This document shows positions 1 to 64,000 of a DNA stretch of 64,000 nt, piece by piece (position 1 is the first letter of the stretch; each line of letters opens with the position of its first letter). A program made the position numbers and the translations under genes. The notes under the pieces were generated by a model, which searched no databases, was not told the DNA's origin, and worked only from the letters and a program-made list of their open reading frames with translations. Location of the stretch: positions 2,432,001 through 2,496,000 of the forward strand of contig OZ219866.1 in assembly GCA_964291675.2 (NCBI GenBank). Reading direction: 5' to 3'. The DNA comes from Alphaproteobacteria bacterium (GTDB lineage: Bacteria > Pseudomonadota > Alphaproteobacteria > MPNO01).

Positions 1-800
1 TTTCCGCTGGCCGGGATCGTCACCGGTCTGATCGGCGTGCTGATCGCCATCCCGGCGCTCCGGCTGCACGGCATCTATCTCGCCATCGCGACATTGGCGC
101 TCTCCATCCTGACCGAGGACATCGTCGTGCTGGCCGAGCCCTGGACCGGCGGCGTGGTCGGCATGACGGCGCCGGCAATCTCGATCGCCGGGTGGGAGGT
201 CGACCGGCTGGCCTCGCCCGACCGGTTCTACTGGCTCTGCCTCGCCGTCGCCGTGCTGGTGACGCTCGGCTACCGCAACATCCTGCGCGCGCCGCTCGGA
301 CGCGCGTTCGTGGCGATCCGCGATTCCGAGATCTCGGCCCAGGCCATGGGGGTGGACCCGGCGCGGACCAAGGCGGCGGCCTTCGGGCTGTCCTGCATGA
401 CCACCGGCTGGGCCGGCGCGCTGATGGGGCATTTCTTCTTCACCTTCAACCACGAGGTCTTCACCGTGGTGATCTCGATCCAGCTCCTGCTGATGATCGT
501 GATCGGCGGTCTCGGCTCGATCCAGGGCGCCTATTACGGCGCGGCGGTCGTCGGCATCGTGCCGCAGGCGATCAACCTCGCGCGCGACGGGATCGCCGGG
601 GCGCTCGGCGGCGGCGCGGTCGCGATCCCCGGACTCGAAGCCGGAATTTTCGGGCTGATCCTGATAGTCTTCATCCTGTTCGAGCCGCTCGGCATCCACG
701 GGCGGCTCGTCAAGTGGAGACTCTATTTCGAGCTGTTCCCGTTCTACCGCCGCGACATGTTTCGCCGTCAACGAAGCTATTTGAAGACCGAGCGGCTGCG

Positions 801-804
<4 letters not shown>
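1..804 (+). CDS. livM: Branched-chain amino acid-type ABC transporter permease (LivM-like), 5'-truncated by the window edge
   Basis: Frame open from base 1 (FPLAGIVTGLIGVLIAIPALRL..). Motifs GIYLAIATLA, GRAFVAIRDSEISAQAMGV and IGGLGSIQG; hydrophobic. Stop overlaps the next ATG (ATGA at 801-804). Confidence 0.9.
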
Positions 805-1570
<766 letters not shown>

Positions 1571-1574
<4 letters not shown>

Positions 1575-2344
1575 GCGATGCGCTTCTGGAGGTCCGCAAT
1601 CTGGAGAGCTTCTACGGGCCGATCATGGCGATCCGCGGCGTGAGCCTCGACGTCCGCGAGGGCAGCACGGTCGCGGTGCTGGGCGCGAACGGGGCGGGAA
1701 AGACCACCCTGCTGCGCACCATCTCCGGCATCATGGACCCGGAGAAGGGCGAGATTCGCCTGGCGGGCGAGCCCATCGCGGGCGGCGATCCGGACCGGAT
1801 CGTGCGGAAGGGCGTCGTCCACGTGCCCGAGGGGCGGGAGGTGTTTCCCCTGCTCAGCGTCGAGGAGAATCTCCGGATGGGCGCCTATACGCGCCGGGAC
1901 GACGGGGTGGACGGCGACTTCGAAACGGTGCTGCGCTACTTCCCGGTGCTGAAGGCGCGTCTCGGCCAGCCCGCCGGCACGCTGTCCGGCGGCGAACAGC
2001 AGATGCTGGCGATCGCGCGCGGGCTGATGGCGCGCCCCAAAATCATGTTGCTGGACGAGCCCTCGCTCGGTCTCTCGCCCATCATGGTGCGCGATATCTT
2101 CGCCATCATCCGCCGCCTCAAGGACGAGCGCGGCGTGACCATGCTCCTGGTCGAGCAGAACGCCCGGATGGCGCTCGGCGTCGCGGATTTCGGCTATGTC
2201 ATGGAGACCGGACAGATCGTGATGGACGGCCCGGCCGGCCGGCTCGAACGGAGCCGCGACGTCCAGGAGTTCTATCTCGGCGCGCGCGAGGCGGGCGTGT
2301 TCGCCGAGCGGCGCTGGAAGCGCCGCAAGACCTGGCGATCGTGA
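1571..2344 (+). CDS. livF: ABC transporter ATP-binding protein (LivF-like)
   Basis: GANGAGKTT, VPEGREVF, LSGGEQQML, LLDEPSLGL, VEQNA. Confidence 0.92.
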
Positions 2345-2352
2345 GGCGGGCG

Positions 2353-4182
2353 ATGGATTACGGCGACCATGCCCCATGCAGCATCGACGGCTGCGACACC
2401 CTGGCGAAGCTGTTCCTCGAGCGCTGCGCGGCGCTCGGCGAACGGACGGCGCACCGGGAGAAGACGCTCGGCGTGTGGCAGAGCCATTCCTGGACGGCGT
2501 TTCTCGACTCCGCCCGCGCGATCGGGCTCGGGCTCGCCGCGCTCGGGCTGGAGCGGGGCGAGGTCGTCTCCATCCTCTCCGAGGACAACAAGGAGTGGAT
2601 CTATGCCGATCTCGGCGTGCAGTGCATGGGCGGCATCGTCTCCGGCGTCTATCCGACCGACAGCGCCGGGCAGGTGGCGTTCCTGCTCCAGGATTCCGCG
2701 AGCCGCTTCCTGATCGTCGAGAACGCGGAACAGCTCGACAAGTTCCTGCAAATCCGCGGCCGGGTTCCGGGGATCCGGAAATGCGTCGTCATCGACCGCG
2801 AGGGGCTGCACGATTTCGACGATCCCGAGATCCTGTTCCTCGGCGAGCTCTGCGCGATCGGCCGCGAGGCGCACGACCGGGAACCCGACCGCTTCCGGTG
2901 CGAGGTCGAGGCCTCGCGCCCCGACGATACCGCGATCCTGATCTACACCTCCGGCACCACCGGCAGGCCCAAGGGCGCGATGATCTCGCACCGCAACATC
3001 CTCTGCTCGGCGGCCTCCGCGCTCGATGCGCTGCCCACCAGGGAGGGGGACGAGCAGCTCTGCTTCCTGCCGCTCTGCCACGTGCTCGAGCGGCTGGTAT
3101 CGGTGTTCGTCCCGATCGCGGCGAAGTCGGTGGTGAACTTCGCGGAGAGCGTCGAGACGGTGTTCGACAATCTGCGCGAGGTCTCGCCGGCATCGTTTAC
3201 CGCGGTCCCGCGGATCTGGGAGAAGATCCACTCCCGGGTCTCGCTGATGTCGCAGGAAGCCACCGCGACCGGAAGCTGGGCCTATCGGCGGGCGCTGGCA
3301 TGCGGGATGGCGCGCGCGGAATGCCTGCTGGAAGGACGGCCGGTCCCTCGGCCGCTGAAGCTGCGCTACCGGTTCTGGGACCGGCTGGTGCTGGCCAATC
3401 TCAGGCGCATGACCGGCCTCGACGGCGCGCGCTATATCGCAACCGGGGCGGCGCCGATATCGCCCGACCTCGTCAAGTGGTACTGGGCGATCGGCCTGGT
3501 CATGCTGGAAGGCTACGGCCAGACCGAGAGCTCGGGCGTCCTTTCGGTGAACCTGCCGGACCGCCTTGCGCTCGGCTCGGTCGGTCCCGCGGTCCCCGGC
3601 GTGGAGATGAAAATCGCCGCCGACGGGGAGATCCTCGCCAGGGGCCCGCTCGTGTTCCAGGGCTACTGGAACGATCCCGCGCTCACCGCCGAGACCGTCC
3701 GCGACGGGTGGCTGCACACCGGCGACGTCGGATTCGTGGACAATCGCGGCTTCTTCTGGATTACCGGGCGCATCAAGGACATCATCATCACCGCCGGCGG
3801 GAAGAACGTCAGCCCCGCGGGGATCGAGAACCGGATGAAGTTTTCGCCCTATGTCTCGGACGCGATCGTGGTCGGCGACAGGCGCCGCTACCTCACCGCG
3901 CTGGTCATGATCGACCGGGAGAACGTGGAGCGGTTCGCGCAGGAGAACCGCGTGCCGTTCTCGGACTACGCCTCGCTCTGTGCCGCGCCGCCGGTGCGCG
4001 CGCTGATCCGCGGCGAGATCGAGGCGGTCAATGCCGGCCTCGCCCCGGTGGAGCAGGTCAAGGACTTCCGGCTGATCGACATCGTCCTGACCGCCGAGGA
4101 CGACGAGATGACGCCGACCATGAAGCTTCGGCGCGGCTTCGTCGAACGCCGGCACGAAGCGTTGATCGCACAAATGTATTGA
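2353..4182 (+). CDS. Long-chain fatty acid-CoA ligase (AMP-binding family)
   Basis: AMP motif IYTSGTTGRPKG, EGYGQTES, GWLHTGDVG, ITGRIKD, TPTMKLRR. Start is ATG 2353 or GTG 2341. Confidence 0.88.
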   Translation: MDYGDHAPCSIDGCDTLAKLFLERCAALGERTAHREKTLGVWQSHSWTAFLDSARAIGLGLAALGLERGEVVSILSEDNKEWIYADLGVQCMGGIVSGVYPTDSAGQVAFLLQDSASRFLIVENAEQLDKFLQIRGRVPGIRKCVVIDREGLHDFDDPEILFLGELCAIGREAHDREPDRFRCEVEASRPDDTAILIYTSGTTGRPKGAMISHRNILCSAASALDALPTREGDEQLCFLPLCHVLERLVSVFVPIAAKSVVNFAESVETVFDNLREVSPASFTAVPRIWEKIHSRVSLMSQEATATGSWAYRRALACGMARAECLLEGRPVPRPLKLRYRFWDRLVLANLRRMTGLDGARYIATGAAPISPDLVKWYWAIGLVMLEGYGQTESSGVLSVNLPDRLALGSVGPAVPGVEMKIAADGEILARGPLVFQGYWNDPALTAETVRDGWLHTGDVGFVDNRGFFWITGRIKDIIITAGGKNVSPAGIENRMKFSPYVSDAIVVGDRRRYLTALVMIDRENVERFAQENRVPFSDYASLCAAPPVRALIRGEIEAVNAGLAPVEQVKDFRLIDIVLTAEDDEMTPTMKLRRGFVERRHEALIAQMY

Positions 4183-4201
4183 CCGGAGAAGGAGACCGGA
4201 A

Positions 4202-5353
4202 ATGAGAATTTCGAGGATACTCGCCATCGCGGCGTTCGCCGCGACGCCCGCCTTGGCGGACCAGGGCGTGAGCGACAACGAAGTCGTCATCGGTTCGGTC
4301 AGCGACCTGTCCGGACCCTTCGCCGCCTTCGGCGCGCCCTCCGTCAAGGCCGCGCAGATGCATTTCGAGGCGGTGAACGCGGCCGGCGGCGTGCACGGCC
4401 GGAAGATCCGTTTCGTCGTCGAGGACAGCTCCTACCAGATGCCGAAGGCGCTGCAGGGCTACAACAAGCTGGTCAACCGCGACAAGGTGTTCGCGATGCT
4501 GCTCTCGCTCGGCACGCCGATGAACCTCGCCGGGTTCAAGCTGACGACCCCGAAGAACATCCCTAACGTCTTCCCGATGTCGTCGGCGCGGCAGATACTG
4601 AACGAGCCCGTCCGGCTGCGCTTCGCGGGCGGCGGCTTCTACTACGACCAGCTTCGCCAGGCGGCCCGCTACATGGCCAGAACGCATGGCGTCTCGAAGC
4701 TGTGCACGATGTACATCCCGACCGATTTCGGCAAAGAGATCAAGGCCGGGCTGGTCGACGAGGCCGCCGCCAACGCCGCGCTGACCTATGTCTCGGAGAC
4801 CGCGCACAAGCTGGACGAGGCGGACTTCGTCGGCTCCTTGCAGAAGCTGAAGGCGGGGGGATGCCAGATGATCGGCCTCGCGCTCGGCATTCGCCAGACC
4901 ATCACCGTGCTGGGAACCGCGAAGAAGCTCGGCCTTGCCGGCATCAAATTCGTCGGCTCGGCGGGCGCGTTTCACACCGTGATCGCCAAGGTGCCCGGCG
5001 GAGTCACCGAGGGCTTCTATGCCGCCGCGGGCTGGTCCGACCTCGCCTCGCGGGCCGACCGCAAGGAGCCGGCGGCCTTCATCGCGGCCTACAAGAAGGC
5101 GCACGGCGAGTTTCCCGGCACCGGCGCGCTGCTGGGCTATGCCGGCGCGGTGGAATTCACCATGGCGCTGGAGAAGGCGGGGCGCGCGCTCGACGTCGAC
5201 AGCTTCCTGAAGGCGATGGAGAGCCTCGACTACTACAATCCCTATCTCGACGCCCAGGTCTCGTATTCCGCCGACGACCATCAGGGCGCCGACTCCACGG
5301 TGCTCTCGGTGGTCGAAAAGGGCGGCTGGAAGGAGGTCGCGCGCTTCGAGTAA
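4202..5353 (+). CDS. ABC transporter substrate-binding protein (LivJ/K-like, PBP1 fold)
   Basis: Signal peptide; QGVSDNEVVIG, DLSGP and VNAAGGVHGRKI motifs; AAGGAG RBS upstream. Confidence 0.88.
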   Translation: MRISRILAIAAFAATPALADQGVSDNEVVIGSVSDLSGPFAAFGAPSVKAAQMHFEAVNAAGGVHGRKIRFVVEDSSYQMPKALQGYNKLVNRDKVFAMLLSLGTPMNLAGFKLTTPKNIPNVFPMSSARQILNEPVRLRFAGGGFYYDQLRQAARYMARTHGVSKLCTMYIPTDFGKEIKAGLVDEAAANAALTYVSETAHKLDEADFVGSLQKLKAGGCQMIGLALGIRQTITVLGTAKKLGLAGIKFVGSAGAFHTVIAKVPGGVTEGFYAAAGWSDLASRADRKEPAAFIAAYKKAHGEFPGTGALLGYAGAVEFTMALEKAGRALDVDSFLKAMESLDYYNPYLDAQVSYSADDHQGADSTVLSVVEKGGWKEVARFE

Positions 5354-5398
5354 CGCGCTGGAGCCTCTCCTTTCTGGATGGAACCGAAGCGGCGTCGC

Positions 5399-5507
5399 GT
5401 CCCTCGATACGGCGCTTCGCGCCTACTCGGGATGAGGGAGGGTTATTGAGGCCGCCCTACATCCCTCCTCATCCTGAGTAGCCCCCGAAGGGGGCGTATC
5501 GAAGGAC
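5399..5507. repeat. Intergenic palindromic (REP/RIME-like) element, copy 1
   Basis: Nested inverted repeats GTCCCTCGATACG..CGTATCGAAGGAC and CTACTCGGGATGAGG..CCTCATCCTGAGTAG. A similar copy lies at 19364-19481. Located between convergent genes. Confidence 0.8.
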
Positions 5508-5530
5508 AGCCCCGGCCGCGGCGGGGAATC

Positions 5531-7858
5531 CTAGTTTCTGAGCGGCTTGCCGGTCTCCAGCATGTGCTCCATGCGGGCGATGGTGGCCGGCATGCGGATC
5601 AGGGCGAGGATCGCCTGGCGCTCCAGCTCCGAGAGCCGCGCCTCCGGGATGTCCCGGGTCGCGTCGGTGTCGCCGCCCGTCAGCACCGTCCCCAGACGGT
5701 CCACCACCTCGAGGTCGTGGGCCGTCGCCTTGCCGGTCTTGGCGAGCCCCTTGACCGCCATCTTGAGCGCGATGCGCCCGGTCTTGCCCGGCAGCCTGAT
5801 AGTCGCGGGCTCGGGCGCGGCATAGCCCTCGGCGAGCGCCAGCGCCCTCGCCCTGGCATCCGCCAGCAGGCGGTCGCGGTTGGCGCTGATGCCGTCGCCG
5901 TCGCGCAGGAAGCCGAGCTTGCGGGCCTCCTTCGCCGAGCGCGACACCTTGGCGAGGCCGATGGTCTCGAACGCCCTGGATATCGCCGTCATCGGACCGC
6001 CGAGCCCGGGGCCCTTCGCGGCGAGCCCGCGCAGCATCATCTCCTTGCAGCCGCCCCATCCCGGGACGATGCCGACGCCCGCCTCGACCAGCCCGATATA
6101 GCTCTCGGCGTGGGCCTGCACGGCATCGCAGTGCAGCAGGACCTCGCAGCCGCCGCCGAGCGCCATGCCGGAGGGCGCGCCGACCACCGGGAAGGGCGCG
6201 AATTTGAGCGCGTTGAAGGCGTCCTGGCCTCCCTTCAGCGTCTCCTCGATCATCGGCCAGGCGCCGACATTGAGGGCGAACAGGGCAAGGCCGAGATTCA
6301 TCCCGACCGAGAAATTGCCGCCCTCGTTGTGGATCACCAGGGCCGTCATGTCGCGGCCCACGATCTCCACCGACTCCTGGATCAGCGCCATGATGTCGGG
6401 GTCGAGCGCGTTCATCTTGGAATGGAATTCGAGGCAGGCGACGCCATCCCCGAGATCCCACAGGCTGGCCGAGCCGTTGCCCGCGAGCCGGGGTCCGGCG
6501 CGCTTCACGTCCGACAGCAGGAGCACGCCCGGCGGCCGCGCCACCGGGGCGTATCCGCCCGCGACGGCGAAACGCTCCAGCCGGCCGTTGGCGGACCGGT
6601 AGAACCCGCCCGCATCGGCGGCGGCGCGCAGCAGCGCCGGCACCGCGCGGCCTTCGCCGTCGAGCCGGCCGGCGAACCAGGCCGCGCCCACCTCGTCGAT
6701 CAGCTCGAACGGGCCGCGCTTCCAGTTGTAGCCGAGGCGCATCGCGCGATCGACCGCCTCGACATCGTCGGCGATCTCCGGCACCAGCCCGGCGGCGTAG
6801 GCGAGGGTCCCCGACATCACCCGCCAGGCGTACTCGCCCGTCCGGTCGGGGAATTCGAGGAGCGCGCGGAGCGAGCTTCCGGCCTGCTCGATGCTCTCCA
6901 GCCGGGGGCGCAGCGCCGGCCCGTACTCGCCGGACCGGAGGTCGATGACCTGCTTGTCCCGCTTCCCGGAGTCCGGGTCGAGCCGGTAGAACCCGCCCTT
7001 GCCCTTGCGGCCGGTATAGCCCTCGGCGATCATCGAGCGGACGATCTCGGGTTCGCCGTAGACGTCGCGGAGCGGGTCGTCCGCCGGCAGCGCGTCCCTC
7101 AGGCTCCGGCCCACCAGCGGCATCAAGTCGAGCCCCACCAGGTCGATCAGCCCGAAGACGCCCGTCCTCGGGACCCCGATGGGGCGGCTCATCAGGGCGT
7201 CCGCCTCTTCCACCGTCACCCCGCCGTCGAGCGCCGCGCCGATGGCCGCGACGAGCCAGTAGGTGCCGATGCGGTTGGCGATGAAGCCCGGCGTGTCGTT
7301 GCACGCAACGACGCTCTTGCCGAGCTTGCGGTCGGCGAAGTCCGCTACGTCCGCCACCGCTTCGCCGCGCGTCGCCGGCCCGGCGACCGCCTCCAGCAGG
7401 CGCATGTAGCGCGGCGGGTTGAAGAAGTGGGTGATCAGGAAGTCCCGCGCGAACGCGTCGGGCATCCCGTCCGCCAGCACGCGCCACGGGATGGTCGAGG
7501 TGTTGGAGGAAACGATCGCGCCCGTCTTCCGTACCGGGTCGATCCGGCGATAGACCGCCTGCTTGACCGCGACCTTCTCGGTCACCGCCTCGACGATCCA
7601 GTCCGCGTCGGCCAGCAGATGCAGATGGTCGTCGAGATTGCCGGTGGCGATCCGCTTCGCGTCGGACGGGTCCATGAACGGCGCCGGGTCGCCCTTCAGC
7701 ATCCTGGCGACCGCACCCTCGGCGAGCGCGTTCCGGTCGCCGCCCCCCTCCGGCACGATGTCGAGAAGGACCGCCTCGTGGCCGCTATTGGCGACATGGG
7801 CGGCGATGGCGCCGCCCATCAGCCCCGCCCCGATGACGGCTACCTTCTCGATCGGCAT
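5531..7858 (-). CDS. 3-hydroxyacyl-CoA dehydrogenase / enoyl-CoA hydratase fusion (FadN-like)
   Basis: Start MPIEKVAVIGAGLMG at 7858. SSNTST, HFFNPPRYM, DTPGFIANRIG, then a crotonase domain with GMALGGGCE and GLVEAGVG. Confidence 0.92.
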   Translation of the reverse strand: MPIEKVAVIGAGLMGGAIAAHVANSGHEAVLLDIVPEGGGDRNALAEGAVARMLKGDPAPFMDPSDAKRIATGNLDDHLHLLADADWIVEAVTEKVAVKQAVYRRIDPVRKTGAIVSSNTSTIPWRVLADGMPDAFARDFLITHFFNPPRYMRLLEAVAGPATRGEAVADVADFADRKLGKSVVACNDTPGFIANRIGTYWLVAAIGAALDGGVTVEEADALMSRPIGVPRTGVFGLIDLVGLDLMPLVGRSLRDALPADDPLRDVYGEPEIVRSMIAEGYTGRKGKGGFYRLDPDSGKRDKQVIDLRSGEYGPALRPRLESIEQAGSSLRALLEFPDRTGEYAWRVMSGTLAYAAGLVPEIADDVEAVDRAMRLGYNWKRGPFELIDEVGAAWFAGRLDGEGRAVPALLRAAADAGGFYRSANGRLERFAVAGGYAPVARPPGVLLLSDVKRAGPRLAGNGSASLWDLGDGVACLEFHSKMNALDPDIMALIQESVEIVGRDMTALVIHNEGGNFSVGMNLGLALFALNVGAWPMIEETLKGGQDAFNALKFAPFPVVGAPSGMALGGGCEVLLHCDAVQAHAESYIGLVEAGVGIVPGWGGCKEMMLRGLAAKGPGLGGPMTAISRAFETIGLAKVSRSAKEARKLGFLRDGDGISANRDRLLADARARALALAEGYAAPEPATIRLPGKTGRIALKMAVKGLAKTGKATAHDLEVVDRLGTVLTGGDTDATRDIPEARLSELERQAILALIRMPATIARMEHMLETGKPLRN

Positions 7859-8994
7859 CAGGCGGCCTCGAGCACGGTGGAGATGCCCTGGCCGCCGCCG
7901 ATGCACTGGGTGACCAGCGCGTAGCGCTTGTCCTCGCGGCGCAGGAGCTGGGCCGCCTTGCCGGTGATGCGCGCGCCGGTGGCGCCGAGCGGGTGGCCGA
8001 TGGCGATCGCCCCGCCGTCGATGTTCATCCGCTCCAGGTCGATCGACAGCTCGCGCACGCAGGCGAGCGCCTGCGCCGCGAAGGCCTCGTTGAGCTCGAT
8101 CACGTCGATGTCGGCCATTTTCAGCCCGGCCCGGACGAGCGCCTTCTCCGACGAGACGACCGGGCCGTAGCCCATGATCTCGGGCGCGCATCCGGCGACG
8201 GCGATGGCCTTGATCCGGGCGAGCACGGCAAGCTCGTTGCGCGCCGCGAACTCCTCGGTGCAGACCAGCACCGCGGCCGCGCCGTCGGTCAGCGGGGACG
8301 AGGTGCCCGCGGTGACCGTCCCCTCCGCGTCGAAGGCGGGTTCGAGACCGGCGAGAACCTCCGCCGTCGTTCCCGGCCGGATGCAGCCGTCGCGCTCGAC
8401 CCGCCCGTCCCCGGTCTCGACGGCGATCACCTCGCCGGCGAACCTGCCGTCCTCCCAGGCCGCCGTGGCGCGGGCGTGGCTCGCTACCGCCAGCTCCTCC
8501 TGCTCCTCGCGGGTGATCTGGTACTTGCGGGCGAGGTTCTCGGCGGTGTCGCCCATCGCCATGTAGGCGCCCTCGTTCCTCTCATAGAGGTCGGGGTTGG
8601 GTGCCGGGTTGAAGCCGCCCATCGGCACGCGGCTCATCGATTCCACGCCGGCGCAGATGAACGCCTCGCCGGCCTCCATGCGGATCGCGCCGGCGGCGAT
8701 GTGGATCGCCTGCATCGACGAGCCGCAGAAGCGGTTGACGGTGGCACCCGCGACCGAGATCGGCAGATCCGCGACCAGACCCACGATGCGTCCCAAATTG
8801 AAGCCCTGCTCGCCCTCGGGGAACGCGCAGCCGACGATCAGATCCTCGATCTCCGCGGCATCGACGCCGGTCTCGGCGATCAGGCCCTGCACCACCTCGG
8901 CCGCGAGGTCGTCCGGCCGCTTCTCGACCAGCGCGCCCTTGTGGGCGAAGTGAAAGGGCGAACGGACATAGCCGGCGATGACGGGCTGGTTCAT
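7858..8994 (-). CDS. Acetyl-CoA C-acyltransferase (thiolase)
   Basis: NRFCGSS (catalytic Cys), NEAFA, GHPLGATG, QCIGGGQG. Confidence 0.95.
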   Translation of the reverse strand: MNQPVIAGYVRSPFHFAHKGALVEKRPDDLAAEVVQGLIAETGVDAAEIEDLIVGCAFPEGEQGFNLGRIVGLVADLPISVAGATVNRFCGSSMQAIHIAAGAIRMEAGEAFICAGVESMSRVPMGGFNPAPNPDLYERNEGAYMAMGDTAENLARKYQITREEQEELAVASHARATAAWEDGRFAGEVIAVETGDGRVERDGCIRPGTTAEVLAGLEPAFDAEGTVTAGTSSPLTDGAAAVLVCTEEFAARNELAVLARIKAIAVAGCAPEIMGYGPVVSSEKALVRAGLKMADIDVIELNEAFAAQALACVRELSIDLERMNIDGGAIAIGHPLGATGARITGKAAQLLRREDKRYALVTQCIGGGQGISTVLEAA

Positions 8995-9138
8995 GGCGGG
9001 GTTCCTCGCGCTGTGTTGGCCGTCGGCCGCGCGCCGAAGCGGGGACCGGAAATATGGAAACGCTCTATTGTAGCGTCAAGCCGTGGGACCATATCGACAA
9101 CGCCGCTATGCTCGCGCCAGAGACCGGGAGGGACCGCC

Positions 9139-10917
9139 ATGCAGACCTATCGCGCGCCGCTGCGGGAGATGCGCTTCGTGCTGCACGAGCTGCTGGACGC
9201 GAGCGCGCTTGCCGCGCTGCCGGGTCACGAGGAGGCGACGCCCGACGTGATCGACGCGATGATCGAGGAGGGCGCCAGGCTCTGCGAGAACGTGCTGCTG
9301 CCGCTCAACCGGTCGGCCGACGAGGAGGGCTGCCACTACGAGAACGGCGCGGTGCGCACGCCCGAAGGCTTCAAGGAGGCCTACCGGCGCTTCGTCGAGG
9401 CCGGCTGGACCGGCATCACCGTGGCGCCCGCCTATGGCGGCCAGGGACTGCCGGAGCTGGTCAGCGTCGCGTTCGACGAGATGGTGTGCTCGACCAACCT
9501 CGCCTTCGGCGTCTACCCGCTGCTCTCGCGCGGCGCGGCGGCGCTGATCGAGGCCCATGCGGCGGACGCCCTCAAGGACGCCTACCTGCCCCGGCTCGCC
9601 GACGGGAGCTGGTCGGGCACCATGTGCCTGACCGAGGCCCATTGCGGGACCGATCTCGGCCAGATCCGCACGAGGGCGGTCCCCGCCGGCGACGGCGCCT
9701 ATGCGATCACCGGCACCAAGATCTTCATCTCCGCCGGCGAGCACGACCTCACCGAGAACATCGTCCACCTGGTGCTGGCGAGGCTGCCCGACGCGCCGTC
9801 CGGCGTGCGCGGCATCAGCCTGTTCCTGGTGCCCAAGCGCAGGCTCGACGCCGACGGCTCGGCCGGCCCGGCGAACGGCGTCCGCTGCGGCTCGATCGAG
9901 CACAAGATGGGCATCCACGGCTCGGCCACCTGCGTGATGCATTTCGAGGCGGCGGAGGGCTATCTGATCGGCGCGCCGCATCAGGGGCTGCGCTGCATGT
10001 TCACCATGATGAACGGGGCGCGCCTCGGCGTCGGGCTCCAGGGCCTCGGCCTCGGCGAGACCGCCTATCAGAGCGCCGCCTCCTACGCCCGCGAGCGCCG
10101 CCAGGGGCGCGCGCTGAAGGGCGCCGCGGAGCCCGGGGCGGCGGCCGACCCGATCATCGTCCATCCCGACGTGCGGCGCATGCTGCTGACCGCCCGCGCG
10201 CTCAACGAAGGCGCCCGCGCGCTCGCCTACTGGATCGCGTTGCAGCTCGACATCTCGCGCAGTCACGCCGATGCGACGGTGCGCGAGGAGGCCGACGAGC
10301 TGGTCCAGCTGATGACGCCGATCATCAAGGCGTTCTTCACCGATTACGGCTTCGAGGCCGCCAACCTCGCCGTGCAGGTGCATGGCGGGCACGGCTATAT
10401 CCGCGAGCTCGGCATGGAGCAGCTGGTGCGCGATGCGCGGATCGGCCAGATCTACGAGGGGGCGAACGGTATCCAGGCGCTCGACCTCGTCGGCCGCAAG
10501 CTGCCCCGGCGGGCCGGGCGCTTCCTGCGGCATTTCTTCCACCCCGCGCTCGCCTTCGTAGACGAGAACCGCGACGACCCGGCGCTCGGCGATATCGTCC
10601 GACCGGTGGAAATGGCGCTCGGCCAGCTCCAGGCGGCGACGCTCGCCGTCGCCCAGCGCGGGCTGGGCGATCCCGAGGAGGCGGGCGCGGCGGCGTCCGA
10701 CTATCTGAAGATGTTCGGGCTGGTGGCGGTGGGCTTCATGTGGTGCCGCATGGCGAAGCTCGCGTCCGAGAAGCGGAACGGCGATGCGTTCTACGAGTCC
10801 AAGCTCAAGACCGCCCGCTTCTACGTGAAGAAGGTCCTGCCCGACTCGGCCGCGCTCTACCTCAAGATCATGGCCGGCAAGTCGACCGTCATGGCGCACG
10901 CCGCCGAGGAGTTCTGA
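9139..10917 (+). CDS. Acyl-CoA dehydrogenase (long form with C-terminal domain)
   Basis: Start MQTYRAPLREMRFVL at 9139 after GGGAGG. GTMCLTEAHCGTD, GTKIFIS, EHKMGIHGS, IYEGANGIQ. Confidence 0.93.
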   Translation: MQTYRAPLREMRFVLHELLDASALAALPGHEEATPDVIDAMIEEGARLCENVLLPLNRSADEEGCHYENGAVRTPEGFKEAYRRFVEAGWTGITVAPAYGGQGLPELVSVAFDEMVCSTNLAFGVYPLLSRGAAALIEAHAADALKDAYLPRLADGSWSGTMCLTEAHCGTDLGQIRTRAVPAGDGAYAITGTKIFISAGEHDLTENIVHLVLARLPDAPSGVRGISLFLVPKRRLDADGSAGPANGVRCGSIEHKMGIHGSATCVMHFEAAEGYLIGAPHQGLRCMFTMMNGARLGVGLQGLGLGETAYQSAASYARERRQGRALKGAAEPGAAADPIIVHPDVRRMLLTARALNEGARALAYWIALQLDISRSHADATVREEADELVQLMTPIIKAFFTDYGFEAANLAVQVHGGHGYIRELGMEQLVRDARIGQIYEGANGIQALDLVGRKLPRRAGRFLRHFFHPALAFVDENRDDPALGDIVRPVEMALGQLQAATLAVAQRGLGDPEEAGAAASDYLKMFGLVAVGFMWCRMAKLASEKRNGDAFYESKLKTARFYVKKVLPDSAALYLKIMAGKSTVMAHAAEEF

Positions 10918-10923
10918 GCGGGC

Positions 10924-12189
10924 TCAGGCCGCGGCGCAGCGCAGCGGCAGCGCCTCCAGGCCGCGCAGCACGATGGTCCGGCGGAAGCGCGGGCGGTAGG
11001 TGGCGAGCCCGACCGTCGCGAACCGCTCGAGCAGCATCTCCAGCGCGATCCGTCCTTCGAGGCGCGCCAGCGGCGCGCCGAGGCAGTGGTGGATTCCCCG
11101 GCCGAAAGACAAATGGGGTCCCTGGTCGCGCCCGACATCGAGGCGGTCGGGGTCGTCGAACGCCGCCGGGTCCCGGTTGGCCGCGCCCAGCAGGACGACC
11201 ACGTTGTCGCGCTTGCGCACCGGGAACCCGTTCACCTCGCAGTCTTCGAGCACGCGCCGGAAATCCGTCTGCACCGGCGAATCGAAGCGCAGCAGCTCCT
11301 CCACCGCGGACGGGATCAGCGCCGGATCGTCCCGCAGCCGCTGGAGCTGCTCGGGGTTGCGCAGCAGGGCGAGGATCCCGTTGCCGATGAGGTTGGCGGT
11401 GGTCTCGTTGCCGGCGATCAGCAGGAGCCGGAGCATGTTGAGGGTCTCGCGCTCGGTGAGGCGTTCGCCTTCGTCTTCCGCCTGCACCAGGGCGCTCAAT
11501 ATGTCGTCCCGCGGCTCCGCCCGGCGCGCCTCGACGATCGCCCGGAAATAGGCGTCGAACGCCCGCGAGGCCGCGCCTGCCGCCTCGCGCTCGCGCCGTC
11601 CGATGGTCGGTTCCAGCAGGCGCGCGCGCTGGGCCGACCAGGTCTTGAACTGCGCCCTGTCTTCCGGCGGCACGCCCAGCATCTCGGCGATCACGATCAC
11701 CGGCAGGGGCTGGGCCACCGCCTGCATCAGGTCGAACCCGGCGGGGTCGTCGATATCGTCCAGCAGCCCGCCCATGATGCCGCGGATCTTGGGCTCCAGC
11801 GCGTTGACCGTCCGCGGGGTGAAGGCCTTGTTCACCAGCGCCCGCAGCCTTGTGTGGTCCGGCGGGTCGAGGAACAGCATGGTGAACTCGTCGGGCGGCG
11901 GCAGCATCGCCATCTGCCGCGGCGACAGCGTGCCCTGGCGCGGGTCGTTGCCGAAATGCCGGTGGTCGCGCATGATCGCGTCCACGTCGCCGTGGCGGGT
12001 GAACATCCAGGCGTTGAGCAACCGGCTGCGATGAACCTGTCCGCGGGCGCGCAGCTCGGCATAGAACGGGTAAGGATCCTGCGCCATCCGGGCGGAGAAC
12101 GGGTTGTAGGCCACCCCGTCCCGCCAGCGCTCGCGCAGCAGCACGGTGCCGACGACCGCCGAACGCATTGCCTCGCCCAGTGACGCCAT
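10924..12189 (-). CDS. Cytochrome P450
   Basis: I-helix AGNETT, K-helix EELLR, heme motif FGRGIHHCLG, DPPDHTRLR. Confidence 0.95.
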   Translation of the reverse strand: MASLGEAMRSAVVGTVLLRERWRDGVAYNPFSARMAQDPYPFYAELRARGQVHRSRLLNAWMFTRHGDVDAIMRDHRHFGNDPRQGTLSPRQMAMLPPPDEFTMLFLDPPDHTRLRALVNKAFTPRTVNALEPKIRGIMGGLLDDIDDPAGFDLMQAVAQPLPVIVIAEMLGVPPEDRAQFKTWSAQRARLLEPTIGRREREAAGAASRAFDAYFRAIVEARRAEPRDDILSALVQAEDEGERLTERETLNMLRLLLIAGNETTANLIGNGILALLRNPEQLQRLRDDPALIPSAVEELLRFDSPVQTDFRRVLEDCEVNGFPVRKRDNVVVLLGAANRDPAAFDDPDRLDVGRDQGPHLSFGRGIHHCLGAPLARLEGRIALEMLLERFATVGLATYRPRFRRTIVLRGLEALPLRCAAA

Positions 12190-12325
12190 CTTCGCCTCCG
12201 TGGCCCTTCCCGGCGACCTGTCAGGCCATATCGCCGCGTTGTTGCCCGCGATGCCGCCCGGTATAGTCCGCCGCGAATCGTCAGTCGAGCGCTGACACGA
12301 AGAACGTCGAGGGAGAGCGCGTCAA

Positions 12326-13360
12326 ATGAAGAACCGCACACTCGCAGCCGCCGGAATCGCAACGCTCATGCCGCTCCTCGCGGTCAACGCCGAGGCCGCC
12401 GAACGCTGGACCTGCAACATCTTTACCGGGCCCAAGCACTTCATCAACAAGGCGCTGAAGCCCTGGGGCAAGCAGGTCCGCGAGGTCACCGAGGGAGAGG
12501 TCAGGATCAACTTCCTGCCGACCAGCGCCGCGCCGCCGCCCAAGCAGATCGACGGCATCGTCGCCGGCACCTACGATTGCGCCTTCATCTTCCACGCCTT
12601 TACCGCCAAGCGCGCCATCGGGCCGCAATTCGGCATTCTTCCGTTCATCAGCCGGGCCAACGCGGAGCGCGGTTCGGTCGCCTTCTGGCGCACCTGGAAC
12701 AAGCATTTCGGCCCGAAGAAGGAGTTCGAGGACGACGGCATCAAGGTCCTCTCCATGTACCACTTCCCCGGGGTCCATTTCTGGACGTCGAAGGACAAGC
12801 CGATCGCCTCGATCGACGACCTGAAGAGCCAGAAGATGTGGGCGCTCGCCGGCACCTCCTCGCGCACCATGAAGGCGGCCGGCGTCGCCCACGTGTCCGG
12901 CCCCGCCGCCCGGCTGGCCGAGTTCACCCAGACCAAGGTCGTCCAGGGTCTCGCCGGCATCACCCGGGGCGGCATCGTCAACTTCGCCGGCATCCAGTTC
13001 GCCAAGTCCGGGACCTTCACGAGCAAGACCATGATGGCGCCGTCCTTCGCGTGGATGGTGAGCAAGAAGCGCTGGGACGCGCTGTCGCCCGCCCAGCAGA
13101 AGGCGATCATGTCGGTCTCCGGCGAGAAGCTCGCCCGCGCCGTGGGCGTCGAGGCGGACAAGTTCGAGGACGTCGCCGCCAGGAAGCTGGCCAAGGCCGG
13201 GGTGGTCGAGGTCAAGGCGAGCGCGCAGTTCGAGGCCGCGCTTCAGAAGGCCGCGCAGCCGCAGATCGGCGCATGGCTCAAGCGGGCCGCGACGATCGGC
13301 GTGGACGGCGCCCAGGTGCTCGCCGATTTCGACAAGATCGTCGGCGATCTGGGCTCGTAG
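12326..13360 (+). CDS. dctP: TRAP transporter substrate-binding protein DctP
   Basis: Signal peptide, TEGEVRI, ASIDDLK, SKKRWDALSPAQQKAI; followed by dctQ and dctM. Confidence 0.88.
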   Translation: MKNRTLAAAGIATLMPLLAVNAEAAERWTCNIFTGPKHFINKALKPWGKQVREVTEGEVRINFLPTSAAPPPKQIDGIVAGTYDCAFIFHAFTAKRAIGPQFGILPFISRANAERGSVAFWRTWNKHFGPKKEFEDDGIKVLSMYHFPGVHFWTSKDKPIASIDDLKSQKMWALAGTSSRTMKAAGVAHVSGPAARLAEFTQTKVVQGLAGITRGGIVNFAGIQFAKSGTFTSKTMMAPSFAWMVSKKRWDALSPAQQKAIMSVSGEKLARAVGVEADKFEDVAARKLAKAGVVEVKASAQFEAALQKAAQPQIGAWLKRAATIGVDGAQVLADFDKIVGDLGS

Positions 13361-13405
13361 CCCGCCCGGGACCGATCCCCGCCCGGCTTCGCGCGGGCAT
13401 CCGGC

Positions 13406-13948
13406 ATGATCCGGCTGACCGATCGCATACACACCATCGCCAAGTGGCTGGCGGCGCTCGCGCTGCTGACCATGATGGCGCTCACGTTTACCGACGTGAA
13501 CCTGCGCTACTGGCTGGGCCAGCCGATCCTCGGCAGCAACGAGATGACCGAGTTCCTGCTGGGGGCGGTGGTGTTCAGCGGGCTGGTCATCGTCACCGGC
13601 GAGCGGTCGCATATCGTCGTCACCCTGTTCGAGCGGCTGCTGATGCGCCGGATCCCCGGCACCTATCGCTGGCTCGGCATCGGCGCCAACCTGGCCGGCA
13701 TCGTCGCCGTCACCTACCTGATCGCCAACTACACCGTGTTCATGCACGGCCAGGGCAACGAGACCGAGATCCGCCACTGGCAGTGGTGGTGGCTGGGCAC
13801 GCTGATGTCGATCCTCTCCGCCCTCGCGATCCTGATGGCGGTCCGCGCCGTGCGCTCGCCGCTCAAGGGGTTCGAGATGGAGGAGACCGGGCGCGGCGAT
13901 GACGGCGGCGGTTCGGACCGGAGCCTGCCGCCGAGAGATCCGATCTGA
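13406..13948 (+). CDS. dctQ: TRAP transporter small permease DctQ
   Basis: Four hydrophobic segments; DVNLRYWLGQPILGSNE and SHIVV motifs. Confidence 0.87.
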   Translation: MIRLTDRIHTIAKWLAALALLTMMALTFTDVNLRYWLGQPILGSNEMTEFLLGAVVFSGLVIVTGERSHIVVTLFERLLMRRIPGTYRWLGIGANLAGIVAVTYLIANYTVFMHGQGNETEIRHWQWWWLGTLMSILSALAILMAVRAVRSPLKGFEMEETGRGDDGGGSDRSLPPRDPI

Positions 13949-15276
13949 TGGAAATCTCCATCGCCGCGTTCGTCGTGATCCTCGCGCTCAGCTTCGTCGG
14001 CATCCCGCTCGCCTACGCGACGCTCGCCGTCGGCTTCGTCGGGTTCTGGATCGTCCGTGGCGACATCTCGGGCGCGATCGTGCTGTCGGGGCAGGAGATC
14101 TTCGACTTCTCCACCCTGTTCGGGCTGTCGGTGGTGCCGCTCTTCATTCTGATGGGGACGCTGATCCAGCGCGCCAACATCTCGGACGAGCTGTACGAGG
14201 CGGGCTACGCCTGGGTCGGCAGGTACAAGGGCGGGCTGGCGATGGCCACCGTGCTCTCCTGCGCCGGGTTCTCCGCGGTCAGCGGCAGCTCGCTCGCCAC
14301 CGCCGCGACCATGGCGCGGGTCGCCATGCCGCCGATGCGCCGCTACCGCTACGAGGACTCGCTGGCTTCCGGGACGCTCGCCGCCGGCGGCACGCTCGGC
14401 ATCATGATCCCGCCCAGCGTGCCGATGATCATCTACGGCATCGTGACCGAGACCAATATCGGCTTCCTGTTCATCGCCGGGATCGTCCCGGGCCTGCTGC
14501 TCACATTGTCCTATCTCGGCGCGGTCCGCGTCCGGGTGATGATGAACCCGAAGCTCGGACCGCCCGGGGAGCCGGTCGACCGGCGCGAGAAATGGCGCAC
14601 GCTCTACAAGATCTGGCCCATCCTGGTGCTGTTCTTCCTGGTGCTGGGCGGCATCTATCTCAGCGTGTTCACCCCGACCGAGGCGGGCGCCGTGGGCTGC
14701 GTCGGCGCGTTCGCCTTCGCGCTCTCGCGCGGGCGCATGTGGAGCGTTCGCGAGATCGTCGAGGTCGCCGCCGACGCGGCGGTGATCTCAGCGCGCATCT
14801 TCATCATCGGCGGGGCGGCGCTGATCTTCGGACAGTTCCTCAACTTCGCCGGCCTGTCCGGCGCGCTGGTCGAATTCACCGACAGCTTCGATCTCGGCCC
14901 GATCACCCTGCCGCTGGTGATCTGCGCCATCTGCGTCGTCCTCGGCATGATCTTCGAGAGCATCGGCATCCTGTTGCTGATCGTCCCGGTCTTCCTGCCC
15001 TCGCTCGAGACGGTGGCGGGCGATGCCGCCATCGACCCCGATTTCTATCTCGTCTGGTTCGGGATCGTCGTGATCATCGTCGTCGAGCTCGGGCTGATCA
15101 CGCCGCCCATCGGGATCAACGTGTTCACCGTGAAATCGGTCATTCCGGATGTCGAGCTGACCAGGATCTTCGCCGGCGTGGTGGCGTTCGTGATGGCCGA
15201 CCTGGCGGTGCTGGCCCTGATCTTCCTGATACCGGGGCTCGCGATATTCCTGCCCTCGGTGATGCCGTCGTTCTGA
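13948..15276 (+). CDS. dctM: TRAP transporter large permease DctM
   Basis: SGSSLATAA, GGTLGIMIPPS, FTPTEA, GLITPPIG. Confidence 0.92.
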   Translation: MEISIAAFVVILALSFVGIPLAYATLAVGFVGFWIVRGDISGAIVLSGQEIFDFSTLFGLSVVPLFILMGTLIQRANISDELYEAGYAWVGRYKGGLAMATVLSCAGFSAVSGSSLATAATMARVAMPPMRRYRYEDSLASGTLAAGGTLGIMIPPSVPMIIYGIVTETNIGFLFIAGIVPGLLLTLSYLGAVRVRVMMNPKLGPPGEPVDRREKWRTLYKIWPILVLFFLVLGGIYLSVFTPTEAGAVGCVGAFAFALSRGRMWSVREIVEVAADAAVISARIFIIGGAALIFGQFLNFAGLSGALVEFTDSFDLGPITLPLVICAICVVLGMIFESIGILLLIVPVFLPSLETVAGDAAIDPDFYLVWFGIVVIIVVELGLITPPIGINVFTVKSVIPDVELTRIFAGVVAFVMADLAVLALIFLIPGLAIFLPSVMPSF

Positions 15277-15282
15277 TCCGCC

Positions 15283-15621
15283 CTACAGATAGACCGGGCG
15301 CAGCTCCGCCGCCATCTTCGCCAGCCCCGGCGGCGCCACGATCGCCCCGTCGCGGACGATCCGCTCTCCCTCGATCCACAGCGACTGCATCGAGATCACG
15401 CAGTCGGGGTGGTTCTCGCCGCCGCCCGGGACCCAGAACGGCAGCCCCAGCCCGATCGCGTTGTAGCCCGCCACGCGCTGGTCCTCGATGAAGCACTTGC
15501 CGGTATAGCGCGCCGCCGGGTGAAAGCCGCAGGTGAAGTGGACGACGTAGCCGAACTCGCCGTTGCCGGCGCGCGCCAGCGCGCGGCGCATGACCTTGTT
15601 CTCCGGCCCGCCGCCGGTCAC
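15283..15621 (-). pseudogene. C-terminal half of an M29 aminopeptidase / NicX-fold metalloenzyme gene
   Basis: VVHFTCGFHPAA..FIEDQR..IGLG..ENHPD..LWIEGERIVRDG resembles the C-terminus of this fold. No credible start; the matching N-terminal half is at 17368-17600. Confidence 0.65.
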
Positions 15622-15716
15622 CTGCGAGCCTCCGGGCGCCAGTCCATGGCAATGACGCGCGTCGTTGCCCGCCTGTCAAAAAAGCGTAACCGCCGTGTGA
15701 GACCTTCCCGGCGGCC

Positions 15717-16217
15717 ATGGTGGACGGCAAGACTTTCAACGTGCTCTTCCTCTGCACCGGCAATTCGGCGCGGAGCATCCTCGCGGAGGCGATCCTGGCA
15801 CGCGAGAGGATGGGGCGGTTCAGGGCGTTCAGCGCGGGCAGCCAGCCGGCCGGGCGGGTCAACCCGCACGCCCTCGCCCTCCTGCGCAAGCTCAACCATG
15901 ACGTATCCGGGTGCCGCTCCAAGGGCTGGGCCGAGTTCGCCCGGGACGGCGCGCCCGGGATGGACTTCGTCTTCACGGTCTGCGACAACGCCGCCAACGA
16001 GGTGTGCCCGGTCTGGCCCGGACAGCCGATGTCGGCGCATTGGGGCGTTCCCGACCCCGCGGCCGCGACCGGCACCCAGTCCGAGGTCGCCGCCGCGTTT
16101 GCCGATTCCTACCGCATGCTGACCGACAGGATTTCGATCTTTGTCAATCTGCCGATCGCCTCGCTCGACAGGCTCGCGCTCCAGGAGCGTCTCGACGATA
16201 TCGGCAGGACGGGCTGA
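15717..16217 (+). CDS. arsC: Arsenate reductase, LMW-PTP (thioredoxin-type) family
   Basis: NVLFLCTGNSARSILAE, FSAGSQP, TVCDNAANEVCPVWPG, HWGVPDP. Confidence 0.92.
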   Translation: MVDGKTFNVLFLCTGNSARSILAEAILARERMGRFRAFSAGSQPAGRVNPHALALLRKLNHDVSGCRSKGWAEFARDGAPGMDFVFTVCDNAANEVCPVWPGQPMSAHWGVPDPAAATGTQSEVAAAFADSYRMLTDRISIFVNLPIASLDRLALQERLDDIGRTG

Positions 16218-16232
16218 CCGCGGCGCGCGCAA

Positions 16233-16895
16233 GTGACGTTTTCCTTCGTCCGGAAACTGGCGGCCGAGGCGCTCGGGACCGGCTTCCTGCTGGCGACCGT
16301 GGTGGGCTCGGGGATCATGGCGGAGACCCTCGCCGGCGGGAACGTGGCGCTCGCGCTCCTGGGCAACACGATCGCGACCGGCGCAATCCTGGCCGTGCTG
16401 ATCCTGATCTTCGGGCCGGTCTCGGGCGCCCATTTCAACCCGGCGGTCACGCTCGCCTTCCTGATCCGGCGCGAGATCGGGGCGCGCGACGCGGCGGTCT
16501 ATGTCGCGGTCCAGATCGCGGCCGGGCTGGCCGGCGTGCTGGTCGCGCATCTGATGTTCGGCGAGCCCGCCTTCGCCGCCTCCGTGAAGGCCCGCACCGG
16601 CATCGGGCAATGGACCGGCGAGTTCGTCGCGACCTTCGGGCTGGTGGCGACGATCCTGGGGACGGTCCGGTTCCGCCCGGACGCAACGCCCTACGCCGTC
16701 GGGCTGTTCATCACGGCGGGGTACTGGTTCACCTCGTCGACCTCCTTCGCCAACCCGGCGGTCACCATCGCGCGCAGCCTGACCGACACCTTCTCCGGCA
16801 TCATGCCGGCGCACGCGCCGGGTTTCGTCGTGGCCCAGCTCGCGGGCGCCGCCGCCGCCGCGCTGGTCTTCCGCTGGCTGCTCAGGGAGGGTTGA
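16233..16895 (+). CDS. MIP/aquaporin family channel, probable arsenite channel (AqpS-like)
   Basis: Two NPA boxes (SGAHFNPAV, SFANPAV); directly downstream of arsC. Confidence 0.88.
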   Translation: MTFSFVRKLAAEALGTGFLLATVVGSGIMAETLAGGNVALALLGNTIATGAILAVLILIFGPVSGAHFNPAVTLAFLIRREIGARDAAVYVAVQIAAGLAGVLVAHLMFGEPAFAASVKARTGIGQWTGEFVATFGLVATILGTVRFRPDATPYAVGLFITAGYWFTSSTSFANPAVTIARSLTDTFSGIMPAHAPGFVVAQLAGAAAAALVFRWLLREG

Positions 16896-16906
16896 GGGGC
16901 GCCCAG

Positions 16907-17100
16907 TCAGGCGGCGCGGCAAGGGTCGTCAGGCCGGCGGTGACGAACAGGATCGCAAGGCCTGAGACCTTGGCCAGCAGGGCGAGCCCGTAGCCGGTCC
17001 CGACCAGAGCCGCGAAATCGCCCGCGAGGCGCCACGCCATCACGATCCCCGCCGCGATCGGGAGCGCCACCGCGACGCAAGCGATCCGCCCGAAGCGCCG
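16907..17100 (-). pseudogene. CopD-like copper resistance membrane protein fragment
   Basis: RFGRIACVAVAL..AG..WRLAG....LVGTGYGLALLAK..LAILFVTAGLTTL..PP resembles a CopD C-terminus with an internal deletion; no start. Confidence 0.5.
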
Positions 17101-17101
17101 G

Positions 17102-17365
17102 CTCGATGCCACCGCGCGCGGCTTCGACGCGCGCTGCATCGTCACCTCGCTCACCGGCGAGCCCCGCCATCTCAACGAAGGGGTGTATTGCGCCCGCGGC
17201 CAGGCCGAGAACCCGATCAAGCAGCACAAGGCCCAGCTCGCCTCCGACCGCACCTCCTGCCAGAGCCCGACCGCCAACCGGTTCCGCCTCGTCCTGCACA
17301 CCGCCGCCTGCCGGCCGATGCTCGCGCTCCGCGATACCGTGCCGCGCGAACCCGAGCTCGTTCGA
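17102..17365 (+). mobile_element. IS1380-family transposase remnant
   Basis: RCIVTSL...LNEGVYCARGQAENPIKQHKAQLASDRTSC..TANRFRLVLHTAA matches the IS1380 YxxRGxAENxIK..DRTSC motif; only a short internal piece remains. Confidence 0.8.
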
Positions 17366-17367
17366 CC

Positions 17368-17600
17368 CTCGCCGCCTTGACGGGGTCGGGCAAATACGCG
17401 TCGGCCGGCCCGCCCTGGAAGGGCACCGGAGGCGCCAGCACGATCGAGGCGACCCTGGCGCCGAGCCGGTAGGCGGCGTCCTGGACCGCCTGGACGGCGA
17501 GGGGATCGGCGCCGGTATCGGCGGTGACGAGGACGCCTTCGCCGTCGGCGATGCACATCATGTCGCGCGCCAGCCTGGGTCCGATCCCGGCCTGCGTCAT
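17368..17600 (-). pseudogene. N-terminal part of the same M29/NicX-fold gene
   Basis: DMMCIADGEGVLVTADTGAD..AV..AAYRLGA..PFQGGPADAYLPDPVKAA, which then runs into the IS1380 remnant. Confidence 0.6.
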
Positions 17601-17674
17601 GGCTCATACCCCCGGTTCGGACTCCACTATGGCCGATCGCCCGCGCTCCGGTCGCTGCCGGAGCGCCGAGGCGG

Positions 17675-19291
17675 TCACCCGCGCGCGTCCTCCAGCATCA
17701 TCGCCGCGCCCTTCTCGGCGATCATGACGGTCGGGCTGTTGGTGTTGCCCGAGGTGATCGACGGCATGACCGAGGCGTCGATCACCCGCAGATTCGCCAT
17801 GCCGTGGAGCCTGAGCCGGTCGTCGACCACCGCCTCCGCGTCCCGGCCCATCCTACAGGTGCCGACGGGGTGGAAGATGGTCGTCCCGATATCGCCCGCC
17901 GCCCGGGCTAGCTCGTCATCCGATTGCCGCTCCGGCCCGGGCAGGACCTCCTCGGGGGCGTAGGGGCCGAGCGACGGCGCGGCGACGATTTTCCGGGTCA
18001 GCCGGATCGCTTCCACCGCCACCCGCCGGTCGCCCGGGGTCGAGAGGTAGTTGGGCGCGATCGCCGGCGGCTCCCTCGGGTCGGGCGATCTCAGGCGTAC
18101 CGTGCCCCGGCTCTCCGGCCGCAGATTGCACACCGAGGCGGTGAAGGCGGGGAAGCGGTGCAGCGGCTCGCCGAACCGGTCGAGCGAGAGCGGCTGGACG
18201 TGGTATTGCAGGTTCGCGGTCTCGCGCGAGGCGTCGGATCTGGCGAACACGCCGAGCTGGCTCGGCGCCATGGAGAGCGGGCCGCGCCGGAACAGCAGGT
18301 ATTGCAGCCCCATCCCGGCCTTGCCCCACAGGCTGTTGGCGAGCTGGTTGAGGGTCACGACATTGGCGACCCGGTAGATCAGCCGGAGCTGCAGATGGTC
18401 CTGGAGGTTGCCGCCGACGCCGGGCAGCTCGTGGCGCAGCTCCACGCCGTTGGCGCGCAGGAGCTCGCCCGGCCCGACGCCGGAGACCTGCAGGAGATGC
18501 GGCGATCCGATCGAGCCCGCCGCCAGCACCAGCTCGCCCGCCACCTCGACCCGGCTCTCCGTCCCCTTGAGCCAGAATTCGAGCCCGCTGGCCCGGTTTC
18601 CGTCGAACCGGATGCGCCTCGCCTGGGCGTGCACGAGCACCGTGAGGTTGGGACGGTTGCGCGCCGGCTTGAGGAAGGCGTCGACGGCGCTCCAGCGGGT
18701 GCCCCGGCGCTGGTTGACCGTGAACTTTCCGGTGCCCTCGTTGTCGCCGTCGTTGAAATCGGGCGTCGGCGCGATGCCGACGTCGTTGCAGGCGCGCTCG
18801 AAGGCATCCAGGATCTCCCAGCCCAGGCGCTGGCGCTCGACCCGCCACTCCCCGCCGGTGCCGTGAAACGCGCCGGCCGGGCCGAAATGATGCTCCGACT
18901 TCAGGAACCAGGGCAGCACGTCGTCCCAGCCCCAGCCGCGATTGCCCATCTGGGCCCAGAGATCGTAGTCGCGCGCCTGGCCGCGCATGTAGATCATGCC
19001 GTTGATCGACGAGCAGCCGCCGAGCACCCGGCCGCGCGCGTAGTTGAGCGCGCGCCCGTTCAGCCCGAGCTCGGGCTCGGTCCGAAAACACCAGTCGGTG
19101 CGCGGGTTGTTCTGGGTGTAGAGATAGCCGACCGGCACCTTGATCCAGAAATAGTCGTCCTTGCCGCCGGCCTCCAGCAGCAGCACCCGGTTGCGCCGGT
19201 CTTCCGACAGCCGGTTGGCCAGCACGCAGCCCGCCGGACCGGCGCCGACGATCACGTAGTCGAAGCTGCCGAGGCTGGCGGGCTCCGCCAT
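17675..19291 (-). CDS. GMC oxidoreductase (choline dehydrogenase-like)
   Basis: Start MAEPASLGSFDYVIVGAGPAG at 19291. GRVLGGCSSINGMIY, NLQDH, FHPVGTC, GNTNSPT. Confidence 0.93.
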   Translation of the reverse strand: MAEPASLGSFDYVIVGAGPAGCVLANRLSEDRRNRVLLLEAGGKDDYFWIKVPVGYLYTQNNPRTDWCFRTEPELGLNGRALNYARGRVLGGCSSINGMIYMRGQARDYDLWAQMGNRGWGWDDVLPWFLKSEHHFGPAGAFHGTGGEWRVERQRLGWEILDAFERACNDVGIAPTPDFNDGDNEGTGKFTVNQRRGTRWSAVDAFLKPARNRPNLTVLVHAQARRIRFDGNRASGLEFWLKGTESRVEVAGELVLAAGSIGSPHLLQVSGVGPGELLRANGVELRHELPGVGGNLQDHLQLRLIYRVANVVTLNQLANSLWGKAGMGLQYLLFRRGPLSMAPSQLGVFARSDASRETANLQYHVQPLSLDRFGEPLHRFPAFTASVCNLRPESRGTVRLRSPDPREPPAIAPNYLSTPGDRRVAVEAIRLTRKIVAAPSLGPYAPEEVLPGPERQSDDELARAAGDIGTTIFHPVGTCRMGRDAEAVVDDRLRLHGMANLRVIDASVMPSITSGNTNSPTVMIAEKGAAMMLEDARG

Positions 19292-19363
19292 GCGCTTCCT
19301 TCCCGAGCGTGACGAACGGACGGACCACTGTAAGGCGCATCCCGGCCGGATTGAACCGTCGCG

Positions 19364-19481
19364 CGCCCCTCGATACGGCGCTTCGCGCCTGCTCGGGATG
19401 AGGAGCAAGCACTGGCCCGCCGACCACGCACCCTCACCCTGAGTAGCCCCCGGAACAAGTCCGGGGGCGTATCGAAGGGCG
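19364..19481. repeat. Intergenic palindromic (REP/RIME-like) element, copy 2
   Basis: CCCTCGATACGGCGCTTCGCGCCT(G/A)CTCGGGATGAGG..CCTCA(C/T)CCTGAGTAGCCCCCG..GGGGGCGTATCGAAGG is shared with 5399-5507. Confidence 0.8.
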
Positions 19482-19525
19482 GGCGGCCGGGCTGTGCTAA
19501 CGTTGCATCGAAAGGGGAAACGGCG

Positions 19526-20179
19526 ATGCCGACGGTGGCGGTGATCGGCGCGAGCCGGGGAATCGGGCTCGGCCTGGCCGGGCTTTACGCGGGCGAAGGG
19601 TGGCGCGTGCACGCGACCACGCGCACGCCCGACAGCCCGGGAGCGCTCGGCAGGGTCGCGGGCGATGTGCATCTCCACGGGCTCGACGTGACGGATCGCG
19701 CGCAGCAGCGCACGTTTCGCGACGCGCTCCGGGACGAGGGCATCGACGTGCTGATCCACAACGCCGGCGTCTATGGCGACGGGATGAGTGCCGCCGCGGT
19801 CAACCGGGTCAACGCCGAGGCCCCGATCGAGATGGCCGAGCTGCTGATGGACGCGGTGCTGCGGAGCGGGCAGCGCAAGATCGCGCTGATCACCAGCACG
19901 ATGGGCGCGCGCCGGGGCTCCAGTCGAGGCCTCGGCAAGTACGGCGAGTCCAAGGCGGCGCTCAACGACCGGTTCCGCGAGCGCGAGGGGCGCTGGCGCG
20001 AGCAGGGCTGTCTCGCGGTCGTGATCCATCCCGGCTGGGTCCGCACCGACATGGGCGGGCGGCATGCCTCGATCTCGGTGGTCGAGAGCGCGCGCGGCAT
20101 CTGCGCCGTCATGGCCGGGCTCGACGACGCCGGGCATGGCCGCTTCTGGAACTGGGACGGGCGCGAGCACCCGTGGTAG
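19526..20179 (+). CDS. Short-chain dehydrogenase/reductase (CsgA/C-factor-like)
   Basis: IGASRGIG, HNAG, YGESKAALN (YxxxK), HPGWVRTDMGG. Confidence 0.9.
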   Translation: MPTVAVIGASRGIGLGLAGLYAGEGWRVHATTRTPDSPGALGRVAGDVHLHGLDVTDRAQQRTFRDALRDEGIDVLIHNAGVYGDGMSAAAVNRVNAEAPIEMAELLMDAVLRSGQRKIALITSTMGARRGSSRGLGKYGESKAALNDRFREREGRWREQGCLAVVIHPGWVRTDMGGRHASISVVESARGICAVMAGLDDAGHGRFWNWDGREHPW

Positions 20180-20183
20180 AGGC

Positions 20184-21251
20184 CTATCCCCGGTAGACGA
20201 GCCGGATCCGGTGCCGCGTGCCTGCCGGGCTGACGCCCTGCGACCATTGCACCGAATAGGGGGTCGGCGCGCGGAAATCGGGGATCGACAGCCAGAGGCG
20301 CCACAGCACGCGCTTGCGCTCGGGCTCCGGCCAGTCCTCGAACTCCGTCCTGGTGTGGATGGCGGTATAGTTGTTGAGGATCTGGATGTCGCCCCGCCTG
20401 AATTCCATGTCGGCGTGGTGCTCTTCGGCGAGCGCCGAGACGAAGTCGATGGCCTCGCGCTGCACCGGCGTCATGTCCGGCGTCTCGGCCAGCGCGTGGC
20501 CCTTCTGGATGTGCTGCGGCCCGAAAGCGGTCGAGAGCCTGCCGTCGCGGAAGTTGAACACCGGGCTCTCGAAATAGGGGATCTCGCCCGCGTCCGTCTC
20601 GCCATGCTTGGTCCAGCAGAACGGCCGGGTCAGCACGTCGAGCAGGTCGGGGCGCTGCCGCAACACCTCGTTATGGAGCCTGACCGAGCTCGCGATCTTG
20701 GAGAGCCCGCCCGATTTCGCGGTGTGGATGCACAAGAGCGCCACCGCGTCCGTCTGGTCGCAGTGATAGTCCATCGTCGCCGCGGTCTGGTAACCGCGAT
20801 GCCTGGGATGGCCGTATTCCCGGCCGGCGTCCAGCACGTGGCCGATCATGTCGCCTTCCGGGTTGTTGGACCGGGGGGTTCCCATGTGGAGGCCCATCGC
20901 CCAGTACGCGGCGGCGGCCTCCAGCGGCGACAGGTCGTCCATCGGCAGGCCGCGGTAGAGCGCGATGCCCGGCCCGTCGCGCAAGGACTCCAGCATCGCG
21001 TCCACCCGTTCGGCGAACGGGCCGAGGTCGAAATCCGATCGCGCGGTCGCGAGCAGCCGGTCGGGATCGCCGTCCAGCCTCGCGGCGGCGGCGCGCGCCA
21101 TGTCGACCAGATGGGCGGTCTCCGCCGCCGTCGCTTGGAAGCGCCAATCGGTCCTCGCCTCGAGCTCGGGCCCGGTCCAGTCCGCCGGGTCGACCGCCTC
21201 CTGGCCGTTCGAGGCGGCGGGGCGGTCGGCGGCGTCAAGGGTAACGGTCAT
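20184..21251 (-). CDS. TauD/TfdA-family 2OG/Fe(II) dioxygenase
   Basis: YHCD (HxD), GDIQILNN..IHTRTEFED, RVLWRLWL. Confidence 0.85.
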   Translation of the reverse strand: MTVTLDAADRPAASNGQEAVDPADWTGPELEARTDWRFQATAAETAHLVDMARAAAARLDGDPDRLLATARSDFDLGPFAERVDAMLESLRDGPGIALYRGLPMDDLSPLEAAAAYWAMGLHMGTPRSNNPEGDMIGHVLDAGREYGHPRHRGYQTAATMDYHCDQTDAVALLCIHTAKSGGLSKIASSVRLHNEVLRQRPDLLDVLTRPFCWTKHGETDAGEIPYFESPVFNFRDGRLSTAFGPQHIQKGHALAETPDMTPVQREAIDFVSALAEEHHADMEFRRGDIQILNNYTAIHTRTEFEDWPEPERKRVLWRLWLSIPDFRAPTPYSVQWSQGVSPAGTRHRIRLVYRG

Positions 21252-21273
21252 CGGTTCTGCCTCCCGGCAAGCG

Positions 21274-22260
21274 CTACCCGACCCTGGCGGGAGGCGGAGA
21301 TTGCCCGGCGCCGGCCGCCCGGTGGATCTTCTCGATATAGTGGTCGGCGAGGCTTATCGCGTCGCCCGCGTCCTCGAAGATCCCGTTGAGCATCGCGTCG
21401 TAGTTGGGCTGGTGGAAGAACACCAGCGAGATCCGGTCCCGCTGGGCGGCCCCCTGCGGCGGGTTGGCGACCCGGTGCAGGGTCGAGGCCCAGCGCCCGC
21501 CGGTCCAGCGCGCCATCGCATCGCCGAGATTGCAGACGAAGCCGTCCGCGGGCGGGCGCATGTCGGTCCAGCCGCCTTGCGGGAGCTTTACTTGCAGGCT
21601 TCCCGGCACGTCGTCGCCGCGCAGGATGGTGAGCGTGCCGTAATCGGTATGGGCGCCCGCGCGGAGCTGCCGCTCCGCCGGGGCAACGGTCTGCGCCGGG
21701 TAGCGGATCAGCCGCATCACGCTGGCCGGCCGGTCGATCTTGTCGGCGAAGAACCGCTCGTCGAGCCCGAGCGCGAGCGCCATCGCTCCCATCAGGCGGT
21801 CGCCGAGCTCCGACAGGGTGCGGAAATACGCGTCCACCGTCTCGCGGAAGCCTTCCGGCCGCGCGGGGTAGCGGTTGTCGGCGAAGAAATACGCCGCGAC
21901 CTCGCCCCTGTAGTAGGGATCGTCCGGCACGTCGGGCGGGCCCATCGCGTAGGCCTCTTGCAGGTCGGGCGGCGTCTCGACCCCCAGCGTGTAGGCGAGC
22001 GAGCGGTCGGCGTAGGGGTAGTAGCCACGCCCGACCCGGCTCTCCGGCCTGAGAATCCGGCGCTTCTCGGAGACCGGCAGGGCGAAGAAATCGACCGCCG
22101 CCTGGCGGGTGCGGGCGATCAGCTCGGCCGGGACCCCGTGCCCGGTGATGCAGAAGAACCCGGACTCCTCGCACGCCGCGGCGATCTCGTTCGCCACCCT
22201 CCGCCTGTCTTCGGCCCCGCCTTGCAAATAGGGGCCGATATCGATCGCCGGAATCGACAT
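21274..22260 (-). CDS. Isopenicillin N synthase-family 2OG/Fe(II) dioxygenase
   Basis: Start MSIPAIDI at 22260. GFFCITGHGVP, AHTDYGTLT, STLHRV, RIS (RxS motif). Confidence 0.9.
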   Translation of the reverse strand: MSIPAIDIGPYLQGGAEDRRRVANEIAAACEESGFFCITGHGVPAELIARTRQAAVDFFALPVSEKRRILRPESRVGRGYYPYADRSLAYTLGVETPPDLQEAYAMGPPDVPDDPYYRGEVAAYFFADNRYPARPEGFRETVDAYFRTLSELGDRLMGAMALALGLDERFFADKIDRPASVMRLIRYPAQTVAPAERQLRAGAHTDYGTLTILRGDDVPGSLQVKLPQGGWTDMRPPADGFVCNLGDAMARWTGGRWASTLHRVANPPQGAAQRDRISLVFFHQPNYDAMLNGIFEDAGDAISLADHYIEKIHRAAGAGQSPPPARVG

Positions 22261-22383
22261 GCCTGTCGCCTCCCCATGTTTTGATAGAGGATTTCGCTCT
22301 CTGGCGCCAGCACGGCACCGCTCACCGGCTTGCCACCCCCGCCGCCCGGCCGTAGGTTTTGTCTCCCCTTGGAGGCAAGCGCG

Positions 22384-24456
22384 ATGCCGCTGGACGCAGC
22401 GCCCGAGATCGTCCCCTCGACCTGCCCGCACGATTGTCCGAGCGCCTGCGCGCTGGACGTCGAGAGGCTGGACGCGCGCACCATCGGGCGGGTACACGGC
22501 GCGAAGTCCAACCCCTACACGGCTGGCGTGGTCTGCGCCAAGGTCGCCCGCTATGCCGAGCGGGTGCACCACCCGGCCCGCCTGACCCGCCCGCTCAGGC
22601 GCGTCGGCGCCAGGGGGGAGGGGATCGGGGCCTTCGCGCCGATCGGCTGGGACGAGGCGCTGGACGAGGTCGCGGACCGGCTGAGGGCCATCGCCCGGGA
22701 ATGGGGCGGCGAGGCGGTGTGGCCCTATTTCTATGCCGGCACGATGGGGCTGGTGCAGCGCGACGGCATCGACCGGCTGCGCCACGCCATGCGCTACGCC
22801 CGCCAGCACTCGACCTTCTGCGTCGCGCTCGCCGATGCCGGCTGGCGCGCCGGGGTGGGCGTCAAGTACGGCACGGACTCGCGCGAGATCCAGGATGCCG
22901 ACCTGATCGTGGTGTGGGGCGGCAACCCGGTGAACACCCAGGTCAACGTGATGACCCATGTCGCGCGGGCGCGCAAGCGGCGCGGCGCGAAGCTCGTCGT
23001 CGTCGATCCCTACCGCACCGGGACGGCGGAACAGGCCGACATGCATCTGGCGCTCCGCCCGGGCACCGACGGGGCGCTCGCCTGCGCGGTGATGCACGTC
23101 CTGTTCCGCGACGGCCGGGCCGACCGGGAATTCATGCAGCGTTACGCCGATTGCCCGGCCGCGCTGGAGGAGCATCTGCGAACCCGCGGACCCGGATGGG
23201 CCGCCCGCATCACCGGCCTCGGCATCGACGAGATCGAGGCCTTCGCCGCGCTCTACGGGCGGACCGACCGCGCCTATATGCGGGTCGGCTACGGCTTTAC
23301 CCGTTCGCGCAACGGCGCGGCCAACATGCACGCGGTGACCTCGATCCCGACCGTCGCCGGCAAGTGGCGCCACCAAGGGGGCGGGGCGCTCTACTCGAAC
23401 GCGGAGCTGTTCCCGGTCGACTTCACCCTGATCCGCGGCCTCGACGCGATGGACAAATCCACCCGGATTCTCGACCAGGCGCGCATCGGCCCGGTGCTCG
23501 CCGGCGATCCCCGCGACGGCACCGACCGGCTTCCGGTCAAGGCGATCTTCATCCAGAACACCAATCCGATGATGGTGGCGCCGGAAACCCGCAAGGTGCG
23601 CGAGGGCTTCCTGCGCGAGGACCTGTTCGTCTGCGTCCACGAGCAGTTCATGACCGAGACCGCGGCGATGGCCGATATCGTGCTGCCGGCGACGACCTTC
23701 CTGGAACATGACGACATCTACCTCGCCGGCGGCCACACCTATCTCCAGATCGCCCGGCGGGCGATCGAGCCGCCTGGGGAGTGCCGGTCCAACCACGAGG
23801 TGCTGTGCGGCCTCGCCGAGCGCCTCGGTGCCGACCATCCCGGCTTCCGCATGACGGCGTGGGAGATCGTCGACGCGACGCTGAAGGCCTCCGGGCTGGG
23901 CGATGCCGAGTCGGCGGCCGACGGGCGCTGGATCGACTGCGCCAAATCCTCCCGGGAAATGCGCTTCCTCGACGGGTTCGGCCATGCGGACGGCAAGTTC
24001 CGCTTCCGGCCGGACTGGTCCGCCGTCGGCCGCGACGCGGACCGCATGCCCGAGCTGCCGGACCATTGCGCGATCGTCGACGAGGCCGACGACGAGCACC
24101 CGTTCCGGCTGGTGACCGCGCCGGCGCGCAACTACCTCAACTCGAGCTTCACCGAGACGCCGACCTCGCGGCAGCGCGAGGGACGGCCGACGATCAAGCT
24201 GCACCCCGCCGACCTGGCGGCCGCCGGCATCGGCGACGGCGACCGCGTGCGTGCGGGCAACCGGCGCGCCTCCATCGTCGTCCACGCCGAGGCGTTCGAC
24301 GGCTTGCAGCGGGGCGTTGCGGTCATCGAGAGCCTGTGGCCCAACGCGGCGTTCGAGGAGGGGCTCGGGGTCAACGCGCTGGTGAGCGCCGATCCCGGCC
24401 CGCCCTATGGCGGCGCGGTCTATCACGACACCGCGATCTGGGTCCGGCCGGCCTGA
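22384..24456 (+). CDS. Molybdopterin-dependent oxidoreductase (DMSO reductase superfamily, uncharacterised MopB type)
   Basis: N-terminal 4Fe-4S motif CPHDCPSAC..C, VVVDPYRT, RPGTDGALA, ADIVLPAT; no Tat signal. GGAGG RBS before ATG 22384. Confidence 0.88.
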   Translation: MPLDAAPEIVPSTCPHDCPSACALDVERLDARTIGRVHGAKSNPYTAGVVCAKVARYAERVHHPARLTRPLRRVGARGEGIGAFAPIGWDEALDEVADRLRAIAREWGGEAVWPYFYAGTMGLVQRDGIDRLRHAMRYARQHSTFCVALADAGWRAGVGVKYGTDSREIQDADLIVVWGGNPVNTQVNVMTHVARARKRRGAKLVVVDPYRTGTAEQADMHLALRPGTDGALACAVMHVLFRDGRADREFMQRYADCPAALEEHLRTRGPGWAARITGLGIDEIEAFAALYGRTDRAYMRVGYGFTRSRNGAANMHAVTSIPTVAGKWRHQGGGALYSNAELFPVDFTLIRGLDAMDKSTRILDQARIGPVLAGDPRDGTDRLPVKAIFIQNTNPMMVAPETRKVREGFLREDLFVCVHEQFMTETAAMADIVLPATTFLEHDDIYLAGGHTYLQIARRAIEPPGECRSNHEVLCGLAERLGADHPGFRMTAWEIVDATLKASGLGDAESAADGRWIDCAKSSREMRFLDGFGHADGKFRFRPDWSAVGRDADRMPELPDHCAIVDEADDEHPFRLVTAPARNYLNSSFTETPTSRQREGRPTIKLHPADLAAAGIGDGDRVRAGNRRASIVVHAEAFDGLQRGVAVIESLWPNAAFEEGLGVNALVSADPGPPYGGAVYHDTAIWVRPA

Positions 24457-24512
24457 GGCGGCGTCTCGGAAGATTGCTTGCCTTTGTCTCGGCCCCGGCC
24501 ATACCCCCAGGT

Positions 24513-24604
24513 CGTCATGCCCGGACTTTTTCCGGGCATCTCCCCGGCCGGTTGAGCCGAGGTTGCGGGCGGCGTGGATGGCCGGAACAGGTCCCGCCAT
24601 GCCG
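24513..24604. repeat. Paired REP-like palindrome of the GTCATG(C/G)CCGG..GATG(C/G)CCGG..CATG type
   Basis: CGTCATGCCCGGACTTTTTCCGGGCATC followed by GTGGATGGCCGGAACAGGTCCCGCCATGCCG: two hairpins in inverted arrangement, a pattern common in alphaproteobacterial intergenic DNA. Confidence 0.65.
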
Positions 24605-24772
24605 GGGTGGGGACGGGATGCGAGGGCGCGCGCGCTTCGGGAACGGGGCGGTAGCGCGTCAGTGTCCGCGGGCGGGCAAACCGACGCCGTTTCGCCCGCG
24701 CGCCGGTTGCCAGACCGGGTCCGGCAAGGCAACCTGCCGCCACGCAACGCGCGCCCAGCGAAGAGGATCGCC

Positions 24773-25504
24773 ATGCAGCTCGACGACAAGGTCGCCCTTG
24801 TGACCGGCGCGGCCTCCGGCTTCGGCGAGGGCATCGCCCGGCGCTTCGCCGGGGAAGGCGCGAGCGTGGTCGTCGCCGACCTGAACGACCAGACGGGCCG
24901 CAAGGTCGCGGACGAGATCGGCGGCGCCTACGTCCATGCCGACGTCGCGGACCGGGAGGACGTGCGGACCATGGTCGGGACCGCGGTCGAGCGCTACGGC
25001 CGGCTCGACGTGATGGTCAACAATGCCGGCGTCACCCATGTCAACCGGCCGATGCTGGAGGTCGGCGAGGAGGAGTTCGACCGCATCTTCCAGGTCAACG
25101 TGAAGGCGATCTATTTGTCGGCGATGGAGACGGTGCCGCTGATGCGCGAACAGGGCGGCGGCTGCATCATCAACACCGCGTCGACCGCCGGGCTGCGCCC
25201 GCGGCCCGGCCTGACCTGGTACAACGCGTCCAAGGGCGCGGTGATCACCATGACCAAGTCGATGGCCGCCGAGCTCGGCCCCGACAATATCCGGGTCAAC
25301 GCGCTCTGCCCGGTCGCCGGCGACACCCCGCTGCTGCCGTCGTTCCTCGGCGCCAACAGCCGCGAGGCGTTCGAGGCGACCGTGCCGCTCGGCCGGCTGT
25401 CGAGCTCGGAAGACGTCGCCAAGGCGGCGCTGTGGCTGGCGAGCGACGAGGCGAGCTTCATCACCGGGGTCGCGCTCGAGGTGGATGGCGGGCGCTGCGT
25501 TTAG
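24773..25504 (+). CDS. Short-chain dehydrogenase/reductase (FabG/glucose dehydrogenase-like)
   Basis: Start MQLDDKVALVTGAASGFG; VNNAG, WYNASKG, ITGVALEVDGG. Confidence 0.92.
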   Translation: MQLDDKVALVTGAASGFGEGIARRFAGEGASVVVADLNDQTGRKVADEIGGAYVHADVADREDVRTMVGTAVERYGRLDVMVNNAGVTHVNRPMLEVGEEEFDRIFQVNVKAIYLSAMETVPLMREQGGGCIINTASTAGLRPRPGLTWYNASKGAVITMTKSMAAELGPDNIRVNALCPVAGDTPLLPSFLGANSREAFEATVPLGRLSSSEDVAKAALWLASDEASFITGVALEVDGGRCV

Positions 25505-25529
25505 CCGGGCAGCAACCAGGGAGGAACCC

Positions 25530-25985
25530 ATGATCGAGACCAGGGGCGTCGTGCATTTCACCATCCCGGTCACCGACCCGGAACGGAGCGAGAAATTCTA
25601 CGCCGAGGTGCTCGGGCTGGAGACCGTGCAGGTGGTGCCGCCGATCGGCATGGTGTTCATGAAGTCGGGCGACGACCACGTGATCCTGACCCGCAGCAAG
25701 ACCCCGGTCGACCCCAACCCCGGGAACGAGTTCCTGATCCACCACGCGTTCCGGGTCGAGCTCGATGCCTATGACGACGCCAAGCGGCACCTCGCCGAGC
25801 ACGGGGTGGAGATCATCTTCGAGGAGGAGCGCCACGAGGGGGTGTTCCACGGCCGGCAGTGCTATTTCCACGACCCGGACCGCAACGTGCTCGAGATCAT
25901 CGCGCTGGAGAAGATCGGCGAGGGCTACGGCGATGCGGCGCGGCAGCCCGGATTCTCGCCGTTCTCCGCGGGCGAGGGCGGTTAG
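25530..25985 (+). CDS. VOC (glyoxalase/bleomycin resistance) family protein
   Basis: HFTIPVTD..RSEKFY..VLG, HHAF, YFHDPDRNVLEI; GGGAGG RBS. Confidence 0.85.
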   Translation: MIETRGVVHFTIPVTDPERSEKFYAEVLGLETVQVVPPIGMVFMKSGDDHVILTRSKTPVDPNPGNEFLIHHAFRVELDAYDDAKRHLAEHGVEIIFEEERHEGVFHGRQCYFHDPDRNVLEIIALEKIGEGYGDAARQPGFSPFSAGEGG

Positions 25986-25994
25986 CCGGCGGCC

Positions 25995-26828
25995 ATGGGC
26001 GGCAAGCTGCGGGACCGGGTCGCCATCGTCGTCGGCGCCGGGTCGGTCGGGCCCGGCTGGGGCAACGGCAAGGCGGCGGCGGTGCTGTTCGCCCGCGAGG
26101 GGGCGCGGGTGCTGGCCGTCGACATCGACTCCGGCGCGGCGGGCGAGACCGCGGCGATCGTCGCCCGCGAGGGCGGCACGGCCGAGACCTTCACCGCCGA
26201 TGTCAGCCGCGCGGATGAGGTCCGGGCGATGGTCGATGCCTGTCTCGACCGGTTCGGCCGGATCGACGTGCTGCACAACAATGTCGGCATCGTCCAGCCC
26301 CGGCCGACCGCCGAGGTGGACGAGGCCGAGTGGGACCGCGTCTGCGCCGTCAACCTGAAGGGCATGTTCCTCGCCTGCCGCGCCGTCCTGCCGGCGATGC
26401 AACGGAACGCGTTCCGCGTGGACGAGGACGGGCGCCGGATCGGCCGCGGCGCCATCGTCAACATCTCCTCGGTCTCCGGCATCCGCTGGACCGGCGTGCC
26501 CTATGTCACCTACTCGGTGACCAAGGGCGCCGTCCTGCCGCTCACGCGGTCGATCGCGCTGGAATACGCCGCGCGCGGCATCCGCGCCAACGCCATCCTG
26601 CCCGGGCTGATGAACACGCCGATGATCGTCGAGCCGCTGAAGGACGCCTATGGCGGCGGCGATGTCGGCCGGATGATCGAGGCGCGCGACGCCCAGTGCC
26701 CGACCGGGTATATGGGCGACGGCTGGGACGTCGCCCGCGCCGCCCTGTTCCTCGCCAGCGACGACGCGCGCTACGTCACCGGCGCCGAGCTGGTGGTAGA
26801 CGGCGGGATCAGCGCCAAGCTGGCGTAA
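25995..26828 (+). CDS. Short-chain dehydrogenase/reductase
   Basis: GAGSVGPGWGNG, HNNVG, YSVTKG, VTGAELVVDGG. Confidence 0.9.
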   Translation: MGGKLRDRVAIVVGAGSVGPGWGNGKAAAVLFAREGARVLAVDIDSGAAGETAAIVAREGGTAETFTADVSRADEVRAMVDACLDRFGRIDVLHNNVGIVQPRPTAEVDEAEWDRVCAVNLKGMFLACRAVLPAMQRNAFRVDEDGRRIGRGAIVNISSVSGIRWTGVPYVTYSVTKGAVLPLTRSIALEYAARGIRANAILPGLMNTPMIVEPLKDAYGGGDVGRMIEARDAQCPTGYMGDGWDVARAALFLASDDARYVTGAELVVDGGISAKLA

Positions 26829-26881
26829 GGAGCCTTGCGACGACCCCCCGGGGGTTGCGGCTCCCGCGGGAGCCGCGCCGT

Positions 26882-27060
26882 GAGCCGGCGCCGGGCGGCG
26901 GCGAGCGCATGGGCGCGCACCGCCATCGCACGGCGCTCCGACCGGCTCATCGACCCGACCCGCGCGCCAGGAAATCCCGCTCCACGATCGGCTCCCCGAT
27001 CTTGGCGTGAAGATCGCGGACCTCGCTCTCATGGTCCCGGGTCCGCCGCCCGGCGGAATC
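26882..27060 (-). mobile_element. IS3-family transposase remnant (orfA end / orfB start)
   Basis: Minus strand reads HESEVRDLHAKIGEPIVERDFLARGSGR* (stop at 26947), overlapping ATG-SRSERRAM.. as ATGA. This is the typical orfA/orfB junction of IS3-family elements. Confidence 0.7.
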
Positions 27061-27242
27061 CGCCTTGACGACCTGTCCGATTTTCCGGGGCCGCCCCGGT
27101 CTCCCATGGACGCTACGCCGGCGCGCACATCCGGTTCCGGTCTTCGTGGCGCCGGCTCGCTTGCGGAGCCCGGGACTCCCGGCTTCGGGCGGATGATGGC
27201 GCGATTCGGAGGATCGCGGGCCCGTTGGTTCGCCGTGCCGGC

Positions 27243-27256
27243 TTGACTCAGGTCAT
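27243..27256. promoter_or_regulatory. Putative FNR/FixK-type box
   Basis: TTGAC-TCAG-GTCAT versus consensus TTGAT-N4-ATCAA; lies upstream of the CBS-BON remnant and the nar operon. Confidence 0.4.
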
Positions 27257-27319
27257 TGTCCTCGTCCGACGGTTTGGCGAGGATCGGCCGGCGGCTCCGC
27301 GAGCGACGGGAGGCCGGCG

Positions 27320-27494
27320 ATGAAGGCGGAAGACATCGTGACGGCGAAGCAGGGCACTGTCGAGCTCCGGGGCGGTGGCCGGCCCGGAGTCCGAGCGCGC
27401 CGCCTCGAAGGTGCCGGCCGAGGAGATCGCCGGCGTCAAAGGCGTCGTCCAACGCCGCGCCTTGCGGTCGCGGGTGAAGACGGTCGCGCCTTGA
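27320..27494 (+). pseudogene. Collapsed CBS+BON domain gene remnant
   Basis: GGAGG RBS, then MKAEDIVT (CBS-protein-like start) joined to AKQGTVELRG / frameshift / AVAGPESERAASKVPAEEIAGVKGVVQR (BON-like end). Confidence 0.5.
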
Positions 27495-27849
27495 AGCGGC
27501 CAGCAACAATCGGTGTCTTGTCGGTCGCGCCGCGCGCTCCGGCACGGGCCGTCGCGACTGTCGGCCGAGGTCGCCGAGACCCCGGGAAGGGCGTAGCCGG
27601 GACAACCCGAAGCAAGCCCGCCGGACCGGCCGCGACGAACCTGGATTGCGACTTTGTGGCCGAGGCCGACCCGGATGCGGTTGCGCAACGCCTGCCCGGC
27701 ACATTGTCGGAAGCAGCCGGGGTCCGAGCCGTGGCACGAACGCGCTCGATATCGATGATCGGAGACCTCTCCACCGCCGAGGGTTTGCCCCATAGGCTCC
27801 GGGCGGCACTTGGCGAAACCCTTCACCTCTTCGAGTGGGATCACGCGGC

Positions 27850-29178
27850 ATGCACGACCTGACCGGCGTTTCCCGGGGCGACCAGTACCGGGCTCTCGGG
27901 TTGAGTACCTTTTCCTTCACCGTGTGTTTCGCAGTCTGGACGATCTTTTCGATCATCGGCGTCAAGATCAAACAGGATCTGGGGCTGTCGGAGACCGAGT
28001 TCGGGATCCTGGTCGCCACGCCGGTCCTGACCGGATCGGTCAGCCGCATCTTTCTCGGCGTCTGGACCGAGCAGTATGGCGGCCGCATGGTGTTCACGAT
28101 CCAGATGCTGGCCACTGCCGTGGCGTGCTGGCTGCTCTCCGAGGTCCGCACCTACGAGGTGTTTCTGCTCGCCGCGCTCGGCGTCGGGCTGGCGGGCGGG
28201 TCGTTCATCGTCGGCGTCGCCTACACGTCCCAGTGGTTCGACAAGGACCGTCAGGGCACGGCACTCGGGATCTTCGGCGTCGGCAATGTCGGCGCGGCGG
28301 TCACCAATTTCGGCGCGCCGTTCCTGGTGGTGGCGTTCGGCTGGGAGCAGGCCGCCCAGATTTACGCGGTCGCGCTGGCGCTCACCGCCGTCGTCTTCTT
28401 CCTGCTGGCCAGGCCCGACCCCTCGGAGGTGGCGCGCAAGCGCGAGGGCCGCAAGCCGGTTTCCGCGGCCGAGCAGCTCGCGCCGCTGAGGAACATCCAG
28501 GTCTGGCGCTTCGCCACCTATTACTTCTTCGTGTTCGGCGGCTTCGTCGCCCTGGCCTCCTACCTGCCGCGATTCTATGTCGGCGCCTACGGCCTGGAGC
28601 TTGCCACCGCCGGCATGCTGGCGGCGGCCTATTCCATGCCCGGTTCGGTATTCCGCGCGCTCGGCGGCTGGATGTCCGACAGATGGGGCGCGCGCGCGGT
28701 GATGTATGCGACCTTCATCGTGTCCCTGGCCTGCCTGTTCATAATGAGCTACCCGAGCACGGAGTACATCGTTCAGGGCATCGACGCGCCGATCCGTTTC
28801 ACCTTCGGCGTCGATCTGACGTCCTTCGTCATACTCAGCGTGCTGCTCGGGTTCGTGATGTCGTTGGGCAAGGCCGCGGTCTACAAGCACATCCCGGTCT
28901 ACTACCCGCACCATGTCGGCTCCGTCGGCGGCCTGGTCGGCATGATCGGCGGCCTGGGCGGGTTCGTCCTGCCGATCATGTTCGGCATCCTCAACGACTG
29001 GTTCGGCGTCTGGACCAGCTCCTTCATGCTGCTGTTCGCGATCGTGCTGGTGAGCACGGTGTGGATGCATGTGGCGATCCGTCTGATGGAGCGCCGCCGC
29101 CATCCGGGGCTCGCCGACGAACGCTATCTCAGCGATGTTCCGGAATCGCCCGAGCCGGCGCCGGCGTCGACGCCATAG
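27850..29178 (+). CDS. narK: Nitrate/nitrite MFS transporter (NarK1-like)
   Basis: FAVWTIFSIIG, GLAGGSF, QGTALGIFGVGNVG, GGLVGMIGGLGGF; upstream of narG. Confidence 0.9.
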   Translation: MHDLTGVSRGDQYRALGLSTFSFTVCFAVWTIFSIIGVKIKQDLGLSETEFGILVATPVLTGSVSRIFLGVWTEQYGGRMVFTIQMLATAVACWLLSEVRTYEVFLLAALGVGLAGGSFIVGVAYTSQWFDKDRQGTALGIFGVGNVGAAVTNFGAPFLVVAFGWEQAAQIYAVALALTAVVFFLLARPDPSEVARKREGRKPVSAAEQLAPLRNIQVWRFATYYFFVFGGFVALASYLPRFYVGAYGLELATAGMLAAAYSMPGSVFRALGGWMSDRWGARAVMYATFIVSLACLFIMSYPSTEYIVQGIDAPIRFTFGVDLTSFVILSVLLGFVMSLGKAAVYKHIPVYYPHHVGSVGGLVGMIGGLGGFVLPIMFGILNDWFGVWTSSFMLLFAIVLVSTVWMHVAIRLMERRRHPGLADERYLSDVPESPEPAPASTP

Positions 29179-29208
29179 TCCCGGCCCGGATCGAACAGGG
29201 GGTAACGG

Positions 29209-30816
29209 ATGGCCAAGAACCAGGCGACATGGGATCCCGAGGACGAGGCCTTCTGGGAGGCGGAGGGCAAGCGCATCGCCACCCGCAATCTCTGGATCTC
29301 CATCCCCTGCCTGCTGTGCGGCTTCGCGGTGTGGCTGTACTGGGGAATCATCACGGTTCAGATGATCAATCTGAAGTTTCCGTTCTCCCAGGCGGAATTG
29401 TTCACGCTTGCCGCGATCGCCGGGTTGAGCGGGGCGACGCTCAGAATCCCGTCCTCGTTCTTCATCCGTATCGCGGGCGGGCGCAACACGATCTTCCTGA
29501 CCACCGCGCTGCTGATCGTCCCCGCGGCGGGCACCGGCTTCCTGCTCCAGAATCCGGACACGCCGCTGTGGCAGTTCCAGATCATGGCCCTCTTGTCGGG
29601 CTTCGGCGGCGGAAATTTCGCGTCCTCCATGTCGAACATTTCCTTCTTCTATCCGAAGAAGGTGCAGGGCCTGTCGCTTGGCATGAACGCCGGGCTCGGC
29701 AATTTCGGCGTCACCACGATGCAGATCCTGGTGCCGCTGGTCATGACGGTCGGCATTTTCGGCGGCTCGGCGCTGGTGCTCGCCAACTCTTCCGGCACGC
29801 TGATCGGCAAGATCCCGGCCGGCACCGAGACCTACATCCACAACGCCGGCTATGTCTGGGTTGCCATCCTGGTTCCGCTGGCGGTCGCCGCCTGGTTCGG
29901 CATGAACAACATAACCGCGTCGCACGTCTCGCCGGGGCTGACGTCGACCGTCGAGGCGTTCGGCAAGATCCTCGGCATGCTGGGAATCGGGCTGGTCACC
30001 GCGGCGGTCGGGCTGTGGTTGCTGCTGCCGGCCAGGACCGGCGGTTCCGGGCTGGAGCTGAGCAAGTGGCTCGTCCTGCCGCTGGTCATCGCCGCGACCG
30101 TGTTCGCCCTCAGGCTGATTCCCGGCACCATCCGCCAGAGCCTCGACCAGCAATACGCGATCTTCAGGAACAAGCACACCTGGGCGATGACGGTCATCTA
30201 CACCATGACCTTCGGCTCGTTCATCGGCTACGCCGCCGCCTTCGGGCTGGCGATCAAGGTGGTGTTCGGCTTCCAGCACATCGAGGTCGACGGGGTGATG
30301 ACCCACACGACGGTGAACCCGAACGGGCCGAGCGCGCTGATGTATGCCTGGACCGGCCCCTTCATCGGCGCGCTGATCCGCCCCGTCGGCGGCATGATCT
30401 CCGACCGCCTCGGCGGCGCGCTGGTCACCCAGATCGTCTCGGTCATCATGGTCGCCTGCGCGCTCGGCGTGGCCTGGTTCCTGTCGCTCGCCTACGCCTC
30501 GCCGACGCCGGAGGACTATTTCCTTCCGTTCCTCATCCTGTTCCTGGTGCTGTTCGCGGCGACCGGGATCGGCAACGGCTCCACCTTCCGCACCATCGCC
30601 ATCGTGTTCGACAGGGAGCAGGCCGGCCCCGTGCTCGGCTGGACCTCGGCGGTCGCCGCCTACGGCGCCTTCATCATCCCGAAGGTGCTCGGCGAGCAGA
30701 TCAAGGCGACCACGCCGGAATACGCGCTGTACGGCTTCGCCGCGTTTTATATGCTGTGCATCTTCATCAACTGGTGGTTTTATCTACGCAAGAATGCCTA
30801 TGTGAAGAACCCGTGA
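29209..30816 (+). CDS. narK: Nitrate/nitrite antiporter (NarK2-like)
   Basis: WDPEDEAFW, RNLWISIP, GFGGGNFASSM, GIGNGSTFR. Confidence 0.92.
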   Translation: MAKNQATWDPEDEAFWEAEGKRIATRNLWISIPCLLCGFAVWLYWGIITVQMINLKFPFSQAELFTLAAIAGLSGATLRIPSSFFIRIAGGRNTIFLTTALLIVPAAGTGFLLQNPDTPLWQFQIMALLSGFGGGNFASSMSNISFFYPKKVQGLSLGMNAGLGNFGVTTMQILVPLVMTVGIFGGSALVLANSSGTLIGKIPAGTETYIHNAGYVWVAILVPLAVAAWFGMNNITASHVSPGLTSTVEAFGKILGMLGIGLVTAAVGLWLLLPARTGGSGLELSKWLVLPLVIAATVFALRLIPGTIRQSLDQQYAIFRNKHTWAMTVIYTMTFGSFIGYAAAFGLAIKVVFGFQHIEVDGVMTHTTVNPNGPSALMYAWTGPFIGALIRPVGGMISDRLGGALVTQIVSVIMVACALGVAWFLSLAYASPTPEDYFLPFLILFLVLFAATGIGNGSTFRTIAIVFDREQAGPVLGWTSAVAAYGAFIIPKVLGEQIKATTPEYALYGFAAFYMLCIFINWWFYLRKNAYVKNP

Positions 30817-30829
30817 GGAGACCGGATCG

Positions 30830-33800
30830 ATGAGCCACTTCCTCGATCGGCTGACCTTCTTCCGCAAGACCGTCGATACCTTCGCCGACGGGCACGGCAT
30901 CGTCACCAACGAGGACCGCGACTGGGAGGAGTCCTACCGGGCGCGCTGGCAGCACGACAAGATCGTGCGCTCGACCCACGGGGTGAACTGCACCGGCTCG
31001 TGCAGCTGGAAGATCTACGTCAAGGGCGGGATCATCACCTGGGAGACGCAGCAGACCGACTACCCGCGGACGCGGCCGGATCTGCCCAACCACGAGCCGC
31101 GCGGCTGCTCGCGGGGCGCGAGCTACTCCTGGTACATCTACAGCGCCAACCGGCTGAAATACCCGCTGGTGCGCAGCCGGCTGGTGCGGCACTGGCGCGA
31201 GGCGCGCAAGACCATGGCGCCGGTCGCCGCCTGGGCGTCGATCGTCGAGGACGCGGAGACGCGCCGCGACTACCAGCGCGTGCGCGGGCTCGGCGGCTTC
31301 GTCCGCTCCGACTGGGACGAGGTCAACGAGATCGTCGCCGCGGCCAATGTCTACACGATCAAGACGCACGGGCCGGACCGCGTCATCGGCTTCTCGCCGA
31401 TTCCCGCCATGTCGATGGTCTCCTACGCCGCGGGATCGCGCTACCTGTCGTTGATCGGCGGCGTCTGCATGAGCTTCTACGACTGGTATTGCGACCTGCC
31501 GCCGTCGAGCCCGCAGACCTGGGGCGAGCAGACCGACGTGCCGGAGAGCGCGGATTGGTACAACTCGACCTTCCTGATGATGTGGGGCTCGAACGTGCCG
31601 CAGACGCGCACCCCCGACGCCCATTTCATGACCGAGGTGCGCTACAAGGGCGCGACCACGGTGACGGTGACGCCGGATTACAGCGAGGCGTCGAAATTCG
31701 CCGATATCTGGCTCAACCCCAAGCAGGGCACCGATGCCGCGCTGGCGCTGGCGATGGGCCACGTGATCCTCAAGGAATGGCATCTCGAGGGCAGGAGCGC
31801 CTATTTCGAGGACTATTGCCGGCGCTACACCGACATGCCCCTTCTCGTGACCCTGCGCGAGACCGAGGGCGGCCACGTGCCGGACCGCATGCTGCGCGCC
31901 GCCGACCTGCCGGGCGCGCTGGACCAGGCGAACAACCCGGAATGGAAGACCGTCGCCATCGACGAGAAGCGGGACGACGCCCCGGTCTGCCCGGTCGGCT
32001 CGATCGGCTTCCGCTGGGGCGAGACCGGCAAGTGGAACATCGAGGAGAAGGACGGCGCCGATGGCGAAACCACCCGGCTGCGGCTCAGCCTGATCGACAT
32101 AAGGGACGATGTCGCCCCGGTCGGCTTCCCCTATTTCGGCAATACCAGCCACGACCATTTCGCCGGCACCGAGCATGACGAGGTGCTGTGGCGCAACGTG
32201 CCGGTGAAGAGGATCGCCACCGGCGACGGCGAGATGCTGGTCGCCACGGTCTACGACCTGTTCGTTGCCAATTACGGGCTGGATCGCGGCCTGGGCGGGG
32301 CCAACGTGGCCGCGGATTTCGACGACGACGTGCCCTACACGCCCGCCTGGCAGGAGCGGATCACCGGGGTCGCGCGCGACAAGGCGATCGCGGTCGCCCG
32401 CCAGTTCGCCGACAACGCGCACAAGACCGAGGGCCGGTCGATGGTCATCGTCGGCGCCGCGCTCAACCACTGGTACCACATGGACATGATCTACCGCGGC
32501 ATCATCAACATGCTGGTGATGTGCGGATGCGTCGGCAAGTCCGGCGGCGGCTGGTCGCACTATGTCGGGCAGGAGAAGCTCAGGCCGCAGACCGGCTGGC
32601 TGCCGCTCGCCTTCGCGCTCGACTGGCACCGCCCGCCGCGGCACATGAACAGCACGTCCTTCTGGTACGCCCACAGCGACCAGTGGCGCTACGAGAAGCT
32701 GGCGGTCGACGAGATCGTCTCGCCGCTCGCCCCTGCGGGCGAGTGGAACGAGCTGAGCCTGATCGACTTCAACGTCCGTTCCGAGCGCATGGGCTGGCTG
32801 CCCTCGGCGCCGCAGCTCGCGAGCAATCCGCTACAGGTGACCCGGAACGCCGCCGACGGGGACCCCGTCGCGGCGGCGGTCGCCGGGCTCCGGGACGGCA
32901 GCTTGCGGATGTCATCCGAGGACCCGGACGATCCGGCGAACTGGCCGCGCAATCTGTTCGTCTGGCGCTCCAACCTGCTGGGATCGAGCGGCAAGGGCCA
33001 CGAATACTTCCTCAAGCACCTGCTCGGCACCCAGCACGGCGTGCAGGGCAGGGAGCTCGGCGAGGCGGGCGAGCGGAAGCCGGTCGAGGTCGCGTGGCAC
33101 GACGCCGCGCCGGAAGGCAAGCTCGACCTGCTGGTCACCCTCGATTTCCGCATGTCGACCACCTGCCTCTACTCCGACATCGTGCTGCCGACCGCGACCT
33201 GGTACGAGAAGAACGATCTCAACACGTCGGACATGCACCCCTTCATCCACCCGCTGTCGGCCGCCGTCGACCCGGTGTGGGAGACCCGCAGCGACTGGGA
33301 GATCTTTAAGGGCATCGCCAAGAAATTCTCCGAGGTCGCCGACGGCGAGCTCGGCGTCGAGCGCGACCTGGTGCTGGTGCCCACCCTGCACGACACGCCG
33401 GCGGAGCTCGCCCAGGCGACCGGGGTCAGGGACTGGAAGAAGGGCGAGTGCGAACCCGTCCCCGGCAAGACCATGCCCAACATGGTGGTCGTCGAGCGCG
33501 ACTATCCCGCCACCTACAAGAAGTTCACCGCGCTGGGGCCGCTGATGACCGAGGCCGGCAACGGCGGCAAGGGCATCGCCTGGAACACCGAGGACGAGGT
33601 CGCGTTCCTCAAGCGGCTGAACGGCGAGGTGCGCGAGGAGGGGGTCTCCAGGGGGCTGGCGCGGATCGAGAGCGATATCGACGCCACCGAGGTGGTGCTG
33701 ACGCTCGCGCCGGAGACCAACGGCAATGTCGCGGTCAAGGCGTGGGCGGCGCTCGGCAAGGCGACCGGGCGCGAGCACAAGCATCTGGCGGCGGCGCGCG

Positions 33801-34573
33801 AAGAGGACAAGCTCCGCTTCCACGACCTCCAGGCGCAGCCGCGCAAGATCATCTCCTCGCCCACCTGGTCGGGGGTCGAGGCGGAGCACGTCACCTACAC
33901 GGCCGGCTACACCAACGTGCACGAGCTGATCCCGTGGCGCACCCTGTCGGGCCGCCAGCAGCTCTACCAGGACCATCTGTGGATGCGCGCCTTCGGCGAA
34001 CAGCTCTGCGTCTACAAGCCGCCGATCGACACCAAGACGATCAGCCCGCTGATCGACGACAAGGACAACGGCAGCCCGCAGGTGGTGCTCAACTTCATCA
34101 CGCCGCACCAGAAATGGGGCATCCACTCGACCTATACCGACAACCTGCTGATGCTGACGCTGTCGCGCGGCGGACCGATCGTCTGGATCAGCGAGATCGA
34201 CGCCCGCAAGGCCGGAATCGAGGACAATGACTGGATCGAGGCCTACAACGCCAACGGCGCGCTGGTCGCGCGCGCCGTGGTCAGCCAGCGCGTGCCGGAG
34301 GGCATGACGCTGATGTACCACGCCCAGGAGAAGATCGTGAACGTGCCGGGCAGCGAGGTGACGGGGTCGCGCGGCGGCATCCACAACTCGGTCACCCGCG
34401 CGACCGTCAAGCCGACCCACATGATCGGCGGCTACGCCCAGCAATCCTACGGCTTCAACTACTACGGCACCGTCGGCTCGAACCGCGACGAGTTCGTGAT
34501 CGTGCGCAAGATGCTGGCGGTCGACTGGATGGAAGGCCCCTACCGGGGCTCCCCGATGGAGGCGGCAAAATGA
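30830..34573 (+). CDS. narG: Respiratory nitrate reductase alpha subunit
   Basis: MSHFLDRL, HGVNCTGSCSW (FS0 cluster), SFYDWYCDLPP, HQKWGIHSTY, FNYYGTVGSNRD. Confidence 0.98.
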   Translation: MSHFLDRLTFFRKTVDTFADGHGIVTNEDRDWEESYRARWQHDKIVRSTHGVNCTGSCSWKIYVKGGIITWETQQTDYPRTRPDLPNHEPRGCSRGASYSWYIYSANRLKYPLVRSRLVRHWREARKTMAPVAAWASIVEDAETRRDYQRVRGLGGFVRSDWDEVNEIVAAANVYTIKTHGPDRVIGFSPIPAMSMVSYAAGSRYLSLIGGVCMSFYDWYCDLPPSSPQTWGEQTDVPESADWYNSTFLMMWGSNVPQTRTPDAHFMTEVRYKGATTVTVTPDYSEASKFADIWLNPKQGTDAALALAMGHVILKEWHLEGRSAYFEDYCRRYTDMPLLVTLRETEGGHVPDRMLRAADLPGALDQANNPEWKTVAIDEKRDDAPVCPVGSIGFRWGETGKWNIEEKDGADGETTRLRLSLIDIRDDVAPVGFPYFGNTSHDHFAGTEHDEVLWRNVPVKRIATGDGEMLVATVYDLFVANYGLDRGLGGANVAADFDDDVPYTPAWQERITGVARDKAIAVARQFADNAHKTEGRSMVIVGAALNHWYHMDMIYRGIINMLVMCGCVGKSGGGWSHYVGQEKLRPQTGWLPLAFALDWHRPPRHMNSTSFWYAHSDQWRYEKLAVDEIVSPLAPAGEWNELSLIDFNVRSERMGWLPSAPQLASNPLQVTRNAADGDPVAAAVAGLRDGSLRMSSEDPDDPANWPRNLFVWRSNLLGSSGKGHEYFLKHLLGTQHGVQGRELGEAGERKPVEVAWHDAAPEGKLDLLVTLDFRMSTTCLYSDIVLPTATWYEKNDLNTSDMHPFIHPLSAAVDPVWETRSDWEIFKGIAKKFSEVADGELGVERDLVLVPTLHDTPAELAQATGVRDWKKGECEPVPGKTMPNMVVVERDYPATYKKFTALGPLMTEAGNGGKGIAWNTEDEVAFLKRLNGEVREEGVSRGLARIESDIDATEVVLTLAPETNGNVAVKAWAALGKATGREHKHLAAAREEDKLRFHDLQAQPRKIISSPTWSGVEAEHVTYTAGYTNVHELIPWRTLSGRQQLYQDHLWMRAFGEQLCVYKPPIDTKTISPLIDDKDNGSPQVVLNFITPHQKWGIHSTYTDNLLMLTLSRGGPIVWISEIDARKAGIEDNDWIEAYNANGALVARAVVSQRVPEGMTLMYHAQEKIVNVPGSEVTGSRGGIHNSVTRATVKPTHMIGGYAQQSYGFNYYGTVGSNRDEFVIVRKMLAVDWMEGPYRGSPMEAAK

Positions 34574-36114
34574 AGATCCGCGCGCAGATCGGCAAGGTCC
34601 TGAACCTCGACAAGTGCATCGGCTGCCATACCTGCTCGGTGACCTGCAAGAACGTCTGGACCAGCCGCGAGGGCATGGAATACGCCTGGTTCAACAACGT
34701 CGAGACCAAGCCCGGCGTCGGCTATCCCAGGGAATGGGAGAACCAGGACGTGTGGAACGGCGGCTGGGTGCGCAAGCGGAACGGCCGCATCGCGCCGAAG
34801 ATGGGCGGCAAGCTGCGGATTCTCGCGAAGATCTTCGCCAACCCGGACATGCCGCAGATCGACGACTATTACGAGCCCTTCACCTTCGACTACGAGCACC
34901 TGCACAACGCGCCGGAGTCGCAGACCCCGCCGACCGCGCGACCGCGCTCGCTGATCAGCGGCGAGCGCATGGAGAAGGTCGAGTGGGGTCCGAACTGGGA
35001 AGAGATCCTCGGCGGCGAGTTCGCCAAGCGCAGCAAGGACGTGAATTTCGAGGCGCTGGAAAAGGACATCTACGGCCAGTTCGAGAACACCTTCATGATG
35101 TACCTGCCCAGGCTTTGCGAGCACTGCCTGAACCCGAGCTGCGTCGCGGCCTGCCCGTCGGGGGCGATCTACAAGCGCGAGGAGGACGGCATCGTCCTGA
35201 TCGACCAGGACAAGTGCCGCGGCTGGCGCATGTGCGTCTCGGCCTGCCCCTACAAGAAGATCTATTACAACTGGCGGTCCGGCAAGTCGGAGAAATGCAT
35301 CTTCTGCTACCCGCGCATCGAGGCCGGGCAGCCGACCGTCTGCTCCGAGACCTGCGTCGGGCGCATCCGCTATCTCGGCGTGCTGCTCTACGATGCCGAC
35401 CGGATCGAGCAGGCCGCGGCGGCGGAAGACCCGCAGGATCTGTACCAGGCGCAGCTCGACATCTTCCTCGACCCCGCCGACCCCGAGGTGGTGCGCCAGG
35501 CGCTCGCCGACGGGGTGCCGCAGGCCTGGATCGACGCGGCGCGCAAATCTCCGGTCTGGCGCATGGCGATGGACTGGAAGGTCGCCTTCCCGCTGCACCC
35601 GGAATACCGCACCCTGCCGATGGTGTGGTACGTGCCGCCGCTGTCGCCGATCCAGTCGGCGGCGGAGGCCGGCGCGCTCGGCCATGACGGGCTGATCCCC
35701 GACGTCTCGCAGCTCCGCATTCCGCTCAAATACCTCGCCAACATGCTCACCGCCGGCGACGAGGCGCCGGTCCGCCTGGCGCTCGAGCGGATGCTGGCGA
35801 TGCGGGCCTATATGCGCGCCAGGCATGTCGACGGGCGCCGCGAGCTGGGCGCGCTGGAGCGGGTCGGGCTCACCGAGGCCGATATCGAGGACATGTACCA
35901 GACGATGGCGATCGCCAACTACGAGGACCGCTTCGTGATCCCGACCACGCATCGCGAATACGCCGAAGAAGCCTTCGACCTGCGCGGCGAGTGCGGCTTC
36001 AGCTTCGGCGACGGGTGCAGCGGCGGCACCGGCAAGCTCGACCTGTTCAGCCACGAGGTGCGGGTCGGGCCGAGCGCCGGCGGGCGCTCGGACAAGGCGG
36101 GCGCGGTGCGATGA
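34570..36114 (+). CDS. narH: Respiratory nitrate reductase beta subunit
   Basis: LNLDKCIGCHTCSVTCK, CEHCLNPSC, CRGWRMC, CIFCYPR. Confidence 0.98.
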   Translation: MKIRAQIGKVLNLDKCIGCHTCSVTCKNVWTSREGMEYAWFNNVETKPGVGYPREWENQDVWNGGWVRKRNGRIAPKMGGKLRILAKIFANPDMPQIDDYYEPFTFDYEHLHNAPESQTPPTARPRSLISGERMEKVEWGPNWEEILGGEFAKRSKDVNFEALEKDIYGQFENTFMMYLPRLCEHCLNPSCVAACPSGAIYKREEDGIVLIDQDKCRGWRMCVSACPYKKIYYNWRSGKSEKCIFCYPRIEAGQPTVCSETCVGRIRYLGVLLYDADRIEQAAAAEDPQDLYQAQLDIFLDPADPEVVRQALADGVPQAWIDAARKSPVWRMAMDWKVAFPLHPEYRTLPMVWYVPPLSPIQSAAEAGALGHDGLIPDVSQLRIPLKYLANMLTAGDEAPVRLALERMLAMRAYMRARHVDGRRELGALERVGLTEADIEDMYQTMAIANYEDRFVIPTTHREYAEEAFDLRGECGFSFGDGCSGGTGKLDLFSHEVRVGPSAGGRSDKAGAVR

Positions 36115-36815
36115 AGACCTACCGGGCGCTGGCGGCGCTGCTGCAATATCCCACCGCCGAGCTCGCCGGGGCGGCGGGCGAGATCGCCGCCGCGGCGAAG
36201 CAAGACGCGCTCCTGTCCCAAGCCAGCCTCAAGGCGATCGAACGCATGGCGGCGCAGCTCGCCGTGGGCGACCTGCTGACCGCGCAGGAGGGCTATGTCG
36301 GGCTGTTCGACCGCTCGCGCAGCCTGTCGCTCCACCTGTTCGAGCATATCCACGGCGAGTCGCGCGACCGCGGCCAGGCGATGGTCAACCTCGCGGCGCA
36401 TTACGAGACCCGCGGCTACGGCATCGACGGCAACGAGCTGCCCGACTACCTGCCGCTGTTCCTCGAATTCCTGTCGCTGATCGATCCCCGGGAGGCGGCC
36501 GACCTGCTGGCCGACGTGGTCCATATCCTGGCCGCGATCCGCATCCGGCTGGAGCGGCGGGGCAGCGACTATGCGGGGCTGTTCCAGGCGCTTGAGGAGC
36601 TTGCCGCCAGGCGGCCCGACGGCGCCGCGGTGGCGGGGATTCTGGAGCGGGACAGGTCGCCCGAGGCGGAGGCCGCCGAGCTCGACAAGGAGTGGGAGGA
36701 GGCGCCCGCCTTCGCCGGTGCCGGGGACGACGGCTGCCCGGCGGCGCGCGACACCCTCAACCGGATGGCCGAGCTCGCCCCCGGCGCCGGGCACGACGGA
36801 CGGGAGGGAGGATGA
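36111..36815 (+). CDS. narJ: Nitrate reductase molybdenum cofactor assembly chaperone
   Basis: LLQYP, YVGLFDR, LFEHIHGESRDRGQAM, ELPDYLPLFLEF. Confidence 0.95.
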   Translation: MKTYRALAALLQYPTAELAGAAGEIAAAAKQDALLSQASLKAIERMAAQLAVGDLLTAQEGYVGLFDRSRSLSLHLFEHIHGESRDRGQAMVNLAAHYETRGYGIDGNELPDYLPLFLEFLSLIDPREAADLLADVVHILAAIRIRLERRGSDYAGLFQALEELAARRPDGAAVAGILERDRSPEAEAAELDKEWEEAPAFAGAGDDGCPAARDTLNRMAELAPGAGHDGREGG

Positions 36816-37522
36816 CCATGGCCGACTGGTTGCACATCCTGGTCTTCGGCTACTACCCCTATTTCGCGGCGACGGTGTTCCTCGCCGGCAGCCTGATCCG
36901 TTTCGACCGCGAGCAATACACCTGGCGCAGCGGGTCGAGCCAGCTGCTGCGCCGCGGCCAGCTGGTGTGGGGCAGCGTGCTGTTCCACATCGGCATCCTG
37001 CTCCTGTTCCTCGGCCATCTGGTCGGCCTGCTGACGCCGCAGGAGATCTACCACGCCTTCGGCCTCTCCTCCGGCGCCAAGCAAATGCTGGCGATCGTGG
37101 CCGGCGGGATTTTTGGCGTGGTCTGCTTCGTCGGCCTGACCATGCTGCTGCACCGCCGGCTGTTCGACCCGCGCATCCGCCGCACGTCGAGCCCGATGGA
37201 CATCGCGATCCTCGCCATCTTGTGGGCGCAGCTGGTGCTCGGCCTGGCCACCCTGCCGCTCTCCTGGGCGCATCGCGAGCACGGCGAGGTCATGGTCACG
37301 CTCTCGCTCTGGGCGCAGAAGATCGTCACCTTCCAGGCCGACGCGGCGCTCCACGTGGCCGACGTGAGCTGGGTCTACAAGGCGCATATCTTCCTCGGCG
37401 TCACCATCTTCCTGATCTTCCCGTTCAGCCGCCTGGTCCATATCTGGAGCGCGCCGGTCGGCTATCTGGGTCGGCGCGGCTACCAGGTGGTGCGGACCCG
37501 CGAAGGACGCCGCGTCGCGTGA
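36812..37522 (+). CDS. narI: Respiratory nitrate reductase gamma subunit (cytochrome b)
   Basis: YPY, RFDREQYTWRSGSSQLL, heme-ligand His in FHIG..GH, AHIFLG and RLVHIWS. Confidence 0.96.
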   Translation: MTMADWLHILVFGYYPYFAATVFLAGSLIRFDREQYTWRSGSSQLLRRGQLVWGSVLFHIGILLLFLGHLVGLLTPQEIYHAFGLSSGAKQMLAIVAGGIFGVVCFVGLTMLLHRRLFDPRIRRTSSPMDIAILAILWAQLVLGLATLPLSWAHREHGEVMVTLSLWAQKIVTFQADAALHVADVSWVYKAHIFLGVTIFLIFPFSRLVHIWSAPVGYLGRRGYQVVRTREGRRVA

Positions 37523-37529
37523 GACGGCG

Positions 37530-38291
37530 ATGACCGGAATCCGCGTCAACGACCGCTGCATCGAGGAAGACGAGATCCTGCGCGAGATGCAGTACCACCC
37601 GGCCGGCGATGCCGCCGCCGCGCGCCACGCCGCCGCCCGATGGTTGGTGATCCGCGCGCTGCTTCTGGATCGCGCCCGAGCTCTGGGGATCGACGAGGAC
37701 GACGAATCGGCCGCCGTCCAGGCGGTGATCGAGCGCGAGGTGGACATCCCCGAGCCCGCGGGCGCGGAGTGCCGCCGCTACTACGACAACAACAAGGCGC
37801 GCTTCGCCAGCCCCGATCTGGTCGAGGCCGCGCATATCCTGCTGCCCGCGGCGCCCGACGACGAGGCGCGCCGCGCCGAGGCCGAGGCGCGGGCCGGCGA
37901 GCTGATCGACACGCTCACCCGCGCGCCGGAGCGTTTCGGCGAGCTGGCGCGGGCCCATTCGGCCTGCGACTCCAGGCACGAGGACGGGCGGCTGGGCCAG
38001 GTCTCGCGCGGCGACACGGTGCCCGAGATGGAGACCTTTCTGTTCAACCTGGAGGAAGGGCAGCTCTCGCCGGTGCCGGTGAAGACCCGCTACGGCATCC
38101 ATGTCGTGCGCGTCGACAAGCAGCTCCCCGGGCGGACCCTGCCCTACGAGACGGTGGCCGACAGGGTGGCGGAGCATTTGAAGGACGCGTCCTGGCGCCG
38201 CGCGTTCCGGCAATATGTCCAGCTGCTCGCCGGGGACGCCCGCATCACCGGTTTCGACATCGCCGCCGCGGACTCGCCGCTGGTGCAGTAG
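37530..38291 (+). CDS. PpiC-type peptidyl-prolyl isomerase (NifM-like, nar-associated)
   Basis: REMQYHPA, AAHILL, HSACDS..GRLG, PVKTRYGIHVV. Confidence 0.88.
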   Translation: MTGIRVNDRCIEEDEILREMQYHPAGDAAAARHAAARWLVIRALLLDRARALGIDEDDESAAVQAVIEREVDIPEPAGAECRRYYDNNKARFASPDLVEAAHILLPAAPDDEARRAEAEARAGELIDTLTRAPERFGELARAHSACDSRHEDGRLGQVSRGDTVPEMETFLFNLEEGQLSPVPVKTRYGIHVVRVDKQLPGRTLPYETVADRVAEHLKDASWRRAFRQYVQLLAGDARITGFDIAAADSPLVQ

Positions 38292-38406
38292 TCCTGCTTT
38301 TGCCGGGCAGGGCCCCGATCGTCTCGAACGCCGGTGACGGGCCATCGCCTTCGGCTCGGGATGCGCAAGCCGCCCGGGGCCGGGAACAACGAGATCGTCC
38401 GGCGCG

Positions 38407-39843
38407 CTATCGGCCAAGCGAGGCGACGATGCCGGGCATGATCCGATACAGGTGCAGCAGGATGAACGACGCGCCCTGCTGGTCGGCCAACGCGCCGTAG
38501 GTCGGCGATCCGACGATGCGCAGATGCGGGTCCGCCCGGCCGCCGGCGCCGATCGCGCGGCATTCCGGATCGACGCCGAAGCCGATTCCGGTTGGATGGG
38601 GCGCCGCGTATCCGCGCGCCGCCAGCGTGCTCACCAGGGGATTCGTCGAGCGGTCCGGCCGCATGCCCGGCCCGGTGCAGTTCACGATGGCATCGAAGGT
38701 CTTCCGGCGGCGTTCGCCGTCTCCCCTGGGTTGCAGGGCGACCGACAGCGCCTCGCCGTCGCGCGCCGCGGATACGCAGGTCGCCGCCTCGAACGAGACC
38801 TGCCCGGCGGCTTCGGCATCGGCGATGCGGGCCTCGATCTGCGGCGGGAGCTGGAAGCGGTGCACGTCGTACCAGACCCGCAGGTGGCGCTGGAACCGGC
38901 GTTTCTCCGCCAGCTTCAGGGCGGGCCAGAGTTCCCAGACCGAATCCCTGAGATCGGCGAACGGCTCCAGCCAGGTGCCGCCGGCGGCTTCGGCCCGCAT
39001 CGCCTCCGAGCGCAGCGTCCGCAGCAGGCCGCGCACGCTCGCGTGCCGGCCATGCGCCGCGGTGAACAGGGAAACCGGCCGGAGGATGCGTTCGACGAGA
39101 TCGGGGGGAGGACCGGCACCCGCCTCCGGCCGCCGCCGGGTGCGCAGCCCGTGGCGCGAGACCGCCGTGATCGGTCCCCGATGTCCCGATCGCAGCAGGA
39201 CGGCGATCGCGTCCGAGGCGGTTTGCGCCATGCCGAGCAGCAGGATCCTGGCATCGGCGGGGATCTGGCGCAGCCGGGCGGTGTCCCACGGGTTGCCGAG
39301 GAAGCCGGGACCGTCCGAGAGCGCGCCGTCGAAGGGCGGCGGTGCGTGCGGACGATCGTAGCCGGTGGCAATGACCGCGAGGCCCGCCGACAATTCCCGA
39401 CCGCCGTCCAGGGTCAGCCGGTAGCCACCCCCTGTCCGCCGCGCGTCGAGTACGCGCGAGCGGACATGCCGGATCGCCGAGCCCGACGGGTTGCCGTCGA
39501 CATGCGCGCGGAGCTGCCCTTCGACATAGCGCCCGAAAACGCCGCGGCGCATGTAGATGTTGCCGTCCGCGGCCAGCGCCCCGGGGTCGCGCGCGGCGCC
39601 GCCCTGCGCGGCATACCAGTCCCGCAGGTGATCCGGCGCGTCGGGATAGACCATATGCACAGCCAGCGGCGCGTTGAGCCGATGGTCGGGATCGTCGGTG
39701 TCGTAGGCGAGGCCGTGGCCGGGCCGGGCGCGCGGCTCGACGATCGCGATGTCGAGCGGGTGTTCGGCCATGCGCGAGAGGTGGATCGCGAAGACCGCGC
39801 CGGTGAACCCGCCGCCGACGATGGCGACATCGACCGCCGTCAT
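38407..39843 (-). CDS. FAD/NAD(P)-binding domain protein
   Basis: VAIVGGGFTG, GLAY..HRLN, VIATG, SRHG, IVNCTGP. Confidence 0.8.
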   Translation of the reverse strand: MTAVDVAIVGGGFTGAVFAIHLSRMAEHPLDIAIVEPRARPGHGLAYDTDDPDHRLNAPLAVHMVYPDAPDHLRDWYAAQGGAARDPGALAADGNIYMRRGVFGRYVEGQLRAHVDGNPSGSAIRHVRSRVLDARRTGGGYRLTLDGGRELSAGLAVIATGYDRPHAPPPFDGALSDGPGFLGNPWDTARLRQIPADARILLLGMAQTASDAIAVLLRSGHRGPITAVSRHGLRTRRRPEAGAGPPPDLVERILRPVSLFTAAHGRHASVRGLLRTLRSEAMRAEAAGGTWLEPFADLRDSVWELWPALKLAEKRRFQRHLRVWYDVHRFQLPPQIEARIADAEAAGQVSFEAATCVSAARDGEALSVALQPRGDGERRRKTFDAIVNCTGPGMRPDRSTNPLVSTLAARGYAAPHPTGIGFGVDPECRAIGAGGRADPHLRIVGSPTYGALADQQGASFILLHLYRIMPGIVASLGR

Positions 39844-39868
39844 CGAAGGCTCCCCGGCGCCGCCCCGG

Positions 39869-41024
39869 CTATTGCATCGTGCCCGGCAGCCAGGTCGCGA
39901 GCTCCGGGATCGCCACCAGAAGCGCGATCAGGAGCACCTCGGCGACGACGAAGGGCAGCACGCCCGAGTAGATGCGCGACAGCGGCACGTCCGGCGCCAT
40001 GCCCTTGATGATGAACACGTTCATGCCGACCGGCGGGGTAATCAGCCCGAGCTCGACCACCATGACGACGATGACGCCGAACCAGACGGGATCGAATCCG
40101 AGCTGCAGCACGATCGGAAAGAAGATCGGGATGGTGAGCAGGATCATCGCCAGCGCGTCGAGCGCGCAGCCGAGCAGCAGGTAGATCGCGAGTATGACCG
40201 CCATGGTGACGAACGGTCCCGTGCCCAGCCCGTCGACCCAGCTGCCGAGCGCATCGGCGAGCCCGCCCAGGGTGAGGAACTTGTTCAAGAGAATCGCGCC
40301 GATCAGGATGGTGAAGATCATCGCCGCGGTCTTGATCGTCTCGAGCAGGCAGGCGCCCAGCCGCTTCCCGGCGAACAGCCCGAGCCAGACATAGACGACA
40401 TGGGCGACGAAGATGCCGGTATAGGCGAGATATCCCACCCAGCCGGGCCAGCCCGCGGCCTCGACCCCGGTCGACAGGTTGACGGCGACGGCAACGAGCA
40501 GCACCAGAAGCGAGGCCACGAGCAGCAGGTTCGCGGCCCGCAGCAGCCGCCTGCGCCGCGGCGGCGCGTCGCGCGTCCAGGTGTTGACCGCGAGGTCGAA
40601 GGCGCCCATGAACGCGCGCGCCCACACGTCCCCGACCGCGGCCGATGCCGGCGGCCTCGGTCGGCGTGAACGCGCCGGTATAGATGCCGCCGATCACCAG
40701 GACGAACAGGACGATGGTTGCCAGCGCCAGCCCGCCGCGCCGGTGCCCGAGCCAGGCGTTGCACGACCGGTAAAGGTCTTCCGACAGCCCGGAGCCGGTG
40801 GCGAAGAAGCCCATCAGCACGAATAGCGGGACGACGCTGAGCTCGTTGGTGATCACCGTCTCGTAGACGGTCAGGCCGAGCAGGGAGAGCGACGGCTCGA
40901 CGCCGATCAGCAGGGCCGCGCCCGCGGTGCCGACGGCGCCCATCGCGAAGCCGATCGGCATGCCCATGGCGAGCAGCGCGAACATCGCGACGAGGCCGAC
41001 CAGGTTGAGGACGATCGGATCCAT
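39869..41024 (-). pseudogene. dctM: TRAP DctM pseudogene (internal deletion plus frameshift)
   Basis: The N-terminus jumps from GGLALATI directly to VLFVLVIGGIY..FTPTEAA; the SGSS and GGTLG..IPPS core present in the intact dctM at 13948 is missing. The C-terminus (GLITPPVG) is in another frame from about 40630. Confidence 0.8.
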
Positions 41025-41045
41025 CGCGGGCGTGCGGGCTCCGGC

Positions 41046-41594
41046 TCAGCCGGCGCCGGGGCCGGGCGGGGGACCGGCCGCGTCCGCAACCGCCGTCCCG
41101 GCGGAGATGCGGATCGCCCGGACCCACTGCATAGCCAGCGCGGCGAACATCACGAGCGAGCACAGCACCATGACGACAGTCACCGGCCATAGCGGTATCT
41201 CCCAGATCTGGGTCAGATTGCCGTTGTCCCGCTGGACGACCGCCAGCTCGCCCAGGCGCCAGCAGACCAACGCGACGAAGACCAGCGACACCGCATAGGT
41301 AACGCCGTCGAACGCCGCCTGCCAGCGCGGCGGGAGATGGGAGATCACGATGTCCGCGCGGGTGTGGCCGCGCAGGAAGGTGGTCAGGCCGATCGCCAGG
41401 AAGACCGTCAGCCCCATCGACAGCTCGGTCGCCTCGACCTTGGCCGTGATCGGCGCGGAAAGCAGCTCCCGGCCCAGCACGTCGACGAAGGTCAACAGGG
41501 TCATCGACGCAAGCGTCGCCGCGCTGAGCCAGGCGAGCCGCGAGGCGGCCCGCCCGGCCAGCACGGCGAACCGCCCCGGCGGGGATGCGGTCAC
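41046..41594 (-). CDS. dctQ: TRAP small permease DctQ
   Basis: TFVDVLGR..PI..ATE, GHTRAD; four hydrophobic segments. Confidence 0.8.
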   Translation of the reverse strand: MTASPPGRFAVLAGRAASRLAWLSAATLASMTLLTFVDVLGRELLSAPITAKVEATELSMGLTVFLAIGLTTFLRGHTRADIVISHLPPRWQAAFDGVTYAVSLVFVALVCWRLGELAVVQRDNGNLTQIWEIPLWPVTVVMVLCSLVMFAALAMQWVRAIRISAGTAVADAAGPPPGPGAG

Positions 41595-41610
41595 GAAGCC
41601 GTCGCGGCGG

Positions 41611-42350
41611 CTACTCGATCGCGGCGACCGTCGCCTTCAGATCGGCCTGGCACCGGCGCGGCCGCCCGCCTCGGTCAGCGCGTCCTGCGCCTCCCGGTTC
41701 AGCGAGGCCCATCTCTTCTTGTTCATCGTCAGGAAGAAGGGAACCGTGTACAGCCCGCCGGGCACCAGATGGTGATGCGTGACCAGCTTCTCCAGGCGGA
41801 ACCCCCTGATCGCCTCGAACGGGAAGAACGCGCCGGCGGCGATGCCGCGGAGCAGGCTCTCATGCGCCTTGGTCGCCGGCATCGCGACGGCAACGGCGCC
41901 CAGCTGCTTGGCGAGGAAGATGCCGCCGCCGACCCGGAGCTTCACCCCCTTCAGGTCTTCGAGCGTGGCGATCCGCTTCTTGGTGTGGAGTATGCCCGGC
42001 CCGTGGACCCACACCGTGAGCAGGCGGGTGTCCGCGAACTCCGTCGCGATCAGGCCGTTCTTCTCGTACCACATCCAGGCGGCCTGGCTGCCCACCACGG
42101 CGCTCGGCGACAGGAAGGGAATCTCCCACAGCCGCAGCGCGACGAAGCGTCCCGGGGTATAGGCGGGCACGCCCCAGGCGATGTCGCGGATGCCGTTGAC
42201 CGCGAGGTCGTACTGCCCGGGCGGCTTGGCCAGCGCCGTCTTGTCGACGGTCAGCTTCAGCTTGCCGCCGGACGCCTGTTTCGCCGATTCCGCCCATTCG
42301 GCCAGGGTGTTCGTCATGTGATGCACCGACGGCACCCAGTTGGCGATCGT
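41611..42350 (-). pseudogene. dctP: TRAP DctP pseudogene (no start or signal peptide; near-C-terminal deletion)
   Basis: TIANWVPSVHH, AYTPGRF, LKGVKLRVGGG, MNKKRWASL. The frame stops early at 41637, while the presumed C-terminus ADLKATVAAIE* lies in another frame. Confidence 0.78.
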
Positions 42351-42389
42351 CCTCGAAGCGCAGGAACCAGCCGTCCCGCGCGGCCAGCT

Positions 42390-42848
42390 CGGCGCCGCGC
42401 CACTCGGCCCGGCTTCCTGCTGCGGCTCTGCCTTCAGGAGACCGGACGGGCGTTCGAGCAGGGCTGCGCCGAGCTCGGCCTGACGCCGCGCCAGTTCGAT
42501 TTCCTGTTCGTGCTGAACCGGATCGAGGAGACGACCCAGGACCGCCTGGCCAGAATTCTGGTCCTCGACCGTTCGACCACCGGCCTCGTGGTCGGCATCC
42601 TGGAGCGCAAGGGCTTCGTCGAGCGTCGCGTGGCCCCCGCGGACAGGCGCAAGAGGCTGGTCAGGAGTACCGACGAGGGCCGCGCGGCCTTCGCGAAGGC
42701 GAGCCCGGCGGCCGAAGCGGCCAAGGCTCGGCTCTTCGAGCGGTTGAGCGAGGGCGAACGAGGACTCCTCATGCACCTGCTGCGCAAGATTTCCCGGCCG
42801 ACGCCCCGGGAAGGCGGTCGCCCGCCCGGGTCGATCGCGTCGTCCTGA
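42390..42848 (+). pseudogene. MarR-family regulator lacking its 5' end
   Basis: RPGFLLR, LTPRQF, LDRSTT..LERKGFVER..DRR. No start codon or RBS; abuts the truncated dctP. Confidence 0.75.
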
Positions 42849-42973
42849 CATCCGAGAAGGCCCCCGCCGATCCCGATACCGGCATGGTGCCGCGGAACGG
42901 GTTCAGAAGCCCTCGTCGCCGAGACGCCGCGGACCGGCGTTGCTCCGATCCGCTCTCGACGAACGGCGCGATG

Positions 42974-43001
42974 GAAAAAGGGGCCGGATGGCCCCTTTTT
43001 C
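42974..43001. terminator. Bidirectional rho-independent terminator
   Basis: GAAAAAGGGGCC-GGAT-GGCCCCTTTTTC, just downstream of the TAXI binding-protein stop. Confidence 0.8.
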
Positions 43002-43023
43002 GCCCGGTCGGCCGATGCCGGCG

Positions 43024-43986
43024 CTATTTCGTCATGCCGAGCTCCTTGTAGGCCTTCAACGCGCCGGGGTGGTGCTCGATGCCGGCGTTCTTGAACACCT
43101 CGATCCCCGCGCTCGGGTTCCACGACTTGTAGACCGTCTTCATGTACTTGTCGGTCTTGTCGGTGAAGACGTATTTGACGATGCGATAGATCGTCTCGTC
43201 CGGCACGCTGTCCTGCGCCATGATCGTCGACGGAACGCCGTAGGACTGGGCGTCGGCCACCACGCCGTCGCCGTAATCCGCGGCCTTGATGACATAGGGC
43301 GCGAAGGCCGGGTTCTTGCCGAGCACCGCCTTGAGCTCCGCCGGCGCGAGCGGGATCAGGCGGATCTTGCGGGTCGCCGCCATCGCTGAGACCACCGGAA
43401 CCGGGACGGCGGAGGCCACGGCGAAGGCGTCGATGTTGCCGTCGCGCAGCGCGTTGCCGGCCTCGCTGAAGCCGAGGAACTGGGCCTTGATCTGGTCGCG
43501 CACGCCGACCGTCCGCAGGATCAGGTCGGCATTGGCCGCGGTGCCGCTGCCCGCCTTGGCGAGCGAGACCCGCTTGCCCTTGAGGTCGGCGAAGGACTTG
43601 ATGCCGTCCTTGTCGAGCGTCACCCAGTGGATCGGCGAGATGGTGAGCGCCATCAGCGCGCGGACATTCTTGGCCGGCGGCTTGCCCTTGAATTTTCCGG
43701 TCGAGGTGACGGCGTTGTAGACCGCGCCGAGATTGGCCAGGCCGAGGTTGAGCCCGCCGTCCTCGCGGCTCAGCATCCGCATGTTGGTGGTCGAGCCGGC
43801 GGTGGTCCGGGTCGAGAGCGTGATGCCTTCCAGGTCGCGGGTGATCGCGGTCGACAGCCCGCCGCCCATCAGAAAGTAGCTGCCGCCGGGCGAGCTGGTG
43901 CCGAGGACGAGGCTTTGCGCGGCCGCTCCCTGTGCCAGCGCCAGTACCGCCGCCGAGGCGAGCGTTACCGCAACGAATCTTTTCAT
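43024..43986 (-). CDS. TAXI-family TRAP solute-binding protein
   Basis: Signal peptide, GTSSPGGSYF, TTAGSTTN, LKGKRVS..GSGT, HPGA; GGAG RBS before ATG 43986. Confidence 0.9.
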   Translation of the reverse strand: MKRFVAVTLASAAVLALAQGAAAQSLVLGTSSPGGSYFLMGGGLSTAITRDLEGITLSTRTTAGSTTNMRMLSREDGGLNLGLANLGAVYNAVTSTGKFKGKPPAKNVRALMALTISPIHWVTLDKDGIKSFADLKGKRVSLAKAGSGTAANADLILRTVGVRDQIKAQFLGFSEAGNALRDGNIDAFAVASAVPVPVVSAMAATRKIRLIPLAPAELKAVLGKNPAFAPYVIKAADYGDGVVADAQSYGVPSTIMAQDSVPDETIYRIVKYVFTDKTDKYMKTVYKSWNPSAGIEVFKNAGIEHHPGALKAYKELGMTK

Positions 43987-44034
43987 CCCTTGGTCTCCAT
44001 TGCTTGAATTTACGTTTGCCACACTAGCACCGGC

Positions 44035-45897
44035 TCAGCGGTCGGGAACAGCTTCGCCCGCCTTGCTCCTGCGGAACTGCCAGGCCGTGAAGACGGCGAA
44101 ACAGGCCGCCGCGATCAACGCGTACACCCCGGAGGTCAGCACCAGGGCGATCCCGACGACGATCGAGACGACCCGGTCGGCAAGCGGCAGACGGGCGTAG
44201 TAGAACCCCTCGATCCCGGCCGAGATCGCCAGCCCGCCCAGCGCCAGCGAGGCGATGGTGATCGCGATGCTCCACACGCTGCCCTGCAGCAGCAGCCCCG
44301 GCTGATAGACGAACAGCACCGGCAGATAAAAGATCGCCATCGCCTTGACCATGGCGACATTGCAGACCGGCCACAATCGCTGCTTGGAGATGCCGGCCGC
44401 CATGTAGGCCGCGAGCGCCACCGGCGGCGTGACGTTCGAGGCCTGACCCCACCACAGCACCAGCAGGTGGGCGGCCATCACCGGGATGCCGAGCTGGATC
44501 AGCGCCGGCGCCGCCAGGGTCGCCAGGATCACATAGGCCGGGATCACCGACAGCCCCATGCCGAGGATGTAGCCGATCACGAAGATGAACATGACCGTGA
44601 AGGCGAGATTGCTCTCGGCGAGGTCGATGATCATGCCGGTAATGCGGATGCCGGTGCCGGGCAGCAGCACCGCGCCGGCGATGATCGAGACCGGGCCGGC
44701 GATGGCGATGATCGGCAGCGAGGCCTTCGCGCCCTCGGCCAGCGCCACGACGATCGCGCGCGGCCCCATCGGCCGCGGGGTCAGCCAGCTTGCCGCGATC
44801 ACGCTGACGATGGCCAGCATGCCGATGCGCCTGAGCGAGTAGTCGAGATAGACCATGACCACGACCACCGCGATCGGCACCAGATAGGCCCAGCCCTGCT
44901 TCAGGGTGGCGGAGAAGGACGGGCAGTCCTCGGCCGGCAGGCCCTTCAACCCGTTGCGCCGAGCGTAGAAATGGACCTGCAGGTAGACGTTGAGGAAATA
45001 GAGCAGCGCCGGAATCGTGGCCGCGAGCACGATCTCCCCGTAGGAGAAGCCGGTCAGCGCCACCATGATGAAGGCCGACGCCCCCATCACCGGCGGCATG
45101 ATCGTGCCGCCGGTCGAGGCCGCGGCCTCGATGCCCCCGGCCACCGCCGGCCGGTAGCCGGTCTTCATCATGATCGGGATGGTGATGCTGCCGGTGATCG
45201 CGACATTGGCCGAGGCCGAGCCCGAGATGCTGGCGGTGATGAAGGACGAGCCGACCGCGGCCTTGGCGCCGCCGCCCGGGCGGGTGCCTAGGAAGGAGAG
45301 GCAGAGGTCGGTGAAGTAGTCCGACGCGCCGGAGCGGATCAGGAAGGTGCCGAACACCAGGAACAGGAACAGGTTGGAGGCGAGCACGTAGGTGATCGAG
45401 CCGTACAGGCCGTCGGTCTGGGCATACAGCGCGGTCGCGATCTGGCGCAGGTCGAACCCGCTATGGACGAACGGCCAGGGGACGAAGGCGCCGAAATAGA
45501 GGAATAGCAGGAATGCGCCCGAGATGATCGCCATCGCCAGGCCGAGCGCGCGCCGCCCGCCCTCGATCACGCCCAAAATCATGATCCAGCCGACCGCCAT
45601 GTCGAAATCGCCGATGTCGAAGCCCTCGTTCTCGGCGAAGTAGAGGTAGCGGTCGTTGAACCGGAAGGTGGCGTAGGTCACCGCGAGCAGGAAGACGACG
45701 TCGAACGCCCGCGCCGGGATGGTCCGGGCCAGCGGATGCACGCAGATCGCCAGCGCCACGCCGGCATAGATGAACAGGCTGCGGTCGAGCGCCGGGCTGA
45801 ACGTGCCCCGGGTCGCGACATAGAGGTAGTAGCAGGTCGTCGCCAGCCCGATCACGAAGCCGAGCTTCTTCCATTCGCCGCAAAACGCTTCGGCCAT
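44035..45897 (-). CDS. TRAP 4TM/12TM fused permease (TAXI type)
   Basis: GGGAKAAV, SGSASANV, EAAASTGG.IMPPVMG, LGMG, TPPVALAAY. Confidence 0.9.
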   Translation of the reverse strand: MAEAFCGEWKKLGFVIGLATTCYYLYVATRGTFSPALDRSLFIYAGVALAICVHPLARTIPARAFDVVFLLAVTYATFRFNDRYLYFAENEGFDIGDFDMAVGWIMILGVIEGGRRALGLAMAIISGAFLLFLYFGAFVPWPFVHSGFDLRQIATALYAQTDGLYGSITYVLASNLFLFLVFGTFLIRSGASDYFTDLCLSFLGTRPGGGAKAAVGSSFITASISGSASANVAITGSITIPIMMKTGYRPAVAGGIEAAASTGGTIMPPVMGASAFIMVALTGFSYGEIVLAATIPALLYFLNVYLQVHFYARRNGLKGLPAEDCPSFSATLKQGWAYLVPIAVVVVMVYLDYSLRRIGMLAIVSVIAASWLTPRPMGPRAIVVALAEGAKASLPIIAIAGPVSIIAGAVLLPGTGIRITGMIIDLAESNLAFTVMFIFVIGYILGMGLSVIPAYVILATLAAPALIQLGIPVMAAHLLVLWWGQASNVTPPVALAAYMAAGISKQRLWPVCNVAMVKAMAIFYLPVLFVYQPGLLLQGSVWSIAITIASLALGGLAISAGIEGFYYARLPLADRVVSIVVGIALVLTSGVYALIAAACFAVFTAWQFRRSKAGEAVPDR

Positions 45898-46002
45898 GCC
45901 TTGCCGGTCGCCCAGAGCGCCTCTCCCCCGCCCGCTACCCCGCTATACTCGCGATCCGGTTTCCCGCCGTCCAGCCACGGGCGCGCAACAGGGGCGACGG
46001 CG

Positions 46003-46995
46003 ATGTCCGAAATTCGAGTGCTCAGGGAGGCGGACCTCAAGGCGGTGCTCGATGTCGAGACCGGGCTCGAAATCGTCGAGCGCACGTTCCGCGATCTCGG
46101 CACCAGGGACATCTTCCGCCTGTCCGAGCCCGCCGCGCTGTTGGGCGGCTCCGGGATCGGCACGGCCGCGCGCTACAAGTCCAAGGGCGCGACCCTGATT
46201 TCCGAGAATGTCACCGGGATCCGGCTGATCAGCGACGTGGCGAGGGCGCACGGCTTCCGCTCCCACCACATGCTGGTGGTGTTCGACGACGCGACCGGCG
46301 CGCCGATCGGGCTGTTGAACGAGACCTGGCTGCACCGGTTCCGCACCGCGCTCACCGGCGTGGTCGCGGCCAGGCATCTGGCGCGGCCGGGGTCCCGGGT
46401 GCTCGCGCTGATCGGCGCCGGCTCGATCGCCGCCGAGCTGTTTCCCGCGATCACCCGGGCTTTCGACCTCGACGAGATCCGCGTCGTCGCCCGGCGGCCG
46501 GAGAGCGCCCGGGCCTTCTGCCGCAGGTTTGCCGCCGAGCCCGCCCGGTTCGTCGCCATGCGCGACCCGCAGGACGCGCTCGACGGCGCCGATATCGCGA
46601 TCACCCTGACCTTGGCCCAATCTCCGGTGGTCCGGCCCGGCATGCTGTCGCCGGGCGCCTTCCTGTGCTCGATGGGCGAGACCGAAGAGGTCGCGTTCGG
46701 CGTGCTCGACGAGGCCGATGTGTTCGTCGTGGACGATTTCGAGTATGCGACGGTTCTGGGCGACATCGAGGCGTGGCTGCGCAGCGGCCGCATCGGCCGG
46801 GCCGCGCTGGAGGCCCGGGTGGACGGCCATATCGGCGAGGTCGTCGCCGGGACCAGGCCGTTCCGCCGGAACGACGGCCAGCGCATATTCGCGATCGTCC
46901 AGGGCATGGCGATCTGCGATCTCGCGCTTGCCCGCCACGCGCTGGTTGAGGCGGAGAGACGAGGGCTGGGCGGGAGGCTGGACCTGTTCGGCTGA
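46003..46995 (+). CDS. Ornithine cyclodeaminase / mu-crystallin family protein
   Basis: FDDATG.P, RTA, LARPGSRVLALIGAG, IGEVVAG, GMAICDL; start MSEIRVL at 46003. Confidence 0.85.
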   Translation: MSEIRVLREADLKAVLDVETGLEIVERTFRDLGTRDIFRLSEPAALLGGSGIGTAARYKSKGATLISENVTGIRLISDVARAHGFRSHHMLVVFDDATGAPIGLLNETWLHRFRTALTGVVAARHLARPGSRVLALIGAGSIAAELFPAITRAFDLDEIRVVARRPESARAFCRRFAAEPARFVAMRDPQDALDGADIAITLTLAQSPVVRPGMLSPGAFLCSMGETEEVAFGVLDEADVFVVDDFEYATVLGDIEAWLRSGRIGRAALEARVDGHIGEVVAGTRPFRRNDGQRIFAIVQGMAICDLALARHALVEAERRGLGGRLDLFG

Positions 46996-47022
46996 GTGTC
47001 CCCGGGGCGTGACCCACCGCTG

Positions 47023-47454
47023 TCAGGACGGGGTCCGCGCGTACTCGGCCAGCGTTATCACCGCGTCGCCATGTCCGGTCGGCGCCAGCGCGTTTGCGAA
47101 GCGGAGGTCCGCCGTCACCACCGCGGCGCCGATGCGGTGCGCCAGCGCGAGATAGATGCAGTCGTAGACAGGCCGGTCGAGTGCCAGCGCGAGACGAAGC
47201 GCATCGGCCGCCACCGTTTCATCGGCGTTCCAGCGGACCGGCATCTCCCGCACCGACTCCATCATGGCGCCGGCATCCCTGCGTTCGATCTCGCCCAGCC
47301 GAGCCTTGCGCCACACGGCATTGGCGATCTCGCAAGCCATCAGGCGCGGCGCGTGGAGATCGTCGTCGCCCGATGCGAGCGTGCGCGCCATGTCCGAACC
47401 CTGTTCGGCAACCAGCCACTTGACCGCCACGCTGGCGTCGACGACCAGGCGCAT
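47023..47454 (-). CDS. vapC: PIN-domain toxin (VapC/FitB-like)
   Basis: VVDASVAVKW, EIANA, YDCIYLALA and VTAD carry the acidic PIN residues. Confidence 0.9.
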   Translation of the reverse strand: MRLVVDASVAVKWLVAEQGSDMARTLASGDDDLHAPRLMACEIANAVWRKARLGEIERRDAGAMMESVREMPVRWNADETVAADALRLALALDRPVYDCIYLALAHRIGAAVVTADLRFANALAPTGHGDAVITLAEYARTPS

Positions 47455-47711
47455 CAGAAATCGCGGTGGCCGCGGTCGCGGTCTTCGCGGATCAGCACCT
47501 CCGCCGGCGTATGCGCCCGCCCTTCGGTCGCGCGCCGCAGCCGGTCCGACAGGGCCAGGAAGGACGCGCGCCTGGCCGCCATGTCGTCCGCGACCGCGTT
47601 CTCGAGAATGTGGCGCACCTCGCCTTCCAGAGACCGGTTGTTCGCCGCCGCGCGCCGCTTTAGTCGCTGAACCACGCGCTCGTCGAGCCGCCGCACGTTG
47701 ATCGTCGCCAT
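47454..47711 (-). CDS. Ribbon-helix-helix antitoxin (FitA-like)
   Basis: MATINVRRLDERVVQRLKRRAAANNRSLEGEVRHILE; its stop overlaps the toxin ATG. Confidence 0.88.
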   Translation of the reverse strand: MATINVRRLDERVVQRLKRRAAANNRSLEGEVRHILENAVADDMAARRASFLALSDRLRRATEGRAHTPAEVLIREDRDRGHRDF

Positions 47712-47731
47712 CGCCTCATTCCGGAAAGCTA

Positions 47732-47750
47732 TAGCATCGAAATGATGGCA
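47732..47750. promoter_or_regulatory. Possible antitoxin operator (imperfect inverted repeat)
   Basis: TAGCATCG-AAA-TGATGGCA about 20 bp upstream of the antitoxin start; the half-site resembles the FitA-type TGATAGCA. Confidence 0.35.
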
Positions 47751-47773
47751 GGAGTTGGCGCCGTCAAGAACCC

Positions 47774-48520
47774 TCAGTGCCGGACAAGCAGGCGCCCGTA
47801 GCCTTCCACCGCGATCGCCGATCCCATCGCCCGCAGGCAGCGCCAGAGCGTCGCCTGGTTGCTGGTCACCACGGGCTTGCCGAGCTCGTCCTCGAGGCGT
47901 TCGATCAGGTCGAGCGACGGCAGGTTGGTGCAGCTTATGAACACCGCATCGGCGTCCGGCCGGTCGACCCGGCGCGCCAGTTCCCGGGTGGTCTCCAGGG
48001 GAACCCGGCCGATGCCGGCGCGCTCGGACGCGGTCCTGCCGAGCCCGAGACCTTCGACGGAGACGACGTCGAGGCCGTGCTCGGTGAGCCATTCGGTCTC
48101 GCGCCGGTTGACGAAATCGGTCCTGGGCGTGGCGAGCGCGATGTGCCGCGCGCCGAGCGCGCGGAGGGCGGCGACGACCGCATCCGAGGTCAGCACCGCC
48201 GGCGCGCCCGTCATCCGCGTCATCGCCTCGGTCAGAACCTCGCCGGGGAAGAAATAGGTGCACGACGTGCAGCCGAAGGCGATCACGTCGACACCCGCCG
48301 AGCCCAGATCGCGAGCTGCCCCTTCGACGTTCTCGGCGATCTGCCGGTAGAGCGCCGGCGCCTGCGGCCCGTCCTGGAAGGCGCGCGCGACGTGGACCGC
48401 GAGACCCGCCGGGGCCATTCGATGGAATTCCGGCTCGATGCTGGTGTTGGTCGAGGGGCAGACCAGCCCGATCCTGCCGAGCCCGGCATAGGGGCCGGCG
48501 GCGGGAAGGCTATCGGCCAT
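47774..48520 (-). CDS. Maleate cis-trans isomerase / Asp-Glu racemase family protein
   Basis: IGLVCPSTN, both catalytic Cys (FGCTS, ISCTNL), KPVVTSNQA. Start at 48520 overlaps the upstream stop. Confidence 0.88.
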   Translation of the reverse strand: MADSLPAAGPYAGLGRIGLVCPSTNTSIEPEFHRMAPAGLAVHVARAFQDGPQAPALYRQIAENVEGAARDLGSAGVDVIAFGCTSCTYFFPGEVLTEAMTRMTGAPAVLTSDAVVAALRALGARHIALATPRTDFVNRRETEWLTEHGLDVVSVEGLGLGRTASERAGIGRVPLETTRELARRVDRPDADAVFISCTNLPSLDLIERLEDELGKPVVTSNQATLWRCLRAMGSAIAVEGYGRLLVRH

Positions 48521-49598
48521 CCGCGCCGCCCGCATCGGCGATGCACGCGCACAACCCGCCGCCGGGCGGCGCCTGGTGCTCGGTCCCGCCGCTGACGAAG
48601 ACCCGCCCGGTGCCGAGGATGCCGCCGATCACCCCGCTGGCGGTCGCCCGCATGTGCTTGTCGGGGTCGAGGTCGCTGTGGAAGACGGTCGTGCGTTCGC
48701 CGCGCACCCGCCCGTCCGGCGCGACGCCGGTCTTCACGAACACCGCCCGCAGCCTTTCCGGCGCGGCGATCTCGCCCGACTCGTCGAGGCCGCAGCCGGC
48801 CCTTCGGAACAGGGTCTTCAGCGAACGCGCGTCGAGAATGTCGGCCATCGGTCCGGAGAACACCTTGGTCGACCCGCCGGCGCCCGGCCGGTTGCCCAGG
48901 ACCAGAACCTCGCCAACCTCGACCTCCGTGCCGGAAAAGCTCATCGTCCGCCTCGAATGGCGTTGCAGGTCGGCGCCGATCCGCGTGTCCCCGATCTCCG
49001 CCTCGGTCAATTCGCCCAGCGCCAGCGCGACGCCGAGCGCGGCCGCGCCCCGGGATTGCCCGCTCGACCCGGCCCGGGCGACGACCGCCGGATCGCCGGT
49101 CGCCGCGGCGTCGCGGTGGCTGAGGATCGGGCTCTTGACCAGGACCAGGGCGACCCGATCCGGGGCGAGCCCGGCTTCGGCCATCGCGTCCTCCACCGCG
49201 CCGGCGATCAGGCGGGCATGGGTCGGCGTGACCAGCTCGCCCGCCGTCATCGCCCGGGTCCGCCCGCCGCCGATGACCAGGCGCTCCTCGTCGCCGCCGC
49301 CGCCGTCGGCGATCGCCGCCAGCACGTAGACCACCGGGCTCAGCACGCCCTCGGAGCCGGTCGAGAAAATGAGCGTGGACGCGCCGAGCAACTCCGCGCC
49401 GCCGATTCGTTCGATCGTCGCCTCGGCGGCCGACAGCGCGAGCTCGCGCGAGAAATCGTTGATCGTCGCGGTGCCTTCGGTCTTGGCGACCAGCGCCAGG
49501 CGCGCGATGTCGCCTGTCGGCAGCCCGGAAAGAATGCGTTCGAGCCCCGCCACGTCGCCGGGGCCGTCGGTCGCGTAAGAATCGACATGGACTCGCAT
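48510..49598 (-). CDS. Ring-opening cyclic amide hydrolase (AtzD/barbiturase family), divergent
   Basis: KTEG..NDFSR, S.GSEGVLSP, VKSP, SRGAAALG, DGRVRGER, VFVSGGTEHQAPPGGG. Confidence 0.88.
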   Translation of the reverse strand: MRVHVDSYATDGPGDVAGLERILSGLPTGDIARLALVAKTEGTATINDFSRELALSAAEATIERIGGAELLGASTLIFSTGSEGVLSPVVYVLAAIADGGGGDEERLVIGGGRTRAMTAGELVTPTHARLIAGAVEDAMAEAGLAPDRVALVLVKSPILSHRDAAATGDPAVVARAGSSGQSRGAAALGVALALGELTEAEIGDTRIGADLQRHSRRTMSFSGTEVEVGEVLVLGNRPGAGGSTKVFSGPMADILDARSLKTLFRRAGCGLDESGEIAAPERLRAVFVKTGVAPDGRVRGERTTVFHSDLDPDKHMRATASGVIGGILGTGRVFVSGGTEHQAPPGGGLCACIADAGGADGR

Positions 49599-49613
49599 GG
49601 TCGGGGCGATCCG

Positions 49614-50984
49614 CTACGCGGCGAGAAACGAGTCGACGAACCATCGGCCCCGGAGCGCCAGGGCGTAATCCTCGTGCGGGTGGCCGAGGAGCTGTATCCC
49701 CATCGGCAGGCCGCGGTCGGCCAGCAAGGGCAGGTTCCAGGCCGGCGCGCCGAGACATGAGGAGACGTCGCCATAGACCGGATCTCCGACCGGCATGCCG
49801 ACCGGCGGAGGGCCCTTGGCGGAGAGAGTCAGGTAGCCGTCGAACGCGCCGTCGAGCGCCGCGAACGTCCGCCGCAGCGCCTCGCGCATGGCGAGGCGGT
49901 CGCGGTAATCCTCGGGTGAAAGCGCCTCGCCCCGGGCGAGGCGTTCGAGAACCGCTTCGCTGAGCAGGTCGCCCTCCATGTCGCGGTATCCCCGGGTCGG
50001 CCAGCGCATCTCGTAGGCGAAGATGTCGAACATGAAACCGGGGATGGTGAGCAGGGCATTCTCCAGGGCGTCGAGGCGTTCGTCGTCCCCGCGCGAGACG
50101 ATTTCGACGCCGCTGCCGGCGACATCGGTCAGGAACCGCTCGAAGGCCTCCCTGGTCTCGTCCTCGGTGTCGGGCCAGGCGCGGGTCTCCAGCCGTGCAA
50201 GCCGGCGCGGCTTGACTGCCCGCTCCAGCTCGGGCCGACCGTAAAGGCCGGGGTGGCCCGGGTCGCCGCCGACGGTCTGCGAGATATGGAACGCCGTCCG
50301 CCAGCAATCCTCGAGCGAGCCGGCATGGACGCCGAGCACGCTCTGGCTCGGCGACATCGAGTGCCCGCCGCCGCGGTTGAGCGCACCGAACGTCGGCTTC
50401 AGCGCGTAGTTGCCGCAATAGCCGGCGGGCCGCTGGATCGAGCCCCTGACCTGGCTTCCGCTGCCTGCCGGCACCATGCCCGCGCCGACCGCCGCCGCGG
50501 TTCCGCTCGAAGAACCGCCGGGCGTGCGGGTCGGATCGAAGGGGTTGCGGGTCGGTCCGGGCGTGGCTTGGCCGAACTCCGTGGTCACGGTCTTGCCGAC
50601 GATGCCGGCCCCGCCGATGCGCAGCGCGTGGACATGGGCGGCGTCGCGGATCGACTGCCATCCCGCGTAGACCGGGCTGTTCATCTGGGTCGGCATGTCG
50701 ACGGTTTCATAAAGGTCCTTGATGCAGACCGGCATGCCGTCGACCGCCGACAGCGGACGGTTCTCCCGGTAGCGTGCCGAGGACCGATCCGCCGCTTGCC
50801 GCGCGCCCTCGACATCGGTGACGACGAACGCCTTCACCTCGGGCTCGCGGGCCTCGATCGTCTCCAGGCAGCGTTCGAGATAGGCCCGCGGCGTGTCGCC
50901 GCCGTCGAGAAACGCCGGGATGCAGTCGTGGAAGCCGCGCAGCTCCGGGTTGCGGGGGTCGTAGGGCCGGCGGGCGCCGCTCAT
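49614..50984 (-). CDS. Amidase-signature family amidase
   Basis: IKDLYET, GKTVTTEF, RTPGGSSSG, GSIQRPAGYCG (Ser-cisSer-Lys triad). Confidence 0.92.
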   Translation of the reverse strand: MSGARRPYDPRNPELRGFHDCIPAFLDGGDTPRAYLERCLETIEAREPEVKAFVVTDVEGARQAADRSSARYRENRPLSAVDGMPVCIKDLYETVDMPTQMNSPVYAGWQSIRDAAHVHALRIGGAGIVGKTVTTEFGQATPGPTRNPFDPTRTPGGSSSGTAAAVGAGMVPAGSGSQVRGSIQRPAGYCGNYALKPTFGALNRGGGHSMSPSQSVLGVHAGSLEDCWRTAFHISQTVGGDPGHPGLYGRPELERAVKPRRLARLETRAWPDTEDETREAFERFLTDVAGSGVEIVSRGDDERLDALENALLTIPGFMFDIFAYEMRWPTRGYRDMEGDLLSEAVLERLARGEALSPEDYRDRLAMREALRRTFAALDGAFDGYLTLSAKGPPPVGMPVGDPVYGDVSSCLGAPAWNLPLLADRGLPMGIQLLGHPHEDYALALRGRWFVDSFLAA

Positions 50985-51012
50985 CCTGTGGCTCCTTGGG
51001 AAGACCGGCGCG

Positions 51013-51891
51013 TCAGAGGCTCTGCGCGTAGTCGAGGATCAGCCGGTTGAAGGCTTCGGGATGCTCGCGGTAGCTGAAATGCCCCGAATGGTTGAACACG
51101 TGCATCTCGGTCCGGGGCTCCTTGTGCACCATGATCTCGTAGAGCCCGAAACCCTGGTCGATGGTCGCCGTCGGGTCGTTGAGCCCCCAGACGATCAGGT
51201 TGGGGCGCTCGGTGCCGGCGCTCATCAGCCGGTCGAAGGTGTCGCTCTTCTGGCGGGCGAGCTGCGGCACGAACACCCGGTCGAGCAGCCCTTCGTCGAG
51301 CATCTTGCGGACCGACTCCAGGTATTTCGGCAAGGCGGCCACCCGCATCAGCTCGTCGAGCCAGTCCTCGGTGACGATCTTCGGGTTCCACGAATAGTTC
51401 TCCAGCACCCAGCGCTGGCTCTCGCGGCTGAGATAGGGCTTGGGCGTGTCGGTGAAGACGATGTGGTTGCGGCCCTGGCCGGGGCCGAGCGTGTTGGTGT
51501 CGACCATGATGTTCGACTTGATGCGGGCGGGGTTCTCCAGCGTCATGCGGCAGGTGAGATAGGCGCCGCGCGAGTGGCCGACGATGTGGCAGTCGTGGAG
51601 ATCGAGCGCGTCGAGAAAGCCGAGCGCATGGCGCACCACCCGCGCCATGGTGTAGTCGTCGTCGGTCTCGGGGTTGCCGGTGTAGCCCTGTCCGATCTTG
51701 TCGACCGCGATCACCCGGCATTCCCCGGCCAGGGAGTCGAAATTGAGGTTCCAGTCGGCCGCGCAGTCGGCCCCGTGATGGGAGCCGAAATTGCCGCCGT
51801 GGAACAGCACGATCGTCTCGCCGGTCCCCTTGTCGAAATAGCGCGTGTCGATCCCGTCGACATCGATGAATTTCGCCTGCGAAAAGTCCAT
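51013..51891 (-). CDS. Alpha/beta hydrolase, paralog H1
   Basis: FHGGNFG, DKIGQG, GHSRGA, WGLNDP, GHFSYREHPE; GGAGG RBS. Confidence 0.9.
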   Translation of the reverse strand: MDFSQAKFIDVDGIDTRYFDKGTGETIVLFHGGNFGSHHGADCAADWNLNFDSLAGECRVIAVDKIGQGYTGNPETDDDYTMARVVRHALGFLDALDLHDCHIVGHSRGAYLTCRMTLENPARIKSNIMVDTNTLGPGQGRNHIVFTDTPKPYLSRESQRWVLENYSWNPKIVTEDWLDELMRVAALPKYLESVRKMLDEGLLDRVFVPQLARQKSDTFDRLMSAGTERPNLIVWGLNDPTATIDQGFGLYEIMVHKEPRTEMHVFNHSGHFSYREHPEAFNRLILDYAQSL

Positions 51892-51920
51892 TTCCGCCTC
51901 CCTCGTCTCCGTGCGGCCGT

Positions 51921-52799
51921 TCAGGGCGCGTGAATGAAGGTTCGGACCACCTCGTTGAACCGTTCGGGGTGCTCGCGGAAGCTGTAATGGCCCGACCGGT
52001 TGAAGATCTGCCAGCGCGCCCGGCGCTCCCTCTCGGCGAGGATGCGGTAGAGGCCCATCGCCTGTTCGCGCGACACCGTGGGGTCGTCGCTGCCCCAGAT
52101 CTGGAGGACCGGGCGCTGGATGCCGCGGGTGCCGAGGATGCGGAACATCTCCTCCTTCTGGGTGAGGATGCCGGGCAGGAATTTGGTCCACTGGAAGCCG
52201 TCCCCGGACATCTTGCGCACCGCCTCGGCGTATTTGGGCTGCCGCGCGATTTCCACCATGGCGTCGATCCACGCATCCGATATGTGGTCGTGGCCGTAGG
52301 AGTATTTCTCCACCACCCAGCGCTGGCTCGCGGCGCTCAGCGCGGGCCCGGGCATGTTGGCGAACACGAGCTCGTTGCGCCCGATTCCCGGCGCGCAGGT
52401 GTTGCTGTCGACGATGGTGCAGCTCTTGACCAGCTCCGGGTGCTCGACCGTGAGGCGGCAGACCAGATAGCCGCCGCGCGAATGGCCGACCAGATGCGCC
52501 CCCTCGATCCCCAGCGCCCGCAGCGTCGCATATGCGTGCTGCACCGCCGCATGCATGGTGTAGTCGTCATCCGTCCGGGGATTGCCGGTGTAGCCCTGTC
52601 CCAGCTTGTCGATGGCGAAGACGCGGAACCATTTGGCGAGGCCGTCGAAATTGAGGTCCCAGTCGTCGGCCGAGCAGGCGCCCGTGGTCGAGCCGAAGGC
52701 GCCGCCATGCACCAGCACCAAGGTCTCGCCCGAGCCCCGCTCGAAATAGCGGGTACGCACCCCCTCCACGTCGACGAATCTTGCGTCCGGTATCGGCAT
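51921..52799 (-). CDS. Alpha/beta hydrolase, paralog H2
   Basis: VHGGAFG, DKLGQG, GHSRGG, WGSDDP, GHYSFREHPE. Confidence 0.9.
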   Translation of the reverse strand: MPIPDARFVDVEGVRTRYFERGSGETLVLVHGGAFGSTTGACSADDWDLNFDGLAKWFRVFAIDKLGQGYTGNPRTDDDYTMHAAVQHAYATLRALGIEGAHLVGHSRGGYLVCRLTVEHPELVKSCTIVDSNTCAPGIGRNELVFANMPGPALSAASQRWVVEKYSYGHDHISDAWIDAMVEIARQPKYAEAVRKMSGDGFQWTKFLPGILTQKEEMFRILGTRGIQRPVLQIWGSDDPTVSREQAMGLYRILAERERRARWQIFNRSGHYSFREHPERFNEVVRTFIHAP

Positions 52800-52824
52800 T
52801 CGTGTCTCCCGCGTCCGCGATGTT

Positions 52825-53748
52825 TCAAGTCACCCCTGACGACGCCCGCTTGAGACGGGGGTCGAGTATGTCGCGCAGCCCGTCGCCCAGCAGGTTGATG
52901 CCGAGCACCGTCATGAAGATGCAGAGCCCGGGAAACAGCGCCAGCCACCACGACGTCGAGATGTGCTCGCGCCCGTCGGCGAGCATGCTGCCCCAGGTGG
53001 GGATTTCCGGCGGCACCCCGAGCCCCAGGAAGCTGAGGCTGGCTTCCGAGATGATCGCCGATGCCATGGCGAAGGTGCCGATGACGATCGCCGCCTGCAG
53101 CAGGTTGGGCAGGATGTGGCGGCCGACGATCCGCCCGTGCGAGGCGCCGAGCGACCGCGCGGCGGTGACGAAATCCCGCGCCCTCAGCGACAGCGTCTGC
53201 CCGCGCGCGACGCGGCAATAGGGGATCCAGCGCTGCGCCACCAGCGCGATGATCAGGATGCCGAGCCCCTGCCCCATGAAGGCGAGGATGGCGATCGCCA
53301 GCAGCAGCGGCGGGAACGCCCAGACGACCTCCACGGTCTTCTGGATGGCGAAATCGGTGCGCCCGCCGAAATAGCCCGAGATCGCCCCGAACCCGACGCC
53401 GACGATGCCGGAGACCAGCACCACCGTGGAGGCGATCACCAGCGAGATCCGCGCGCCGTAGATGATCCTGCTCAGAATGTCGCGCCCGACATGGTCGGTG
53501 CCGAGAAAGAACCTGCCGGCGAAGTAGTCGGGCGCCTGAAGCGCGGCCAGCAGGTCCTGCTGGTTGGGGTCGTAGGGGGTGATCACCGGGGCCAGCACGC
53601 CCACCGTTATCAGCAGCGCGACGACCGCCCCGCCGAGGCAGATCTTGACCTTCATCCAGCGCCGCGAGCGCCTTTTCAGCTCGGCCAGCCACTGGACCAG
53701 CGGCGCGGCGCGGCTAGTCGAAACGGATTCTTGGATCGATCGCGCCAT
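52825..53748 (-). CDS. Peptide/nickel ABC transporter permease (DppC-like)
   Basis: LGTDHVGRD, FVTAARSLGAS, HILPN, EASLSFLGLG. Confidence 0.92.
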   Translation of the reverse strand: MARSIQESVSTSRAAPLVQWLAELKRRSRRWMKVKICLGGAVVALLITVGVLAPVITPYDPNQQDLLAALQAPDYFAGRFFLGTDHVGRDILSRIIYGARISLVIASTVVLVSGIVGVGFGAISGYFGGRTDFAIQKTVEVVWAFPPLLLAIAILAFMGQGLGILIIALVAQRWIPYCRVARGQTLSLRARDFVTAARSLGASHGRIVGRHILPNLLQAAIVIGTFAMASAIISEASLSFLGLGVPPEIPTWGSMLADGREHISTSWWLALFPGLCIFMTVLGINLLGDGLRDILDPRLKRASSGVT

Positions 53749-54718
53749 AGCTGATATCGATGAGGAAGTTGACGGTGACGAACAGCACGGTGTAGGCGAG
53801 CACCACGCCCGTGATCAGCGGGTAGTCGCGGGTGCCGAGGCCGTTGATCAGCAGATTGCCGATCCCCGGCCAGGCGAACACGGTCTCGACGATGATCGAG
53901 CCCGAGAGCAGCGTGCCGAGCTCGAGACCGACGACGGTGATGATCGTGATCAGGGCGTTGCGGACGATGTGGCGCCACAGCACGACCCGGCCGCTCAGCC
54001 CCTTGGCGCGGGCGGTGGTCACGAACTCCTCATGCGTCACGTCGAGGATCGCCGAGCGCGTGACGCGCATCAGGATGCCGAGCATGTTCACGCCGAGCGT
54101 AGCCGCCGGCATGACGATGTAGGAAAGCGCGTCGAAGAACCCTTTCCAGTTCCCCTGGATCAGGCTGTCGACGGTGTAGAAGCCGGTGATCGTCGGTCCG
54201 GCGATGCCGTAGGTCTCGCGCCCGGCCGACGGCAGCAGGTTGAAATACCCCGAGACGATGAGGATCAGCATGATCCCCATCCAGAAGCTCGGCATGCTGA
54301 TGCCGAAGAAGCCGAACACCGAGCCGAAATTGTCGACCCAGGAGTTGGGTCTGGCTCCGGCCCACACGCCCAGCGGAACGCCGATCAGGACCGCCAGCAG
54401 GGTGGCGAAGAAGGTGAGCTCAAGCGTCGCCGGAAAGCGCTGCGCGAGCAACGTGGTGACCGACTCCTTGTAGCGGAACGACTCGCCGAAATCGCCCTGC
54501 ACGGCGGAGCCGAGGAAGACCAGGTATTGCTCGTGGAACGGCTTGTCGAGCCCCCACCGCGCCCGCGCCTCGGCGATATCCTCGTGCGTCGCCTCCTCGG
54601 GCAGCAGGATATCGGCCGGATCGCCGGGCGCGAGCTGCAGCAGGCCGAACACCAGCAGGGTGATCAACAGAAGGACGGGTATCGTCCCGACCACCCGCTT
54701 GAGGGTGTAGGTCAGCAA
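53714..54718 (-). CDS. Peptide/nickel ABC transporter permease (DppB-like)
   Basis: PGDPA, GDFGES, FPATLEL, TARAKGL, ETVFAWPG; TTG start. Confidence 0.92.
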   Translation of the reverse strand: MLTYTLKRVVGTIPVLLLITLLVFGLLQLAPGDPADILLPEEATHEDIAEARARWGLDKPFHEQYLVFLGSAVQGDFGESFRYKESVTTLLAQRFPATLELTFFATLLAVLIGVPLGVWAGARPNSWVDNFGSVFGFFGISMPSFWMGIMLILIVSGYFNLLPSAGRETYGIAGPTITGFYTVDSLIQGNWKGFFDALSYIVMPAATLGVNMLGILMRVTRSAILDVTHEEFVTTARAKGLSGRVVLWRHIVRNALITIITVVGLELGTLLSGSIIVETVFAWPGIGNLLINGLGTRDYPLITGVVLAYTVLFVTVNFLIDISYGAIDPRIRFD

Positions 54719-54781
54719 ACGAAACCCGCCTTTCCGTCAGACCGGCAAGGCGCGATGCCGCCGCGCGGCGGGCGGCGCCGG

Positions 54782-56314
54782 CTAGTTCTTCATCGTCGCT
54801 TCGCTCATATAGGGACGACCGTCCGGCCGCGGCTGGTAGTCGACGTTGTTCGCCACGCCGTATTGCAGCGTGTGCGTCCACATGAAGCAGGCCGGCGCCT
54901 CCTCGGTCAGCACCGACATCGCCTCACGCAGCGTCGCGATGCGCTTCTGCTCGTCGAAGGCGGCCCGTTCGGCCTGCATCAGCTTGTCGTACTCGGCGCT
55001 GGAGAACTTGATGCGCGGCGACACCCCGGTCTCGAAATACTGCGACAGCGCCGGGCCGGGGTCGATCACCGAGCCGCGGCCCTGATAGAAGAACGGCACC
55101 TTGCCCTTGCGCACATTGGCCCACTGCGTGACCCATTCGGGGGTGTGCAGCTTGGTCCTGATCCCGACCGCGCCCAGCATCGGCACCATGGCCTGGGTGA
55201 TCTGCTTGTCGTTCACGTAGCGCGCGACGGGCGTGTACAGGTCGACATCGACCCCGTCGGCGTATCCCGCCTCGGCGAGCAGCTTCTTCGCCTTCTCCGG
55301 GTTGTAGTCGTAGACCGGCTTGTGGTCGGGGTTGTAGGCGTACTGGCCCGGCCCGATCGGACCCTGCAGAAGCTGCGCCTGCCCCTTGAGCAGCGCCTTC
55401 ACGATGCCCTCGCGGTTGATCGCGTGGCAGACCGCCTGGCGCACCTTCTGGTTGTCCCACGGCTTCATCGCCGGGTTCATGGCGAGGAACATGATCTCGA
55501 CCGAGCTGGTGGGAACCAGCCTGGCGTTCTTCGACTTCTCGATGCGGCTCAGGAGATGCGGCGGGATGAACTGCGCGATCTGGATCTCGCCGTTGAGCAG
55601 CGCGGTGACCCGCTGTTCCGACTCGGTCATCTTGCGCACGATCACGATGTCCGGCGAGCCCGGCCTGAGGAACGGGTTCCCTTCGGCCTTCTCCAGCACC
55701 ATGCGGTTGCCGATGACGAACTCCTTGAGCCTGTAGGGTCCGGCGCCGTAGGGGTGGTTCTTGTCGGCTTCCTTGGCGCCGTACTTGTCGTAGGCGTCCT
55801 TGCTGGAGATCGCCCACAGGCCGCAGATATAGCTCAGCAGCGACGATGTCGGCTTGTGGGAGATCATCCTGACGGTGTAGTCGTCGACCGCCTCGACGGA
55901 CTTGATCTTCCGCGCCGAGTTCTGCTTCTGGCTGCTCTCGGGATCCTTGCTCATGCGGAAGAAGGAGTGGACGACGTCCTTCGCCGTCAGCTCGGTCCCG
56001 TTGTGGAACTTCATCCCCTTCTTGAGATGGAAGATCCAGGTGTTCTCGTCCTTGACCTCCCATTTCTCGGCGAGATGGCCGACATAGCCGCCCTTCTCGA
56101 AGCTGTAGCGGCAGAGATTGCCGTAGATCTCGCCCCACAGACCGTAGAGATGCGACGCGCTGTCGCCATAGGGGTTGACCGTGCTGAGATTGGAGGTGAT
56201 GCCGAGCGTGAGCCGGGTCTCCGCCGACGCGGTCGCGCCGACCGTGACCCCGGCCGCCAGAACGGCGCACGCCGCCATTCTCGACGCCACTCGCGCGGAA
56301 GCTGAAACTCGCAT
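54782..56314 (-). CDS. Peptide/nickel ABC transporter substrate-binding protein (family 5)
   Basis: Signal peptide, FHNGTELTAKDV, GAGPY, KVRQAV..AIN, YNPEKAKKLLAEAG. Confidence 0.92.
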   Translation of the reverse strand: MRVSASARVASRMAACAVLAAGVTVGATASAETRLTLGITSNLSTVNPYGDSASHLYGLWGEIYGNLCRYSFEKGGYVGHLAEKWEVKDENTWIFHLKKGMKFHNGTELTAKDVVHSFFRMSKDPESSQKQNSARKIKSVEAVDDYTVRMISHKPTSSLLSYICGLWAISSKDAYDKYGAKEADKNHPYGAGPYRLKEFVIGNRMVLEKAEGNPFLRPGSPDIVIVRKMTESEQRVTALLNGEIQIAQFIPPHLLSRIEKSKNARLVPTSSVEIMFLAMNPAMKPWDNQKVRQAVCHAINREGIVKALLKGQAQLLQGPIGPGQYAYNPDHKPVYDYNPEKAKKLLAEAGYADGVDVDLYTPVARYVNDKQITQAMVPMLGAVGIRTKLHTPEWVTQWANVRKGKVPFFYQGRGSVIDPGPALSQYFETGVSPRIKFSSAEYDKLMQAERAAFDEQKRIATLREAMSVLTEEAPACFMWTHTLQYGVANNVDYQPRPDGRPYMSEATMKN

Positions 56315-56395
56315 TACCGTTCTCCCCTTCGGATGTTCGTCCCCAGCGGCATCCCCGCCGCATGGCCGCAGTCTACAGACATCGCCGCCGCCGGC

Positions 56396-57697
56396 TCAAT
56401 AATAGCCCGCCGCGATCGCCTGGCAGACCAGCTCGACGGCGGGCGGGACCAGCCCCAACGGCAGCCCCTCCTCGGCCCGCCAGTAGGAGTGGATGCCGGT
56501 GCCGAACTCGACGATCCGCACCTCGGGCGCGGGCTCGATCTTCTCCAGCATGGGCAGCATGACGCCGTAATACTTCTCCGGCGTGTGGTCGCGGCTGAAC
56601 CGGGCGATCATGTAGAGCAGCGGCGGCACCGGCTTCGCGCCCTTGCCCTCCAGCGGCCGCCCCATGCCGATATAGCGCTGCACCAGGTCCCGCGTTCCCG
56701 TCTCCGACAGGCCGAGGCGGGCCGCGGTCACGGTCGCGGCTTCGGTGAGCGCCGGGATCGAGTGGATGTGGAAGAAATTCTCCGCCTTGATCTGCGGGAA
56801 GCGCTTGACCTCCTCCCACGTCTCGAAGACTTCCTCCATCACCCAGGGCAGCCGCATCAGGGGCTCGCCGCCCTCCTGCATGTAGAGCTCCGCGCCCCGG
56901 TAGCGGGCGAGCTCGCGCCAGTCGCGGACCAGCAGGTCGTTGAACGGGTTGGGCCAGTCGTGCCCGGCCATCGCGTGGAAGATGCAGGCGAAGGTGGAGT
57001 TCTCGATCCCGGCGAGCCCGACGACGTTCTCGACGCGCTGCAAAATCATGTGCGAGAACGGCCCGCCGGTAGAATGGCCGTGGGTGTAGACGGCGAACTC
57101 GTCGACCGGGAAATGCCGCCGGCACAGATCCTTCATCGCCGCCTCGAAAGCGAGCGGCCAGGCCGCCATCCGCGCATGGAACACGGTCCCCGGGCGGGCG
57201 CGGGCGAAGGTCCGGGTGCCGTAGACGTGGCGCAGGGACGCCTCGCGCACGATGTCGTACTGCTCGCGGCCGATCGCCTCGCCGCGCTTCCAGATCGGCG
57301 TGCGCAGCCCGCCATCGGCGAGCCTGGTGTCGCCCGGCCAGTCGCGCGACGGGTCGGGAAAGTAGAGCCGGCCCGGGAAGGTCATGTTGACCACCTTGAA
57401 GCCGCGCTTCCGCGCGAGGGTCAGCGCGTAGGGCTCGATCGAGCGCCAGTCGCTCGCCCCGCCATGGGTCATCAGCATGCCGGAACGCCGCCCGTCGGCG
57501 GAGACATGGGCTCTGGCGCGGTCCACCGGCTCGTAGACCATCGCGCCGATGTCCCATTCCATGCCGGCGACGTCGAGGCGGAACACGTCCTCGTACCGCC
57601 CGATCTCGATGTCGGGCTCGGCCAGCACGCGGTCCGAGATCTCGACCAGCTCGTCGCGCGCGTAGCGCCTCGGCGGCTGCCACGATCCGTCGGGCAT
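56396..57697 (-). CDS. Uncharacterised protein X1 with a probable alpha/beta-hydrolase nucleophile elbow
   Basis: Start MPDGSWQPP at 57697, 17 bp after the H3 stop. THGG, GHSTGGP, DH, late GIH; paralog of 61580..62869. Confidence 0.75.
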   Translation of the reverse strand: MPDGSWQPPRRYARDELVEISDRVLAEPDIEIGRYEDVFRLDVAGMEWDIGAMVYEPVDRARAHVSADGRRSGMLMTHGGASDWRSIEPYALTLARKRGFKVVNMTFPGRLYFPDPSRDWPGDTRLADGGLRTPIWKRGEAIGREQYDIVREASLRHVYGTRTFARARPGTVFHARMAAWPLAFEAAMKDLCRRHFPVDEFAVYTHGHSTGGPFSHMILQRVENVVGLAGIENSTFACIFHAMAGHDWPNPFNDLLVRDWRELARYRGAELYMQEGGEPLMRLPWVMEEVFETWEEVKRFPQIKAENFFHIHSIPALTEAATVTAARLGLSETGTRDLVQRYIGMGRPLEGKGAKPVPPLLYMIARFSRDHTPEKYYGVMLPMLEKIEPAPEVRIVEFGTGIHSYWRAEEGLPLGLVPPAVELVCQAIAAGYY

Positions 57698-57714
57698 GGT
57701 TCCGGTCCCCGCGC

Positions 57715-58590
57715 CTAGAGCGCTTGGATGAAGCCGCGCAGCATCTCGTTGAAGATCTCCGGCTGCTCGCGGAACGAATGGTGCCCCGCGCGGTTGATGA
57801 TCTGGAGCTGGCAGCGCGGCTCGGTGGCGGCGATCAGGTCGAACAGCGCATAGCCCTGCTCCAGCGGCGCCGTCGGGTCGTTGCGGCCCCAGACGATCTG
57901 CGTCGGTCTGCCCATGCCGCGGTCGCGGATCCAGGCGAACATCACCGACTTGTCCTTCGCCAGGCCGGGCAGGAACATCCTGGTCTTGAGACCCTCGTCC
58001 TCCATCTTGCGGACGGATTCCTGGAACTTGGGCAGGTTCGCCACCTCGACTGCGGCATCGAGGAACGCGTCGTCGATGTGGTGCGGGCTGTAGGAGTAGT
58101 GCTCGTAGACCCATTTCTGGCACTCGCGGCCGAGCCGGGGTCGGGGCGCGCCGGCATGCACGACGTCGTTGAGCCCGCGCCCGGGCGCGCAGGTGTTGCT
58201 GTCGATAATGGTGCAGGACGCCACTAGCCCGGGCTGCTCCAGCGTCAGCCGGCAGACCAGGTAGCCGCCGCGCGAATGGCCCGCGAGATGCACGTCCGAG
58301 AGCCCCAGCGCGCGGATGAAGCCGTTGGCGTGCTGCACCACCGCGTTCATCGTGTAGTCGTCGCCCGGCGGGTTGTCGGTATGTCCCTGGCCGAGCTTGT
58401 CGAACGCGACGACATGGAAGTCGCGGGCCAGCGAATCGAAGTTCCGGTCCCAGACGACGGCGCTCGACGCCGCCTCGTCGGAGCCGAAATTGCCGCCGAA
58501 GACGAGCACCAGGGGCGGCCCGGAGCCGGCTTCGAAATAGCGCGTGCGGATTCCGTCGACATCGATCCACTTGGCATCGGTCATCGGCAT
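57715..58590 (-). CDS. Alpha/beta hydrolase, paralog H3
   Basis: VFGGNFG, DKLGQG, GHSRGG, WGRNDP, GHHSFREQPE. Confidence 0.9.
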   Translation of the reverse strand: MPMTDAKWIDVDGIRTRYFEAGSGPPLVLVFGGNFGSDEAASSAVVWDRNFDSLARDFHVVAFDKLGQGHTDNPPGDDYTMNAVVQHANGFIRALGLSDVHLAGHSRGGYLVCRLTLEQPGLVASCTIIDSNTCAPGRGLNDVVHAGAPRPRLGRECQKWVYEHYSYSPHHIDDAFLDAAVEVANLPKFQESVRKMEDEGLKTRMFLPGLAKDKSVMFAWIRDRGMGRPTQIVWGRNDPTAPLEQGYALFDLIAATEPRCQLQIINRAGHHSFREQPEIFNEMLRGFIQAL

Positions 58591-58631
58591 GATCGCGTCT
58601 CCCTGGACCAGGAAATAACCGCCCGAGATCG

Positions 58632-59510
58632 TCAGTTCAGGCTGGAGATGAAGCCGCGGACGATCCCGTTGAACCGTTCGGGGTGCTCGCGGAACGGGAA
58701 ATGCCCGGCCCGGTTGACGATGTGGAAATAGGCCTGGCGTTCGCCGGCGGCGATCGTCTCGTAGAGCGGAATGCCCTGGCGCAGCGGCGCGGTGGGGTCG
58801 TTGTAGCCCCACACCAGCTGGGTCGGCCGCTTCATCTTCCGGTCCTGGATCCAGCGCAGGGTCTCGGCCTTCTGGCGCGCCAGCTCGGGCAGGAAGAGGC
58901 CCGCCTTGAGGCCCTCGTCCTCCATCTTGCGGATCGCCTCCTGCGTCGTGGGAAGGCGGCCGACCTCGACCACGGCATCGAGCCAGGCTTCGGTGATGTG
59001 GTCGGGGGAGTAGGAATATTTCTCGTAGGTCCAGCGCTGGCACTCGCGGCTGAGCGGCTCGTATGGCGGCTGGGCGTGGACGATCTCGTTGAGCCCGACG
59101 CCGGGGCCGAGCGTGCCCGAGTCCACGATGGTGCAGGACCGGACGAGCTCCGGGAATTCGAGCGTCAGCCGGCAGACCAGGTAGCCGCCCCGCGAATGCC
59201 CCACCAGATGGACGTTGGAGAGTCCGATAGCGTCGATGAAGGCAGCGGCGTGATGGACGACCGCGTTCATCGTGTAGTCGTCGTCGATCGGGTTGCCGGT
59301 ATGGCCCTGTCCCAGCTTGTCCGGCGCTACCACATGATAGTCCGCCGCCAGCCCGTCGAAGTTGCGGTCCCAGGCGATGGCGCAGTTCGACCCGTCCCTG
59401 GAGCCGAAATTGCCGCCATAGAAGAGCACCACGGTCTCGCCCTCGCCGGCCTCGAAATAGCGCGTGTCGACATCGCCGACGCTGGTCCATTTGGGATCGT
59501 TCATCGGCAT
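58632..59510 (-). CDS. Alpha/beta hydrolase, paralog H4
   Basis: [35 protein letters not shown]. Confidence 0.9.
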
Positions 59511-59512
59511 CT

Positions 59513-60499
<987 letters not shown>

Positions 60500-60528
60500 C
60501 TCTGCGGCTTCCCCCGAACCCCGGCCGG

Positions 60529-61491
<963 letters not shown>

Positions 61492-61579
61492 CTGCTAACC
61501 TCGCCGCCCGCGACACGGAGTCCCCGGCAGGCTGGCCCGGGACCTCTCGGCAGCGTCGAGGATCGGAGGAGGAAAGCGC

Positions 61580-62869
61580 ATGGGCTCCATGCAGGATGTC
61601 GTCCCTGTTCCGGACGACGGGGGGGTACTGCCGGCCGAGGCCGTGGCGGCGATTGCCAACGGCGACGCTTACCCGGAAACGACCGGCTATTCGAAGAGCG
61701 TCGATTATGTCGATTTCGAAATCTACGGCAAACCCTTCACGCAGGTCGTCATGACGCTGCTGCCCGAGACGCCCCGCCTGCACGCAGGAAGGCGGATCGT
61801 GGTGATCGCGGGGGAGGGCGGGAGCGACAACGGCAACGGGTTCCTTGCGACCTACGAGGGCAGGGAGGGCATCGGACCCTGGCTGGCGAGGCGCGGCGTG
61901 ACCTTCGTGGCGGTGCCGCGCCTGGGCCGGTGGAACTTCTTCGCCGACGGGGAAAGCGGAAGCTGGATCGACATCCCGCTCGGCGAACGCATGCCGGTCT
62001 TCGACCGCCACCGGCCGGAATACTGGCCCGCCGACGCGTACACGTCGCATGTCTCGCAGGGACAGGCGAGCCCGACCGGAAGCGATACCTACAGGCTGCC
62101 GAAAGAGGGCTCGGCTCTTTACGACCACATGCTCGCCGCGACGCCCGATGCCCTGGTCGAAGGCTATCGGCACGGCGTCCGGTTCGCGCTCGCCGCACTC
62201 GGCGTGCCGCGTAGCGGGGTCCTGCTGCTCTATTGGGGGTTCTCCACCGGAGGGCCGTTCCTGTGGGCGCTGGCGCGCTCGATCGCCCCCGACGGCATGC
62301 TGGGATGGGGAACGTCGAGCACCGGCGTCGCCTATTTCCACAGCCGCATCCGAACCGGAAACTTCGACTGGCCCTACGAGAGCTCGGTGCTCCGGGTGCG
62401 CGAGCGCGGGCGGCCCGATTTCCGCTTCTACACCGAACATGTCGATGACGAGGTGCGCGAACGCTGGTGGCGCAAGGCGCTGGCGGCGCCGCGGTTCAAG
62501 TCGATCGAGGATACGACGATGTTCTACAACGCCGCGGCGCTCGCCGAGCATGCCGGACGGCTGTGGATCGCGGATTTCCTGCCGCGGGAAGTACGCGACC
62601 GCGGCTTTGCGGCGCTGATGCGCGACATCCTGGAGCCCTGTTTCCCGGCGCCCGAGCTCCGGACGGTCGCGGTATGGGAGATGAACGGGACGCTCGACCA
62701 GGTCATCCAGCCGGACAAGGTCGATGCCGCGCGCGCGGTCATGGAGCCCTATTGCCGCCGCTACCGGGTCGCGCGCCTCGAAGGCTTCCGCCACGACATC
62801 CTGCACGACACCATCGTCGCGGTCGGGCGGATCTGGCTGAGCGTCGTGGAAGACGGCTATTTCGACTGA
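61580..62869 (+). CDS. Uncharacterised protein X2, distant paralog of X1
   Basis: Strong GGAGGAGG RBS; GEGG, GFSTGGPF, GTLD, late RHD; divergent from the ABC operon. Confidence 0.75.
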   Translation: MGSMQDVVPVPDDGGVLPAEAVAAIANGDAYPETTGYSKSVDYVDFEIYGKPFTQVVMTLLPETPRLHAGRRIVVIAGEGGSDNGNGFLATYEGREGIGPWLARRGVTFVAVPRLGRWNFFADGESGSWIDIPLGERMPVFDRHRPEYWPADAYTSHVSQGQASPTGSDTYRLPKEGSALYDHMLAATPDALVEGYRHGVRFALAALGVPRSGVLLLYWGFSTGGPFLWALARSIAPDGMLGWGTSSTGVAYFHSRIRTGNFDWPYESSVLRVRERGRPDFRFYTEHVDDEVRERWWRKALAAPRFKSIEDTTMFYNAAALAEHAGRLWIADFLPREVRDRGFAALMRDILEPCFPAPELRTVAVWEMNGTLDQVIQPDKVDAARAVMEPYCRRYRVARLEGFRHDILHDTIVAVGRIWLSVVEDGYFD

Positions 62870-62899
62870 AACCCGAATCCGGAGGGGAAGCTCGTTGGC

Positions 62900-63200
62900 G
62901 ACGGATCGAGCGGCGAAGCACGTGCGAATGGCCCCCCTGACGTGGCCGGCATCCGGGGAGACGCCGCGCCGGCGAATTGAGGAATGCCCGTCTCGGCCCC
63001 GTCTTTCGATCGGCCGATACCAGCCGGTCCTTCCGGACCTCCGACCGGCGCGGACAGACGATTTCGCTCGAGCGGCATCCGGTCGGCAGGAGGAGCCGTT
63101 CGATGTCGGCCCGCTGCCGGCCGTGCTTGCCGGTGGCCTCGTCCAGGGCCTTGCGAAGGCGCCCGATTTCCTCGCGCGACGGGAAGAAGGTGTGACCCGG
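62900..63200 (-). mobile_element. Tyrosine recombinase/phage integrase remnant
   Basis: FPSREEIGRL...ADIERLLLPTGCRSSEI..RRSEV...L..ADRKTGPR...LN..AR is a degraded box I (LLxTGxRxxE) plus SKTG motif; no start and no box II. Confidence 0.7.
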
Positions 63201-63208
63201 CTCGCGGG

Positions 63209-63979
63209 TCAATCCGCGGGCAGCGCCTCGCCGGCGACGGCCAGCGGCGGAACCGGCCTGCCGCGCAGATCGGTCTTCAGGTGTTTTTCGCTGTAGCCGT
63301 TGAACAGATGGCCCAGCAGCCCGCGATCGAGATCCGAGGTGCCGAACAGCCAGTCGGCGATCGGAAAGGTCAGGTTCATGTTGACCTCCATCATGAGGCG
63401 CGTGTTGTGGTGCGCGAAATGATGGCGTCTGAGCGTGTTCACGAAGGGGCAGTTGCGGACGAAGGCGTTCTCGTCGACATGGCAGCAGTAATGCATGAAC
63501 TCGTAGATCAGGTACATGCTGACCGTGGTGACGATCAGCAGCCAGCCGACATTGGCCGAGATGGCGAGGCCGAGAATCACCGCGGGCGGCGCTGACATGA
63601 CGACGAAGGTGACCAGTGCGAAGGGCGGAAACACCGTCACCCGCCAATCGTCGGGGTCGCGGAAGCGCATCTCGGAATCGGAGAAGAACTGGTGGTGGTT
63701 CAGCGTGTGCCGCACATAGACGGCCCGGAGCCCCGGCTGGTTGAAGGGCCGGTGCATGACGAAACGGTGCACCGCCCATTCGAAGACGTTGCACATCAGG
63801 AAGAACACCGGCACCGAGAGCCATTCCCACCACAGCACGTTGTCGAGGTGGCTCACGAAGTAGTAGAGCGCCGCGCCGCCCATCAGGTAGATCACCGCGA
63901 CGTGGAAGTAGCCGTTGTACCAGCCGGCAATGCGCGAGCGGTATTCCCTGCGGAACTCGACCTGGCGCTGGATCATCAT
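63209..63979 (-). CDS. Fatty acid hydroxylase / sterol desaturase family membrane protein
   Basis: Histidine boxes HRFVMH, HTLNHH, HYCCH and HHFAHH; NLTFPIADWLFGT. Confidence 0.87.
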   Translation of the reverse strand: MMIQRQVEFRREYRSRIAGWYNGYFHVAVIYLMGGAALYYFVSHLDNVLWWEWLSVPVFFLMCNVFEWAVHRFVMHRPFNQPGLRAVYVRHTLNHHQFFSDSEMRFRDPDDWRVTVFPPFALVTFVVMSAPPAVILGLAISANVGWLLIVTTVSMYLIYEFMHYCCHVDENAFVRNCPFVNTLRRHHFAHHNTRLMMEVNMNLTFPIADWLFGTSDLDRGLLGHLFNGYSEKHLKTDLRGRPVPPLAVAGEALPAD

Positions 63980-64000
63980 CTCGTGGTCCTCCTCTCGCGC

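Follow-up and report, generated by a model that had tools for sequence, protein, structure and literature searches.

The question raised by this locus is whether an enzyme of the AtzD/barbiturase (Toblerone) fold can still open a ring when the serine held to be its nucleophile has been replaced, and if so which ring. The analysed window comprises 64,000 nucleotides of an alphaproteobacterial contig (OZ219866.1), and its features are collected in Table 1. Published views on the nucleophile of this fold conflict. Ser85, paired with Lys42, was proposed for AtzD (PMC3758960), and the role was assigned instead to Ser233/226/231 in PMC4051656 and PMC6557486. In the A. caulinodans enzyme each Ser-to-Ala change causes a loss of ~10^8 to 10^9-fold, the largest at Ser226, and later structures favour the Ser226-type serine on geometry (PMC6557486). 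One argument for this serine is its absolute conservation, the domain-2 Ser/Lys dyad being reported as such in 119 sequences (PMC4051656). A widespread natural clade without it makes the question testable: if such a clade hydrolyses anything, another serine can act.

Table 1. Features of the window around the Toblerone-fold gene (positions within the window)
Feature	Position	Strand	Evidence or remarks
TAXI-type TRAP solute-binding protein	43024..43986	-	PF16868, PDB TAXI matches; 23/69 loci
TAXI-type TRAP transporter, fused permease	44035..45897	-	PF06808; 24/69 loci
Ornithine cyclodeaminase (OCD)/mu-crystallin family oxidoreductase, constant partner of the clade	46003..46995	+	PF02423, fold, linkage
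PIN-domain gene and small antitoxin-like gene, between racemase and OCD genes	47023..47711	-	PF01850
Asp/Glu-racemase/arylmalonate decarboxylase/maleate isomerase superfamily protein, overlaps Toblerone stop	47774..48535	-	PF17645, PF01177
Toblerone-fold (AtzD/barbiturase family) protein, Phe-Ser-Gly clade, 362 aa	48510..49598	-	PF09663, TIGR02714, AF2 model, alignment
Phe221 codon	48936..48938	-	Equivalent to AtzD Ser233, A. caulinodans Ser226, M. thermoacetica Ser231 (sequence, alignments)
Amidase-signature enzyme, directly upstream, 15 bp from Toblerone start	49614..50984	-	PF01425
Lineage-specific upstream block	51013..61491	-	Four BphD/HsaD-like alpha/beta hydrolases, ABC transporter, Pfam-less 433-aa ORF

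The protein is a member of the AtzD/barbiturase family by fold and profile, and a variant by its active site. It scored above the cut-offs of PF09663 (246.7 bits, cut-off 25) and TIGR02714 (185.7, cut-off 153.1). Its AF2 model (pLDDT 94.6) shows the three-repeat Toblerone fold, with TM values of 0.85-0.90 in a structure search and, against 4bvq_A, a Z score of 49.2 and an rmsd of 1.8 Å over 350 aligned residues. AtzD/TrzD enzymes as a whole (EC 3.5.2.15; 4bvq, 5t13, 4nq3, 6bum; groups I-III of Peat 2013) lie at Z 48-49 and rmsd 1.7-2.0 Å and are 31-35% identical to it. Searches of the ESM Atlas returned family names only. No longer or fused form (658-2000 aa) was present among 8000 candidates, which is weak evidence, and among 130 plasmid records matching the query none reached 40% identity and none of the nine checked was of the Phe type.

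The initial annotation had quoted eight motifs and read from them a remodelled active site, and all eight are present in the ORF: KTEGTATINDFSR at residue 39, FSTGSEG at 78, VKSP at 154, SRGA at 182, TMSFSGTE at 218, VKTG at 288, HMR at 315 and VSGGTEHQ at 335. We aligned the query with the AtzD gene of pADP-1, and with five PDB chains through HMMER; residues are given in AtzD native numbering, in which S232 is S233 of Peat 2013. The second-repeat serine, suspected to be Phe, is indeed F221, which falls on AtzD S232 in a gap-free stretch. The other predicted changes were equally recovered: SGG has become STG (T80 on G84), the GNG loop is altered (TATI on NGCV) and the metal-site Glu is a Gly (G291 on E297, the metal Glu298), to which we add D313 on T320. 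Unlike AtzD/TrzD, the query also has a C-terminal motif ending in QAPPGGGL, sits on a separate branch and has an OCD-family reductase as partner. Like them, it retains three lysines (K39, K155, K289), three arginines (R51, R183, R317), the equivalents of Ser83 and Ser343 (S79, S336) and those of Glu87, Glu236 and Glu347 (E83, E225, E340). The three-fold symmetry is hence broken as proposed, two of three serines being left, and in domain 2 Lys155 faces Phe221 in place of the dyad serine. The literature singles out the replaced serine as the one nucleophile that is conserved absolutely throughout the family.

These changes are shared by the relatives of the query. Residue counts were taken over the best 120 of 308 matches to P0001 for the Phe clade and the best 120 of 7972 matches to AtzD for its neighbours. 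Position 221 is F in 120/120 of the former and S in 120/120 of the latter; position 291 is G in 117/120 against E in 119/120, and position 80 is T in 110/120 against G in 120/120. Furthermore, K39, R51, S79, E83, K155, E225, K289 and R317 are invariant in all 96 aligned clade members, and S336 almost so, as is typical of enzymes maintained by selection. Since the changes run through the whole clade and the remaining catalytic residues are invariant, we rejected a sequencing artefact or pseudogene. Over the same best 120 of 308 matches subsites A and B do not vary, unlike subsite C, where R183/E340 occurs in 66/120 and K183/V340 in 49/120. These covarying positions correspond to the Arg193-Glu351 pair of subsite C; the subsites are assigned after PMC6557486.

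In the tree all sequences of the Phe type fall on the same side of a branch supported at SH-aLRT 98, and a single clade of query and AtzD is rejected (p-AU 8.3e-18). The outcome named in advance as refuting the initial annotation, the FSG serine on the catalytic serine and clustering with normal enzymes, did not come about, and its expectation that this is no normal cyanuric acid hydrolase or barbiturase is supported. A group V-like branch neighbours the Phe clade in the midpoint-rooted tree, weakly supported (77). L079 (group IV) and P0312 (best PDB match 5hy0) retain the domain-2 serine and lie outside the Phe branch, and the barbiturase control L078 shows the barbiturase signature and sits elsewhere. 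The Phe-Ser-Gly clade is apparently an undescribed, widespread branch of the cyanuric-acid-hydrolase family: our literature search found no description of it, of an AtzD-OCD link, or of orotate or oxonate catabolism with such genes, an earlier mention in subscription papers or supplements being possible.

To the active site must be added the neighbourhood, for which we sampled 69 clade loci and 7 canonical ones, many of them near-duplicates and with the F-A-G and F-T-F-S-G sub-branches left out. Falsiroseomonas stagni, Devosia riboflavina and Streptomyces avicenniae are among the cultured carriers. An OCD gene is present in 67/69 clade loci and in 0/7 canonical loci; in the two clade loci that lack it the contig is 4 kb long and the gene is at its edge, and among clade loci of at least 15 kb it is found in 45/45. 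Pairwise identities of Toblerone and OCD proteins (54 pairs) correlate with r 0.92, a value as high being reached in 0/2000 permutations, and the correlation drops to r 0.38 among the 1125 pairs below 60% identity. Both trees largely match, except for L022, which is discordant; in L017 two paralogous Toblerone/OCD pairs are sorted separately in both. A complex prediction from paired 43-row alignments (score 0.00, with unfolded controls) counts neither for nor against an interaction. This near-constant partner points to an unknown breakdown route for an orotate-like ring compound. Neither the OCD gene nor the setting of related loci among pyrimidine (orotate) genes had been noticed in the initial annotation.

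The start of the OCD gene was chosen by ORF scoring, the longest ORF beginning at 45736. Its product carries invariant K61, R74 and R114, which we take to bind a carboxylate, and a GAGSIA dinucleotide motif followed by VARR, from which we presume a preference for NADPH. The model matches all OCD-family structures (Z 34-40) at 16-26% identity to every solved member, and is about as close to one subfamily as to another. None of the subfamilies considered (OCD, AlaDH, SbnB, EutC, BhcD, Pyr2C/Pip2C reductase) could be assigned, all 16 NCBIfam matches being below cut-off. Enzymes of this family act on alpha-imino acids including iminosuccinate, which BhcD reduces (PMC8446579). A close parallel is the hydroxyectoine cluster eutABCD, where an Asp/Glu-racemase-family protein (EutA) and an OCD-family reductase (EutC) also stand beside a ring-opening hydrolase (PMC13188858). 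The query-locus proteins nevertheless score far below the cut-offs of EutA (145.8 of 318), EutC (112.3 of 471.65) and BhcD (72.3 of 500), there is no EutB or EutD among the annotated neighbour clusters, and the hydrolase is the Toblerone protein.

The context of related loci is what suggests the ring. Extra genes for orotate phosphoribosyltransferase, dihydroorotate dehydrogenase or PRT-like proteins occur in 23/69 loci (20/45 long ones), with a pyrE paralogue in 17/69 and class 1B pyrD/pyrK in about 10, and an M20 N-carbamoylase family gene is present in 25/69. M20, pyrE and Toblerone genes abut in Falsiroseomonas-type loci, a class 2 dihydroorotate dehydrogenase adjoins the Toblerone gene in L057, and L012 carries URC4 and a uracil phosphoribosyltransferase. 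Genes of the pyrE type and M20 genes turn up repeatedly, in differing gene orders, among Alphaproteobacteria, Betaproteobacteria and Actinomycetota (there as degenerate PRT-like genes). On the tree the PRT genes are scattered (18/54 rows, 10 changes) and only 31-41% identical. Genes of this orotate-related context reach 2/17 loci of the query's own subclade, and the window's locus has no pyrE, pyrD or M20 gene. The classical reductive orotate pathway runs through orotate reductase, dihydroorotase and ureidosuccinase, the ring being opened by the metal-dependent dihydroorotase, and we know of no Toblerone or OCD enzyme in it. About 10 clade loci resemble it in pairing class 1B PyrD/PyrK with an N-carbamoylase-family gene. 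In its usual direction class 2 PyrD forms orotate, and loci with PyrD/PyrK would have no need of a separate orotate reductase.

The reading that we favour, with a probability of roughly 0.45, is that the protein acts as an amidohydrolase which uses Ser79/Lys39 to open an orotate-like dioxo-carboxylate ring, coupled to imine reduction; we infer both substrate and activity. Taken singly, orotate or dihydroorotate would be a possible, if somewhat unlikely, substrate, and 5-azaorotate (oxonate) or its dihydro form a distinctly more doubtful one. The extension to the clade is tentative: with its imine reductase it could be central to a pathway, as yet undescribed, that acts on orotate, dihydroorotate or 5-azaorotate, with Ser79/Lys39 as nucleophile, an OCD enzyme that reduces either the ring or a labile ring-opened imino acid, and, where single genomes hold two paralogous pairs, two related rings handled. 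In such a two-gene catabolic module of Toblerone protein and OCD/mu-crystallin imine reductase, the carboxylate would be imported by a TAXI, TctC or ABC transporter. Two ring carbonyls would be bound by R317 and R51 in subsites A and B, and the less polar edge, which bears the carboxylate, would face the remodelled subsite C and Phe221. The ring might then be opened by attack on the subsite-A carbonyl, either by Ser79 with Lys39 as its activator or else by Ser336 with Lys289. Reduction of the C=N in alpha position to the carboxylate would fall to the OCD enzyme, probably with NADPH. If this step precedes opening, it would give a dihydro ring; if it follows, it would trap a labile imino acid, for instance iminosuccinamate or N-carbamoyl-iminosuccinate. 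The amino acid, NH3 and CO2 could finally be released by an amidase or M20 N-carbamoylase, after equilibration of the new alpha-carbon by the two-cysteine racemase in the query's subclade, and extra PyrD/PyrK/PyrE may channel material into pyrimidine salvage or shield the cell from an analogue of orotate. The fold has only two established substrates, and the genomic setting of the Phe clade points strongly to a third reaction and a new reductase of the OCD family.

The same hydrolase and imine-reductase logic could apply to another N-heterocyclic carboxylate with no close relation to orotate, for example one formed by oxidation of a purine or pterin, or a cyclic compound of the N-carboxyalkyl type; the pyr genes would then be a side module of some lineages. 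We consider this unlikely. The OCD link is near-universal against 23/69 loci for the pyr genes, an Atz/Trz-type deaminase is found in 16/69, nine loci bear two Toblerone paralogues, which suggests more than one substrate, and uric acid oxidation yields the natural substrates of related enzymes (PMC7948467). However, recurrence of pyrE-type and M20 genes across three lineages in varied gene orders is hard to explain without a relation to orotate. PDB matches for the M20 enzyme, the deaminase and the binding proteins of the TAXI and TctC types were at family level and offered no decisive ligand.

Slightly less likely again is a protein that does not hydrolyse, and instead binds or senses a ring compound or performs lysine-based chemistry for its OCD partner (tautomerisation, or the handling of imines and enamines known from its YjgF/RidA ancestors). 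Mutagenesis, geometry and conservation favour the lost serine as the nucleophile, and with the first two on the side of the domain-2 serine it is not certain that a hydrolase can function with two serines; K155 and E225 persist although their partner serine is gone; and the repeats are YjgF-like, Rid and chorismatase structures matching the model at Z 8-10. Against this, S79 is invariant and S336 nearly so, both with their lysines, the presence of amidases and carbamoylases in these loci implies that opening of the ring yields an amide or ureide, and no second hydrolase able to open a ring was found to be common to the loci.

The initial annotation had argued, from the overlap with a maleate isomerase-family gene, for a two-carbonyl cyclic imide. 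The overlap is real, and a substrate with two carbonyls gains some support from the invariance of subsites A and B and the variation of C; the argument for a simple imide fares poorly. Such a hydrolase of maleimide or succinimide, feeding an amidase and a maleate isomerase, is improbable. In its favour, 15/17 loci of the query's subclade have the isomerase-family gene overlapping the Toblerone gene or following it, its product keeps both catalytic cysteines (C89 and C202), and an amidase lies upstream in the window. Yet the gene is present in only 20/69 clade loci (absent from 49/69) and in 6/7 canonical ones, and is a partner of the query's subclade only, and a simple imide would leave the imine reductase of 67/69 loci without a role. 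Two cysteines are common to racemases and therefore not diagnostic of maleate isomerase. The protein stays below every NCBIfam cut-off (EutA model 145.8 of 318, AMDase 124.6 of 225) and scores better with arylmalonate decarboxylase (E 3e-24) than with the solved maleate isomerases (PDB matches 2xec, E 6e-20; 4fq7, E 5e-14); by sequence it is best called a generic two-cysteine racemase/isomerase. The window-type amidase has orthologues common to only 4 loci, other types occurring elsewhere (any amidase, 44/69). The further conclusion that the substrate is not a triazine is not established, because 5-azaorotate is a triazine and still a candidate.

The four upstream hydrolases are paralogues, 50-64% identical, and the ABC transporter is of the peptide/nickel type. 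This block occurs only with L001, L004, L005 and L007; it was rejected as core because these are 4/69 loci, and is probably accessory. The PIN/antitoxin-like insertion, with a similar one only in L002 among 76 loci, is outside the module.

The published tests for known activities gave a divided picture. Arginines at AtzD 194 and 324, used to call cyanuric acid hydrolases (PMC9118981), are present as R183 and R317. The three Ser-Lys-Arg sets are incomplete in their serines, and in the motif S-G-G-X-E-X-Q-G-P-X-G-G-G-P (PMC9118981) the query carries A where G should follow Q, and L in place of the final P. In the signature R195/T321/R325/G345/G346 with metal ligand Glu298 (PMC3758960), D313 stands in place of T321 and G291 in place of E298, with the other four matching. 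The NCBIfam equivalog NF052395 gave 246.9, below its cut-off of 360 (AtzD, as a control, 535.6). Barbiturase (EC 3.5.2.1; 5hwe; group VI) shares the fold (Z 47), a broken three-fold symmetry and a pyrimidine-catabolism context, but it keeps all three serines and has N195/H321/K325/V345/S-or-A346 (S in the compared enzyme) where the query reads R/D/R/G/G. At AtzD Ala233/234, on which the Ser of FSG falls, 4/120 AtzD neighbours (best of 7972) already have Ser, and the active A. caulinodans enzyme has both the catalytic Ser226 and Ser227 (PMC4051656). A register shift onto Ser222 was rejected, the alignment having no gap and the position being already Ser in active enzymes with the catalytic Ser. 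An ordinary cyanuric acid hydrolase or barbiturase in which Ser222 substitutes is very improbable. In its favour are the arginine pair, the invariance of S222 (best 120 of 308 matches) and the JGI name 'cyanuric acid amidohydrolase' on many clade members; against it speak that alignment, the lack of the C-terminal motif, Thr321 and Glu298, the NF052395 score, the rejected AtzD grouping and the absent barbiturase signature.

The orphan groups IV (Acidithiobacillus; R/M-T/R/T/R) and V (Frankia 5hy0; no Arg at position 195) resemble the query in fold (Z 40-43) and in having no established substrate, but both keep Ser233, and the query falls in neither. The 5hy0 chain is its weakest PDB sequence match (E 1e-28). 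Peat et al. in 2017 reportedly found no substrate for the 5hy0 protein. The PDB title of this group V relative, 'orotic acid hydrolase', is a hint only. Finally, as the query passes the two-arginine test and many clade members bear the JGI label, surveys of triazine-degrading potential probably over-count.

The query protein carries all eight motifs quoted for it in the initial annotation, and is a member of the AtzD/barbiturase (Toblerone) family by both fold and profile. It matches PF09663 with 246.7 bits and scores above the cut-off of TIGR02714, its seven sequence matches in the PDB are all Toblerone enzymes, and its AlphaFold2 model (pLDDT 94.6, with a 96-row alignment as input) superposes on AtzD (4bvq) with a Z of 49.2 and an rmsd of 1.8 Å over 350 residues. 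Against the AtzD equivalog model NF052395 it scores 246.9 for a cut-off of 360, the real AtzD reaching 535.6. This cut-off is also exceeded by a sequence with the barbiturase signature (437.2) and by one of group IV (372.3), so that the model alone does not identify cyanuric acid hydrolases.

AtzD from pADP-1 was taken as the reference and aligned with the query inside a 134-row family alignment. As initially annotated, the catalytic serine position is occupied by phenylalanine (F221 for AtzD S232, numbered S233 by Peat 2013, gap-free) and the metal ligand E297 by glycine (G291); T80 and D313 stand at AtzD G84 and T320. The counterparts K39, K155, K289, S79, S336, R51, R183 and R317 are kept. 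A control alignment combined the best 120 of 308 matches to the query with the best 120 of 7972 matches to AtzD. Position 221 was Phe in 120/120 query relatives versus Ser in 120/120 AtzD neighbours, position 291 Gly in 117/120 versus Glu in 119/120, and position 80 Thr in 110/120 versus Gly in 120/120. The Ser of the Phe-Ser-Gly motif matches an Ala of AtzD, a position that is Ser in 4/120 AtzD neighbours and, according to PMC4051656, in the active A. caulinodans enzyme, where it adjoins catalytic Ser226. A register shift onto this Ser is thus unlikely from the alignment. Among the best 120 Phe-clade relatives, R317 and E83 of subsite A and R51 and E225 of subsite B are invariant; subsite C is R183/E340 in 66, as in the query, or K183/V340 in 49. 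This pattern suggests that the clade binds two carbonyls and accommodates a group of another kind at the third position.

Searching 50%-identity representatives with a profile returned 1352 proteins at E ≤ 0.001, 150 of which were listed. In an unrooted tree of 123 rows (quick mode, SH-aLRT only, several rows of odd composition, after removal of 11 of the 134 rows as fragmentary or frameshifted), one branch with a support of 98 separates 35 Phe-type from 69 Ser-type rows, with 19 rows in neither group, and the core containing the query has a support of 100. AtzD, the barbiturase-signature and group IV sequences and a group V-like protein (P0312, best PDB match 5hy0) lie outside the Phe branch. 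The query does not cluster with AtzD, since forcing this grouping costs 334 log-likelihood units (p-AU 8e-18).

In PMC6557486, the AtzD Ser233 equivalent is favoured on attack geometry and located above carbonyl subsites B and C, the other two serines being placed at subsite A; PMC3758960 proposes instead Ser85/Lys42 as the nucleophile pair, and states that all 68 homologues known at that time share Ser233. Further branches, independent of the Phe clade, carry Thr, Val or Ala at this position (proteins P0259, P0277, P0280, P0283, P0295, P0311, P0313, P0332, P0343 and others). As aligned, the Phe clade is therefore not the sole exception, and absolute conservation of Ser233 no longer holds for the family.

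A GTDB genome scan yielded 75 loci from the best 80 of 90 confirmed stretches, originating from Alpha-, Beta- and Gammaproteobacteria and Actinomycetota. L001-L069 lack the catalytic serine, their 78 Toblerone gene copies having F (75), V (2) or Y (1) at its position; L070-L075 are canonical, as is L076, the characterised Rhizobium enzyme. A gene of the ornithine cyclodeaminase/mu-crystallin (OCD) family was found by tblastn in 67/69 clade loci and in 45/45 of at least 15 kb, versus 0/7 canonical loci; it was not detected in L051 and L053, 4-kb contigs with the Toblerone gene at the edge. It frequently lies 0-30 bp downstream of the Toblerone gene. Pairwise identities of both proteins correlate (r 0.92, 54 full-length pairs; 0/2000 permutations as high) and their subclades largely agree, the paralogous pairs of L017 sorting apart from each other in both trees. 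As r is 0.38 among the 1125 pairs below 60% identity, L022 is discordant (possibly through the pairing chosen) and many loci are closely related, these data indicate co-inheritance, not interaction. K61, R74 and R114 are invariant in the OCD partner, and an Arg, not Asp, follows the second Rossmann strand, which we take to suggest NADPH and a reductive direction. Nine of the 69 loci (L016, L017, L021, L022, L023, L024, L037, L042 and L065) hold two Phe-clade paralogues, usually one K183/V340 and one R183/E340 where both motifs could be read, and some a second OCD gene.

Other neighbours were annotated from cluster representatives and 119/146 further near neighbours. Clade loci contain amidases of several unrelated types (44/69), TctC (36/69), M20-family carbamoylases (25/69), TAXI TRAP genes (23-24 of 69) and Atz/Trz-type deaminases (16/69). 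The canonical L070-L075, from Actinomycetota, lie in a purine-catabolism context (uricase, PuuE-like deacetylase, malate synthase, racemase and urease genes). Pyrimidine-linked genes (pyrE, pyrD, pyrK, degenerate PRT-like, uracil phosphoribosyltransferase) occur in 23/69 clade loci: a pyrE paralogue in 17, class 1B pyrD in 12 and pyrK in 11 at E 1e-8 (counting full ORF clusters, 10 and 9, respectively). In L057 the Toblerone gene has a class 2 dihydroorotate dehydrogenase as its neighbour; URC4 and uracil phosphoribosyltransferase genes lie in L012. PRT genes, mostly adjacent to the M20 gene, are present in 18/54 rows with 10 state changes on the tree, and share at least 31% identity (median 41%).

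Enzymes of the OCD family work on C=N bonds adjacent to a carboxylate, iminosuccinate included (PMC8446579), and ectoine catabolism offers a precedent for a racemase and OCD-family pair beside a ring-opening hydrolase (PMC13188858). Two carbonyls, a carboxylate-bearing carbon able to form an alpha-imino acid and the PyrD, PyrE and N-carbamoylase links point to an orotate-like ring. From the observed fold, residue changes, clade and gene linkage we infer, tentatively and with a probability of roughly 45%, that the query opens such a ring with an imine reductase partner. Ser79/Lys39 would open the ring of orotate, dihydroorotate or 5-azaorotate at the carbonyl in subsite A, the OCD reductase acting either before or after this step; the racemase would equilibrate the alpha-carbon, and the final step would fall to an amidase or carbamoylase. 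No pyrimidine-linked or PRT gene was found in the window's own locus. Another heterocyclic carboxylate is a possible, if rather unlikely, substrate. A non-hydrolytic or binding role, for a protein with F221 that keeps S79 and K39, is doubtful. Hydrolysis of a simple imide, initially proposed to fit the overlapping maleate-isomerase-family gene, is improbable: this family is present in 15/17 loci of the query subclade but in 20/69 clade loci overall and 6/7 canonical ones, and the window's member, which has two cysteines, matches arylmalonate decarboxylase with a higher score than it does maleate isomerases and reaches no NCBIfam equivalog cut-off. That the query is an ordinary cyanurate or barbiturate hydrolase is most improbable, as initially suspected: it passes the two-arginine test, but differs from cyanuric acid hydrolases in the three serines, Thr321, metal Glu, equivalog score, tree position and the C-terminal motif given in PMC9118981, and is no barbiturase.

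The query belongs to neither group IV nor group V. It represents a real and conserved variant within a known family, and its genomic context gives a strong, testable lead to a putative substrate. Neither the Phe clade nor the AtzD-OCD link was found described in the literature searched, mostly open access, and prior notice is possible.

Coordinates of the query gene and of other features (window unless stated)
Feature	Position	Strand	Remark
Nitrate reductase-like operon (presumed)	27850-38291	+	two nitrate/nitrite transporter-like genes; named from translated starts
TRAP transporter	39840-42851	-	apparently broken
MarR-like fragment	42510-42845	+	opposite start of DctP ORF
OCD gene	46003-46995	+	convergent, beyond racemase, as in query subclade
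PIN-domain and antitoxin-like genes	47023-47711	-	inserted at convergent racemase/OCD junction
Racemase/maleate-isomerase family ORF	47774..48535	-	
Query ORF	48510..49598	-	362 aa
ORF, ~430 aa	56396-57697	-	G-x-S-T-G motif
ORF, ~430 aa	61580-62869	+	G-x-S-T-G motif
Antitoxin and PIN remnant (locus L002)	11917-12245		same racemase/OCD junction

Within the TRAP region, the DctM gene matches intact DctM only as three pieces in two frames (internal deletion and frameshift). The two ~430-aa ORFs have no Pfam or NCBIfam match; their motif is presumably that of alpha/beta hydrolases. Four paralogous BphD/HsaD-like hydrolases adjoin them, a block common to L001, L004, L005 and L007.
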